NCBI RefSeq assembly: GCF_006345805.1
Contig: NC_043021.1
Span: 4,278,001-4,342,000 of the forward strand
DNA length: 64,000 bases
Direction of reading: 5' to 3'
Origin: Octopus sinensis
Lineage: Eukaryota
Notes under the pieces: model-generated
Seen by the model: the letters and a program-made list of their open reading frames with translations, nothing else
Told to the model about the DNA's origin: nothing
Databases searched by the model: none
Shown: positions 1 through 64,000 of the stretch, piece by piece
Layout: every line of letters begins with the position of its first letter
How positions within the stretch are numbered: the first letter of the stretch is position 1
Program-made: the position numbers and the translations under genes

Positions 1-226
1 ATTTGAACTCAGAACGCAGCGGTGGACGAAATACCACAAAGCAATTTCAGGGAGGAGGTTTGTCAATAACATCAACCCCAGTGCTCAACTAGTACTTATT
101 TCACTGACACTGAAAGGATGAAAGGCAAATGTCAACATTGGTGGAATTTGAACTGAAAATGTGAAGAAGCAGAAAAATACCACTAAGCATCCTGCCTAAC
201 ATGCTAACATTTCTGCCAGCTCAATA

Positions 227-257
<31 letters not shown>

Positions 258-583
258 AATTTCAAATTTTGGCACAGGGACAGCAATTCTGAGGAGAGGG
301 GTGGGGTAAAACAATAACAGCAGCATTGGTAGATATGAAGAAGACTACAAATAAAACTTAACTTTAAGACAGCCAAAGAAACAAATATAAAAAACATCAT
401 CACTGTAAACAACAACAACACCAACAGCATCAATAAAATTAAACACAAATCATAAATGAAAAAATTTTACTTTTTTGTTTTTTTTTTTGCTAAATATGTG
501 AATGAAAGACGAAGCAGAAAACGAAGAAAGAGTTTTTAAAAAAGATAGTGAAATCAAATAAAAAGAAGGAGAAAGATATTTAC

Positions 584-664
584 TTGGGTGTCCTGTTCAG
601 GACAGACACATCGTGAACCAAGACTAGATTTCTTGCGCTTATCCTTTTTGTATTTTTTCCACAT
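584..664 (-). CDS. Putative alternative first coding exon (or internal exon) on the gene strand
   Basis: ATG at 664, 27 open codons MWKKYKKDKRKKSSLGSRCVCPEQDTQ, then CAA|gtaaat donor in phase 0. Non-repetitive sequence; no homology recognised. Confidence 0.45.
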
Positions 665-921
665 TTCTGACTCACTGACACAGCGTGACAAACAGATTTA
701 AATGTTTTACTTTCTTCACCTGGTTTATTACGGGGCTTTTTTGCTTTTGTTTGCCTTTTGTTTGGGTTTTTCTTTTTCTTTTTTTTTTTCTTGTTGGGGA
801 AGGGGATTCTTCTTGTTATTTATAGTAATTTGGTATTGAAAGTGGGGGCATTTTACCTTTTTTTTTTCCTTTCACATCTGGGATGTTATTTTTTAGGAAG
901 GGATTTCATTTGAAATGAATG

Positions 922-983
<62 letters not shown>

Positions 984-1058
984 CATGCACTTACACTTGC
1001 AATGAGGGTATGTGTGTTTATATACACTTATGTATGTATGTATATATATGTGTGTGTT

Positions 1059-1089
<31 letters not shown>

Positions 1090-1564
1090 CTAAACGCACA
1101 CACACACACACACACACACAACTGCACAATTATAATGAAAAGTGTGTGCGTGTGTCTGTGTGTATGTGTATATATATATGTATGTGTGTATGTATAGTGA
1201 GAAGTATACGCAAAGCGATGAGATGATAGTAAAAGAAGCAAAACTAGAAAGATGATAGAGAGAAGAAAAAAGCTAAAAGCAAAACAAATAAGTGGAAATA
1301 TAACAACAAAATAAAAGAGTTATGAGTATGTGTTTTTGCGTGTATGCATATCTATTATGTGTGTGTAGTGTGTGTATGTTTTAATTATCTTGCCTAATTA
1401 GGCAACCCCCCCCGAAAAAAAAAAATTGGCTCCCCCCCATGGGGAGAACAACACGATGAAATGTTGAATGTATTGTAGAATTGGTGTATCCTTCCAGAAA
1501 ACAGTCCGTTTAGAAAGCAGCCGAGAAACTAACCTGTATTGCAACAGGAGTGTGGTTATTGAAG

Positions 1565-1602
<38 letters not shown>

Positions 1603-1741
1603 TCTGTGTGTGCTGTCTCACATACACGTACAGACACACATGCACACACACACACATAGAAACCTCACACGTGCACGCATACAGACAGACACCAGAGATT
1701 AACAGTATATACACAGGCACTGACAAACACGCACAAACCCA

Positions 1742-2156
1742 TACTCTTTACTCTTTTACTTGTTTCAGTCATTTGACTGCGGCCATGCTGGAGCACCGCC
1801 TTTAATCGAGCAACTCGACCCCCGGGACTTATTCTTTTTGTAAGCTCAGTACTTATTCTATCAGTCTCTTTTGCCGAACTGCTAAGTAACGGGGGACATA
1901 AACACACCAGCATCGGTTGTCAAGCAATGCTAGGGGGACAAACACAGACACACAAACACATACACACACATATATATATATATACATATATACGACAGGC
2001 TTCTTTCAGTTTCCGTCTACCAAATCCACTCACAAGGCATTGGTCAGCCCGGGGCTATAGCAGAAGACACTTACCCAAGATGCCACGCAGTGGGACTGAA
2101 CCCGGAACCATGTGGTTGGTTAGCAAGCTACTTACCACACAGCCAATCCTGCGCCT
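1742..2156 (-). mobile_element. SINE family A (tRNA head + CORE-like domain + internal microsatellite + LINE-derived tail), full length
   Basis: A-box tggctgtgtggta, B-box ggttcagtccc, CORE-like ttgggtaagtgtctt, tail ccagcatggccgcagtcaaatgactgaaacaagtaaaagag. Many near-identical copies in window. Confidence 0.9.
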
Positions 2157-2164
2157 ACGTGCAG

Positions 2165-2885
2165 ACATATAACAATAACCCTTTCTACTATAAGCACAAA
2201 GCCAGAAATTCTGTGGGAGGGAGCCAGTTGATTAGATCAACCCCAGTATGCAGCTGGTACTTAATTTATCGACCCCAAAAGGATGAAAGGCAAAATCGAC
2301 TTCGGCAGAATTTGAACTCAGAATGTAGCAGCAGATGAAATACCGCTAAGCATTTCACCCAGTGTGCTAACGATTCTGCCAGCTCGTCACCTTAGAGGCA
2401 TAATAATAATGATAATAATAATAATAATAATAATAATATAATAATAATAATTATAATTATAATAATGATCCTTTCTACTATAGGCACAAGGCCTGAATTA
2501 CATCAACTCCAGTGTTTCACTGGTGCTTAATATATCGACCCCGAAAGGATGAAAGGCAAAGTCAGCCTTGGCAGAATTTGAACTCAGAATATAGTGACAG
2601 GCAAAATACTGCTAAGCGTTTCATCCCAAGTGTCATCAATTCTGCCAGCTCACCATGATAATAATAATAATGATAATAATAATAATAATAACAATGGTTT
2701 TAAATTTTGCCACAAGGTCAGCAACTTTGGGACAGGGGATGAGTTGATTACATTGACCCCAGTTTTCAACTGGTACTTATTTTATTGACCCCTAAATGAT
2801 GAAAGGTAAAGTTGACCTCGGTAGAATTTGAACTCAGAACATAGTGATGGGCGAAATACCACTAAGCCTTTTGTCCAGCGCACTA
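2165..2885 (-). mobile_element. Three tandem SINE family C copies separated by (TAA)n
   Basis: Each has gaccccgaaaggatgaaaggcaaagtcgac and gaatttgaactcagaa. The domain may correspond to a Meta-SINE-type core (not verified). Confidence 0.8.
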
Positions 2886-3298
2886 ATAATAATGATGATA
2901 ATAACAATAATAATAATAATAATAATACATGTATACAGAAATAAAGATGTCTTTTTTGTTTTGTCTTTTTTTCAATGGGAACTCTATTAAAAATTTTTAT
3001 CTATTATCCAACTTCTTGGTAAAATATAATCCTAACTGAAGTTAAGGATTTTCCAACAGGGACACAGCGAAACATTCAGGGCATCATTCATTACCAGCGT
3101 GCATGGCTTTGTGGTCAAGGAGCTTATTCAGCAACCATGTGGTTCTGGCTTTAGTACCATGGTGCAGCACTTCAAGTGCTTTCTGTCATGGTCTTAGGTT
3201 CACTAATACTTTGTGAGTGAAATTCCAAAGTGAAAGACAGAGACTGTGCAGAAGCATATGTGTGTGTGTGTGTGTGTGTGTGTGTACATGTATGCATC

Positions 3299-3990
3299 AT
3301 CATCATCATCTAATGTCCATTGTCCGTACTAGCATGGGTTGGACAGTGTGACCAGACTTGGTAAGCTGGGGGGCACCAGACTCCAGTCTGATTTGGTATG
3401 GATTCTACAGCTGGATGTCCTTCCTAACGCCAACCCCTTTACAGTGTGCTGGATGCTTTTACATCGTACCACATGGACACTTTAATGTGGCACCACCCAT
3501 GTGCTTTTATATGGCACTGAACAGGTGCTTTTATAAGGTACTTCACAGGCACTTTTATGTAGCACCACATGGGTGCCACACAGGTGCTTTTACATGGTAC
3601 TGCACAGGCACTTTTATGTAGCACCACATGGATGCCACACACGTGTTTTTACATTGTACTGCACAGGTGCTTTTATGTAGCACCACATGGGTGCCACACA
3701 CGTGTTTTTACATTGTACTGCACAGGTGCTTTTATGTAGCACCACATGGATGCCACACACGTGTTTTTACATTGTACTGCACAGGTGCTTTTATGTAGCA
3801 CCACATGGGTGCCACACACGTGCTTCTACATTGTACTGCACAGGTGCTTTTATGTAGCACCACATGGGTGCCACACACGTGCTTCTACATTGTACTGCAC
3901 AGGTGCTTTTATGTAGCACCACATGGGTGCCACACAGGTGCTTTTACATGGTACTGCACAGGCGCTTTTATGTAGCGCCACATAATTGCT
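3299..3990 (-). mobile_element. SINE family B ((GAT)n tail) with expanded 59-bp tandem array
   Basis: catcatcatc tail and ctggatgtccttcctaacgccaac domain; gtagcacc recurs every 59 bp from 3559 to 3972. Confidence 0.85.
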
Positions 3991-6386
3991 GCACAGGTGT
4001 TTTTACATGACACCACAACAATGTGCATTATTATTAAAGTAAAAATAAAGTGGAGAGCAAGCAGAATCCTCAGCACACAAGGCAAAATGCTTATGAGTAT
4101 TTCATCCAAGTTTATTTTTCTGGGTTCGTATTCCACTGAAGTCGGCTTTGCCTTTCATCCTTTTGGGGTTGACAAAATAAGTACCAGTTGAAGACTGAGG
4201 TCAATGCAATCAACTTAGCACCTCCCCTGAAATAGTTAGCCTTGTGCCAAATTTTGCTATCAGCATTTCATCCATATTTATGTTTGGAGTTCAAGTTGTG
4301 CTGAGGTCGACCTTGCTTTTCATCTTTTCAGCGTTGATGAAATAAGTATCAGTCAAGTACTGAGGTCGATGTAATTGATTTCCCCCTGCCTTCAAAAACT
4401 ACTGGCCCCATTGCCAAAATTTGAAATAAGGCAATGAGAAGCTAGAATTGTTGGTGTGCAAGACGAAATACTTAGCAGCATTTCTTCCAGCTTATGTAAA
4501 TGCTGCAAGCATAGTTGCAGGGTTAAGACAACATGGTCTTAGATGTGATCCTACTGAGCAAGAATTTTCTGTTATAGGTGCTGGTATGGCTATATGAGTA
4601 ATAAGCTTGCTTCCCAACCATGTGGTCTTGGGTTCAGTCCCACTGTGCAGCACCTTGAGCAAGAATCTTCTAGAGTAGATGTGGGCCAACCAATGCCTTG
4701 TGAGTGGATTTGGATTTGGTAAATGGAAACTGAAAAAGCCCTACATGTGTGCGTGCGTGTATTGTATGTGTTTGTGCATGTGTTGTATGCATGTGTGTGC
4801 ATGTGTTTTGCATGTGCAGTGTGTGTGAGTGTGTGCACATTTGGCCATGGTCACCTGATGACTGTTTTTGGTTTGTTTATGTCTCCATATTTTAGCAGTT
4901 CGGCAAGAGAGATCAACAGAATAGGCACCAGACTTTCAAAGTAAGTACTAGGGTTGAAGTGGCTAAACCCTTCATGGCAATGCCCCAGCATGACCACAGC
5001 ACAACGACTGAAACAAGTAAAAGAAAATAAAAGATGAAAGACGGCCTCAAGTTGACCAAAACCTTGTGAGTGATATTTGGCAGATTAAAAGCTCTGCAGA
5101 AACCTGTTGCATATCTTTGGTTTGATGTACATCATTGGAAGATGTGCACATCAAAAGTTTAAACTGGTGCATTCAAACAAATGCATATTTCATGCAATAT
5201 TTCTCTACCAAAGCTGCAAAGATGCCCTCTCGTCACTAACGTCATTGAAACTGCTACAAACCAGAGAATGGTCCATTGTAAGCTGATAATCGCAAATGAC
5301 ATATTGATATATTGTTCTCAAAATGCAAGACATGTGGTAAAAAAGAAATTTTAAGATATATACACCAGGGAATTCTACCGGGCAGAAAACACAGAAAAAA
5401 AAAACCTGTTCATTTTATGCTTTTGAAAATGGCAAATTTACATATTTTAGAACAAAAAAGTTCACCATCCTGCCAACACACTTACACACAGTGATGTGTC
5501 AAGAACGTTTTTCCAAAGATAAAAGAATTTCCTATCAGCACTAAGACTAAAATCAGGCAGCTGGCAGTTCCCAGACATTAATCATTAGTCAACAGCAAAA
5601 TCATTTGGAAATAACCATTTGTTTCATTACTTTGACAGATTCACTTTAACAAACAAGCTTTGCAATTAGAATAATTATAGCCACATAATATTAGCTGTTA
5701 GCAGTAGCAGCAGCAGTAGTAGTAGTAGTAGAGGAGGAGGAGGAGGAAGGCAGTGAATTTTAAAGAATCAGTGGAGTACTGGGTAAAAAAAGGGTTAATG
5801 CTCTGAGTTCAAATCCTATTGCGATAAACATTGCCATGTCGTTCTTTCACGGTCGATGAAAATAAAGTACCAGTCATATACTGGGGCCAATATAATTAAC
5901 TGACTGTTCTTCCCACCACCACAAATTTATGGCCTTCTTTCAAATATAAGTAGTAGTAGTGGTGATGGTGGTGGTTAGGGTTAGGGTGATAGTAGTAGTA
6001 GTGGTGGTGGTAGTGATAGTGGTGGAGGTAGTGGTGGTGGTAGTAGTAGTAGTAGTGGTAGCAACAACAGCGGTGGTGGTGGTGGTGGTGGTGGTGGTAG
6101 TAAGGCAATGGACTGGAAGAATCAGTGAAGTGCCAAGGGAGAATAAAAAGCCTTATGGTATTTCTGTTCCGAGTTCAAATCTTGCCAAGATCAACTTCGT
6201 CTTTCATCCTTCAATGGTTGATAAAATAGAGTACCAGTCATACACTGGGGTCAATATGACTAACTGTATCTCATACCACCACCACCACCACCACTACCAC
6301 CACAAATTTCTGGCTTTGTGCCTTTCTAAGAAATTATCGTAACCAGTAGCAGCAACAGTCGTATTAATAGTAACAGCAGCAGCAAC

Positions 6387-6436
<50 letters not shown>

Positions 6437-6761
6437 CAGCAGCAGTAGTAGTAGTAGCAGCAGCAGCAGCTGCAGCAATTTCATAATTCATTGAATAATT
6501 GGAGAAGATCTGAAGACTCTTCAGAAAGTGATTCACAGTAGCATTATCTAAAATGTTTCCATTACGTTTTTCTGGGCCATTTCAGGATATTGCAAATTTC
6601 AAAAAGAAAAGAAGTCATTTGCATATGCACAGATACTCACTCCTATCAGTAGGATATTATATACTAAAAAGATGAGACATTTATTTGTGCTGGCCAAGTT
6701 GTTTAATGAGAAGAACCACGTACCAATATTTCGGTTTTCTTTATGTTCAAGAGCCATAAAT

Positions 6762-7117
6762 CTTTTACTCTTTTACTTATTTCAGTCATTTGACTGCGGC
6801 CATGCTGGAGCACCGCCTTTAGTCAAGCAAATCGACCCCGGGACCTATTCTTTGTAAGCCCAGTACTTATTCTATCAGTCTCTTTTGCCGAACCGCTAAG
6901 TGACGGGGACGTAAACACACCACCATCGGTTGTCAAGCAATGATAGGGAGACAAACACAGACACACAAACACACATACACATACATATATATACATATAC
7001 GACAGGCTTCTTTCAGTTTCTGTCTACCAAATCCACTCACAAGGTATTGGTCGGCCCGGGGCTATAGCAGAAGACACTTGCCCAAGATGATGCCACGCAG
7101 TGGGACTGAACCCGGAA
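6762..7117 (-). mobile_element. SINE family A, 5'-truncated
   Basis: Near-identical to 1742-2156. Confidence 0.9.
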
Positions 7118-7319
7118 ATTTTTTTTATACTTTTGCTTTTAAAATTATAAATATGGAAATGTAACCACTACATAGTAGTTTTACTCATCCCAATTTAGTC
7201 ATTCTTATATCCATTTTTCCGTACTAGTAGAAGACACTTACCCACACAGTGAATTGAACTCAAAACCTTGTGGTTGGGAAGTAACTTCTTAATCACATAA
7301 CCATGCCTCTGCACATTTG

Positions 7320-7430
7320 TATGAGGTGGCATCAAAAAATTCCTGCACTAGTTCTGTAGCATGCCAACAGATGGCAGCATATGATTGCGTGCACAGTGAG
7401 AGCTAGCAGTGACTTTCAAGAGGCACCGTG
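7320..7430 (+). mobile_element. Mariner-like left end fragment
   Basis: tatgaggtggcatcaaaaaattcc...ccaacagatggcagca; homologous to 60250-60362 in opposite orientation. Confidence 0.6.
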
Positions 7431-7670
7431 CCAGGCAATTAACAAGGAAAAAGGAATTTTACTTTTATTACTGAAAGGTGCCAGTTTTGAAAACTGTGCT
7501 CAGGAGGAGCTCCCCTATTAGCTACGTCACTGAGTAACTTTCATATATTTCAGGCACAAAGGCACATCATCAGAAGTAAACAGATTAGAGAAATGTAAAT
7601 TTACATAGATCTTGCCATGTTGATTGCTGGGTTGGCAAAAGAGTCTGACAGAATAAGTACCAGGCTTTAA

Positions 7671-7892
7671 CCCTTTCGTTACCAACCCGGCTGAAACCAG
7701 CTCTGGCTCTGTAGTACAAATGTCTTGTTTTCATAAGTTTTGCATTAAAATCTTCCACCAAAACGTTAGTCGCAATTTATGTTCCTAATACTAGCTTAAT
7801 GATAACCAAGTTATTTTACTAAATTCTTTGTTATATTTAAAATAATTGAAAGAAACACAGAGCAGCTCAAAATAAATACAGTAACGAAAGGG
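7671..7892. mobile_element. piggyBac-like MITE (222 bp)
   Basis: TTAA on both sides; TIR ccctttcgttac / gtaacgaaaggg; inserted in a diverged family A SINE. Confidence 0.9.
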
Positions 7893-8189
7893 TTAAAACC
7901 AAAAAATGTACAGGGGTCGGTTCATTCAACTAAAATTTCTTCAAGGTGATGCTCCGGTATGGTCACAGTCTAATGACTGAAACAAGTTAAACATAAAGAT
8001 AAAAATGCTGGAATACCTCTGATCATAGGCCTATTAGAACCCAGGGTTAAACATCAACCACTACCAACGTCTATGAATTTCAGCCAATGCATTGTTACTG
8101 GAAAGTGGACGTTAAACGATGATGATGATGATGAAATGTACATTTACAGCAAAAATAGTTATAAGATAGAGAACATAGGTACTATCTCC

Positions 8190-8238
<49 letters not shown>

Positions 8239-8280
8239 TATGTATGTATGTATGTATATATATATATATACATATATATA

Positions 8281-8649
8281 TACTCTTTTATTCGTTTCAG
8301 TCATTTGACTGCGGCCATGCTGGAGCACCGCCTTTAGTCGAGCAAATCGACCCTGGGACTTATTCTTTGTAAGCCCAGTACTTATTCTATCGGTCACTTT
8401 TGCCAAACCGCTAAGTGACGGGGACGTAAACACACCAGCATCGGCTGTCAAGCAATGCTAGGGGAACAAACACAGACACACATACATATATATATATATA
8501 TACATATATACGACGGGCTTCTTTCAGTTTCCGTCTACCAAATCCACTCACAAGGCATTGGTCGGCCCAGGGCTATAGCAGAAGACACTTGCCCAAGATG
8601 CCACGCAGTGGGACTGAACCCAGAACCATGTGGTTGGTTAGCAAGCTAC
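8281..8649 (-). mobile_element. SINE family A, fused head-to-head with a family B fragment (8650-8810)
   Basis: Near-identical to 1742-2156. Confidence 0.9.
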
Positions 8650-9442
8650 TACACTCTCGGAGTGGTTGGCGTTAGCATCCAGCTGTAGAAACTCTGCCAA
8701 ATCAAAATTGGAGCCTGGTGCAGCCATCTGGTTCGCCAGTCCTCAGTCAAATTGTCCAACCCATGCTAGCATGGAAAGGAGACGTTAAACGATGATGATG
8801 ATGATGATGATATATAATCTGATAAGATTCATTCGTTAATATGCCTTTATCTATCAGAATTCTTTCATTTAATAGTTGGTGGGATTTTTAGTAGCAAGTT
8901 ATCTATTGTATAAATATTGTAACAATAGTAATTGCTTGTAATAAGAGAAATATAGACAAAAATTGCATAGCTCTATCTTAGATGGTTTTACAGTTCTTAT
9001 TTAATGAAACCAAAGATGAGTTCTTTACTTTCTTATATTCAAGATGTCTACCTCATATTAAACAGCTGCATATAGAATACACACACACACACACGTCTAT
9101 CATTTTTGTTGTTACATCCTTTTGCATGCAAGCATTGGTTAAATTAATATATTACTGTGGCATTGTTTAACAGCTGGGTGCTTTCCCTGTCAATAACTCC
9201 AACTTGGTTTTCAGGTAAGAGATCTCTTATTTCTTATTTCACACATCTTTGAAGGTGTGAAACCAGTGGGTGATTTGCTGATATGATGAATGTTTTGACA
9301 AACCACAGTATTGAGATCTTCCCCCAACCACACAGTATTCTTAGAAGAGTGGGCTTTTATCGAACTTACAAAAAAAGGTCTCCAAGTGGAACCCATAAAA
9401 TCCTAATTACACATATACTAAACAATGCCAATGAAATGATCC

Positions 9443-10276
9443 ACAAGGGTGGGCTGTAAAGTTCATAGGCTAACAATGAAGGAGTGAGACTAGAGTTGTG
9501 AAATCTTGTATGCATTAATTTTAATTCTTCTTAGAAAAAAAAAAAAGCACTCAATACATGCAGTAAAGTGCTTGACATTAAAAAGGACATCCAGCTAGGG
9601 AATGAATGCCAAAGCAGACACTGGACCATAATGTGGTTCTTTCACACATCTCTGAAGATGTGAAGCCAGTGAATGATTTGTCGACAGGAGAAATGATAAC
9701 AACATCACCACTTGTAGCTCATGATTTTTGGGAAAAGTGTAAATATAAAAAATAGATACACATGCACACAAACACATGTGTGTTTGTGTGTGTGTGCCTA
9801 TCTGTCTGTGTAAACCTGACCTCCACAGCAGAGATGTTAATACTGCTCCCCCTGCTGAAGAGGATTGACATGCAAGAGCCCTGTGCTGATGCCACATAAA
9901 AAAACTAATAGAAACGGCTTTGTTTCTTTCCAGGTAAACTGACATCTGACTGCTCAAAGAAGACTTCGAAAGTAACTAGTAGCGACTTATCTTAAAACTG
10001 GGCAAAATTTGACATCGTGGTGCTACCAAGTACTTGGAGAAAAAGGGTTTAGCCCCATCCCCCAAGGACATTCAACTTGTATTGCAATGATGATGATGAT
10101 GTCATATCTGCTGTTGATGACTTTTTTTGACCAACAGGATGAGATCCAAGCACTGCAACATGAATGGAAGAAGTGTGTGAACCAGAAGGGAGACTATGCT
10201 GAAAAATAAACCTTATTTGGTCACATTCTATGAGAGTACTTTGGTCAGCTCATGAAATTTTCAACCAAGATTCATA
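9443..10276 (+). mobile_element. Mariner relic with both ends and transposase C-terminus
   Basis: Left end gggtgggctgtaaagttcataggctaac, right end tcagctcatgaaattttcaacc; FFDQQDEIQALQHEWKKCVNQKGDYAEK* matches mariner GI..L..RW.KC....GDY.EK. Confidence 0.75.
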
Positions 10277-11379
10277 GTGACATGTTTCAAGGCAGGTTCT
10301 TATTTTTTAAGGTTTGTTCGACTTTCTCATTTTTGGTTCAAGTTGAAAATTAAATTTCAGCACAAATTGTCAGCATTATCAGCATTTCTCTCAGTATTTA
10401 TGTCAACTAATGCACAAAATAGATTCCTAAACAGAAGAAAATCAACGAAAATATTTTCGCAGATTTCTCTTTCATGTTAACTGGTTTGATTTTGTGGTAA
10501 TGATAGGTAGCGGTGGTGGTGGTGATGGTGTGATTACAGAAGCAATGATTGCGTGGAGCTGGTGATGGTGGCGGCAAAAGTGATAATGATAATAGGTGGT
10601 GATGATGATGATAGTGATATTGGAAGACGAAGTAATGATAGCTCTTCTTCTTATTATTATTGTTCTTGACTGCGGCAGTAGTCATGATGGTGGTTGTCAT
10701 CGTGATGAGGAAACTGGTTTATATAATGATGACGGTGATGACGAACTTATTGAAGCTGGTGATAACGACAATGATGAAAACAAGGACAGTCGTGACAAGA
10801 GTGGTGGTGGTGGTGGTGGTAGCAGTGACGGCAGTTTTAACGGTAAACAAAGTTTCTTTTTAACAATAATAATAATAATAATAAAGTATATAAAATATAT
10901 TTTTAAAAAACCCCAAAACTAAAAAAAAAAAAAAAACGGACAACAAAAAAAGAAGAGAAACAATAAATATAATGAACAAGATCAAAGCATCTACGAGCAA
11001 ATCGAGGAAAATTTATTGAATTAAATTATTGGTGTTATTACCGTAAAATGCGAAAACTTGACTCTTCTAAAGTGGCATTATCCTGGATTATTACCCACAC
11101 CCTCCACCCCCACCCCACCTCAAAGCGATGCTAACCTGGATAGATTATGAGGAAGAAAAGATCTCGTTTTTTTCAGATAAACACAGAAACATATCTAACT
11201 TAATTCCTCGTCTGCCTGCCTGTCCGTCCGTCTGTCCATCCCAGTGGTTGATTCAGTTCGGACGCATAAAGTCTGGTAAACGGAGACGTGTGGAAATGAA
11301 TGGGAACTATATATGTGCATGCGTACGTGGGTGCATATATGTGAGCGTGTTCGTGTGTGAATGTATATATTACACACAC

Positions 11380-11449
11380 ACCCATACACAAACACATATA
11401 TCTACATACACACACACACACACACACATATGCATAGATTTATACACAA

Positions 11450-11502
<53 letters not shown>

Positions 11503-11621
11503 AATATATATATATGTATATATATATACGTACATACAACCCAAGCCAGCATGGAAAACAGACGTTAAATGACGATATACATATATGTATATACACACAC
11601 ACGTGTGTGTGTGTATGTATG

Positions 11622-11659
<38 letters not shown>

Positions 11660-11665
11660 TATATA

Positions 11666-11699
<34 letters not shown>

Positions 11700-11727
11700 C
11701 ACACGTGTATATATATACATATATATA

Positions 11728-11815
<88 letters not shown>
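11380..11815. repeat. Compound (TA)n/(CA)n/(TG)n microsatellite with a family B SINE tail fragment
   Basis: Visible directly. Confidence 0.95.
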
Positions 11816-11820
<5 letters not shown>

Positions 11821-12172
11821 GGGAAGCAATTTTGTTTGCCATCTATCGAGGCTGCAGTGCATATGTGTGACCATATACACTTTTTCCTGAGCATAGGGCT
11901 GTATGATTTTCACTTTATTTCTATTGCTGTTGGAAAATGGCCAAGTTATTGAGAAAAAGATCAAATGTAATTTCTCTTTCATATATATATATATATATTA
12001 TGATATCTAATATTATTTAATTAATAATAATAAAAAGAAAAAAAAATAACATTGGAAGAATTATTTTCTTTACACACTATGATGTCATCCTGAACAATGA
12101 ACGGCGAAACAAATAAATACATGGACAAATGAAATACACACATGTACATGCGTGTGTGTGAGCGTGCATGTA

Positions 12173-12562
12173 TACTCTTTTACTTGTTTCAGTCATTTGA
12201 CTGCGGCCATGCTGGAGCAAATCGACCCCGGGACTTATTCTTTTTGTAAGCCCAGCACTTATTCTATTGGTCTCTTTTTGCCGAACTGCTAAGTAACGGG
12301 GACGTAAACACACCAGCATCGGTTGTCAGGCAATGCTAGGGGGACAAACACAGACACACAAACACACACACACATACATATATATATATACATATATACG
12401 ACAGACTTCTTTCAGTTTCCGTCTACCAAATCCACTCACAAGGCATTGGTCGGCCCGGGGCTATAGCAGAAGACACTTGCCCAAGATGCCACACAGTGGG
12501 ACTGAACCCGGAACCATGTGGTTGGTTAGCAAGCTACTTACCAGACAGCCACTCCTGCGCCT
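12173..12562 (-). mobile_element. SINE family A
   Basis: Near-identical to 1742-2156, small internal deletion. Confidence 0.9.
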
Positions 12563-13393
12563 ATGTATCATCATCATCATTTAATGTCCACTTTTCCATG
12601 CTTGCATGGGTCAGACAGATTTTGTCAAGGCAGATTTTCTACAGTTGGATGCTTTTCCTGTTGCCAACCATCACCTGTTTCCATGTAATGTAATATTCCC
12701 CATGACCAGATATGTTTTCACACATATTAACTTATTAGATGGTATCTATGAAGATTGATCATTGGCATTTACTGGTATTTAATTCTTTTCTACTAGAGGC
12801 ATAAGGCCCGCAATTTTGGGGGAGGAAGCCAGTCGAATAGATCGACCCTAGTACATAACTGGTACTTAATTTATCAACCCTGAAAGGATGAAAGGCAAAG
12901 TCAACCTTGGCAGAATTTGAACTTAGAACATAAAGACAGACGAAATACCACTAAGCATTTCACCCAACGTGCTAATTTTTTGTGCCTGATGCGAAAGAAC
13001 ATGCTAACTATATATTAATTAAACTATAATCTAAACAGTTAATTATAAGTTGTGAAAGATACCAGTACTGTTATATATAAGCTAAGTATGAATTTCTAAG
13101 GGTATAAAAATTAGGCTTTTTCATAAAGGCTATTAAAAAATAATAAAATGATCAGGTGAGGTAGAACACCATAGAAAAGGAATAAAATAAATGTCAACTC
13201 CCTCAGCCCCTTTCCTAACTGACACTGCTCCCTGTTCCTTGGCCTTAGATTTTGATATACAAAAATTTGATAAACAAGAAACTTGCCAGGAAAAGGAGCA
13301 AAATATAAGGCGAGACCATTAGTAAATGGACAAGGGGTGGATGGATACATACGTGCGTGCGTGCGTGCGTACGTACGTACGCACATACATACA

Positions 13394-13558
13394 TACAAGG
13401 TAGGGGCTGAAAATTTCCTGCCTTTGGTTAAAAGAAAATACAGGAGGATAATTTAATTGTGATTTTATTCAATACATTCCCCTCCCAGCTTCACGCACTT
13501 ATTGCAGCAGTCCTTTCATGATACCCTTGAAGCAATGTAATTTTCAGCACCCCTCATA
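13394..13558. mobile_element. Mariner-derived MITE (~165 bp)
   Basis: Imperfect TIRs tacaaggtaggggctgaaaa / ttttcagcacccctcata with TA ends. Confidence 0.7.
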
Positions 13559-13599
13559 TGTGTGTCAGTGTATGCATGTGTGTGTGTGTATGTATATAT

Positions 13600-13644
<45 letters not shown>

Positions 13645-13704
13645 TATATATATGAGAAAATGAAATGACAAAGGAAAAACAATGGTTATGTTATGAACTT
13701 CTTT

Positions 13705-13785
13705 AGCTTACAGATGTTTCTGCTATAAGATGCAGTGAACCGATAGTTGAGTGCCTGAGTAACACCTTATAGCTTCATCAGAACC
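13705..13785 (-). ncRNA. Putative type I hammerhead ribozyme (Penelope-like), extended stem II
   Basis: GGTT-CTGATGA-A-GCTATAAGGTG-(30 nt)-CATCTTATAGC-A-GAAA-C-ATCT-GTA-AGCT: intact core, 11-bp stem II, 2-bp stem III, GUA cleavage triplet, 4-bp stem I. Confidence 0.65.
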
Positions 13786-15683
13786 TTGAATATGAAGCTA
13801 ATAAAGATCATAAAATAATCGTTTATTCCTTCGTCATCTCTTTTTCTTATTACCGCTCTATACTTGACTAATGCTTTGTTCAGAAGTGTATGTATATTGA
13901 GTTCTACACCAGGTTCTTAGCTTCAGAATGCCTAAGTGAAATACATGTATACATATATGTATTGTATAAATTGTCTGTAGACCTTGAGAGCTTGGGATCG
14001 ACTTGAAAACATTGTCGAGATTGATAAATTGATAAACAAATGAAAGATAAAGCTGTTTGTTCTTTGCCAATTATTTATTTGGCAGTTTTCTCGGCAGAAA
14101 AGGAATGAAAGAATTCGCTGACAATGTCTTTATCATATCAAACTGAACAACAATATCTTGCCTCGTCTATATTACATCTCTTTCTGTCCCTTTCATGAAA
14201 AGCTCCATTGATTTCAGATCCTTTATAATTTACGGCATGGTCTTTCAGCAGGCCATGATGATGTTAATAACGATGCTTATGGTGGAGGTGGTGAAGGTGG
14301 GATGGTGATCAGCATGGTGGCAGTGGTGGTTCCAAACTCCATCAACAGTAATAAGACGTCCTTGTGCAATCTAATTAATTGGCTAAGAGATTAAAGTGAA
14401 AACAAACATCTGATATCTTTTATCTTTTACTTGTTAGTCATTAGACTGTGGCCATGCTGGGGCACTGCCTTGAATGGTTTTAGTCAAACAAGTCAACCTC
14501 AGGACTTATGATTTTTTTTTTTAGTATGGTACTTGTTCTATTGGTCTCTTTTTCAGAACCAAGTTATGGGGATATAAACAAACCAACAGCAATTGCCAAG
14601 CAATGTAGTGGGGGACAAATACAGACACAAACGTACACACACAAAAATACACATATACAACAGGCTTCCATTGACTGCTGCCCAGTGGGATTGAACCCAA
14701 CACCACAAGGCTGCAAAGCAAGCTTCTTAATCACATAAGCAATGCCTGCCAGCAGTTGTTGCTTATCCCCAGAACAGACCTACAATCCCTAGCATTCCAG
14801 TTATGACCATCCTGTCAGTAGACCTAGAAGTATATAGGAACATCATCATCTAAAGTGTCGTTTTCTTAATTAAAATACTTGTGTTTGAAGAGAGATTTGA
14901 CTGCTATTTCTAGCTTGTCAATTTACAGTAAAGAGGTTTTGTGAATGGTCTGTGGCATTGTAAACCTTCATGTCAGTTAAGATGTTTCCAAGAGACAATC
15001 TAGTGTTGTCTGTCCCCTTCAAGAAAATGATTTCGAAATGTATTCATTGTCACAGATCATCATCATCATCATTTAACATCTGTTTTTCCATGCTGGCATG
15101 GGTTGGATGTTTTGACAGGGTCTGGTAAGTTCCAGGGCCAGTGTCAGCTTTGGTGAGGTTTCTATGGTTGGATACCCTTCCTTAATGCCAATCGTTTACA
15201 GTGTGGATTGGGTGCATTTTTTATGTCAGAGGCTGTCGAGTAACTTGCAAGACAAAAACAGAACAAATAAAAAGGAAAGGAAATAGGGGAAAAAATCTCC
15301 CCACCCCAGGGGGGGGGGATTTGAAGGAGGATGGTTGTTTCATGCCAAGGAACAAGCACAGGTGTCTTGCTATAAAAGAGATACATGACTACCCTGCATC
15401 ATATAAGGGTGGGCAAGAGGATATTAATACTATAAACATACAGTTACTTCATATATTAGTATGATACAGCTTGGTCAAAGTTCTCTTTGCAGTCAGACAG
15501 TCTAGGTTCAATCTCAATTTTGTCCTATGTAATAGGACAAAATTAATAGTATTTATTCTCCACCGAAGCAAGGCTCGATAACCTCACTACCTCCTCCTAG
15601 TCAAAAAAAAAAAAAAAAAAAAATTCGGAGGGGTCTCTAATAAACCAGCCTGTGGCACCTTCCGCAAATATCTTTCACCATTG

Positions 15684-16035
15684 TGTTAAGCTGACCCAAG
15701 ATCTGAAAGTGAAACTGGGGCGACAGAAATAGTGGCTGGATTGTACTTGCAATTCAAAGGCCTGGGTCTGACTAGCTGAGTGAGGCTAAGCAGCAACAGC
15801 AGAATTGAGCAGAAAACAATGAAGAACTGAGCAGAGAAAAAAACGGTAGAATATTGAGCAGAAAATCGCAACAGCAGAACTGTGCAGAGCAACAACAGCA
15901 GAACTGCACATGGCTACATACAGCTTTACAATAGAGATGAGCACAGTTATACACCAATAATCCAGCCACATGCATTTTATAAGCAAAGCTCTGCTATACT
16001 CGCATGTTATAATAAAACATATATAATATATAACA
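15684..16035 (+). mobile_element. Possible solo LTR
   Basis: TG...CA ends, AATAAA at 16011, degenerate gcagaa repeats inside; no TSD found. Confidence 0.3.
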
Positions 16036-18760
16036 AAGCATACGTACAATGAAATATTGAATATATATACAACTACATGTGAGATACCACTCAATAGAAA
16101 AAAAAAGTGTTCCATAACTATCTACACATTTTATTGATCCAGTTCAGTCGATAAAAAGCCCAAGCGATAAAATTTTGATAATGAAAGTAGCCAGGGTTTA
16201 TGCTTCAGTGAGATGAAAAGACTTAATCAGAAGTCAAAAGAATAAGTGTAAAAACACAGCACATAAGTAAAAAAAAAGAAAACACATTGAAAGTATTCTT
16301 ACTACCGACAGACCAAAACAGCCTCAACATGAGACCATTATAAAGAACAGAATGTCTATTAAATGAAGAAAGAATGAAGAACTGCAACATGCTGCTATTA
16401 TTTATATATAAAATGTCAAAATTGAATAATTCATAACAATGAGAGAGAGAAATAATAAACCTACCTAACTACCAACAGACAAAAACTAACATCAACACAA
16501 GCCAATAAGGGAGGTGCTATGCGGTCTCTCAGCCTGCTAGAAATAGCAGCCAAACTTTTCAGAAATTATATTTGTTTTATATAAAGACCAAACACATTAG
16601 AAGATAGTATGGTCTGACATAATATGAAGGGTGGTAGACTGACAGAATGGGTAGTACATCAGACAGAATACCTTTACCTTCTGAGTTCCGATTCTGTCAA
16701 GAATTTTGCTTTTCAGCCTTCAGGGATCAATAAAATAAAATACCAGCAATAATAGAGTACTGAGGTTGATGCTATTGACTAACCTTCTCTCCTCAAAACT
16801 TTTGCTCATTGCCTAAATTACAAGTCTGAATGTTGAAGTCCCACAACACCTTAATGTGGAAAAGGATAGCTACTGGATTTGGTTAAAAAGAGATGATAAG
16901 CAATGGCTAGAAGAATATTGAGCTATATTTAATAACCAGTTGATCTAGCGAGAAGGGCCTCATATCAGTGATGGGGGGGGGGCAGTACGCATTGATGCTG
17001 TTGAGAGGTAAGCCCTGAAATGGCGTGCATTCTCTCTTGATGACCCTCACACACTTGTTGGCTTCCAGTATGCGGGGTTCTCAACTGGTACCACTTGCAC
17101 ATGCAAGTTGTTTGCAAAACATGTATGTATGTATGTCTATGTGTCTTTGTATCCTCCACCACCACTTAACAACTGGTGTTGGTATGTTTATGTCCCTGTA
17201 ACTTACCAGTTTGGTGAAAGAGTCCAATAAAATCAGTACCAGGTTTTAAAAAATAAAAAAAGTACTAAAGTCAATTCATTCAACTAAAGGCTTCAAGGTG
17301 GTTCCCCAGCATGGCCACAGTCTAATGACTGAAACAAGATGATAAAAAGACACCATAAAATTAAGAGACTTTACCATGTTTTCTTACACAGAGATTCAAG
17401 GCCAGGAATTTAGGAGAAGAAAAAAAAACCCATCGATTATATTGACCCCCCCCCACCACCAGTACTAAACTAGTACTTATTTCATCAAACCTGGAAGAAC
17501 GGAATACAAAATCAATTCGGGTAGGATTGAACTCGTATCATAAAGAATGGTAACTAAATATTGCACAGCATTTTCTTTTGCTCTCTCAAAATTCTGATAA
17601 TTTTCTGTCCTTAATAAAGTCAGAAATGTTATTGATTGACTCTACTCATTATGATATCTTTTAAGTTTTAATTGCCAGAACAATTAGCTTTATATCTGAA
17701 TATTAAGTTATGTTTTATAAAATCATCTAATTCTTAATTGCATCTCTAATTAGTTGGACAATTAAAAACAATGTTTTTTTTTAGCAGAAGAAAAAAAGAG
17801 AAACTGAAACATCATCATCATTATCATCATCATTTAATGTCTGTCCTCCATGCTGACATGGGTTAGAGGAGTTGACAGCAGCTGGTGAACTAGAAAACTG
17901 CACTCGGCTTCACTGTCTGTTTTGGCATGGCTTTCATGGCTGGATGCCCTTCCTAACGCCCACCACCCATCAGAGTGGACTCCTTACAGAAGACACCATA
18001 AATTATTTGTGTGCATGTGTGTATGTGTCTGGGAGAGTGAAGTGTGTGTGAGTGAGTGAGGTGAAAGAGAGAAAGAGAAAAAGAGAGTGTGACAGTGGGG
18101 GGGTAGATTGTGTGTGTGTGTGTATTGTAGTTAATAGTTTCAGTCTTTCGTCTATGTATGCACACACTTGGACACCTCATCAGAGCCCTATCCTGGAGGC
18201 ACCTGGTGCTTCAGGTATTACAACATGCACCCACACAGGTGCAACCACCCACCACACCAAGGTTGATTGAGTCAGTTTGATTAGCAGGTTAAAATATCTT
18301 TTACTTTTTACTTGTTTCAGTCATTGGACTGTGGCCATGCTGGAGCACTGTCATAATGAGTTTAATTGAAGAAATCAACCCCAGTACCTATCTTTTTAGA
18401 GCCTGGTATTTATTCTATCAGTCTCTTTTGCCAAAGTACTAGGTTACAGGAATGTAAACAAACCAACACTGGTTGTCAAACACTTCTTTCAGTCTCCACT
18501 TACCAGATCCACTCATAAGACATTGGTCAGCCCAGGGGCAATAATAAAAGATACTTACCCAAGGTGCCACACAATGAGACTGAACCCAAGGCCATAGGGT
18601 TGAGAAGAAAGCCTCTCAACTACACAGCCTCACATAAAGCTGTGTGGTAAGAAGCTAGACCAGACTTGTCTATTTTGTAGGCATCATCAGTAGTGACTAC
18701 TCAAATGCTTGAGATATATATATACATACACACACACACTTCAATTATATCTCGTGTATT

Positions 18761-18819
18761 TGCCGCTGAAGAGGGGAAAATTTCTTATGAATTAACCCCA
18801 AAATTGGACCAATACGGTA
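18761..18819 (+). ncRNA. Hammerhead-like motif with G12A core change
   Basis: TGCCG-CTGAAGA-GGGG-loop-CCCC-AAAA-TTGG-A-CCAA-TA-CGGTA. Stems I, II and III all pair; GAAA reads AAAA. Confidence 0.6.
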
Positions 18820-19214
18820 ATAACGAATTTTTTAGAGATTTCTATCGGTTTGTTTCGAGACGCATAAATTATGATGGTTATCGACAAAAAATTTTTTGTT
18901 TCGGCATATTTGGCATTAGAATTTTTCTTCTGCCCTTATCTTGTAAATTATGTATATATATACATATATATATATATATATGTAAATATATATGGTGGTG
19001 GGCAGTTACTGTCTCCTTGCATGATAGCTGTAAATCAGTGTCATTGTCTTACAAGTGGTGTCCCGAGTGAAATATACCTGACTATGGGGAAATATTACCT
19101 TACTTGGAAACCGGTGAGGGTTGGCAGCAGAGAGGGCATCAAGCCCATAGAAAATCTGCCTCAACAAATTCCATCCGATCCATGCCAGCAAGGAAAAGTG
19201 GACCCTAAAACAAT

Positions 19215-19500
19215 GATGATGACGAATGTGACGGCGATGATGATGACTACAAATACAATGATGATGATGATAATGACAAATATGATGGTGATGACGATAA
19301 TAATAAATATGATGGTGATGACGATAATGATGAATATGATGATGACGATAATGACGAATATGATGGTGATGACGATAATGACAAATATGATGGTGATGAC
19401 GATAATAACAAATATGATGGTGATGACGATAATAATGAATATGATGGTGATGACGATAATGACAAATATGATGGTGATGACGATAATGATGAATATGTAA
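19215..19500 (+). repeat. 27-bp minisatellite grown from a retroposon (GAT)n tail
   Basis: tatgatggtgatgacgataatgacaaa-type units at 19281, 19308, 19335, 19359, 19386, 19413, 19440, 19467. Confidence 0.9.
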
Positions 19501-20403
19501 ACTCTAGTACGATTAAAACCTGGCTACCCCTTCCCCTACTCGATCAACAATTTCAGGTTAATATTTAAGCCATGTCACTATCCAGCCACAATAAAACTTG
19601 ATCTGTTGACAAGTTGGAATTCCTCAAGACCACATTTTTTCTTTTTGGCTTTCTTATGTATGTATTTACGTATTTTTTTCCCCCTTTCTGACTCTTGTAC
19701 GCTCTGCCTTCCCTCGTAACAGTAACATTTTACTAAGCTGAGCACTGACTGCAGTTTTGTTCTAGATGCCAGTGTTATTCCATAAGCAGCTTAGAGCAGT
19801 AGCGAGCGCAGACAATTGCTGTTGAGATTAACCTATATCTTTATCTATATTTGACCACACTTACAAACAAACAGCAGAAGCAGAAGCATTGTAAGAGAAA
19901 AGTTTGACCTTTTTGTTTCCATTTTTTATTTAGATAACTAGGTAAATGAGAGTTGGGTTTCTTGATCACAAAAATAATATTGACAAGTTATTTATTGATT
20001 TCTTTTCATCAATATCAGTGCAGCTATGGCTGTGTGGTAAGAAATTTGCTTACCAACCGCAAGGTTTTAGGTTTTGTCCCTCTACGTGGAACTTTAGGAA
20101 GTGTCTCCCTGTATAGACATCATGTTGACCAAAGCCCTTTGAGTGGATTTGGTAGATAGAAACTGAAAGAAGCATGTCGCATGTGTGTGTGTGTGTGTAT
20201 GTGTAACTATGTATATGTGTGTGTGTGTGTGTAACTATGTATATGTATGTGTGTATGTTCCTTGTTGTCGTGTTCATCCTCCACCATTGCTTAAGAACTC
20301 CTCTTGTTGATTTCATTATGTCTATAACTTAGAGGTTCAACAGAAGAGACCAATAGAATGTGCACTAGACTTTACAAACAAAATGTAGGCACTGGGGTCA
20401 CTT

Positions 20404-20665
20404 TGTTCAATTAAACCCTTCTGGACAGTGCTGACAATAGACTCCATCAACTGCCAGTGGGGTAAGCTAGAGATAGTAGATAGCTTCCATTATCTAAATG
20501 ACCAAGTTAATAGCAGAGATGGATGCTCTGAGAGCATAGCTGTGAGAATAAGATTAGGTTGGGCAAAGTTCAGAGAGCTCCTACCTCTGCTGATAACAAA
20601 GGGCCTCTCTCTCCTGAGTGAAAGGCAGATTGTATGATGCCTGTGTACAAACAGCTATGCTACTG
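20404..20665 (+). mobile_element. RTE-clade LINE reverse-transcriptase fragment
   Basis: KLEIVDSFHYLNDQVNSRDGCSESIAVRIRLGWAKFRELLPLL matches the RTE post-RT pattern F.YLG.......I..RI..GW.KFREL. Confidence 0.8.
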
Positions 20666-20877
20666 GGAAGCAGGCAAGGACTAGCATCCAGCCATAGAAA
20701 AATCTGCTTCAACAAATTCTATTTGATCCGTGCAAGCATGGAACACTGGACATTAAAGTGGCAAGGAGAATGGTGAAACTCATTTTCACAATTTCATCTC
20801 TCAACTAAAAAATGAATCTATCTAATTAATCCTTTAGCATTCAAATTATTCTATCAAATGAAATTCTTATTTATTCA

Positions 20878-21125
20878 CCTTGGCTGGCTTCCGTGCCGGT
20901 GGCATGTTAAAAGCACCATCCGATCGTGGCCGATGTCAGACCTCCCTGGCACCACGTAAAAAGCACCCACTACACTCGCGGAGTGGTTGGCATTAGGAAG
21001 GGCATCCAGCTGTAGAAACACTGCCAGATCAGACTGGAGCCTGGTGCAGCCCTGGCTTCCCAGACCCCGGTCGAACCGTCCAACCTGTGCTAGCACGGAA
21101 AACGGACGTTAAACGATGATGATGA
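20878..21125 (+). mobile_element. SINE family B
   Basis: ggcattaggaagggcatccagctgtagaaacac...ccgtccaacctgtgctagcacggaaaacggacgttaaacgatgatg. Confidence 0.85.
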
Positions 21126-21683
21126 TTGTTTTGAATTAATTATGCATTATCTTGTGGCTTTGAGATTTTGATGATGTGATCATTTACTTTCTAGAATAAC
21201 ATTGTAGGGCAGATGTGAGAAGCCAGATCTGGTTAGTTTGAACATAAAACATTTAGAATACTTGGGTCAGGTATGGCTAGTTTGAATGCTGATCAGTTAA
21301 TTCTATGGAATTGAGTAAATTTATGTTTTAAACTACAAACTTTTAAAACACCGAATATAGCTCACAGACCCCCACTACTATTATTGTGGACCCTCAGAGG
21401 TTCTGTAAACTCCATTATAGTAATATAATATATAATATAATATAATATAATATATAAGGTGAATCAATTGTTACCATGTCCAGTTACTGGCTGGGTGGTT
21501 AATTTCATTTAGCCCTTTAGCATTTAGACAGGCCAAATCTGGCCAAAAATATATCTGTTTTATGTACAACTGGCCAGATTTAGCCTCTGATACCAACGCA
21601 ATATTATTCTGAAAATTAACAGTTAACTCATCAAAATCTCACAACTACAAGATAATACATAATTAATTCAAAACAATGTGGAT

Positions 21684-21884
21684 CAGTGCTTTTCAACATT
21701 TTTGCTGGAGCGGAACCCCAAGGAAACATTCCACTGACTCGAGGAACCCCTGTGCAATAATTTAATAGACTTATGTACACATATCTGCACAGGAGAATTA
21801 AGAATTACTGTCGATTTTAGCAGTTTTCTAACTTCTTGCGGAACCCCTGGACTGTACTGGCGGAACCCTGGTTGAAAACCACTG
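21684..21884. mobile_element. hAT-like MITE, copy 1 (201 bp)
   Basis: TIR cagtgcttttcaac / gttgaaaaccactg. Confidence 0.85.
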
Positions 21885-21932
21885 ACATACATACATATAT
21901 ACATACATACATACATAAATAAATACATACAT

Positions 21933-22133
21933 CAGTGCTTTTCAAACTTTTTGCTGGAGTGGAACCCCAAGGAAACATTCCACTGACTCGAGGAACCCCT
22001 GTGCAATAATTTAATAGACTTATGTACACATATCTGCACAGGAGAATTAAGAATTACTGTCGATTTTAGCAGTTTTGTAACTTCTTGCGGAACCCCTGGA
22101 CTGTACTGGCGGAACCCTGGTTGAAAACCACTG
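21933..22133. mobile_element. hAT-like MITE, copy 2 (201 bp), tandem to copy 1
   Basis: Near-identical to 21684-21884. Confidence 0.85.
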
Positions 22134-22624
22134 ACGTGGGTAAATAAGATTTTCTTTTGATAGAATAAGGTGAATATGAAAGGGTTAAATTTGAACCTGT
22201 GATTTTAGGCTGTCACTAAGAGAAGGGGAAATACGAAGAGAGTGAGTGAGTGGGAGAGAGAGAGAGAGAGAGAGACTTATTCTGGTCAAGTTGTTTTGAT
22301 ACTCTATCCTATACCAGCAGTGACCCAATGAGCTGTTCAGGGTCATGGTACAGGTTTCCATAGCATAAAATCTATAGTTTCAGCAAAAGAAGTTAATTAT
22401 TAACATCCTTGTTTTCAAATGAATGGAGTGAATGAAAGATCTGTGTATGCAGAAAAGAGATGCAAAGAATACACAATGCCGTGTAACACAATACGACTGT
22501 CACGCACCTACCTGAACTGAACTAATTATTGATAAATACGAAGTAATTAGATAACTTTAATACCCTGTTGTGAAAGTGTTTATTGTCTCATTTTCCCCCC
22601 TCATGTCTTTGTATTTTATCTTTT

Positions 22625-22931
22625 ACTAGCAGTATCGCCCGGCGTTGCTCGGGTTTGTAAGGGAAATAACTATATAAGCATTTTTAGAGAGTTACTTCCC
22701 TTATATAATAGCAAAAAAAATGCATTAAAAATGGGAAAAAATGATGGTAAATTTTTTTTTTAAATCGTAGACCCATCGTAGACACGCGCTAATACCCAGA
22801 AGGGCTCGATATGAATCACGACTATAAGATACCCGCTTTTGGTTAAACTGCACCGCAAAATGTGGGAGTAGTTAGGAATCTAAATCGTAGGAGACAGACA
22901 CTCACACAACTTCACTTTTATATATAAAGAT
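22625..22931 (+). mobile_element. Non-autonomous Helitron/Helentron-like element
   Basis: Starts actagcagtatcgcccggcgttgctcggg (5' hairpin), ends cacttttatatataaagat, no TSD; architecture like Lep1/DINE-type elements. Confidence 0.65.
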
Positions 22932-23235
22932 TTGATTCAGTCATTCGACTGTGGCCATGCTGGAGTACTGGCATGAAAGGCTTGGTTGAATGAATCAACC
23001 TCGGTATTTTTAAATCTGGTATTTATTCTATTGGTCTCTTTTGCCAAACTGCTAAGTTACGGAGTGTTGTGCAAGAGTAGGCTGCCCCCTAGCATGAATG
23101 GACAGAAATATCAACAAACAGAAATATATCAGCAGCAGGTGAAAAAAAAAGTCAAGTGAGATTGGTTTCTAAGAAACCATGGAACTGACTAACAAAAGAG
23201 ACTGATAGATTAAATACCAGGTTTAAAAATAAGTA

Positions 23236-23628
23236 CTGGTGTTACCATCCGAATCGTGGCCGATGCCAGCACCGCCTTGACTGGCTTCCGTGCCGGTGGC
23301 ATGTAAAATGCACCAATCCAATCGTGGCACATAAAAAGCACCATCCGATCGTGGCCGTTGCCAGCCTCACCTGGCACCTGTGCTGGTGACACATAAAAAG
23401 TACCATCCGATCGTGACCGTTGCCAGCCTCGCCTGGCACCTGTGCCGGTGGCACATAAAAAGCACCCACTACACTCACGGAGTGGTTGGCATTAGGAAGG
23501 GCATCCAGCTGTAGAAACATTGCCAGATCAGACTGGAGCCTGGTGCAGCCTTCTGGCTTCCCAGATCCCCAGTCGAACCATCTAACCCATGCTAGCATGG
23601 AGAACGGACGTTAAACGATGATGATGAT
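23236..23628 (+). mobile_element. SINE family B with ~3 internal repeat units
   Basis: Same body and (GAT)n tail; repeated accatccgatcgtggccgttgccagc units. Confidence 0.85.
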
Positions 23629-24309
23629 GAAACCCTTCAAGGCAATGTCCCAACATGAACCCCAGTCCAATGGCTGAAACATGTAAAACGATAATGTTCT
23701 TTATATTCCAAGTTCAAATCCCAGAGTCAACACCACTTTTCATTCTTCTCGGGTTGATAAAATGAAATAGCAGTAAACTATTGGAGTTCACTAACTGTAG
23801 TCCTGCCCCAATATATTTCTGATCATATGCCAATGTCAGAAATCAATAATTGCTTTTGTGTTGCAAGAGATACACAAGCAAATATTTAACAGAACTAATT
23901 AACAATGGATGTGTAAAGCCAATTTTTTGGCCTCACAGTTTTCACAACCGATTTTTCTTGTATCCAACACACTTTGCAAATCTGTAGCTCTGTTATGAAA
24001 CAAAATATAAGTTTTCTGGTATGAAATTGGTTTAACTAAAAATAAAAAGTAATTACTATCACTGCCCACAACGAGCATCAGAAGCAGTATTAGTTCAAAA
24101 TAGTAAACTGGGTATTACACTGTAAAGAGATACCTTGTTGAAAGCCTAATAAACTGCAATATTCACCTCAAGATAGAATCTCTTACAGATGTATAATATC
24201 AACAAACAAAAATATATCAGCAGCAGGTGAAAATTGCATGACTGATATATTTCTGCAGTTTTTAATACTATGCATCTTTAAACACACCTCCCCCATCAAC
24301 TTCTTTATG

Positions 24310-24860
24310 TGGACCTGGCCTCAGGCACCAGGCCATGTGGAACCCCCAGATTCTGTTTCCAAGACCAGCTCAAGGCCACTCTCCTTGGCTGCCCCACTGA
24401 CCCAAATACCTGGGAGACAATCACCAAGAACCACTCAAAGTGGCAGCATGTCATCATCAAGAAAGTGGACCAGATGGAAAATAATAGACATGAAGAGGCA
24501 AAGATCGGACATCAAAGAGGCAAAGATCAGACATCAAAGAGGCAACGATCAGACATCAAAGAGGCAAAGATCAGACATCAAAGAGGCAAAGATCAGACAT
24601 CAAAGAGGCAAAGATCAGACATCAAAGAGGCAAAGATCAGACATCAAAGAGGCAAAGATCAAACATTGAAGATTAAAAGAGTAACTCACACTTTATCATC
24701 CCCTGCCAACCCTCCCCTATGATAAATACTTCTCGCTCTTCTATGCCAGCCTTTGCCTGAACATCCACCTCAGGCACCAGCACCCATCAAGACGAAAAGG
24801 CACAATCACTTGCTACAGATTAACTACTCAGGCACAAGTTAATGCCGACTATGATGACCT
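24310..24860 (+). mobile_element. RTE (BovB-like) LINE 3' end containing a 22-bp tandem expansion
   Basis: RFCFQDQLKATLLGCPTDPNTWETITKNHSKWQHVIIKKVDQMENNRHEEAKI resembles RTE C-terminus (R.KD.LKA.L....D...WE); ends gactatgatga. Confidence 0.7.
24493..24668 (+). repeat. 22-bp minisatellite x8 (aagaggcaaagatcagacatca)
   Basis: Unit starts at 24493, 24515, ... 24647. Confidence 0.95.
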
Positions 24861-25621
24861 TTAAAGAGATGCTATCTTGAGATGAATACAGCAGTTTATC
24901 AAGCTATCAACACTGTATCAGCTTTGAGTATCATAAACAGATTACTAATAATATATTTGAATAATATGCAATTTCTCCCTCTCAATTTTTAAACTAAATA
25001 ATTAGAGGTATGTTTTATGCACAAGAAAAGAACTATCACCTCTTTTTTCCTATTCCCCCCTATGTGGCCATATTTGGAACGATGTGACCAAGAGTAAATT
25101 ATAATCACTGACCAAACTGACTGGCTTCTCTTTTCTTCATTATTGTTCATATTTACAAATGTTTTTCCATGCAGTGTAGGTTAGATCAATATTTCATTTT
25201 TGACAGAAAGCCAGCAGTTTTATGGGGAACAAATTAGCCGATTTCATCAGCTCAGTGCAACTCTGGTACTTATTTTTATAACCCTTTAAAAGGGTGAAAG
25301 GCAGAGCTGAGCTTAACAGTTTTTGAACTCAGAACATAGAGCTGCAAGAAATTTCATTAAGTATTTTGTCCAAAGCACTATTATTGAAGCATTATTTTAC
25401 TTCTGGATGCTCTTTCTGTTGCTAACACTTACTTGTTTCTTAAGCCAGAGATATCTTATTCCACATGTCTTCAAAGACACAAGGGCCAGTGGAGAAGCCA
25501 TTGACGGGAGACTTGACAGCAATAACAACATGCATAACTGAACAATGTTTGGTGATTCACAATGTGAAACCGCAAAGTCATGTACACACACATGCACAAC
25601 ATATATCTATCTATCTATCTA

Positions 25622-25660
<39 letters not shown>

Positions 25661-28383
25661 TATCATCATCATCATCGTTATCGTCATCATTTAATGTATG
25701 CTTTCCATGCTGGCATGGGTTGGATGGTTTGACTAGAGCTGGTAAGCAGGAGACCTGCACCAGGTTCCAATCTGATTAGGCTTCGTTTCTCCACACACAC
25801 ACACACATAGTGGACTTTCCTGTTGTGAAGGGTTCTGCAATTTCTTTCTGAACATCCTGCACATATGATTTGTGTCATACACTACACACCAGATGTCAAA
25901 GTGATCACAGAGCAACAGGACGAGAAGTGTTTTGCTCAAGAACTACAATACACAACCCTAACCTGGGAACTGAAACTATGATCTTGCTATCATGAGTGCA
26001 ACACACTAACCACTAAGCCACATGCATACACACATACACTTATACATACACATCACATATAGTGCTGGTACCATGTAAAAAGCATCCAGTCCACACTGTA
26101 AAGTGGTGGATATTTGGAAGGGCATCCAGCTGTAAAAACCATGTGAAAACTAACCTCGCCTCTGCTGGGGCTATGTAAAAAGTACTGAGTCCATTCTATG
26201 GGGTGGTTGGTGTTAAGAAAGGAATCCAACCATAAAAACCATTCCAGAACAGACACAACAGCCTGGTGTAGTCCTCTACCTGGTTGACTCCTGTCAAACC
26301 ATTCAACCCATGCCAGCATGGAAGACAGACACTGAATGATGATGATGATGATGACCACAGGCTTCTTTCATTTTCCATCTAGCAATTCCACTCACAAGGA
26401 TTTGGTTAGCCTGGTGCTATGCAGTGGGATTGAACCTAAAGTCATACAAATACGCCTAACAAAAAGTTTAAAATCACTATAATAATTTTACATTTTTCTA
26501 GGATTGTGAAAACGTATCAAATGTTTAGCATATTTCTACAAGTATGCGCACATTCGACGTTGTACCAATCGATGCAGGACTTAATACAGTGACATTTTGC
26601 TCATAACTGTTGATATGAAGTAATCAGAAAATACAATTTAACTACAATATTGTGTTTTTTTTTGTGCATTTTTATTCAGACAGAAATTCATGCTATAAAT
26701 ACATATTATATATGTACAATGACAATACAATTGGTGTCCAATGAAATTAGATATGAATCAATTGATGGGGAGTATAGAATTTTTTTTTTTCAAATTTTAA
26801 AATGGTGCTTTCCCAATTATTATGATTCTAAATTTATATAAGAAATTTTGAAAATTAGCCCCCACCCACCTTTTTTTTTTTTTTTTTCCAAATCTTAAAT
26901 ATCTTATATTCATAAAAATCAAAAATTGCTTTACAAAAGTAAAAAAACAAAAAAAAAAAAATATAGCGTAATATATAAACGTTATGAGATTTTTGAAAAT
27001 CCCAAAAGAAATACTCTTCCTTGGGACAAGACAACTATGCATGCATCACTATAGAAATGGAGAAGCTAAATTGAGTATAAAGTTATTTAAATTCTCCATC
27101 CTTGTCATAATGAAATTGATTTTCTTGGAGAGGAAAAAAAAAAAAAAAAAAGAGAAGCTTAATGTGATTGTGTGATTTTTCACAATGTTGGCTTTACAGC
27201 AGATGTACTTTTACAGCATCTGCAAAATTTATTGGTAAAATTCAGAAATCATTTTCACATCTGCTTTTTGCTTTGCCTAAGTTACATGAACTTGTTTCAT
27301 ACATTTTTAGACAGCAATTACAACAAATCTCACTAAAAATTTTATTTTCAGCATGTCATAATAATAGAGAAGAGTCGGTACATATTATGCAAGAGTGCTA
27401 TATTCCCAGGATTTCATTGTTCATAATTAGTAAGCACATTATATATACTTGTACAAGACAAATGTATACAGTAAGTTTGGGACTCAATCAGAGTTGAACT
27501 TAGCTGTCCACTCACCCTATCCAACTATTGCACTCGTGTGCCCCTCTCTGTAACTTGAGGGTGCGCTGTGACACATCATCTCTCTCTCTCTCCTTTTCAA
27601 TTGGAGTAGTCATGTATCTCTTCCCTTAATACTGAACCCCTCTCAGTTGAGGCTTCTTGTTTTGTGAGTGACCAGGTGACCTCATTGGTTCTGGTGCCAA
27701 GAAAAAAGCTTCCAGAACACTTTGTAAAAATGGTTGGTGTTATGAAGGGCATCCAGACAAAGTTGACAATAGGGCTTGGTGTAGTTCTGTAATTTTTGCC
27801 AGTCCTATCAAACCATCTAACCTACGTCAGTATGGAAGATAAACATTAAATGATGCTGCTGCTGCTGCTGATGATGATGATAATGATACAGCTTTGCCTA
27901 TGTTTGGCTGTTTAATTGTTTACAAACTGTAACAGAGTAAATAACTAACTCCTCATGAGAAGAAACAAATGAATAGTGATATTCATGCCTGTCTCAAATA
28001 AAGAAGCAGGAAGGCTGGGTTGCTAAGAAATTTAAACACATAGTTAAATTTCACATGGTCCCTCCTCATCATTATCATTTAATTCCTGTTTTCCTGTTGG
28101 ATCGTTTGACAGTAGAAGATGCTTTTGCCAAAAATGCCATGCAGTGGGGCTGAACCCAGAACCATGCAATTGGGAAGCAAACTTCTTACTACACAACCAT
28201 GTTTGAAACTGCTAGGTTGTTACCATCTAACTCAACGGATGAACTACGACTATTACTCATGCTATCCCCACCAAGTAGTGTCTCCATCACTTGCCTCAGT
28301 CTGATCAGCCGACAAACTTCCAGGGCTGATACGATGATCAATTAAGAAAGAACAAATATAGCAAAATCACTTCCCACAACTAG

Positions 28384-28452
28384 TCACACACACACACACA
28401 CAACAAACACACACACGCACGCACACACGCAAACACACACACACAAACACAC

Positions 28453-28545
<93 letters not shown>
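28384..28545. repeat. Long (CA)n microsatellite
   Basis: Visible directly. Confidence 0.97.
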
Positions 28546-28546
<1 letters not shown>

Positions 28547-29015
28547 CCTATGTAAAAATGGTTAAAAATAAGAAATACTTTGGGAATTGGTATCCAATTT
28601 CTAACTGATCATAAAATAGTCTCTGATATTTATTCCCCCCCCCCCATCTTTTTTTTCTTTTTATCAACGGTTGCTGGATGTTTCTAATTGACAGAATTAA
28701 CGAGTAGAAATTTACCAAACAGCATCACTACATCAAAAACTGAAGCCAATTTCCCTGATGTCTATCTGCTTGATGTATCAGAGAAAGTTCCGACAGAAGC
28801 GAAAGAGTGTCATTGTTGTTTCGTCTTCGAAATGGCAAACAGGCTGAACATCAAAGCAAGTTGATTGTGGAATAATAAATGAGAGATCTGAAACATTAAT
28901 CCTCCTGTAATTATAGATAGTCAGTCTCTCTCTCTCTCTTCTCTATCTCTATCTCTCACACACACACACACACACACACAAAAACAAATTCATACTCACT
29001 ACATAAGCACAAATG

Positions 29016-29049
<34 letters not shown>

Positions 29050-29272
29050 ATTTTTCTAATTTTGGCACAAGGTCAGCAATTTTGAAGAGCGAGAAAGTTG
29101 GTTACATCCCTCCCAATACTTGGCTACACTTTACTCTTTTACTTGTTTCACACATTGGACTGTGGCCATACTGGAGCAATGCTTTATAGCAAGAGTGGGG
29201 AAACCCACTGCCTGCAGGTGCAATTGCACCTGCAAGCCCATTGTATTGCACCCACAGGCTGATATACTTGTA

Positions 29273-29608
29273 TACTCTTTTACTTGTTTCAGTCATTTGA
29301 CTGCGGCCATGCTGGAGCACCGCCTTTAGTCGAGCAAATCGACCCCGGGACTTATTCTTTGTAAGCCCAGTACTTATTCTATCGGTCTCTTTTGCCGAAC
29401 CGCTAAGTGACGGGGACGTAAACACACCAGCATCGGTTGTCAAGCAATGCTAGGGAGACAAACACACACACATACACATATATACGACGGGTTTCTTTCA
29501 GTTTCCGTCTACCAAATCCACTCACAAGGCATTGGTCGGCCCGGGGCTATAGCAGAAGACACTTGCCCAAGATGCCACGCAGTGGGACTGAACCCGGAAC
29601 CATGTGGT
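29273..29608 (-). mobile_element. SINE family A, 5'-truncated
   Basis: Near-identical to 1742-2156. Confidence 0.9.
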
Positions 29609-30621
29609 AAAAATGTACAAAATATAGTAAATTTTTCAACTATATAATTCACCCAATATTCATATGCCTATTTGTGACAGAAGTTGCATTTCCACTTCAA
29701 CTGAAAAGGGTTAGGACTCAAACAAAGAATCATCCAGTAATTGCCATTTGAATGGAAATTTTGTTTTCACTATCATTCAACTACAGTAATACCTGAATAA
29801 TATTCTTAACGCTCGCAATTTACTCACAAGCAGCATCTTTCAGAGGTTGTTGCTAATTCAGTTCTAAACCATATTGAAAACTGTTAACATTTTTGAAGAG
29901 GGCTGGTCCTTAGCTACATATTGTCATAAAAAATTGAGATTTGGTCCAGTAGACAAAAATTTGCATCAAAATTTGTAGCAACGTCATAGGAGAGTAATTA
30001 ACGCCACCAATCAAGTTTTGATCTAAATAACTTTTTTTTATTTTAGAAGCAAAATATGTTTGTCTTAGCGTCAATGATAGAAGAAAGCATGAAAATTTCA
30101 TAGTTTTGATCCCATGCAACAAAAATGTGTATCAAAAAAGTTGTGAGGTAAAATATGAAAAAAATGTAAGGCAAAAAATTGGATTTAAGTATAATTAACT
30201 TTTTTACTTTAAAAACAAACTATATTTTAATTAAGCTTAAATGATAGAGCTTAATTTAAGGAATTTCATGGTATCAATTCTATGCAATGGAGTTTTAAAA
30301 GAAATAGTTATGAGTGTTTGTTTCTCAAATTTGAAGGGGATAATACAGTTCTATATTTTTTTATGAATATAGTTCTGTAAGGGACTTTTAATATATGTCA
30401 CTGGCATCATTGAGGTAAAGAAAAAAAATTATCAACAACACCGCTAATTTGCAATTATTTTCCATATAGAAAACCCACTTTTTTCTGTTAAGGGCTTACA
30501 AGCCCTAATACTAGTCTATTTTCTGTAGTCAATACATGGCAATCTCTTATAAGCTTTATCAAAATCAAACCAAATCAAATCAGATATCAGAAAGCAGAAC
30601 CAAAATCGAAGTCGATCAACA

Positions 30622-30964
30622 TCAATGGAAATTGCAGCTGTGATACCAGTGCCGGTGACAAGTAAGCGAACTATCCAATCGTGGCCATTGCCAGCTCCCC
30701 ACCCCCGACTGGCCTCCGTGCCGGTGGCACGTAAAAAGCACCATCCGTTTGTGTCCGTTGCCAGCTCCGTCTGGCACCTGTGCAGGTGGCACGTAAAAAG
30801 CACCCACTACACTCACGGAGTGGTTGGCGTTAGGAAGGGCATCCAGCTGTAGAAACACTGCCAGATCAGACTGGGCCTGGTGCAGCCTCCTGGCTTCCCA
30901 GATCCCCGGTCGAACCGTCCAACCCATGCTAGCATGGAAAACGGACGCTAAACGATGATGATGA
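30622..30964 (+). mobile_element. SINE family B
   Basis: Same body and tail, about 2 internal units. Confidence 0.85.
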
Positions 30965-31208
30965 TTTACTGAATTGTTACTCGTCACTGTTTCTCCATTT
31001 ATTGCAGAATATACACACACAACTATACACGCCTGTCCACATAACTTAGCAGTTTGGCAAAAGAGATTGATAGAATAAGTATCAGGCTTTAAAAAAAATG
31101 TACTGGGGTTGATTCATTCAGCTAAAATATAATTCAAGGCAGTGCCCCAGCATGGCCTCAGTCTAATGACTGAAACAAATAAATGATAAATGATATTAAG
31201 CAAATATA

Positions 31209-31432
31209 TACTCTTTACTCTCTTTTACTCTTTTACTTGTTTCAGTCATTTGACTGCGGCCAGGCTGGAGCACCACCTTTAATCGAGTAACTCGACCCCC
31301 AGGACTTATTCTTTGTAAGCCCAGTACTTATTCTATCGGTCTCTTTTGCCGAACCGCTAAGTGACAGGGACGTAAACACACCAGCATCGGTTGTCAAGCA
31401 ATGCTAGGGCGACAAACACAGACACACAAACG

Positions 31433-31468
<36 letters not shown>

Positions 31469-31644
31469 CACACATATATACAACAGGCTTCTTTCAGTTT
31501 CCGTCTACCAAATCCACTCACAAGGCATTAGTCGGCCCGGGGCTATAGCAGAAGACACTTGCCCAAGATGCCACGCAGTGGGACTGAACCCGGAACCATG
31601 TGGTTGGTTAGCAAGCTACTTACCACACAGCCACTCCTGCGCCT
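31209..31644 (-). mobile_element. SINE family A, full length
   Basis: Near-identical to 1742-2156. Confidence 0.9.
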
Positions 31645-32156
31645 GCTTTCACCCAGCCCTGCACTACACATACATGCAGGTACAGAAAACCATATTTATA
31701 AAGTAATGTCAAAGTAAGCAAAGAAGGAGGCACCACATGGTAGTTTGATCTGCTATAAACAGGAGCCAAATCTCCCTCAAATCTCTCTCACATCTTAATT
31801 ATTCAGAAATGTGTCAGGATGAATGGAGCTTAAATTAGTGGATTAATTAATTTAGAGTAGAATTAAAATAGCAAAAGTGGATTATGAGATCCCATGTCAG
31901 TGAGAAAATATTTCAGGAACCTAATTCCTAATTGCTTCTGTGTAGTGTAGCTTTGAAGAATAAGAAGGTCTTCTAGGAGAGAAGAGACTTGCATGCATGG
32001 AGAACTGCCAGTCTCCCCACAAAATATGAAAGCAAAGTCGACCTCAGTGGAATTTGAACTAAGAACATAGAGGCAGATGAAATCCCACTAAGTATTATGT
32101 CCAGCGTAGTAACAATTCTGCCAGCTCATCACTACAATAATAATAATAATAATAAT

Positions 32157-32765
32157 CTGATGCAGTACCAAATGCCCTGATGCAGTACCAAATGCCCTGA
32201 TGCAGTACCAGGCAGTGGCTCTCATGGCTTCTGATCTTAACTGATTGGAAGTGTTATCATGTACATTGTTTTGTCTTGGTATAAAAGATGGGCTACAGCA
32301 AATATTCTGCTCAATACCACAGATTTGCTTGTCAGTTGTTTGACCTTAACCATTGAGCATGTCCCTTAGTGGCTGACGATATGTGCATCTCTGATCACGA
32401 GCAGAAGTAGTGGGGGAGCATCATAGCCATGTGTTGAGAGGGATTCTTTGGGGTTTGAATAATTCACCTCTGGAAACATGGGTGGTTCTTTCAACATCCT
32501 TAAACAACCCTTATTCAGGGCCGTTTGAGCGGGATGGGCTACTCAACCTGAAGAAAATTCTAACTGGGCCCCCCTGCAAGGTCATGTGCTGTTTATCTTG
32601 ATATGAGATCACCATGTCGCGCACATATGGTTGTGATGCATGTGCCTGGGTGTACCTTTATCAGACGGGTAGTCATGATGGGTATATTGGGCTTCGTATA
32701 TTTTACCCCAGTGTCACTTTGATGGCATGAACTGCTCTCTCACTCAATAATAATAATAATAATAA
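32157..32765 (+). mobile_element. Non-coding LINE 3' region in a (TAA)n tract, probable R4/Dong clade
   Basis: About 590 bp of complex sequence with (TAA)n on both sides, ending ctcactcaa(taa)n; 20-bp unit ctgatgcagtaccaaatgcc repeated at its 5' end. Clade inferred from target only. Confidence 0.5.
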
Positions 32766-32769
32766 TAAT

Positions 32770-33370
32770 AATCCTTTCTACTCTTGGCACAAGGCCTGAA
32801 ATTTGGTGGTGGTGGTTGGGGGCTAGTCAATTCCATCGACCCCAGTGCAAAACTGGTGCTTATTTTATCGAGTCTAAAAGGATAAAAGGCAAAGTCAACC
32901 TCCGCAGAATTTGAAGTCAGAATGTGAAAACAGATGAAATACCACTAACCATTTTGCTTCATGTGCTTATGATTCTGCCAGGATTATAATAACAGCCCTT
33001 TCTACTCTAGGCACAAGGCTGGAAATTTGGTGGAGGGGTATAGTTGATTACATCAGCCTCAGTGCTCAACTGGTGCTCATTTTATCAACCCCAAAAAGAT
33101 GAAAGGTAAAGTTAACCTCGGCGGAATTTGAACTCAGAACGTAAAGATGGAAGAAATGTCGCTAGGTGTTTCACCCAGTGCACTAATGATTCCACCAGGT
33201 CAGCACCTTAATAATAATAATAATCTTTTCTATTACAGACACAAGGCCTGAAATTTTGGGGGGAGGGGACTAGTCAGTTACATCAACCCCAGTGTTTCAC
33301 TGGTACTTAATTTATCAACACCAAAAGAATGAAAGGTAAAGTCGACCTCAGCAGAATTTGAACTCAGAAT
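32770..33370 (-). mobile_element. Cluster of three tandem SINE family C copies
   Basis: Same motifs as 2165-2885, separated by short TAA runs. Confidence 0.8.
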
Positions 33371-34685
33371 GAGGTGCATTCAAAAGCTGGGTGGTAGAGT
33401 TGAAGAAGTGTACAGGGGAGCAGCAGATGGGGGAATGGGCAATAGGGAACAGCTGAAAATATTGAGTAGTGTTGAAGGGTGGATGTAGGGAGTGATTGAT
33501 AAAGGTCGTGTAATAATAACTGAGGTTGGGACTCACAGAGGGGATGACAGGGGACTCCAAGACTCCTGGTGGTTTAGTGAGTTTGAAAAGACACATCAAT
33601 CTCAGTAAAAGCGTGGTTGTCCTTGCATACAGGCTCATCCCCTGCAACCCTCTGTAGCTGAGCATCCCTAATCTAGTGGGTTCACAGGTGTTGATGCCAT
33701 ATAAAAAATACCTATGCTGATGTGGCATAAAAGCACCCAGTACACTTTGTAAAGTTAGGAAGGGCACCCAGTCATAGAAACCATGCCAAAACAGACAGAG
33801 AGCCTGAACAGCCTCTCATCTAGTCAGCTCCTGTCAAACCGTCCAACCCATGCCAGCATGGAAAACAGACATTAATGATGATGATGATGATGTTTACAAA
33901 CAAAAGTGAATACCACTTTGCAGTTAAGAGATTAGAGGCAAGTAATTATTATGAGCTGTTCTCAATTAGGGTTTGAAATCATGAATATTAGATCGTTAGT
34001 CCAACATTTTAATCCTTTAACCATCGACCATGTACTTGACCTGAATTAATTGCAAATTAACTTTGACCTACATTTGACCCAAAGTCATTTACAGCCAGCA
34101 GGGTCCAAGTAGTTCTTGAATTTAAAGCATATGGATTGTCAGTATCTTGAAGTAAATATCTAATATAATGAGAAGATTAACTCTGTAATTAATAATGATT
34201 AATAAATATTTGTAAAATCGATAAAACCTCAATCTAACCTAATCTAGTCTAATCTAATCTATAACTGTATCTGTCAAAATTTTAAATACTTTTGGCTTGG
34301 AAAAGGAAAAAAAAAACAAAACAAGAAAGAAATCATTGGGAAATATTTTTTGAAGCAATGTGGGAATAGTTGAAATCAGAATTGGTCAATTGAAGGAATG
34401 ATTGGTGGCGGAGAGTGAGAAATGCAACAAAATGAAATAAAACAAAACTATTGTCAGTAGAAATTGTTAAAGCTTTTGCAATGATTAGATCTATCAAGTT
34501 TGATGAATCTTTGGAAATTAGAAACAGAAATTAAACATTTTATTGAATGGAGTGTTTTGTGCGTTTATTCTGTTCTCTCTCTTCAATGTGTGAATTTGAA
34601 CTGGTGAATGAGTTTATAAGTTGAGTGCATGAATGAGTGCAGAGAAATGTGCAGCTGTGCAAGTGAATGATTGAGTCTAAGTTTG

Positions 34686-35070
34686 GGAGTGGCTGTGTGG
34701 TAAGTAGCTTGCTTAAGAACCACGTGGTTCCGGGTTCAGTCCCACTGCGTGGCACCTTGGGCAAGTGTCTTCTACTATAGCCTCGGGCCGACCAAAGCCT
34801 TGTGAGTGGATTTGGTAGACGGAAACTGAAAGAAGCCTGTCATATATATGTATATGTATATATATATATGTGTGTGTCTGTGTTTGTCCCACAACATCGC
34901 TTGACAACCAATGCTGGTGTGTTTACGTCCCCGTAACTTAGCAGTTCGGCAAAAGAGACCTATAGAATAAGCACTAGGCTTATAAAGAATAAGTCCTGGG
35001 GGTTGATCTGCTCGACTAAAGACAATGCTCCAGCATGGCCACAATCAAATGACTGAAACAAGTAAAAGAG
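34686..35070 (+). mobile_element. SINE family A, plus strand
   Basis: Reverse complement of the minus-strand copies. Confidence 0.9.
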
Positions 35071-35269
35071 TTTAGCAACAGAGGTAGTACTAATACCAAG
35101 GGGTTAATATTTATCCCCACTTAAAAGTGGATCTTGTATTAGAACAAACTTTACTGTGGTAGATACCACAAGAGAAACTCGCACACTGGCTTTTGGTGCA
35201 TATAAGCACTTGCTTATATCACTTATGGGAAGATAAATCCTTAACACTGCCAAGACTACCAGATCACAT

Positions 35270-35742
35270 TATTTCGACCTTCTTTGGTCTTGTCAATGAA
35301 AGCCACTCAACCACTAGAAGTAGCAGTAACTCATCTCGCCACCAGAAAAGTTGCTGGTGTCACAATTGGCCAGTGTCACAGGTGGTTGGATGGAACTTAC
35401 ACTCGCCTCCTTATGAGAGCTCAAAATCTCTCGTGGAAGCATCATCCAACCAAAGTACAAATATATGGGAAATTACCACCTGTATCATCTCTTGTGAAAG
35501 GTAGAAGAGTCCAGTTTGCTGGACATTGTTGTAGAGCTGAAAACAAGGTAATTTCTACTCTTCTCCTCTGGAAGCCATCTGCTCACGATACCAGAGGGCA
35601 CACACTCTCCTACCCTGATGTAATCTCCAGGGATACAGGCATCCAGCAACAGGACCTCCGTAATGCTATGATGGACCGTGAAGTCTGGCGTAACATAGTA
35701 AATTCCATTGTCTCGACCACAGTCGAACAATGATGATGAGCT
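35270..35742 (+). mobile_element. RTE-type LINE 3' end, open ORF2 C-terminus and (GAT)n tail
   Basis: LDGTYTRLLMRAQNLSWKHHPTKVQIYGKLPPVSSLVKGRRVQFAGHCCRA...REVWRNIV then tgatgatga. Confidence 0.85.
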
Positions 35743-36299
35743 GGTTAAAAATATATATATTAGAGACAAAAGCAGTATTCATATCAAGAGGTAATATTTA
35801 TCCCCACTTAAACATGGATGTTCTGTTGGAACAAACTATACTGCAGTGGATACCATAAGAGAAGCCCTCACATTGGCTTTTGGTCCATATAAGCACTCTT
35901 GTTTATATCGCTAGTGGGGAGATAAATTCCGAGAGCTACACAACAACAACAACCAAAAGTGCCAATAAAAGCCAACTGAGGAGCCTTAAATACAGTCACT
36001 TGATTTGCTAAAACTAGCAGCTAAATCATCCTCATATCCCACTCTATAGTCATCGACAAACAAGAACACTTAGGATGATTGATTATGTTGTTCTAAATAT
36101 ACTAAGTCAAGATGGGGTGGCCATGGCTGAAACCCCTTTGATCATAGGTTTGCCCATACAGGGTTGGTTGACTTAAGGTTAAGCAACAACTACAACTAAA
36201 AGCACCAATTAAATACTTTGTTTGATCAGAAACCTGAATGCCATAAATCTGCTCAGGCAGAACTGATTGGAGCTACCAAAGTAGAAGTAACAAGATCAA

Positions 36300-37480
36300 G
36301 AGGCAGTGGTCGTGGTGGTAGGTGATGATGGTGGTTGGTAGGTGGCAGTGGTGGTGGTGATAGTAGTGGAGGTGGTGGTGATGGTGTCAGTGATAGTGGT
36401 GGTGGTAGTAGTGGGTGTTGGTGATAGTAAGTGGTGGTGGGGGTGGTGGTGATGGTGGTGGTAGGTGATGATGATGGTTGGTAGATGGTGGTAGGTGGCA
36501 GTGGTGGTGGTGATAGTAATAGTGGAGATGGTGGTGTTAGTAGTGGAGGTGATGGTGGTGTCAGTGATGGTGGTGATAGTGGTGGTGGTAGTAGTGGGTG
36601 TTGGTGATAGTAGTGGGTGTTGGTGGTAGTAGTGGGTGTTGGTGATAGTAGTGGGTGTTGGTGGTAGTAGTGGGTGTTGGTGATAGTAAGTGGTGGTGGT
36701 GGTGGTGGTGGTCTTGTCGTCAGTGGTCAACTGGTAGGTGATGATGGTGTTGGTGATGGTGATGTTGGCAACGGTGGTGGTGGTGGCAGTGGTGATAATA
36801 GTGCTGGCAATGGTGGCAGGTGGCAGTTGTAGTGGTGGTGGTGGTAGGTGGCAGTGGTGATAGTAGTAGTGGAGATGGCGGTGATAGTAGTGGAGGTGGT
36901 GGTGGTGATGGTAGTGATAGTGGTGGTGGTAGTAGTGGGTGTTGGTGATAGAAAGTGGTGGTGGTTGTCGTTGTCGTCAGTGGTCAACTGGTAGATGATG
37001 GTGGTGGTGGTGATGTTGGCAACGGTGGTGGTGGCAGTGGTGATAATAGTATTGGCAATGGTGGCAGGTGGTAGTTGTAGTAGTGGTAGTAGTGGTGGTG
37101 GTGGTAGTAGTAGTGGGTGTTGGTGATAGTAAGTGGTGGTGGTGGTGGTTGTCGTCAGTGGTCAACTGGTAGATGATGGTGGTGGTGGTGATGTTGGCAA
37201 CGGTGGTGGTGGCAGTGGTGATAATAGTATTGGCAATGGTGGCAGGTGGTAGTTGTAGTAGTGGTGGTAGTGGTGGTGGTGGTAGTAGTAGTGGGTGTTG
37301 GTGATAGTAAGTGGTGGTGGTGGTGGTTGTCGTCGTCGTCAGTGGTCAACTGGTAGATGATGATGATGATGGTGATGTTGGCAACGGTGGTGGTGATTGT
37401 GGCGGTGATAATAGTGTTGGCAATGGTGGCAGGTGGTAGTTGTAGTGGTGATGGTGGTGGTGGTGGTGTTTGCTTCGGCA
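36300..37480. repeat. (GGT/AGT/GAT)n block with higher-order ~178-257-bp units
   Basis: Anchor cagtggtcaactgg at 36721, 36978, 37156, 37340. Confidence 0.9.
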
Positions 37481-37819
37481 ATAAACCGGACTTTGCAATT
37501 TGATACCATTTAAACTACAATCAGAATAAAAGTGGTAAAGTAACCAGAAAAAAAATCAATGTATGCTGTATATTTCCAGAGAAATATCCAAGACAGATGC
37601 ATGAATAATTCTCCTTTTGTGCTTCTTGTATCGGCTTCTGTTCCTTTTATTGAGTCTTTGTCTGCCTCTGTCTAACTTTTATTGCCGACTTCTGGTTCGC
37701 TCTGCTGTTAACTACATCTTAACCCGGTTTCTTTATTAATTACAACAGCTTCTCTTTGGTTCCTTTTGCATTAGCAAACAACACATACTCGGCTACTTTT
37801 ATGAGCTGCTTGCCTTGTT

Positions 37820-37840
37820 CTGCATATATACATATGTATG

Positions 37841-37879
<39 letters not shown>

Positions 37880-37886
37880 TATACAT

Positions 37887-37927
<41 letters not shown>

Positions 37928-38022
37928 TATATACATAATATTATATATATATATACATATTATACATATATATACATATATATACATATCCACTATATAT
38001 ATATATATACATATATATATAC

Positions 38023-38055
<33 letters not shown>

Positions 38056-38275
38056 ACATATATATACATATATAGTATACATATATATACATATATATAC
38101 ATATATACATATATACATATATACTATATACATATATATATACTATATATATATATATACATATATATACATATATATATATATATATACAATATATATA
38201 TATATACATATATATACATATATATATATATATATACATATATATACATATATATATATATATACATATATATAC

Positions 38276-38311
<36 letters not shown>

Positions 38312-38323
38312 TACATATATAAC

Positions 38324-38364
<41 letters not shown>

Positions 38365-38383
38365 CATATAATATATACATATA

Positions 38384-38420
<37 letters not shown>

Positions 38421-38423
38421 CCC

Positions 38424-38488
<65 letters not shown>

Positions 38489-38489
38489 C

Positions 38490-38521
<32 letters not shown>

Positions 38522-39586
38522 TTATATATATATAATATATATATATATATACTATATAATATCTATATATATGACGTGAAACTGGATAACACTGGCCCAG
38601 AAGAATTGCAATCCCTGAGTCAAAATCAGTGCGTGACCTGGGTTGACATGAGCAATGATGCATCTTTCCAAATGCATATTGCTAATCTGGTGATAAAATG
38701 CAGACGGCTAGCTGGATGGATTCTCCGAACTTCAGAACAAGAGAGAAGGAGACACTGATGGTCCTATGGAAAACATTTGTCCTCAGCCGCTTGGACTACT
38801 GCTCCCAACTTTGGTCACCACACAATATAAAACAAACAGCAGAACTCGAAGCACTCAGAGAAGCTACACAAAGAAAATCGTCTCAATGCAAATGTCAGCT
38901 ACTGGGAAGACTGAAGGTATTAAACCTCTTCTCCCTGAGCGAGGCGGGAGAGATATGCAGTAATATACATCTGGAAAATCCTGGAGGTCTTATCCCAAAC
39001 TTTGGCACATTCAAGTTACTCCAACCGCAGAACGGGGCGCCGCTGCGTGGTGCCAAGGATTCCAACATCACCATCAAAATACAGGTCCGATACTGCAACA
39101 GCTTGGTTTCAGAGGACCACAGCTTTTCAACATCCTCCCTAATCCTGAGAGACTTACATGGTGTGGATGTGGGTTCTTTAAAACTAAACTGGATCTCTTC
39201 TTGTTGGAAGTCCCAGATGAACCTACCTCACGACAGGAGACGCGGATGCGGGCAGCAGCATCGAACTCCCTTGTTGATCAAGTGCCACGTATCAGAGGTG
39301 GATTCACAAACTAGTGTGGCTCATTCAGCGGTGGTGGCCCCAGCATGGCCCGCGGCCTTCGGGCTAAAACATTTTTTTAAGGATTTATATATACATATAT
39401 ATATATATATACATATATATATATCTATACATATATATATATATATATATATACATATATATAATACATATTATATACATCATATATATATACATATATA
39501 TATATATACATATATATATATACATATATATATACATATATATATTCCATATATATATATATATATATATACATATATATATCTAC

Positions 39587-39635
<49 letters not shown>

Positions 39636-39661
39636 CATATATATATACATATATATAAGAC

Positions 39662-39697
<36 letters not shown>

Positions 39698-39854
39698 CAT
39701 ATATATATACATATATTACATATATATATATACCATATATACATATATATATCTATATATATATATATATAACATATATATACATATATATATATATATA
39801 TATCGATATATACATATACATATAAATATCCATATTATATATATACATATACTA

Positions 39855-39886
<32 letters not shown>

Positions 39887-39982
39887 CATATATATATATC
39901 TATATATATATATACATATATATATATACCTATATATATATATATATACATATATTATATATACTATATATATATATATATA

Positions 39983-40025
<43 letters not shown>

Positions 40026-40140
40026 TATACATATCGATATATATATATATATATACATATATATACATATATATATACATATATAATATACATATATATT
40101 ACATATATATATATATACATATATAATATATATCTTATAC

Positions 40141-40171
<31 letters not shown>

Positions 40172-40449
40172 TCCATATATATACTTATAATGCATATATT
40201 TATATATAGTATCATATATATACATATATATATATATAACCTCTATATACTATATATATATACATATTATAGATATATACTATCTATACATATATCTATA
40301 TACATATTATATATTATAACAGATATATACATATATATATATACTATATATATATATATACATATATATATACATATATATATATACATATATATATCTA
40401 TACATATATATATATATACATATATATATATCCATATATATATATATAC

Positions 40450-40499
<50 letters not shown>

Positions 40500-40654
40500 C
40501 TATACATATTATATACCTATATATATATATATCCTATAATCTATATATATAATACATATATATATATATACATATATCCATATCATATATATACATATAT
40601 ATATATACACTATATATATATCTATATACATATAATATATATATACATATATAG

Positions 40655-40685
<31 letters not shown>

Positions 40686-40707
40686 CATATAATATATAAT
40701 ACTATAG

Positions 40708-40743
<36 letters not shown>

Positions 40744-41721
40744 CATATATCTATATATATATCACTATATATATTCTATACTATATATATATATACCTAC
40801 TAATCTCTATTACATATATTATATATATACTATATATATACATATATAATATACAATATAATATATATCTATCTATATATATACTATATATATCTATATA
40901 TATCTATATATATAATACATATATATATATATATATATACACATATATAATATATACTCTACATATATACATATATATATATATAACTCTATATATATAC
41001 ATATATATGAATATATATATATATTCTATATAGATATACCGTATATATCATATACATATATATATACATATATATTATACATATATACATATACATATAT
41101 ACTAATTATACATATATTATATTATACATATCTACATATATATATATACATATCTATATCATATATATATAGCTATATATATATACATATATATACTATA
41201 TCTATACCTATATATATATACATATATATATAATATATATACATCTATATATATACTATATACATTATATATATACATATATATATATACATTATATATA
41301 TATATATCATATATATCTATATATATATATATATATATATATATGATATATATATATATAATATATATATATACACCTATATATCCCTATATATATCATC
41401 ATAATATACATATATATAGTATATATCTACTATATATATATAATACCTATATATATATCTATATATACCATATATATATATGCTATATCTATATATACAC
41501 TATATATATATATATATACATATACCTATATCTAATAATATATATATACATATACATATATATATTATATATATATACATATATATATCTATATATATAT
41601 ATATATATTATATATATATACATACATATATATATATATATATATAACATTATATATATATATACATATATATATATATACATATTATATATATACATAT
41701 CATACATATATATATATCTAC

Positions 41722-41753
<32 letters not shown>

Positions 41754-41912
41754 ACTATATATACATATATATATATCTATACATAATATTATATTATATA
41801 CATATATATATATATAACATATCTACATATATTATACATATATATATATATACATATAACATATATATATACATATATACATATATATATACATATATAC
41901 ATATATATATAC

Positions 41913-41945
<33 letters not shown>

Positions 41946-42038
41946 CATATAGTATATACATATATACATATATATATAATATATACATATATATATAACA
42001 TATATACATATATATATACATATATATATATATATACC

Positions 42039-42069
<31 letters not shown>

Positions 42070-42076
42070 GATATAC

Positions 42077-42125
<49 letters not shown>

Positions 42126-42300
42126 CATATATAATATATATTATACATATATTATATAATATATATACATATATTATATATATATATATATTATATATAT
42201 ATTATATTATATATCCATATATGTATATATATATATATATGTATATATATATACATATATACATATATTATATATATGATCTATATAATATATATAACAT
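37820..42300. repeat. ~4.5-kb degenerate (TA)n/(TATATACA)n block, split by a LINE fragment
   Basis: Visible directly; source of the many YI-repeat ORFs. Confidence 0.97.
38573..39385 (+). mobile_element. CR1/L2-like LINE 3' portion inserted in the (TA)n block
   Basis: [28 protein letters not shown] / [29 protein letters not shown] / GPQLFN-type motifs; multiple frameshifts. Confidence 0.85.
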
Positions 42301-43110
42301 AGGCACGTGCACATACACACACAGTAGGCAAGGTGTGGCTGTGTAGTAAGAAGCTTGGTTAGCAACCTCGTGGTTTCAGGTTCAGTCCCGCTGTGTGGCA
42401 CTGTGGGCAAGTATCTTCTATTATAGCACCAGGCTAACCCAAGCCTTGGGAGTGGATTTGGCAAACAGAAACTGAAAGAAGCCAGTTGTGTGTTTGTATG
42501 TGTGTGGGTGTGTGTGTGTGTGTGTCTGAGTGTCTGTGTGAGTCTGTGTCAGATACACAGATGTGTGGAATTGGTGCTGGTATGGTTGTGTGGTTGTGAA
42601 GTCTGCTTGCCAACTCTGTGGTTTCAAGTTCAGTTCACTTGTGTGGCATTTTAAGCAAGTGTATTCCATGTTGACCAAAACCTTGTCATCAGGATTAGTC
42701 CCTGTAATCAATGGAGTGCCAGTTTTTTTTTCTTTTTATGATGATGATCATTCATTCATTTCTGTTTTCGCTTTGATGCTAGTATGGACTGGAGGACTAT
42801 GTATCATCCCAGTGAAACATTAAGTTGCAGGGAGCTAAATCAAAATCGTTTGACACATAGAACTCCTACTAAATGTGTCGAGTTCCACTTTTTTGCGTTT
42901 GTCCACTCAATATATACCTACTTACACCTGATACACCTGTACACCTACTTACACCTGATAAACATAATTACATTACACCTGGCAATTATATTATATTATA
43001 ACATCAATCATTCATTCATTCATATATCTCCACACAGAAATATAGAACATAAACACGATTACACAGGTGTATATTATATTAGGTTTACAAGATTAAGTTA
43101 GCCATTGCAC

Positions 43111-43187
43111 AGAATTCTATATGAGGAGAGAGAGGGGAGATATATATATATATATATATATTATATTATATATATATATATATATAT

Positions 43188-43223
<36 letters not shown>

Positions 43224-43336
43224 ATTCTATATGAGGAGAGAGAGGGGACATATATATATGTATGTATAGCGAGAGAAAGAGAGGAGAATTCTATATGAGG
43301 AGAGAGAGGGGATATATATATATATATATATATAGC

Positions 43337-43365
<29 letters not shown>
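43111..43365 (+). repeat. Three-unit minisatellite with embedded variable (TA)n and (GA)n
   Basis: agaattctatatgaggagagaga recurs three times, each followed by (TA)n, gcga, (GA)n. Confidence 0.9.
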
Positions 43366-43368
<3 letters not shown>

Positions 43369-43986
43369 TTTGTATGTGTGTGTACAAGATTATCTTTCGC
43401 ATATATTATGAGACCAGTGTTTTTGCATTTAATTTCAATTTTCCATTCTCCCTTGACACTAATATCAAGATATCTACTTTAGAACAACAGATAGCAAATG
43501 TATTTGTGTCTGTTTTTTGTTTGTTTTTTGTTTTTTTGTTTTTGTTTTTTGTTGTTAATACGTTGTCGTGTTTAGGATTGCAAGGTTGGTAGGTTTTCAA
43601 GAACTGGTAGAATTGCCAAGTTTTAATGCATTCTCCAAAATTTATTTTCCGTACTGAGAGAAGCATAACTATCATTTGTAATCATTTTTTTTTTTATAGG
43701 GAACCTCTAATAAAGCTGGTACAAGTTCCTAATTGTAATGATTCCCTACTGCAAATGGATAGTTTACTGTGAAAGCATGTAGTGCTCATGCAATCAATAT
43801 TTTGCCTTTCCCTTAGATAACATCGATGGCAGAGAGGCCGGTATGTATAGGCAACTGCTGGACTTCCATAAACAACCTTGCCCGGACTTGTGCCTTGAGG
43901 GTAACGTTTTAGGTTGCAATCCCAAAGTCATTCATAACCAAAGGGTGTCTTTACCCTTTCTGGTTAGTCAGAGAGGGAAGGGCAAT

Positions 43987-44362
43987 GCCCATTGCTCATG
44001 TCATCATCATTGTTCGACCGTGGTCGAGACAATGGAATTTACCATGCTACGCCAGACTTCACGGTCCATCATAGCATTACGGAGGTCCTGTTGCTGGATG
44101 CCTGTATCCCTGGAGATTACATCAGGGTAGGAGAGTGTGCGCCCTCTGGTATTGCGAGGAGATGGCTTCCAGAGGAGAAGAGTAGAAATTATCTCGTTTT
44201 CAGCTCTACAACAATGTCCAGTAAACTGGACTCTTCTACCTTTCACAAAAGATGATACAGGTGGTAATTTCCCATATATTTGTACTTTGGTTGGATGACG
44301 CTTCCACGAGAGATTTTGAGCTCTCATAAGGAGGCGAGTGTAAGTTCCATCCAACCGCCTCT
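43987..44362 (-). mobile_element. Second copy of the same RTE-type 3' end
   Basis: Translation near-identical to 35284-35733. Confidence 0.85.
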
Positions 44363-44660
44363 CAAGCTCATGTAAGCTCCCCCAAGTGGTGAAGCTGATG
44401 TTATATTATATTGTAGATTTGTTGTCTGCATCAGTAAACTTTATCTATGTGATTTGAGTGTTTCTGCCCAAGACCACATGTTGCAGCCAAGCATTAATAG
44501 TCCACATGGCTGTGACTCTTTCACTAAAGTAAAATATAACAACAGCGGAAGAAATTATTTCTTATCTAAGTGTACAGTAAAACATTGCTGGCAATAGTTT
44601 TTTTCATTTTTTTTTTACACTAGTGTCTTCTCAAAGACACTATCTTTATTATTTACTCAC

Positions 44661-44722
44661 TGCTGATTCTATTGTTTTCCATTAATCTCGTTATTTTGTT
44701 GCTAAGCTGTAATATTTTTCTC
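44661..44722 (-). CDS. Candidate short exon (low confidence)
   Basis: Strong gtgagt donor; one open frame RKILQLSNKITRLMENNRIS. The ttcag acceptor gives phase 2; a weaker acceptor at 44707 gives phase 0. Confidence 0.25.
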
Positions 44723-45020
44723 CTGAATTTTGTATTTCATTAAAAAAAAATTCAAAATGAAAGTAAATATCTCTTTTATCTTTCTACATGTTTCAGTCAT
44801 TAGACTGCGGTCATGCTGGGGCAGTGTCTTGAACAGCTTTGGTAGAATGAATTGACCCCCAGAATTTTATTTTTGGTTATAAATCTGGTACTTATTCTCT
44901 CAGTTTCTTTTGCCAAACTGCTAAGTTATGAGGACATAAGCACACCAATACCAGTTGTCAGGTGGTGGTAGAGAGGACAGACACACACACACAAACACAC
45001 ATATATATACATACACACAA

Positions 45021-45252
45021 AAGGCGGCGAGCTGGCAGAAACGTTAGCACGCTGGGCAAAGTTCGTAGCCGTATTTCGTCTGTCGTTGCGTTCCGAGTTC
45101 AAATTCCGCTGAGGTCGACTTTGCCTTTCATCCTTTCGGGGTCGATAAATTAAGTACCAGTTACGCACTGGGGTTGATGTAATCGACTTAATCCCTTTGT
45201 CTGTCCTTGTTTGTCCCCTCTGTGTTTAGCCCCTTGTGGGTAGTAAAGAAAT
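45021..45252 (+). mobile_element. SINE family C, young full-length copy
   Basis: gagctggcagaaacgttagcacg...gttcaaattccgc...tttgcctttcatcctttcggggtcgataaattaagtacc...gtaaagaaata. Confidence 0.9.
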
Positions 45253-45960
45253 ATATATATACATACACACACACACACATGCACAGAGAGCACAACATGG
45301 ATGACCACTTGAAGGTAGTACTCCAGCATGGCCTCAGTCCAATGTGTCAACCCAGTAAAAGAGTATTAGAATATAAGCTTTTATAAAACAATCACTTTTC
45401 ATTTAAATATTCTTCTCTGATATCTATACAGATCTGCCTGATAGCTTTCCTAACTACCCCCATCTTGTTCTTGGCTAAATTCCATTTGGCCTCCTCTGTC
45501 TGGGCCCAGGCATGAATACCTATATCCACCACAATACATCACATAGTGATTCCCATTTCTCACCATTATGTCTTAACAATGCACACAGACTGAACTTTTT
45601 TGTTTTCTCAACTCTTGAGAATTTGGAACAATGCCAACATTAATCACATTGAGACATAAAACCATATTCCATCGACTGAAGTCATACAGCGATTCACGCA
45701 CCACAAGTAAGAGATCTGGCTCAGTGACTTATTCTAGACAGAAGCCATACGATGCTACTAACGCCACCGTTTCACAAACGGAGAAGCAAAGAGTGTAAGA
45801 AAAAAATAAAATAAATAAAAGCAAAAATAAAATGTAATCATCTATATAAAATTTATTGATGCAGACACGTTAAGTGAACAAAAGGGGAGAGAACTCGTGT
45901 TATATCAAACTTTATGAGAGACTGAAATCAATTTTCGTTTCAATTTTTAGTAAATTATTC

Positions 45961-46373
45961 TCTCTTTTACTCTTTTACTTTGTTTCAGTCATTTGACTGC
46001 GGCCATGCTGGAGCACCGCCTCAAATCGAGCAACTCGACCCCGGGACTTATTCTTTTGTAAGCCCAGTACTTATTCTATCGGTCTCTTTTGCCGAACCAC
46101 AAATGAACGGGGACATAAACACACCAGCATCGGTTGTCAAGCAATGCTAGGGGGACAAACACAGACACAAACACACACATACATATATATATTTATATAT
46201 ACATATATACGACGGGCTTCTTTCAGTTTCCGTCTACCAAATCCACTCACAAGGCTTTGGTCGGCCCGAGGCTATAGCAGAAGACACTTGCCCAAGGTGC
46301 CACGCAGTGGGACTGAACCCGGAACCATGTGGTTGGTAAACAAGCTACTTACCACACAGCCACTCCTGCGCCT
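45961..46373 (-). mobile_element. SINE family A, full length
   Basis: Near-identical to 1742-2156. Confidence 0.9.
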
Positions 46374-46624
46374 ATATGTATTTGTTTTGCAAGATTCTTG
46401 ATGTGAAATCATCTGCTGTAACAGATATTGGTATATTTGGGGATGGTCAGCTTTTGCCAATAAACGCATGCACTATTTATTTGATCTTCACTTTACCTCC
46501 GTTAACACTAGTAGTGATTGTCAAGCAGCTTGCAGGTAGAATTGTTAGCATGCCAGACAAAATGCATAGCAGCGTTTCAGCTGTCTCCATGTTCTGAGTT
46601 CAAATTCTAGCAAGGTTGACAACT

Positions 46625-46775
46625 GGAGGTTTCTATGGGACAACCTGCTGAGGGCCACTGACAAGATCTGTGGATGGTGCAAATTACCCTCTCGACCCAA
46701 AGTAATGTGGTGGTGGTGGTGGAACAATGTTGTTGACAGGGCTATTAGAGAAAAGAAACAGGCTTGGAAGGCTAA
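46625..46775 (+). mobile_element. RTE LINE fragment (between endonuclease and RT)
   Basis: WRFLWDNLLRATDKICGWCKLPSRPKVMWWWWNNVVDRAIREKKQAWKA matches the RTE CG..K.......WWWN..V..AI..K motif. Confidence 0.75.
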
Positions 46776-46976
46776 ACATCATCTTGGAGGATACAGAGGA
46801 GCTGGCACGGGACTGCCAGTGATGGGAGGCACTACTGGACCTGGTCGGCTCTACACACAATGGCACCTTTGGGACCATTAACCTGGGATAACCCTAGCTT
46901 CATTGAGCAAGAGTGCGAATGAGTGAGTGAATGATTACTCTTTCAAAATGCACCTTCAGCCTGGTTAATGATAGTA

Positions 46977-47276
46977 CAGGGATTCCCCGACTTGCGCGAG
47001 TTCAACTTGCGCGAAATTCGACTTGCGCGAGCCAACTTTTGATACCGAGTGTTCAGGTTGCGAGAGTTGTATTCTCGACTTGTGCTTGTTGTAAAAATAT
47101 TTATTATCCATGGTTGCATTGCCTTGTCTGTTATCTTGTTATCTATCCATCATTTTAAATATACATAAAGTAAAAATAATTGTGTTTGAGTAATTGATAA
47201 CAATATCTGGTACTCAACTTGCGCGAATTTCGAATTGCGCGTCCCCCAATTACTCGCGCAAGTCGAGGAATCCCTG
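46977..47276. mobile_element. Tigger/pogo-like MITE (300 bp)
   Basis: TA on both sides; TIR cagggattccccgacttgcgcgag / ctcgcgcaagtcgaggaatccctg; internal cttgcgcga repeats; CpG-rich. Confidence 0.9.
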
Positions 47277-47659
47277 TACTTATTTACAGACTCCACAAAG
47301 TACAAAACAAGTTCCACATAGATTTAACATGCAACAACTTACTCAGCAGTATTGACTATCAAGTGGATACTAGTGCAACCCCTTCTCCCTCCAGCTGCAT
47401 CTATATTTGCAGTCAACTATATAGAGACTGTCTAAAACAATTAGCAAAAGCGTAATACGTGTTACCAAACAACTCCTAATATGCATGAAGAAGAGCAACA
47501 AAAATATGTGAATTTCAAGACTACAACACGACCAGAAATATAATCTATTTTTATAAATATAATAATTGGAAGCTCCACTCTGGAAGCAGAAGTCAACAAG
47601 GTATCAAATTATAACATGGAAATTAAAAGGTAGAAATATAAAAGAAATTGTTGTCTTAC

Positions 47660-47776
47660 CTGAGAAGAGACTGACATTTTTGTCCTGACTAACTGTTTTT
47701 CTAAATGGAGCCTCTCTTTGGCAGCTTGCTTAATAATTGCTTCGAGTTCTTCTTGATCTTCATAAAGACGAGAATT
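47660..47776 (-). CDS. RIMBP: Coiled-coil coding exon (117 nt, phase 0-0) of the same gene
   Basis: Acceptor catttttcttcag, donor CAG|gtaaga. Translates NSRLYEDQEELEAIIKQAAKERLHLEKQLVRTKMSVSSQ. Confidence 0.82.
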
Positions 47777-48627
47777 CTGAAGAAAAATGTTAACAGATTG
47801 ACAATCACTCCCAGTATGTACCTATCTGATGGTCATGTAATGGGTATGAATGGAGACAGAAGCATCAGGGAGTGCTGGGATCTATTGTGGGGAGAATATG
47901 TGGGACAAAGTGTTGAGAAAGGATTTTTTCAGACATTGGGCCTCACAAAGGGACTGTGACTCCAGGCAGTTTGCAGTATTTGAGAAGACATGTCAAGCTA
48001 AGTAAAATCATAGTTGCCATTGCATACATGCATGTCCCCTGCATCCTGCTTCAGCTGAGTGATCATAACCTTGGGGGCTCACGGGTGCTGGTACCACATA
48101 AAAGCACCCCTGCCAGTGCTGTGTAAAGGCACCCAATACACTCTGTAAAATGGTTGGCATTAGGAAGGGCATCCAGCTGTAGAAACCATGCCACAACAGA
48201 CACGGAGTCTGGGCAGCTCTTCAGCTGACTAGCTGCTATCAAACTGTCCAACCCATGCCAGCACGGAAAAGGGACCTTAAAGGATGATGATAATATCATC
48301 ATCATAATCATTTTAATATCCACATTCCCATGCTTGCATGGATCAGATGTATTTTATCACTCAAATGTGATTGCTTTATCTTACAGAATCAAATTAGATT
48401 GGTTTATTATGCAGTCTGAAATGTGACTGGTTTATATACTTCACAGTAAATAGTTTCTCATACATGTGGCTGATTACAAATCACAACATATACAGGTAAC
48501 CAAATGGACATAATTAAAGGAAATACAATGACGTGTATGGATATAAGTCAATAAATGAGTCTACAATACTAATAATACCAATGTGCTCAAATGCTGTGTG
48601 TTTTAAACATTGCCAAAATTAACTTAC

Positions 48628-48807
48628 CTGTGGAAGTTGTTTTGACATGGAGCTAATTTTTTCTGCTAATATCTGGTATTGCCTTTTTAATTCTTCAATT
48701 TCTTTCTCTTTCGCCAATAAACTCTTTGAATACTCAGCATGTTCTCGTGCTCTCTGTTTTTGAAATTGTTTTCTAACTGATTCTGTATCATGGCTTTCAC
48801 CAGATTT
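48628..48807 (-). CDS. RIMBP: RIM-binding-protein-like gene, coding exon (180 nt, phase 0-0)
   Basis: Acceptor tttttttttacacag, donor CAG|gtaagt. Translates KSGESHDTESVRKQFQKQRAREHAEYSKSLLAKEKEIEELKRQYQILAEKISSMSKQLPQ, resembling recalled TSPOAP1 RQRARDLSETASALLAKDKQIAALQRE. Confidence 0.85.
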
Positions 48808-49157
48808 CTGTGTAAAAAAAAACCAAATTATTTCATCAGGCCATGTTCTTCAATAAATCTGATCCTTCCATCCACATTCAGGTAAAAAAAAAAAAAGGTA
48901 ACTACTATATCCAAAAATGGTATAAAGGTATCCAAATTAAAGATGAAGAGAAAACAAATTCATACAGCTCCTACAATCACTTGAGAATGGTTTTAATGGT
49001 TCTCTGGGTCAAGATAATGGGGAACCAATTGATAAGTCAGTCCTAATGAAGATATATCCAATAACTACAACTGTAGGAAGCATGTTAACGATAAGAAGAG
49101 GTGAATTAATAAGAATGGTGAATAGAAAACAGTGGACTGAGAGTATTCTGAAGGAAA

Positions 49158-49396
49158 GGCAAGCAAGCTGGCAGAATCGTTAGCACGCCGGGCGAAATGC
49201 TTAGTGGTATTTTGTTCTGAGTTGCGGTTACGTTCTGAGTTCAAATTCCGCCGAGGTCGACTTTGCCTTTCATCCTTTCGGGGTCAGTTAAATAAGTACC
49301 AGTTATGCACTAGGGTCGATATAATCGACTTAATCCGTTTGTCTGTCCTTGTTTGTCCCCTATGTGTGTAGCGCCTTGTGGGCAGTAAAGAAATAA
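49158..49396 (+). mobile_element. SINE family C
   Basis: Near-identical to 45021-45252. Confidence 0.9.
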
Positions 49397-50924
49397 GTAT
49401 TCTGAAGGAAAATCCATAAAACAAAACCTGAACACAAATTGTTTGTTATATATAATCATCATCCTCGTTCGAATGTCCACTCTTCTATGCTTCTTTAGGT
49501 CAGATAAAAGTCGTTGAGGCAGATTTTTTATGGCCAACCATCACTGGTTTCTAAAAGCTTTATTTCCCTGAGTTCTTCAAATACCAACAACACAATGATT
49601 ATGTTTACACAGAAATAAACAACACTGCTTGTCTGTCAGTAATGTTTGTTTACAATTAGTGCAATGTCAAGATGAGGAGACACAAATATGAACATTCACA
49701 CACACACACACACAACAGGTTCTTTCAGTTTCTGTCTGCAAAAGCTACTCACAAGGCTTGTGTGTATGTAAGTGTATAGGAATAAAGTGATCCAGGCAGG
49801 TACTATTGTAGCTCTCAGGTATATTCCATGTTACTGCTAACTGCATCAAATAGATTTAATAAGCATCAGTGATCACTTAGTATGAGCAATCCTGCTGTAA
49901 TTCTTGTGATGAGTAACTCCCGGTTCATTTCTCTGGATTGTAAATATTATCAAGAGAGTAAATTTCAAAATTTACACACCTTGAAATGTGTGCATGTGTG
50001 CAAATGTGTGTTAGTTGTTTACTATCATAATAAAGGATATAAATATTGGGTCATCAAATAAATTAATTTTTTCCTGTTTATTTTAAACTTTTCCATTGTT
50101 ATTTGAATTAACTCAAAAAATAGTTTTATTGCAGTGTTTTAGTATTTTATGGCTTTTTGTGGCAGTATTTTACCTCCAGAAAATTTGTTCACCATTTTTG
50201 AAATTTGAATGAATTTTACCTCTTTTCAGACGTATGGCAATGGCGTGCCAAGTAAATTAAAATGCTAATGAATTTATCCAACAATCCAATATTTGAGGAA
50301 GCAATTATACTGCAAACATAAGGACTCGGCACTTGAAGAATACCAGGGTGAAAAACAGTCTGAACAAACTATAAAAACAATTCTTTAAAATCCAAATTAA
50401 TCCTGGATAGTTTTTCCATTCAAAGCCAATATATTTAAGAATCCACAGGTATGATAGTTTGGCAAAATTAAAGTAAGTGGATCACAGCCAACAGAAAATT
50501 TGTCACTAAAATATGCTTGCTTTTCTTCTAAATATTCTTATTAACCAATCAAATGAATCACTTTTAATGTAAACTGAGAAATTGTCATGGAATTGAAAGC
50601 ATATATCATTTAATTCCATGCATGGTGGTGGTGGGGTGGTGCAGTATTCAAAGAAAGTGTATAAAAAGTATCTATGGAAATAGATTTTTTTTTAATTGAA
50701 AAAAAAAAAAAGTAACAACCAATTTGAAAATGAAATCTGATTCTAGAATATTCAAGTTTTTGATCTCTAAAACAACAACAAAAAATGTAATCAATTATCA
50801 AATTATCGATGACAGGAATTGTGTTAATAGAATTGCTTAAATGAAAAACTATCCATTTTTGTCTTCCCCCATTCACAGAAGAAGGGAGAAAACGATGATG
50901 ATGATGATGGTGATAACATATATA

Positions 50925-51160
50925 CCTATTTCTTTACTACCCACAAAGGGGCTAAACACAGAGAGGACAAACAAGGACAGACAAATGGATTAAGTCGATT
51001 ATATCGACCCCAGTGCGTAACTGGTACTTATCTAATCGACCCCGAAAGGATGAAAGGGTAAGTTGACCTCGGCGGAATTTGAACTCAGAACATAGCGGCA
51101 GATGAAATACCGATAGGTGTTACGCCCGGCGTGCTAATGATTCTACCAGCTCGCTGCCTT
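50925..51160 (-). mobile_element. SINE family C
   Basis: Reverse complement of 45021-45252. Confidence 0.88.
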
Positions 51161-51176
51161 ATATGATAGTGGATTG

Positions 51177-51555
51177 GAAGCACTCCGTCGGTTACAACGA
51201 CGAGGGTTCCGGTTGATCCGAATCAACGGAACAGCCTGCTCGTGAAATTGACATGTAAGTGGCTGAGCACTCCACAGGCATGTGCACCCTTAACGTAGTT
51301 CTCGGGGATATTCAGCGTGACACAGAGAGTGACAAGGCCGGCCCTTTGAAATACAGGTACAAGAGAAACAGGAAGTAAGAGTGAGAGAAAGTTGTGGTGA
51401 AAGAGTACAGCAGGGATCAACCCCCCCCCCTGCCGGAGCCTCGTGGAGCTTTAGGTGTTTTCGCTCAATAAACACTCACAACGCCCGGTCTGGGAATCGA
51501 AACCGCGATCCTATGACCGCGAGTCCGCTACCCTGGGCCATTGCGCCTCCACCAT
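51177..51555 (-). mobile_element. SINE family D (tRNA head)
   Basis: Head gcgcaatggcccag...ggtttcgattcccagacc; body aagggccggccttgtcac...gagtgctcagccac; tail aaccgacggagtgc. Confidence 0.88.
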
Positions 51556-52287
51556 ATATGATAGTATATATATGATAACATATATATAACATATATACCA
51601 GATATATAATAATAATAATAATGATGAAATTATTGTATACAGTGCTCAGGTGCACCACAACTTGTCAGAAAGTGCATATAAAGTACATGCAGTAATGTAG
51701 AAATGTCTGGAAAGTGAACATGCTTGTGTGTGTATGGAGGGGAGAAATACCTCCTGCTGAGATTGGTTCAAATCATCACAGGGGATTGCCGATAGACTTG
51801 ATATACTGGCATACAGGACGGAATTTGAACTTTAAAAACGTCATTCTAAAATCCCGTGTAAAATCTGAACCTTGACCTCCTGTGGTTTAGAGTAGCACCA
51901 ACATCAATGGCAAACAGTGTAAAGCGCTCACATAGATTCTATGGTTCTACAGAGCAGTATTTTCAACTGATTCTTGCACATATCAATGGAAAACACTGTA
52001 AAATACTCATGTAGATCCTACGATCCTACAGCTCAATATTTACTAATGATACTTACATGTATGTTTACGAAGCTGGATTAACACCTTGTAAAACACTACT
52101 ATAAAAATATTTTTCCTTCTAATGCAAATAATACTGGAAGGTGTTGAAATAAATGGAAAAAAAAACCATAAGAAATTAATCTGACAAACAATCTTCACCA
52201 CCCACCCCCCCAAAAAAAAGCCAACACCTAAAAAACCCAACAGACATTCCAGCCCTACACAAATATCAACCACTAATACCCTGCATA

Positions 52288-52625
52288 TCATCATCATCAT
52301 CATTTAACGTCCGCTTTCCATGCTAGCATGGGTTGGACGGTTCAACTGGGGTCTGGGAAGCCAGAAGGCTGTACCTGGCCCAGTCTGATCTGGCAATGTT
52401 TCTACAGCTGGATGCCCTTCCTAACGCCAACCACTCCGTGAGTGTAGTGGGTGCTTTTTACGTGCCAGACGAGTCTGGCAAATGGCCACGAACGGATGGT
52501 GCTTTTTACGCACCACCGGCACGAGGCCAGTCGGGGCAGCGCTGGCAATGGCCACGTTCGGATGGTTCTCTTACGTGCCATCGGCACTGGTAACTCAGCT
52601 GCAATTTCCATTGATCGATTTCGAT
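52288..52625 (-). mobile_element. SINE family B
   Basis: Same body and tail; 5' region matches the 30622 copy. Confidence 0.85.
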
Positions 52626-53050
52626 TCTGATATATATGCAGAATATGCACGTGTATGTGTATATTTGTGTGTGTGTGTGTGTGTGAGTATATTCGCCTGA
52701 GTGTGAGTGTATTTGTATATATATGAACATATTTGCCTCTATGTGTGTGCATGTGTGCATATTTGTGTGTGTGTGTGTGTGGTGTGAAATATCCTTTATT
52801 TCAAATTATGTCTGTCTACTTGGATTAAATATTCCACAATGAATGAAGCAGTAAATTCGAAAAATGTATCAAAAATTAATTTTTACCAAATATAACTTAA
52901 TGAATTATACAATAAGGAATTGGTTTCTGGACTCTGACTTTTTTGAATTCCCAAATGGGTTTTTATTTCCCCTCTTTTATTTTATTTATTTAAAAAAAAT
53001 TTTCTTCCATTATTAGAAATTTTGCTGCTGATTCTTATTTTTTTTTTTTT

Positions 53051-53500
53051 CTTTTATTGGTTTCAACTCAGAGCTGCGGCCATGCTGGGGCACCGTCATT
53101 TTGCTACACTGTTATTATCGAGAGCCTCCTCCGATATGTGACAGTTGGTGAATAAGGAAGTTTGATGTTGCTGCCCTCATTTGTGTCTCCTGCCGCGAGG
53201 TAGGTTCATCAGGGACTCTTGACAGGAAGAGATCCAGTTTTGTTTTGAATACACCTACATCATACTTTGTGTAGGTCCCTTCGGGCTCTTTGAGAGAATA
53301 TTAAAAAGCTGTGGGCCCTTGAAACCCAGGCTGTTGCAGTAACTGATCCTGAAGCATGACAGCATTTTTTGGATCTTTGGCACTGCAGTGGAGAACCTTT
53401 CTGGCATTTGTGTAGCTTCCAATGCCAAAATTTGGCATAATTCCTTCCAGGATCTTCCACATGTATATTACAGCATATCTTTCCTGCCTTCGCTCCAGAG
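53051..53500 (-). mobile_element. Second copy of the CR1/L2-like LINE 3' end
   Basis: ERRQERYAVIYMWKILEG..PNFG...[16 protein letters not shown]...KTKLDLFL...PDEPTSRQE; collinear with 38930-39370. Confidence 0.85.
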
Positions 53501-53809
53501 AATGACTTTTGTTTCATTATTTCAACTAATTTTTTTTACTTTCTCTATTTACAATATTTTTGCTGATGCAAAAATACTTTTAATCACTACTTGACTTTTC
53601 CAAGTTTAAAAATAATTTATGGAATGAAAATTCCTACATGCCTCATATCTCTGTCAAATTACATTGGTCAAACAACATTTTCCCAAGAAATATCGGTCAC
53701 AGAACTATTTTAAAAAGTCAGTTCTTGGTCTCAAGAGATTTAGATTAATTTATGTGGTGAAAGTTATTTAGATAGATTAGAAACGATATATTTCCTTCTC
53801 TTTTATTTT

Positions 53810-54430
53810 TTACTTGTTTCAGTCATTAGACTGCAGCCATGCTGGAGCGCCGCCTTGAAGAATTTTTTAGTCAAATGAATTGACCCCAGTACTTTTTGGC
53901 TTTTAAAAGCCTGGTACTTATTCCAGCAGTTTCTTTTGCTGAACTACTAAGTTATGGGGATGTAAACACACCAACACCAGTTGTCAAGTGGCAGTAGAGG
54001 ATAAACACAGATACAATGGTATATACACACACATTAAGGTGGAGAGCTGGCAGAAACGTTAGCACACCGTGCGAAATGCTTAGCAGTATTTCGTCTGCCA
54101 CTACGTTCTGAGTTCAAATTCCGCCAAGGTCGACTTTGCCATTCACCCTTTCGGCGTCGATAAATTAAGTACCAGTTACGCACTGGGGTCGATATAATCA
54201 ACTTAATCCGTTTGTTTGTCCTTGTTTGTTCTCTCTGTGTTTAGCCCCTTGTGGGTAGTAAAGAAATAGGTATACACACACAACAGGCTTCTTTCAGTCC
54301 CTGTCTACCAAATCTACTCATGAAGCTTCATTCAGCTGAAGCTACAGCGAAAGACATTTTGCTCAAGACAGCACACAGTGGGACTGAACCCATAACCATG
54401 AGGTTGAGGAGCAAGCTTCCTATCACACAG
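53810..54430 (-). mobile_element. Diverged SINE family A copy split by a family C SINE (54035-54272)
   Basis: Tail half 53810-54030 and head half 54272-54430 flank the insert; tatacacacaca is duplicated on both sides. Confidence 0.8.
54035..54272 (+). mobile_element. SINE family C nested in a family A SINE
   Basis: Near-identical to 45021-45252. Confidence 0.9.
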
Positions 54431-54457
54431 CTTCTATTTGACAATACTTTAGACTAT

Positions 54458-54857
54458 ATTAGCAGTATTGCCCGGCGTTGCTCGGGCTTGTAAAGGAAAT
54501 AACTATATAAGCATTTTTAGAGATGTAAAGTATAATAGCCATCTCAATATGGCTAACCACAAAGGGGGGAGGGTGTTACTGTAGCTTTTTAAGTTGAGAT
54601 TTAATAATAAATTTTTTGGAGAGTTACTTCCCTTATATATGCCAATAATGCATTAAAAATGGGAAAAATTGATGGTACGTTTTTTTTTAAATTGCAGACT
54701 CATTGTAGATGCGCGCTAATACCCAGAAGGGCTCGATATGAATCACGACTATAAGATACCCGGTTTTGGTTAAACTGCACCGCAAAATGTGGGAGTAGCT
54801 AGGAATCTAAATCGTAGGAGACAGACAGCACACAACCTTACTTTTATATATAAAGAT
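54458..54857 (+). mobile_element. Second, longer copy of the Helitron/Helentron-like element
   Basis: Aligns to 22625-22931 with about 95 bp extra internal sequence. Confidence 0.65.
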
Positions 54858-55130
54858 TAGCAATGTGGGATCCTTGTTAATATTGGTACAATAAAATCTT
54901 TTTATGTTGGCAGAGAATAAACCAAAAAAAAAACCTTTTATAATTCAAAATAATGAAAATAAATTGCTACCGCAAAATGTCAACACAACCAATGAAAGTA
55001 TGAATTACTAATAAACGTAGGGTTTTATTACATTGTGAGCAAAATAAGGAGGGTTATTTGCAATCAATAACTAAAGTATTACTGTAGCTATTTGTATGGA
55101 CTTGAAACCAGGATAGTCTATAAAGCTTAA

Positions 55131-55933
55131 CCCTTTGGTTACTAACCCGGCTGAAACCGGCTCTGGCTCTATAGTACAAATGTCTTGTTTTCATAAGTTT
55201 TGAATTAAAATCTTCCACCAAACCTTAGTCACAATTTATGTTCCTAACACTAGCTTAATGATAACGAAGTTATTTTACTAAATTCTTTGTTATCATCATC
55301 ATCATCGTTTAACGTCCGTTTTCCGCGCCAGCACGGGTTGGACGGTTCAACTGGGGTCTGGGAAGCCAGAAGGCTTCATCAGGCTCCAGTCTGATCTGGC
55401 AGTGTTTCTACAGCTGGATGCCCTTCCTAACGCCAACCACTACGCGAGTGTAGTGGGTGCTTTTTACGTGCCACCTGCACAGGTGCCAGGGGGGTCTGGC
55501 ATCGGCCACGATCGGTTGGTGCTTTTAACATGCCACCGGCACGGAAGCCAGCCAAGGCAGCGCTGGCATCGGCCACGTTCGGATGGTGCTTTTTATGTGC
55601 CACCGGCACAGAAGCCAGTCGAGGCAGCACTGGCATTGGCCACGTTCGGATGGTGCTTTTTATGTGCCACCGGCACAGAAGCCAGTCGAGGCGGCACTGG
55701 CATTGGCCACGTTCGGATGGAGCTTTTTATGTGCCACTGGCACAGAAGCCAGTCAAGGCGGCGCTGGCATTGGCCACGTTCGGATGGTGCTTTTTATGTG
55801 CCACCGGCACAGAAGCCAGTCGAGGCGGCGCTTATCATCATCATCATCGTTTAACGTCCGTTTTCCGCGCTAATATTTTAAAATAATTGAAAGAAACACA
55901 CAGCATCTCAAAATAAATCCAGTAACGAAAGGG
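55131..55933. mobile_element. piggyBac-like MITE, second copy, interrupted by a family B SINE
   Basis: TTAA-ccctttggttac ... gtaacgaaaggg-TTAA; both halves align to 7671-7892. Confidence 0.9.
55290..55870 (-). mobile_element. SINE family B with five 67-bp units, nested in a piggyBac-like MITE
   Basis: ggccacg at 55504, 55571, 55638, 55705, 55772; identical 39-nt sequence at both ends. Confidence 0.9.
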
Positions 55934-56019
55934 TTAAGCTGACAAGTTACATGCATATATGATGAGACAGCAATGAGGAATTTTGAATATTGCTCTCTTT
56001 GGGAAGATCACGAAGGAAG

Positions 56020-56200
56020 AGAAGTTACAATGTGCAGGTCTGCCTCCTATAATGGAAATCCTCAATGATAGAAATTTATGTTGGTTGGGTCACGTACAAC
56101 AGACTCCCTAAACAAATCCTTGACTCCCAAGCATGCAAGGGGGGAAAAGACCTAGATTGAAATTCAAAGATACAGCAATAAGGAATATGAAGGAATAATA
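56020..56200 (+). mobile_element. RTE LINE C-terminal fragment
   Basis: AGLPPIMEILNDRNLCWLGHV...RLPKQIL...RPRLKFKD, frameshifted. Confidence 0.7.
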
Positions 56201-56745
56201 AGCTGCCGGACGAGATGGTGAAGATGCCGACGACCGCTCGGTTCAAAGTCTCCCTTGACCTCAAGTGGCCTGAACTCTTTACATGAACACCACCCTGTAC
56301 ATAACTCCATGTCCCCCTACATGGCCTTGCTTTTTGCTTTTTGAGCCAAAAAATTAACTAACTAACATGAAGTGGAAAGAAATTAATAGGTGCAGGCATG
56401 GCTGTGTGGTAATAAGTATGCTTCTCAACCACGTGGTTCCAGGTTCAGTCCCACTGTGTGGCAATTTGGGCAAGTGTCTTCTGCTATAATTTTGTGCTGA
56501 TGAAAACATTATGGACTTTCTGGGATTGTAATTCAATGATCTGTTGAATTTTCTGGATAAATTCATGTGTTCTGATGATTTCAGAGTGTTTAGAATGCTT
56601 TTTATGCTTTGATACTGGTGATACGCTTCCATCTTCAGCTTCTAGCTCCTTACAAACTTTGTAGACAAAAGATTTGGCAACTTTAAAAAATCAAGATATT
56701 TCTATATCGCTATGCTCAGCCTTTATAACCATAATAACAGCATAC

Positions 56746-56787
56746 CTCTTCATTTCTTGAGTAAGCTGAGGGTCTGCGATTATTATT
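56746..56787 (-). CDS. RIMBP: Small in-frame exon (42 nt, phase 0-0), probably of the same gene
   Basis: Acceptor ttatctttgtttcag, donor GAG|gtatgc. Open frame NNNRRPSAYSRNEE; phase-compatible with both flanking exons. Confidence 0.6.
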
Positions 56788-57611
56788 CTGAAACAAAGAT
56801 AATCTGAATGCTAAAGCGTTAATGGCATGCGTGTCTGTGGAGTGCTCAGCCACTTGCAATGTTAATTTTTTGAGCAGGCTGTTCCAATGACTAGACCAAC
56901 TGGAAAACTCATTGTAAGCAACAAAGTGAAGAGGTACAGTTGACATATTCAGGAAATTAGTCGTAGAAATTGTTCAATTTGTTCTAAGACGGAGAATAAC
57001 CAACCAACTTAATCAGGCAGGTACCCAAAAACAGTGTTAACCAACAGAATACCCTAGTTGTACTCACACTTGATTTATGTTTCCCACTCCTTTTTTCCCT
57101 TATTCACCCACCTTGTCTTCTTTTTTTCACTTTCTCATACATTCTCTCTTTTCCCGTGTCACCTGTCCTTGCTCATTCTCTCAGGTAAAAGAGGGGGAGG
57201 AGGAAGATAAGGAAAGGAAAGAGTACGACAGAATACTAAAAAGGAGGAAAATGACAAGTATTAAGATAAAATAAAACAACTGAAATATGAATAAAGTTCT
57301 CACCACCTTCACTGGTAATCTAATGATCACAAAAGGTACATGGAACTCTTTCATTCTGTGCATGTGTGTTTATGAGTTTGTGTGTGTGAAAGAATAGCTG
57401 CTCATGACTATATATAACTTTATTTGCCCATGGTACAATGCAGTGGGTATAGAACCTGTGTATGTATATATTCATATGTATATGTATACGTGTGTGTGTA
57501 TATATATATAGTTAATCCAAACATGAAAACACAAAGAGAAAACACAACAACGCGAGCACATGGAACAGGTATAGTATTATTGGACGCTCGGGAAGGAAGG
57601 GAAGAAGGAGG

Positions 57612-57646
57612 GTTTAACGTTTCGAGTGGAGCTCTTCGTTGGAAAC
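57612..57646 (-). ncRNA. Degenerate minimal hammerhead (Penelope pLTR type)
   Basis: GTTT-CCAACGA-A-GAG-CTCCA-CTC-GAAA-C-GTT-AAAC. The CUGANGA core carries two substitutions; palindromic AACGTT stem III. Confidence 0.5.
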
Positions 57647-57764
57647 ATAGGAGAAGGAAAGATCCAGAGAAGGGAAGACAGAGGAAAAGATCGCCAACGG
57701 TACACACGCAGTCACACATACACATACAATTCTTTTTCCCAAATACATTGCACTTCATATTCAA

Positions 57765-57803
57765 GGCTCTGATGAAGCAATAGAGCAAAAACAGTTGTAA
57801 GCT
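57765..57803 (+). ncRNA. Degenerate hammerhead, same family as 13705-13785
   Basis: GGCT-CTGATGA-AGCAATAGAGCA-AAAA-C-AGTT-GTA-AGCT. Flanks atattcaagg and gaagttcataa...gtcatttcattttct are shared with the 13.7 kb copy. Confidence 0.55.
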
Positions 57804-58759
57804 AATGAAGTTCATAATTATATTATGTTTTTAACTTGTCATTTCATTTTCTTTTATATATAAGTTGTCTAAGAATTTCACTAGTCAGAATTCATAAGTC
57901 ACCATATATTTTTCCATGCCTACCATCTCTGAAGAGCACACGGTCTTAGTTAAACGACCGGTTACCTAGTATACAGTGCAAAACTGACCGATAAGATCAG
58001 CTGAAATGGATTTATAATACTGTATACTTTGTTTAACATACGTGAAATGACAGACAGATAAGCAGTAACAAGAAAACAAGTTTTCAGACAAGGTAACTTA
58101 ATTAAATGTTGGTGGACTGAACAAACTTATCACCTGTTACAGATGATTTTATTTTTCTTTGTTTATTGATTACATTAGTAATTATGATTTACATTTTGAA
58201 TTTTTCTTTGGTATGTTCACTTCTCTTTAGCTACCGCCACCACCACCACCATCACAACAATTAGTATTCATTTTTATTATATTATTTGTAAGTGCTGTTG
58301 TTGCCACTTAACTAAAGCAACTCAATAACATGATGGAGATATCGGTAAATCATGTGGTTATAAACGTAAATGAACATATTATATCACAATCAATACACAC
58401 AAGACACAGAACATTAAGACACAAATAAAATTCCAACTCAAAAGCGAAACCTGAAGATGGAAGAGAGAACAGTGAGGTGGGGACAATACAGTATTATATA
58501 TATATATAAATATACATATATAAGGAATTTCTTGGGTTTTATTTCTCTGTGTATTTATGTTTGTGTGCTTGTGTGTGTGTATAAATATGTGTGTGTGTGT
58601 GTGCGTGTGGGTGAAGACAAGTGATCTGTGTTATCTACTGCAATTAGAAGTAAACCTAAGCCAAAAGTGTACCCAAGCCAAGGGTAAAAGCATACCCAAG
58701 TTGAAAGTGAACCCAAGTCAAAAATAGATGTGTGTAAATGTACACAATTAAGGTTAGAG

Positions 58760-59040
58760 GAATGGATGGAGAGAGTGGGGTGATGGATGTATAAATAGAT
58801 AGATAAAACAGACAAGCAAGACAGAGAGAATGAGCGACAGACCAACAGACAAACATAGATAGATAGGACAGACAAATAGGAAGATAGAGAAGACATAGAC
58901 AGACTAACAGACAGACAGAACAATAGACAGACAGAACAACAGATAGGACAGAACAAGCCACACAGAATGACAGATAGATAGATAAATAGATAGATAGATA
59001 GGTAGGTAGGTAGGCAGGTAGGTAGGTAGATTGACCGACT
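58760..59040. repeat. Degenerate (GACA/GATA/GGTA)n block
   Basis: Visible directly. Confidence 0.9.
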
Positions 59041-59775
59041 GACGGACAAACAGATGTCATCAGTTCTTGGACTATTTGTACTATGATTGTGTTATTGAAC
59101 ATAAAAACAGTCAATGAGACAGCCGACAATGAGTCAGTCTACAGATAAGTTTCGTGTTATCTACTTGTGTTGATTATTATATGATGTTTAATGGTAGTAT
59201 ATCAGAACGTTTCTGTTGTTTTATGACTACCAAATTTCACATGCTTTGCAACAAATTTCACCAAACATGTTTCGCAACAAGTTTCACCTAAAGCTTTGTA
59301 GATCTGTTACTGAGGTCCTTAAAATGCTTCATCAAACTTCTGATGACATTATGTTCAAACACAAGATTTTGTGTCTTCCACTAAAATCCTTGGTTCAACC
59401 AAAAACCTTGTGAGTGGATTTGGTAGACAGAAACTGAAAGAAACTCATCATATAAAAATTGCAAATGTCACACATGTTAAAACTTTAGCTGTGAAATTAA
59501 ATTTCATGGTTATTCCTGTAATGATAAGTATTAATCAATAATTAGAATTGGTATTTTTGGCAAGGCACACTGCCTCTGTAAACTTGACATATCTCAACAG
59601 AAAATCATTTCAAATATGACAGTCTTTAACAAAAGATAGATTAGTATGTAAAACTGCTTTCTGCTGACAAGGATAATGAAATTTTGAGTGTATGTATGTG
59701 ATTTCGATATGGTAACATATCGGCTCAAGATGAACATCCAGGATGACCAAACACTGGCAAAGTATATATAGGAGC

Positions 59776-60087
59776 ACTCCGTCGGTTACGACAATGAGGG
59801 TCCCAGCTGATACGATCACCGGAACAGCTTGCTCGTGGAATTAACGTGCAAGTGACTGAGCAATCCACGTGTACCCCTAACGTAGTTCTCAGGGAGATTC
59901 AGCGTGACACAGAGTGTGACAAGGCCGGCCCTTTGAAATACAGGTACAACTCATTTTTGACAGCTGAGTGAACTGGAGCAACATGAAATAAAGTGTCTTG
60001 CTCAAGGACACAACGCATCGCCGGGAATCGAACTCACGACCTTACAATCGTCAGTCGAATGCCCTAACCACTAAGCCACGCGCTTTC
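59776..60087 (-). mobile_element. SINE with family D body and tail but a different tRNA + CORE-like head
   Basis: Head tggcttagtggttagggc...gagttcgattccc...gtgtccttgagcaagacactt, joined at gtacctgtatttcaaagggccgg to the D body. Confidence 0.82.
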
Positions 60088-60249
60088 ACACTGGCAAAGT
60101 ATCTCTGTAGCAGACTTCTTAAGTTCAATGCAAAATTTCACATTGAATCTTTGTTCCAACTTCCTGTTCATGACAAAATCGCAGACTACAGTCTACATGT
60201 GATCACAAAAACACAAAGTTCTCAATTTGCAAAGTAAGCATGACGTCAC

Positions 60250-60362
60250 TCGGCTCACTGCTTCATGAAGGTCACTGCAAGCTCTCACTACACATGCAAC
60301 CATGTGCTCCAATCTGTTGGTGTGCTACAGAACTAGCCTAGGAACTTTTTGACAAGTTCTCT
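60250..60362 (-). mobile_element. Mariner-like left end fragment
   Basis: Reverse complement aligns with 7324-7430 (caaaaagttcc.....tagttctgtagca..ccaacag...gtgagagct.gcagtgac). Confidence 0.6.
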
Positions 60363-60683
60363 AATGTAATAATCCTTACCAATTGGATTTACTGGATTTC
60401 GACTGCATCAGACTATACTTTACATCCCATTGTTTTGTTTTGGTTTACTGTGGTTTGTAATTTGATCCATGAGTACCACTGGATGGTTTAAAGCCATATA
60501 ATGTCCATTAATATATTGTGTGGACTAAGATCCCTGTTGACAGGCCGCTAGTATTTATAGAGTGTTAAACTCTTTAATATGCAAATTAGGGACTTCTTCA
60601 TAGAGTAGCTGCTGCATTTGTTGAGTATATAAACAGTTTGGCATCTTGTTTCTTGGGAGACTGTCAGAATGATGTGGACGCTG

Positions 60684-60720
60684 CTGATGAGAACCCAATA
60701 ATGTTCGAAAATCAATTAAG
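60684..60720 (+). ncRNA. Hammerhead-like core with perfect stem II
   Basis: CTGATGA-GAAC-ccaataat-GTTC-GAAA-atcaatta. Canonical G10.1-C11.1 pair; stem I not convincingly formed. Confidence 0.45.
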
Positions 60721-60813
60721 GTTGTTCATCATTTTTTCAGTCTGCGAAGAAAAGGCTAAAATTTGCCCTGTTAATAATTATACCATATGTTATATATATA
60801 TATATATATATTG

Positions 60814-61119
60814 TTGTATTTCGGGATAGTCACTGAAGTGGGGGGGGAACAAATAAACACAAGCACTTTATATTCGTACTTCACTGATTTATTACTGTTC
60901 TTATTCTAACTCATGTCCATTGTCTGGAAATCTTTCGTCACACACCTGTGACCTCCTCAGCAACACACTGTCTTCGTGTGTGCTCTTGCTCTGCTTATTC
61001 CATTCTTTTCCAGACAATGGACATGAGTTAGAATAAGAACAGTAATAAATGGGTGAAGAACAAATATAAAGTGCATGTGTTTATTTGCCCCCCCCCCCCA
61101 AGACTATCCCGAAATACAA
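60814..61119. mobile_element. Fold-back element with ~115-bp inverted arms (60814-60930 / 61007-61119), probably Penelope-derived
   Basis: Arms are reverse complements, from ttgtatttcgggatagtc...gactatcccgaaatacaa to catgtccattgtctggaaa...ttccagacaatggacatg. Confidence 0.8.
60922..60966 (-). ncRNA. Hammerhead-like motif in the loop of a long inverted repeat
   Basis: TGTTG-CTGAGGA-G-GTCAC-aggtgt-GTGAC-GAAA-GATTTC-CAGACA. Intact core, 5-bp stem II, imperfect stems I and III. Confidence 0.5.
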
Positions 61120-61223
61120 AATCTGCTTCAACACACAACTTCACATAAGGAATCTTGGCAACACAAATTCATATATATATATATATATATATATGATTTT
61201 TGTGTTTGTGTGTGTATACATAC

Positions 61224-61355
61224 CTTGAGGTTTTGCTGCTGTAGAATCTTTGCTTTGTCCTCTAGTCTTCGAGCAACAGCTGCTAATTCTGCATTTCTCT
61301 TACGGAAGGACTTTAGCTTTTCTTCACGAGATTTGTAATCTTCTTGTTTCCTTTT
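61224..61355 (-). CDS. RIMBP: RIM-binding-protein-like gene, coding exon (132 nt, phase 0-0)
   Basis: Acceptor ttatttgtgtag, donor AAG|gtatgt. Translates KRKQEDYKSREEKLKSFRKRNAELAAVARRLEDKAKILQQQNLK, resembling my recollection of the TSPOAP1/RIMBP coiled-coil motif KNAELAVIAKRLEERARKLQETNL. Confidence 0.85.
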
Positions 61356-61499
61356 CTACACAAATAATAAAATGAAACAAATTAGTATGACACACACATG
61401 TATAATTATAAACAGAATCTGCAATGAAAATATCTGTTTTTTGTCAAATCATCAAACAGCCAGTCGACGTTCTTTGAATGGTCTTATAGTTTCTTTTCT

Positions 61500-61885
61500 T
61501 CCACCTTCTACTTGTTTCAGTCAAAGGACCGCAATCAGATTGGAGCATCACTTTGAAGAGTTTTAGTCAAATACATCGACTTCAGTACTTATTTTTAAGA
61601 CTGGTACATGGTTCTACTGGTCTCTTTTGCCAAACTGCTAAGTTATTGGGATGTAAACAAACTAACACTGGTTATTTATTAAGCAGAGGAGTCAAACACA
61701 GACACAAAAACACACACTCACACACACACGATAGGCTTCCACACAGTTTCCTTCTACCAAATTCACTCACAAGGCGTTGGTCAGCCGAGAGCTACTGTAG
61801 AAGACATTTACCTAAGGTGCTGTGCATCGGGACTGAACCCCAAGACCATATGGTGACAAAGTGCACTTCTTATCCAAACAGCCAA
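61500..61885 (-). mobile_element. Diverged SINE family A copy
   Basis: Recognisable tail, central and head motifs with many substitutions. Confidence 0.75.
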
Positions 61886-62574
61886 TGGGAGTTCCATTGT
61901 GTCAAGATTGTACTGGAGTAAATATGGTCGTTATTAACGATGCATAAAAAGAATTGTAATGCAAAAGGGGAGAAAGAAAAAGGAAAAGAAACCAGAAAAT
62001 GAAACAGACTGCTAAAAGTGTATTATGACCCAAATTTCTGACATGGCATCACTAATCAATCAATATTCAACATTTATCTGAACTCATTCCCTGAGCAGAC
62101 AATATGGCTAAGTTTACAGTCTGTTCATATAATCATATTACTAAAGCAGGCCACCCCTGCTGACTTTGCTGGATATATGATGTATTATTAATATGTTTAG
62201 TTACACGTATTGCATAAGAGCTCTCAGGTGACAACAAATATACTATATATATACACAAGCTCACACAGACTCATCATCATCATCATCATCATCGATTTAA
62301 TGTCCACTTCTTCCATGATCGCACGGGATCAAAGCGAGTTTATTGATGTAGATTTTCTACATTCAGATACATTTCCCGTCAACAATCCTCATCTGTTTGA
62401 AGCAAGGTAATATTTTCCCATGACCAGATTACTGGAAATGAGTGGCACAGCTTGTATAACTGCTACACCCATTTACAACTATGGCACAATGTCGAGACAG
62501 GGAGACACACATATACATACACAATGAACTTCTATCAGTTTCTATGTACCAAATTCACATCCAGTCCACGCTAT

Positions 62575-63015
62575 AAAGTGGTTGGTGCCTGTAAAAATCA
62601 TGCCAAACCAGACCTCACCAGTGCTGGTTCCACAGAAAAAGCACTGTCTACTGTAGGGTGGTTGGTGTTAGAAAGGGTATCCAGCTGAAAAAACCATGTC
62701 AAAGTAGACCTCACTAGTGCTGGTGCCACATAAAAAGCATCTAAGCCATTCTGTAAAGTGGTTGACATTAGGAAGGGCATGCAGATCTAAAAACCATACC
62801 AAAACAGACCATGCTGGTGCCACAAAAAAGCACTGTCCATTCTGTAAGGTGGTTGATGTTAGGAAGGGTATCCAGCAGAAAAAAATATGCCAAGGCAGAC
62901 CTCGCTAGTGCTGGTGCCACATAAAAAGCATCCAAGCCATTCTGTAAAGTGGTTGACATTAGGAAGGGCATGCAGATCTAAAAAACCATACCGAAAGAGA
63001 CCATGCTGGTGCCAT
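62575..63015 (+). repeat. Tandem array of the family B central domain (alternating 100/91-bp units)
   Basis: gtggttg...ttaggaagggcat units start at 62658, 62758, 62849, 62949. Confidence 0.8.
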
Positions 63016-63059
63016 AGTAACGAAGCTGAAGCACACAGAGTAAAGCTCCTAGGCACAGG

Positions 63060-63640
63060 CTGACTTTCAACGCTACTGTGCATGCACACTAAGTTTTAAC
63101 GTTTTAGCTCACTTCCACTGTTTACAGCAGTGCTTGGAAGGAAGGTGTGTAGTGTGTGATCATTGCACTGATTTACAGCAGTGCTTGGAAGGAAGGTGTG
63201 TAGTGTGTGATCATTGCACTGACCATGGCAGAGAAAGCTGAGCAGAGAACCTGCATTACATTTTGCCAAAAGCTTGGTGACACCTGCTCAGAGGCCTATG
63301 CAAAGTTTTCAAAAAGTTTTCATCATTCGTGACAGCATCAAGGAGATCTTCTGCAACTGAAACCCGAGTGTCTTTTTGGTCAGCTGAAAGCAGTTTTGGC
63401 ACAAACTTGGCAGACATGCATCTCATACCCAACTCTTCAGTTATAATGGACTGAACTGAACCGTAACTGTACATCCTCTGATAATTCACGGATGGTGATT
63501 CAACAATTTCTCCTCACAGCTGCATGCACATCTGCAATGATTTTCTCAGTTCCACTGGTTGCAGGTCTCCCCAGAACATTCATCAATATTGGCATCTTTG
63601 CAGCCATCTTGGAAACATCTGTACCACTCGTACATTTGTG
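63060..63640. pseudogene. Mariner transposase relic with internal inversion
   Basis: Plus strand 63225-63310 MAEKAEQRTCITFCQKLGDTCSEAYAK; minus strand 63640-63305 TQMYEWYRCFQDG...GRPATS...EELGMRCMSAKFVPKLLSADQK. Confidence 0.85.
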
Positions 63641-63641
63641 T

Positions 63642-64000
63642 AGGATGTGCAATGGCCCAGTGGTTAGGGCAGCGGACTCGCGGTCGTAGGATCGCGGTTT
63701 CGATTCCCAGACCGGGCGTTGTGAGTGTTTATTGAGCGAAAACACCTAAAGCCTCCACGTGGCTCCGGCAGGGGATGGTGGTGATCCCTGCTGTACTCTT
63801 TCACCACAACTTTCTCTCGCTCTTACTTCCTGTTTCTCTTGTACCTGTATTTCAAAGGGCCGGCCTTGTCACTCTCTGTGTCACGCTGAATATCCCCGAG
63901 AACTACGTTAAGGGTACACGTGTCTGTGGAGTGCTCAGCCACTTACACGTTAATTTCACGAGCAGGCTGTTCCGTTGGTCGGATCAACTGGAACCCTCAT
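63642..64000 (+). mobile_element. SINE family D (runs off window end)
   Basis: Near-identical to the reverse complement of 51177-51555. Confidence 0.9.

What the first reader, a model, noticed from the sequence alone, without database searches (positions are those of the whole stretch)
13652..13800. Core-intact hammerhead ribozyme, sense to the RIM-BP-like pre-mRNA, with an unusually extended stem II
Seen: on the gene strand, GGTT-CUGAUGA-A-[11-bp stem II, 30-nt loop]-A-GAAA-C-AUCU-GUA-AGCU, with all invariant core bases and a GUA triplet. A relative at 57765 has a short stem II, so this copy gained about 40 nt while keeping perfect pairing. Established: Penelope-like elements carry minimal type I hammerheads, and some intronic hammerheads in vertebrates have been domesticated. 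Inference: this copy may cleave the nascent transcript of a presynaptic gene. Caveats: A-A mismatch at the base of stem II, and short stems I and III.
Basis: partly seen in the sequence, partly recalled or inferred. Interest (0 to 1): 0.8.

Follow-up and report, generated by a model that had tools for sequence, protein, structure and literature searches.

The report
Decayed retroelement hammerhead in octopus intron
The hammerhead-ribozyme motif is really there, but it is best read as an old copy of a small mobile element sitting in a long intron of a RIM-BP-like gene. Its predicted fold hides the cut site, so it is ordinary rather than a domesticated gene-cutting ribozyme.

Summary
The motif is exactly as described. 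On the minus strand it reads CUGAUGA (13781-13775), an 11-bp stem II with a 30-nt loop, GAAA, a 2-bp helix III, then GUA with the predicted cut at 13709|13708. Such a motif occurs once in the window against 0.04 per shuffled window.

It lies sense to a RIM-BP-like gene, whose three minus-strand exons are 52% identical to a snail RIMS-binding protein 2. It appears to sit in an intron of at least 47 kb.

It is one of three copies of a short repeat. The forward unit is 13797-13654. An inverted partial copy is 13795-13847. A paralogue at 57753-57852 is antisense to the gene and dead (G12 to A).

Several features match Penelope-like-element and retrozyme hammerheads: an extra base after A9, a long helix II, a tiny helix III, an adjacent inverted truncated copy, and a (TA)n flank.

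The claim that this copy "gained 40 nt" is not supported. The short copy keeps one strand of stem II and cannot form it, so a deletion there is more likely.

Cleavage of the pre-mRNA is unlikely. The inverted arm pairs with the cut site (P 0.81-0.998). Helix III is weak, an A·A sits at the base of stem II, and no Rfam hammerhead model matches. Nothing requires selection.

The parts
13654..13797 (-). Forward unit of the repeat family (144 nt): 5' CUUCAUAUUCAAGG..., the hammerhead motif, a 55-nt tail ending ...CAUUUCAUUUUCUC, followed directly by (TA)n
   Evidence: Reading. Alignment with the paralogue shows homology starting at CTTCAT and ending at TTTTCT in both. nhmmer E 3e-45 (self-match).
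13775..13781 (-). Core box C3-A9 (CUGAUGA). A13774 is the extra or unpaired base that follows it.
13722..13773 (-). Stem-loop II: 11 bp (13773-13763 with 13722-13732, one G·U) closing a 30-nt loop that is itself partly paired. A13721 lies between it and G12.
   Evidence: Pair probabilities 0.83-0.99. Predicted in every fold.
13709..13720 (-). G12 A13 A14 (13720-13718), A15.1 (13717), C15.2 (13716), loop AUCU (13715-13712), G16.2 (13711), U16.1 (13710), A17 (13709). Predicted scissile bond 13709|13708.
   Evidence: Helix III pair probability is only 0.02 in the locus context.
13698..13708 (-). 3' strand of helix I. AGCU (13708-13705) pairs with GGUU (13785-13782) and includes two G·U. AAGAAG (13703-13698) pairs with CUUCAU (13797-13792) at 5 of 6 positions.
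   Evidence: The paralogue has GGCU/AGCU and CUUCAU/AUGAAG fully paired.
13795..13847 (+). Inverted, 5'-truncated third copy holding the tail only. It abuts the forward unit head to head. Its inner end falls at the position of the scissile bond within 1 nt, with 2-3 nt of overlap (AGCU/CUU).
   Evidence: Three-way alignment A2. nhmmer E 2.8e-5. blastn.
13654..13847 (-). Long imperfect hairpin formed by the inverted copy and the forward tail (about 55 bp of arms). In it UUAGCUU (13801-13795) pairs with AAGCUAA (13709-13703), covering A17 and positions 1.1-1.6.
   Evidence: -63.2 kcal/mol, z -6.6, 0 of 200 shuffles as stable. Pair list. Pair probabilities 0.81-0.998.
13560..13653 (.). (TG)n/(TA)n microsatellite that directly adjoins the 3' end of the forward unit
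57753..57852 (+). Paralogous unit (100 nt), antisense to the host gene. It has CUGAUGA at 57769-57775, a collapsed stem II (GC/GC, 6-nt loop), G12 changed to A (57788), helix III CAGUUG and GUA at 57797-57799.
   Evidence: nhmmer E 3.4e-24. 84% identity to the forward unit, Jukes-Cantor distance 0.18.
61221..61355 (-). Host-gene exon (coiled-coil part of a RIM-BP-like protein)
   Evidence: tblastn with P0001: 73% identity over 45 aa, E 5e-15. Search result.
48631..48816 (-). Host-gene exon
   Evidence: tblastn E 2e-9.
47669..47776 (-). Host-gene exon, the last one seen before the hammerhead in the direction of transcription
   Evidence: tblastn E 4e-6.

Best explanation
The motif is a decayed single copy of a small non-autonomous retroelement. 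The element carries a minimal type I hammerhead of the kind found in the terminal repeats of Penelope-like elements (PLEs) and in animal retrozymes.

What the locus holds. The element inserted next to a (TA)n microsatellite in a long intron of a RIM-BP-like gene. It went in as a composite: one forward unit plus an inverted, 5'-truncated copy. That arrangement is expected if both cut DNA ends primed reverse transcription, as shown in vitro for one PLE enzyme (inferred here).

What the ribozyme is for. In the element's own life cycle the hammerhead would process element transcripts, probably as a dimer through a once-palindromic helix III. CAGCUG is inferred as the ancestor of CAUCUG here and CAGUUG in the paralogue.

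What happens in this host transcript. The motif is a passenger. The RNA is predicted to fold into a long hairpin in which the inverted copy pairs with the cut site. The ribozyme is therefore held in an inactive fold and does not measurably cut the pre-mRNA.

Stem II. The long stem II is most simply the family's original helix II or a subfamily form of it. The short version at 57.8 kb is a deletion remnant.
For: Shown by tools or by reading:
- The motif and its helices.
- Three related copies in the window, with shared 5' and 3' unit boundaries.
- Head-to-head inverted partial copy and a long hairpin: -63.2 kcal/mol, z -6.6.
- (TA)n directly at the 3' end.
- The cut site sequestered by the inverted arm, P 0.81-0.998.
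- The hammerhead-compatible ensemble fraction is 2e-12 for the 216-nt locus and 5e-7 for a 116-nt construct.
- Copies are 84% identical, Jukes-Cantor 0.18.
- The forward copy carries only 2 unique changes in 53 tail sites, so an intact 36-nt core plus stem II is expected by chance about 0.16 of the time.
- The host gene and its strand.

From papers:
- PLE minimal hammerheads have a base between A9 and 10.1, a large helix II (6-8 bp), a short helix I (4-5 bp), a palindromic 15.2-16.2 and loop 3. They occur mostly as scattered single motifs, sometimes as pairs on opposite strands 100-700 bp apart, and show no detectable monomer cleavage (PMC4209133).
- PLE insertions often carry an adjacent inverted 5'-truncated copy. 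(TA)n is listed among preferred PLE targets, and the insertion bias toward (TA)n is documented for Naiads. The figure legend there places hammerhead motifs near PLE 3' ends (PMC8557442).
- A PLE enzyme cleaves and extends both DNA strands (PMC11167929).
- Animal retrozymes are proposed PLE derivatives with consensus lengths of 51-972 bp, and 44% of Xenopus tropicalis copies overlap introns (10.64898/2026.07.22.740005).
- PLEs are a major repeat class in octopus, with a burst at Jukes-Cantor 0.2 (PMC13282606).
Against: - No PLE reverse transcriptase or GIY-YIG reading frame was found in the window. Pfam was negative on the ORFs tested. No further family members could be fetched, so the link to PLEs rests on architecture, not on sequence homology to a known PLE.
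- No Rfam hammerhead model matches either copy, even at E up to 10.
- An extra A lies between C11.1 and G12 (read another way, an A·A pair at 10.1-11.1). This is not part of the published minimal-hammerhead consensus.
- Both full copies start at the same base. That is unusual for random 5' truncation and fits a discrete short element better than a truncated full-length PLE.
- The energy model ignores hammerhead tertiary contacts and co-transcriptional folding. Predicted inactivity is therefore an inference, not a measurement.
Confidence: 0.75

Rival explanations
1. Domesticated or incidentally active intronic ribozyme. The copy folds as a hammerhead in the nascent RIM-BP-like transcript and cuts it at 13709|13708, affecting the gene's expression.
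For: - All invariant core bases are present with A17, and stem II is uninterrupted.
- The motif is sense to the gene.
- A natural hammerhead with a mismatch at the base of helix II and a 2-bp helix III still cleaves 22% in one hour as a monomer (axolotl HHR_Amex2, PMC7229834).
- The forward copy is the least decayed of the three tails.
Against: - The inverted arm competes for the cut site with a perfect 7-bp duplex inside a roughly 55-bp hairpin. The hammerhead-compatible fold is 15 kcal/mol less stable.
- Helix III is 2 bp, and its loop AUCU is not palindromic, so dimers are also disfavoured.
- Helix I has two G·U pairs and an A·A mismatch.
- An 11-bp stem II puts loop II out of reach of helix I for the tertiary contact that fast natural hammerheads need (established knowledge of the fold; see the PMC4209133 introduction).
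- There is no Rfam match.
- An intact core is compatible with neutral decay.
- Conservation in other species could not be tested.
Confidence: 0.05
2. Miniature inverted-repeat DNA transposon (MITE). The 194-bp palindromic unit 13654-13847 is one element with about 53-bp terminal inverted repeats inserted at a TA. The hammerhead-like centre is incidental.
For: - Long inverted arms and a very stable hairpin.
- TA-rich sequence at both outer ends.
- Tc1/mariner elements and MITEs are abundant in octopus (PMC13282606).
Against: - The paralogue at 57753-57852 has the centre and one arm only, with a clean boundary at the same base (CTTCAT) where the forward unit begins. The unit is therefore the asymmetric 100-144-nt sequence, not the palindrome.
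- A full hammerhead layout is shared by both copies and is rare by chance.
- The arms differ in decay, 2 against 8 unique changes.
Confidence: 0.1
3. Chance resemblance. The repeat family never encoded a ribozyme, and the core boxes are coincidental.
For: - No Rfam hammerhead hit for either copy.
- There are only two full copies, and no compensatory double changes can be counted.
- An extra A lies 3' of stem II.
Against: - One hit in the window against 0.04 per shuffle, and 0 of 200 shuffles with a stem II of at least 8 bp.
- Both copies keep CUGAUGA, the UA at 16.1-17 and the two-part helix I. A U/C difference at position 2.2 keeps pairing with G1.2.
- The helix III sequences are each one step from the palindrome CAGCUG.
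- An extra base after A9 is a published hallmark of PLE hammerheads (PMC4209133).
Confidence: 0.1

Closest known systems
Minimal type I hammerheads of Penelope-like elements (Cervera and de la Pena 2014, PMC4209133)
   Same: - CUGAUGA and GAAA core, with an unpaired base right after A9.
- Helix II longer than the canonical 4 bp, and a short proximal helix I (4 bp).
- Helix III reduced to 2 bp with a 4-nt loop that is one change from palindromic.
- Occurrence as scattered single copies and as close pairs on opposite strands.
- The locus also shows the PLE insertion signature of an adjacent inverted 5'-truncated copy beside a (TA)n tract (PMC8557442).
   Different: - Stem II is 11-12 bp with a 30-nt loop, against 6-8 bp in the published families.
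- An extra A separates C11.1 from G12.
- No PLE reading frame or pseudo-LTR could be linked to it.
- Both copies have a fixed 5' boundary.
Animal non-LTR retrozymes and SINE-like hammerhead elements such as Schistosoma Sm-alpha (PMC7229834; 10.64898/2026.07.22.740005)
   Same: - A short non-coding unit (100-144 nt, inside the reported 51-972 bp range) built around a type I hammerhead.
- Monomer copies dispersed in the genome, often in introns.
- Helix I with an internal loop followed by a distal stem.
   Different: - No tandem array here.
- None of the loop 1-loop 2 contacts of canonical type I hammerheads can be recognised.
- No evidence of circular RNA.
[quoted passage not shown]
   Same: A sense-strand hammerhead motif inside an intron of a protein-coding gene.
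   Different: - Those are single-copy, ultraconserved across species, have a stable helix III, cleave as monomers and have Rfam models.
- This one is a repeat copy with a weak helix III and no Rfam match.
- Its conservation could not be tested.

Membership tests
Hammerhead ribozyme (any type) | Invariant core: C3 U4 G5 A6 N7 G8 A9, G12 A13 A14, A15.1-U16.1, H17 | tested here: met
   Read directly at 13781-13775, 13720-13717 and 13710-13709. Passes the descriptor scan.
Hammerhead ribozyme (any type) | Three helices around the core | tested here: met
   Helix II is 11-12 bp. Helix I is 4 bp (two G·U) plus a distal 5 of 6. Helix III is only 2 bp. The layout is present, but helices I and III are weak.
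Hammerhead ribozyme (any type) | G10.1-C11.1 pair stacked directly on the core | tested here: not met
   A13774 and A13721 flank the first G-C pair. This reads either as an A·A at 10.1-11.1 or as an extra base on both sides. The paralogue shares it.
Hammerhead ribozyme (any type) | Match to a curated covariance model (Rfam Hammerhead_1, _3, _II, HH9, HH10) | tested here: not met
   No hammerhead hit at gathering score or at E up to 10 in searches of 701, 201 and 116 nt.
Hammerhead ribozyme (any type) | Site-specific Mg2+-dependent self-cleavage | not testable with these tools
   Needs a bench assay. Thermodynamic prediction disfavours the active fold.
PLE minimal hammerhead (PMC4209133) | Unpaired base between A9 and 10.1 | tested here: met
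   A13774, and A57776 in the paralogue.
PLE minimal hammerhead (PMC4209133) | Enlarged helix II and short helix I | tested here: met
   Helix II is 11-12 bp, longer than the published 6-8. Proximal helix I is 4 bp.
PLE minimal hammerhead (PMC4209133) | Palindromic 15.2-16.2 and loop 3 that allow a dimeric helix III | tested here: inconclusive
   C15.2-G16.2 pair. The helix III sequence is CAUCUG here and CAGUUG in the paralogue. Neither is palindromic, and each is one change from CAGCUG. The ancestral palindrome is inferred.
PLE minimal hammerhead (PMC4209133) | Location in the terminal repeat of an element encoding RT and GIY-YIG endonuclease | not testable with these tools
   No such frame in the window. 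No cephalopod genome or repeat library could be reached. A metagenome scan gave only chance bacterial matches.
PLE insertion architecture (PMC8557442, PMC11167929) | Adjacent inverted 5'-truncated copy; insertion at a (TA)n microsatellite | tested here: met
   Inverted tail copy at 13795-13847 abutting the forward unit. (TA)n directly 3' of the unit. The paralogue is followed by a short TATATATA.
Non-LTR retrozyme (PMC7229834) | Tandem repeats of the unit, each with a hammerhead | tested here: not met
   Single units only. No tandem copy by blastn, nhmmer or TRF.
Domesticated intronic hammerhead (HH9/HH10 type) | Single-copy and conserved across species | tested here: not met
   It is a member of a repeat family. 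Cross-species conservation is not testable with these tools.

The most novel reading that the evidence does not exclude
The copy is a conformationally gated ribozyme. The long hairpin normally masks the cut site. When the hairpin is opened or remodelled in neurons, for example by helicases or by A-to-I editing of the double-stranded arms, the hammerhead fold forms. It then cuts the RIM-BP-like pre-mRNA inside its giant intron and tunes output of a presynaptic gene.
Probability: 0.03. Interest if true: 0.75.

Novelty: new member of a known kind. Interest (0 to 1): 0.15.

Why it matters
As it stands, this adds one more example, in a cephalopod, of the very numerous retroelement-borne minimal hammerheads of animal genomes. 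The full-text library holds no paper describing hammerheads in octopus.

Two details have some value for people who study these elements:
- The inner end of the inverted copy coincides, within 1 nt, with the predicted cut site. That would fit reverse transcription running off a self-cleaved RNA.
- Stem II here is far longer than in the published families.

Neither changes the picture of the host gene. If the copy were shown to cut the RIM-BP transcript, it would be a rare invertebrate case of a ribozyme acting on a neuronal pre-mRNA. The evidence here points the other way.

Tried and rejected
- Rfam scans of the whole window at gathering score, and of 701-, 201- and 116-nt pieces at E up to 10, gave no hammerhead family. 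The only hits were microsatellite-driven mir-297/mir-466 matches below gathering score.
- I tried to fetch more family members in three ways. Exact-protein look-ups of chance ORFs next to both copies found nothing on record. A metagenome scan for TTCAAGGNTCTGATGAAGC returned 57 loci. None has GTAAGCT downstream, and most look like GC-rich prokaryotic sequence, so I take them for chance matches. Supplements of the PLE and octopus-repeat papers hold no usable sequences.
- The protein database returned only a snail RIM-BP and no cephalopod protein, so orthologous introns could not be reached.
- Pfam on 87 non-repeat minus-strand ORFs from 1-47.6 kb, and on nine longer ORFs, gave no domains. No downstream exon and no PLE frame was found.
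- A borderline fourth relative at 22321-22416 (nhmmer E 0.047) was inspected. It is too degenerate to say anything about the ancestral stem II.
- I considered selection on the core and set it aside. The forward copy has decayed only about 5%, so an intact core is unremarkable. The hammerhead part and the tail do not differ clearly in identity between copies, 87% against 81%.
Full report
**Observation.** On the minus strand the window reads as follows:
- GGUU, 13785-13782
- CUGAUGA, 13781-13775
- A, 13774
- GCUAUAAGGUG, 13773-13763
- a 30-nt loop
- CAUCUUAUAGC, 13732-13722
- A, 13721
- GAAA, 13720-13717
- C AUCU G, 13716-13711
- U A, 13710-13709
- AGCU, 13708-13705

This is the layout of a type I hammerhead.

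I wrote a descriptor and scanned both strands. It required CUGANGA, up to one extra base on either side of a stem II of at least 4 bp, GAAA, a closed helix III, UH, and a helix I of at least 4 bp. It finds this site and nothing else in the window. Two hundred dinucleotide-preserving shuffles gave a mean of 0.04 hits, and none had a stem II of 8 bp or more.

**Three corrections of detail.**
- The 11 pairs of stem II include one G·U.
- Helix I is not only GGUU/AGCU. After an internal loop, CUUCAU (13797-13792) pairs with AAGAAG (13703-13698) at five of six positions.
- The "relative at 57765" (57753-57852, + strand) has AAAA where GAAA should be, that is G12 changed to A. It is therefore a dead copy.

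**Host gene.** Three open stretches on the minus strand, joined, match "RIMS-binding protein 2, partial [Biomphalaria glabrata]" at 52% identity over the full 139 aa, E 8.6e-27. tblastn places them at 61355-61221, 48816-48631 and 47776-47669. The hammerhead at 13.7 kb is on the same strand and downstream of the last of these.

I looked for a further exon between 47.6 kb and the start of the window. I took all minus-strand open stretches of at least 35 aa that are not low in complexity and not repeated elsewhere in the window, and scanned them against Pfam. There were no hits. The SH3 and fibronectin-type domains that define RIM-BP proteins (established knowledge) have not yet appeared in the reading frame, so the gene must continue beyond the window. 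The site is then inside an intron of at least 47 kb. The strand is shown; the intronic position is inferred. The paralogue at 57.8 kb lies on the + strand, antisense to the gene.

**It is a repeat copy.**
- blastn and an nhmmer profile find three related pieces in the window: the forward unit 13797-13654 (-), the paralogue 57753-57852 (+), and a partial copy 13795-13847 (+).
- The two full units begin at the same base (CTTCAT...) and end at the same place (...CATTTCATTTTCT). There is no similarity beyond either boundary.
- Apart from a 41-44-nt length difference inside stem II, the two units are 84% identical, Jukes-Cantor 0.18.
- The partial copy is the last about 53 nt of the unit, the tail from the cut site onward. 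It is in inverted orientation and abuts the 5' end of the forward unit head to head.
- The forward unit is followed directly by a (TG)n/(TA)n microsatellite (13560-13653). The paralogue is followed by a short TATATATA.

**What kind of element.** The published description of hammerheads in Penelope-like elements lists these features (PMC4209133):
- a base between A9 and 10.1;
- a large helix II (6-8 bp);
- a short helix I (4-5 bp);
- a very small helix III with palindromic 15.2-16.2 and loop 3;
- occurrence mostly as scattered single motifs "probably related to truncated PLEs";
- pairs on opposite strands 100-700 bp apart;
- no detectable cleavage by a single motif in vitro.

Other papers add to this picture:
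- PLE insertions are described as often having "an inverted 5'-truncated copy" next to them, forming inverted repeats. (TA)n is listed among preferred PLE targets, with the insertion bias documented for Naiads. A figure legend places hammerhead motifs near the 3' ends (PMC8557442).
- A purified PLE enzyme cleaves and extends both DNA strands (PMC11167929). This gives a mechanism for such inverted twins.
- Animal retrozymes are proposed derivatives of PLE terminal repeats. They have consensus lengths of 51-972 bp and many monomer copies, and 44% of copies in Xenopus tropicalis overlap introns (10.64898/2026.07.22.740005).
- PLEs are one of the main repeat orders in Octopus vulgaris, with an expansion at Jukes-Cantor 0.2 (PMC13282606).

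The locus matches this picture point by point: the extra A after A9, a long helix II, a 4-bp proximal helix I, a 2-bp helix III, the inverted truncated twin and the (TA)n flank. The two helix III sequences, CAUCUG here and CAGUUG in the paralogue, are each one change from the palindrome CAGCUG, which I infer as the ancestral state.

I therefore read the site as a decayed unit of a small hammerhead-bearing retroelement of the PLE/retrozyme kind. Two things could not be shown:
- Sequence homology to a known PLE. No PLE reading frame is in the window and no cephalopod sequence could be fetched.
- A match to any Rfam hammerhead model.

An extra A between C11.1 and G12 is shared by both copies. It is not part of the published consensus. 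The nearest precedent I found is the U·U mismatch at the base of helix II in the axolotl HHR_Amex2 (PMC7229834).

**The long stem II.** The paralogue has AGCAAUAGAGCA where this copy has AGCUAUAAGGUG...CAUCUUAUAGCA. The paralogue keeps a recognisable 5' strand (GCAAUAG against GCUAUAAG). It has lost the loop and nearly all of the 3' strand, leaving two possible base pairs. No hammerhead works with such a helix II, and that copy is also dead at G12.

A deletion in the paralogue needs one event. A gain here needs an insertion whose end happens to complement at least five pre-existing bases, or a fold-back duplication. A borderline fourth relative at 22321-22416 (nhmmer E 0.047) is too degenerate to help.

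**Would it cut the pre-mRNA?**
- The 216-nt locus folds into a long imperfect hairpin: -63.2 kcal/mol, against -36.8 ± 4.0 for shuffles, z -6.6.
- In that fold the inverted arm's UUAGCUU (13801-13795) forms a perfect duplex with AAGCUAA (13709-13703). That covers A17 and positions 1.1-1.6, with pair probabilities of 0.81-0.998.
- Helix I of the hammerhead has probability near 0 and helix III 0.02.
- The best hammerhead-compatible structure is -47.9 kcal/mol, and that ensemble holds 2e-12 of the total. Even for a 116-nt construct without most of the arm, the fraction is 5e-7, and the overall fold is no more stable than shuffles, z -1.3.
- These numbers ignore tertiary contacts and folding during transcription, so they are an indication and not a measurement.
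- They add to other weaknesses: a 2-bp helix III with a non-palindromic loop, two G·U pairs and an A·A mismatch in helix I, the A·A at the base of helix II, and a stem II too long for a loop II-helix I contact.
- No second copy lies on the same strand within reach to form a dimer.

**Is the intact core evidence of selection?** Using the three tails, the forward copy has 2 unique changes in 53 sites. The inverted copy has 8 and the paralogue 7. At about 5% decay, 36 positions (core plus stem II) stay untouched about one time in six. The hammerhead part and the tail do not differ clearly in identity between the two full copies, 87% against 81%. Nothing requires selection by the host.

**A point noted on the way.** The inner end of the inverted copy falls at the cut site within 1 nt. 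The arm ends ...UUAGCU, and the forward unit begins CUUCAU with 2-3 nt of overlap. This would fit reverse transcription running off the 5' end of a self-cleaved RNA, and so would be a trace of ribozyme activity in the element's life cycle. It is a single observation. It is also confounded by the fact that helix I makes the two ends similar, which favours joining at that spot.

**Verdict.** This is a new member of a known kind and of low interest. It would rise only if orthologous introns or RNA-end mapping showed conservation or cleavage.

Noticed in passing
window 13795-13801 (junction of the inverted copy and the forward unit): The inverted tail copy ends at the predicted hammerhead cut site within 1 nt, with 2-3 nt of overlap with the forward unit. 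This could be reverse transcription running off a self-cleaved RNA, or joining at microhomology.
   Followed up: partly
window 22321-22416 (+): Borderline fourth relative of the hammerhead-bearing repeat (nhmmer E 0.047). The core boxes are degenerate. It has a short CCATAG...CTATAG hairpin where stem II would be.
   Followed up: partly
window 37824-38572 and 39386-42296: A very large imperfect (TA)n tract, about 3.7 kb in two blocks. It surrounds a 375-aa ORF (38698-39825, +) that looks by eye like a LINE reverse-transcriptase remnant but has no Pfam hit.
   Followed up: partly
window 35284-35733 (+) and 44007-44354 (-): Two near-identical ORF remnants in opposite orientation (...RVQF.GHCCRAEN..ISTLLLWKPS...DREVWR...), flanking the (TA)n tract. 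They look by eye like 3' ends of a non-LTR retrotransposon. No Pfam hit.
   Followed up: partly
window 3521-4008: Tandem array of a 59-bp unit: 8.3 copies, 94% matches.
   Followed up: no
window 1927-2172, 6940-7164, 12333-12584, 31401-31706, 46144-46401 and others, both strands: Many copies of one short interspersed repeat. They are recognisable from the recurring translation ...RHLPK.PRSGTEPGT.WL.SKLLTTQP... . This is probably an abundant octopus SINE.
   Followed up: no
window 20875-21096, 23242-23598, 30622-31020, 52333-52593, 55402-55886: A second abundant repeat family (translation ...FLQLDALPNANHS.SVVGAFYVPPAQ...). It includes internal 62-67-bp tandem units at 23324-23466 and 55456-55832.
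   Followed up: no
window 63256-63745 (-): Two adjacent ORF remnants (...SADQKDTRVSVAEDLL...) that resemble by eye a mariner-type transposase N-terminus. No Pfam hit.
   Followed up: partly
window 36306-37468: About 1.1 kb of GTG/GTA-rich triplet repeats with a 178-bp higher-order unit, 3.1 copies.
   Followed up: no
window 13568-13648: The (TG)n/(TA)n microsatellite next to the element gives sub-threshold Rfam matches to mir-297 and mir-466 (39.8 and 27.8 bits, against gathering scores of 90 and 85). These are composition artefacts.
   Followed up: yes
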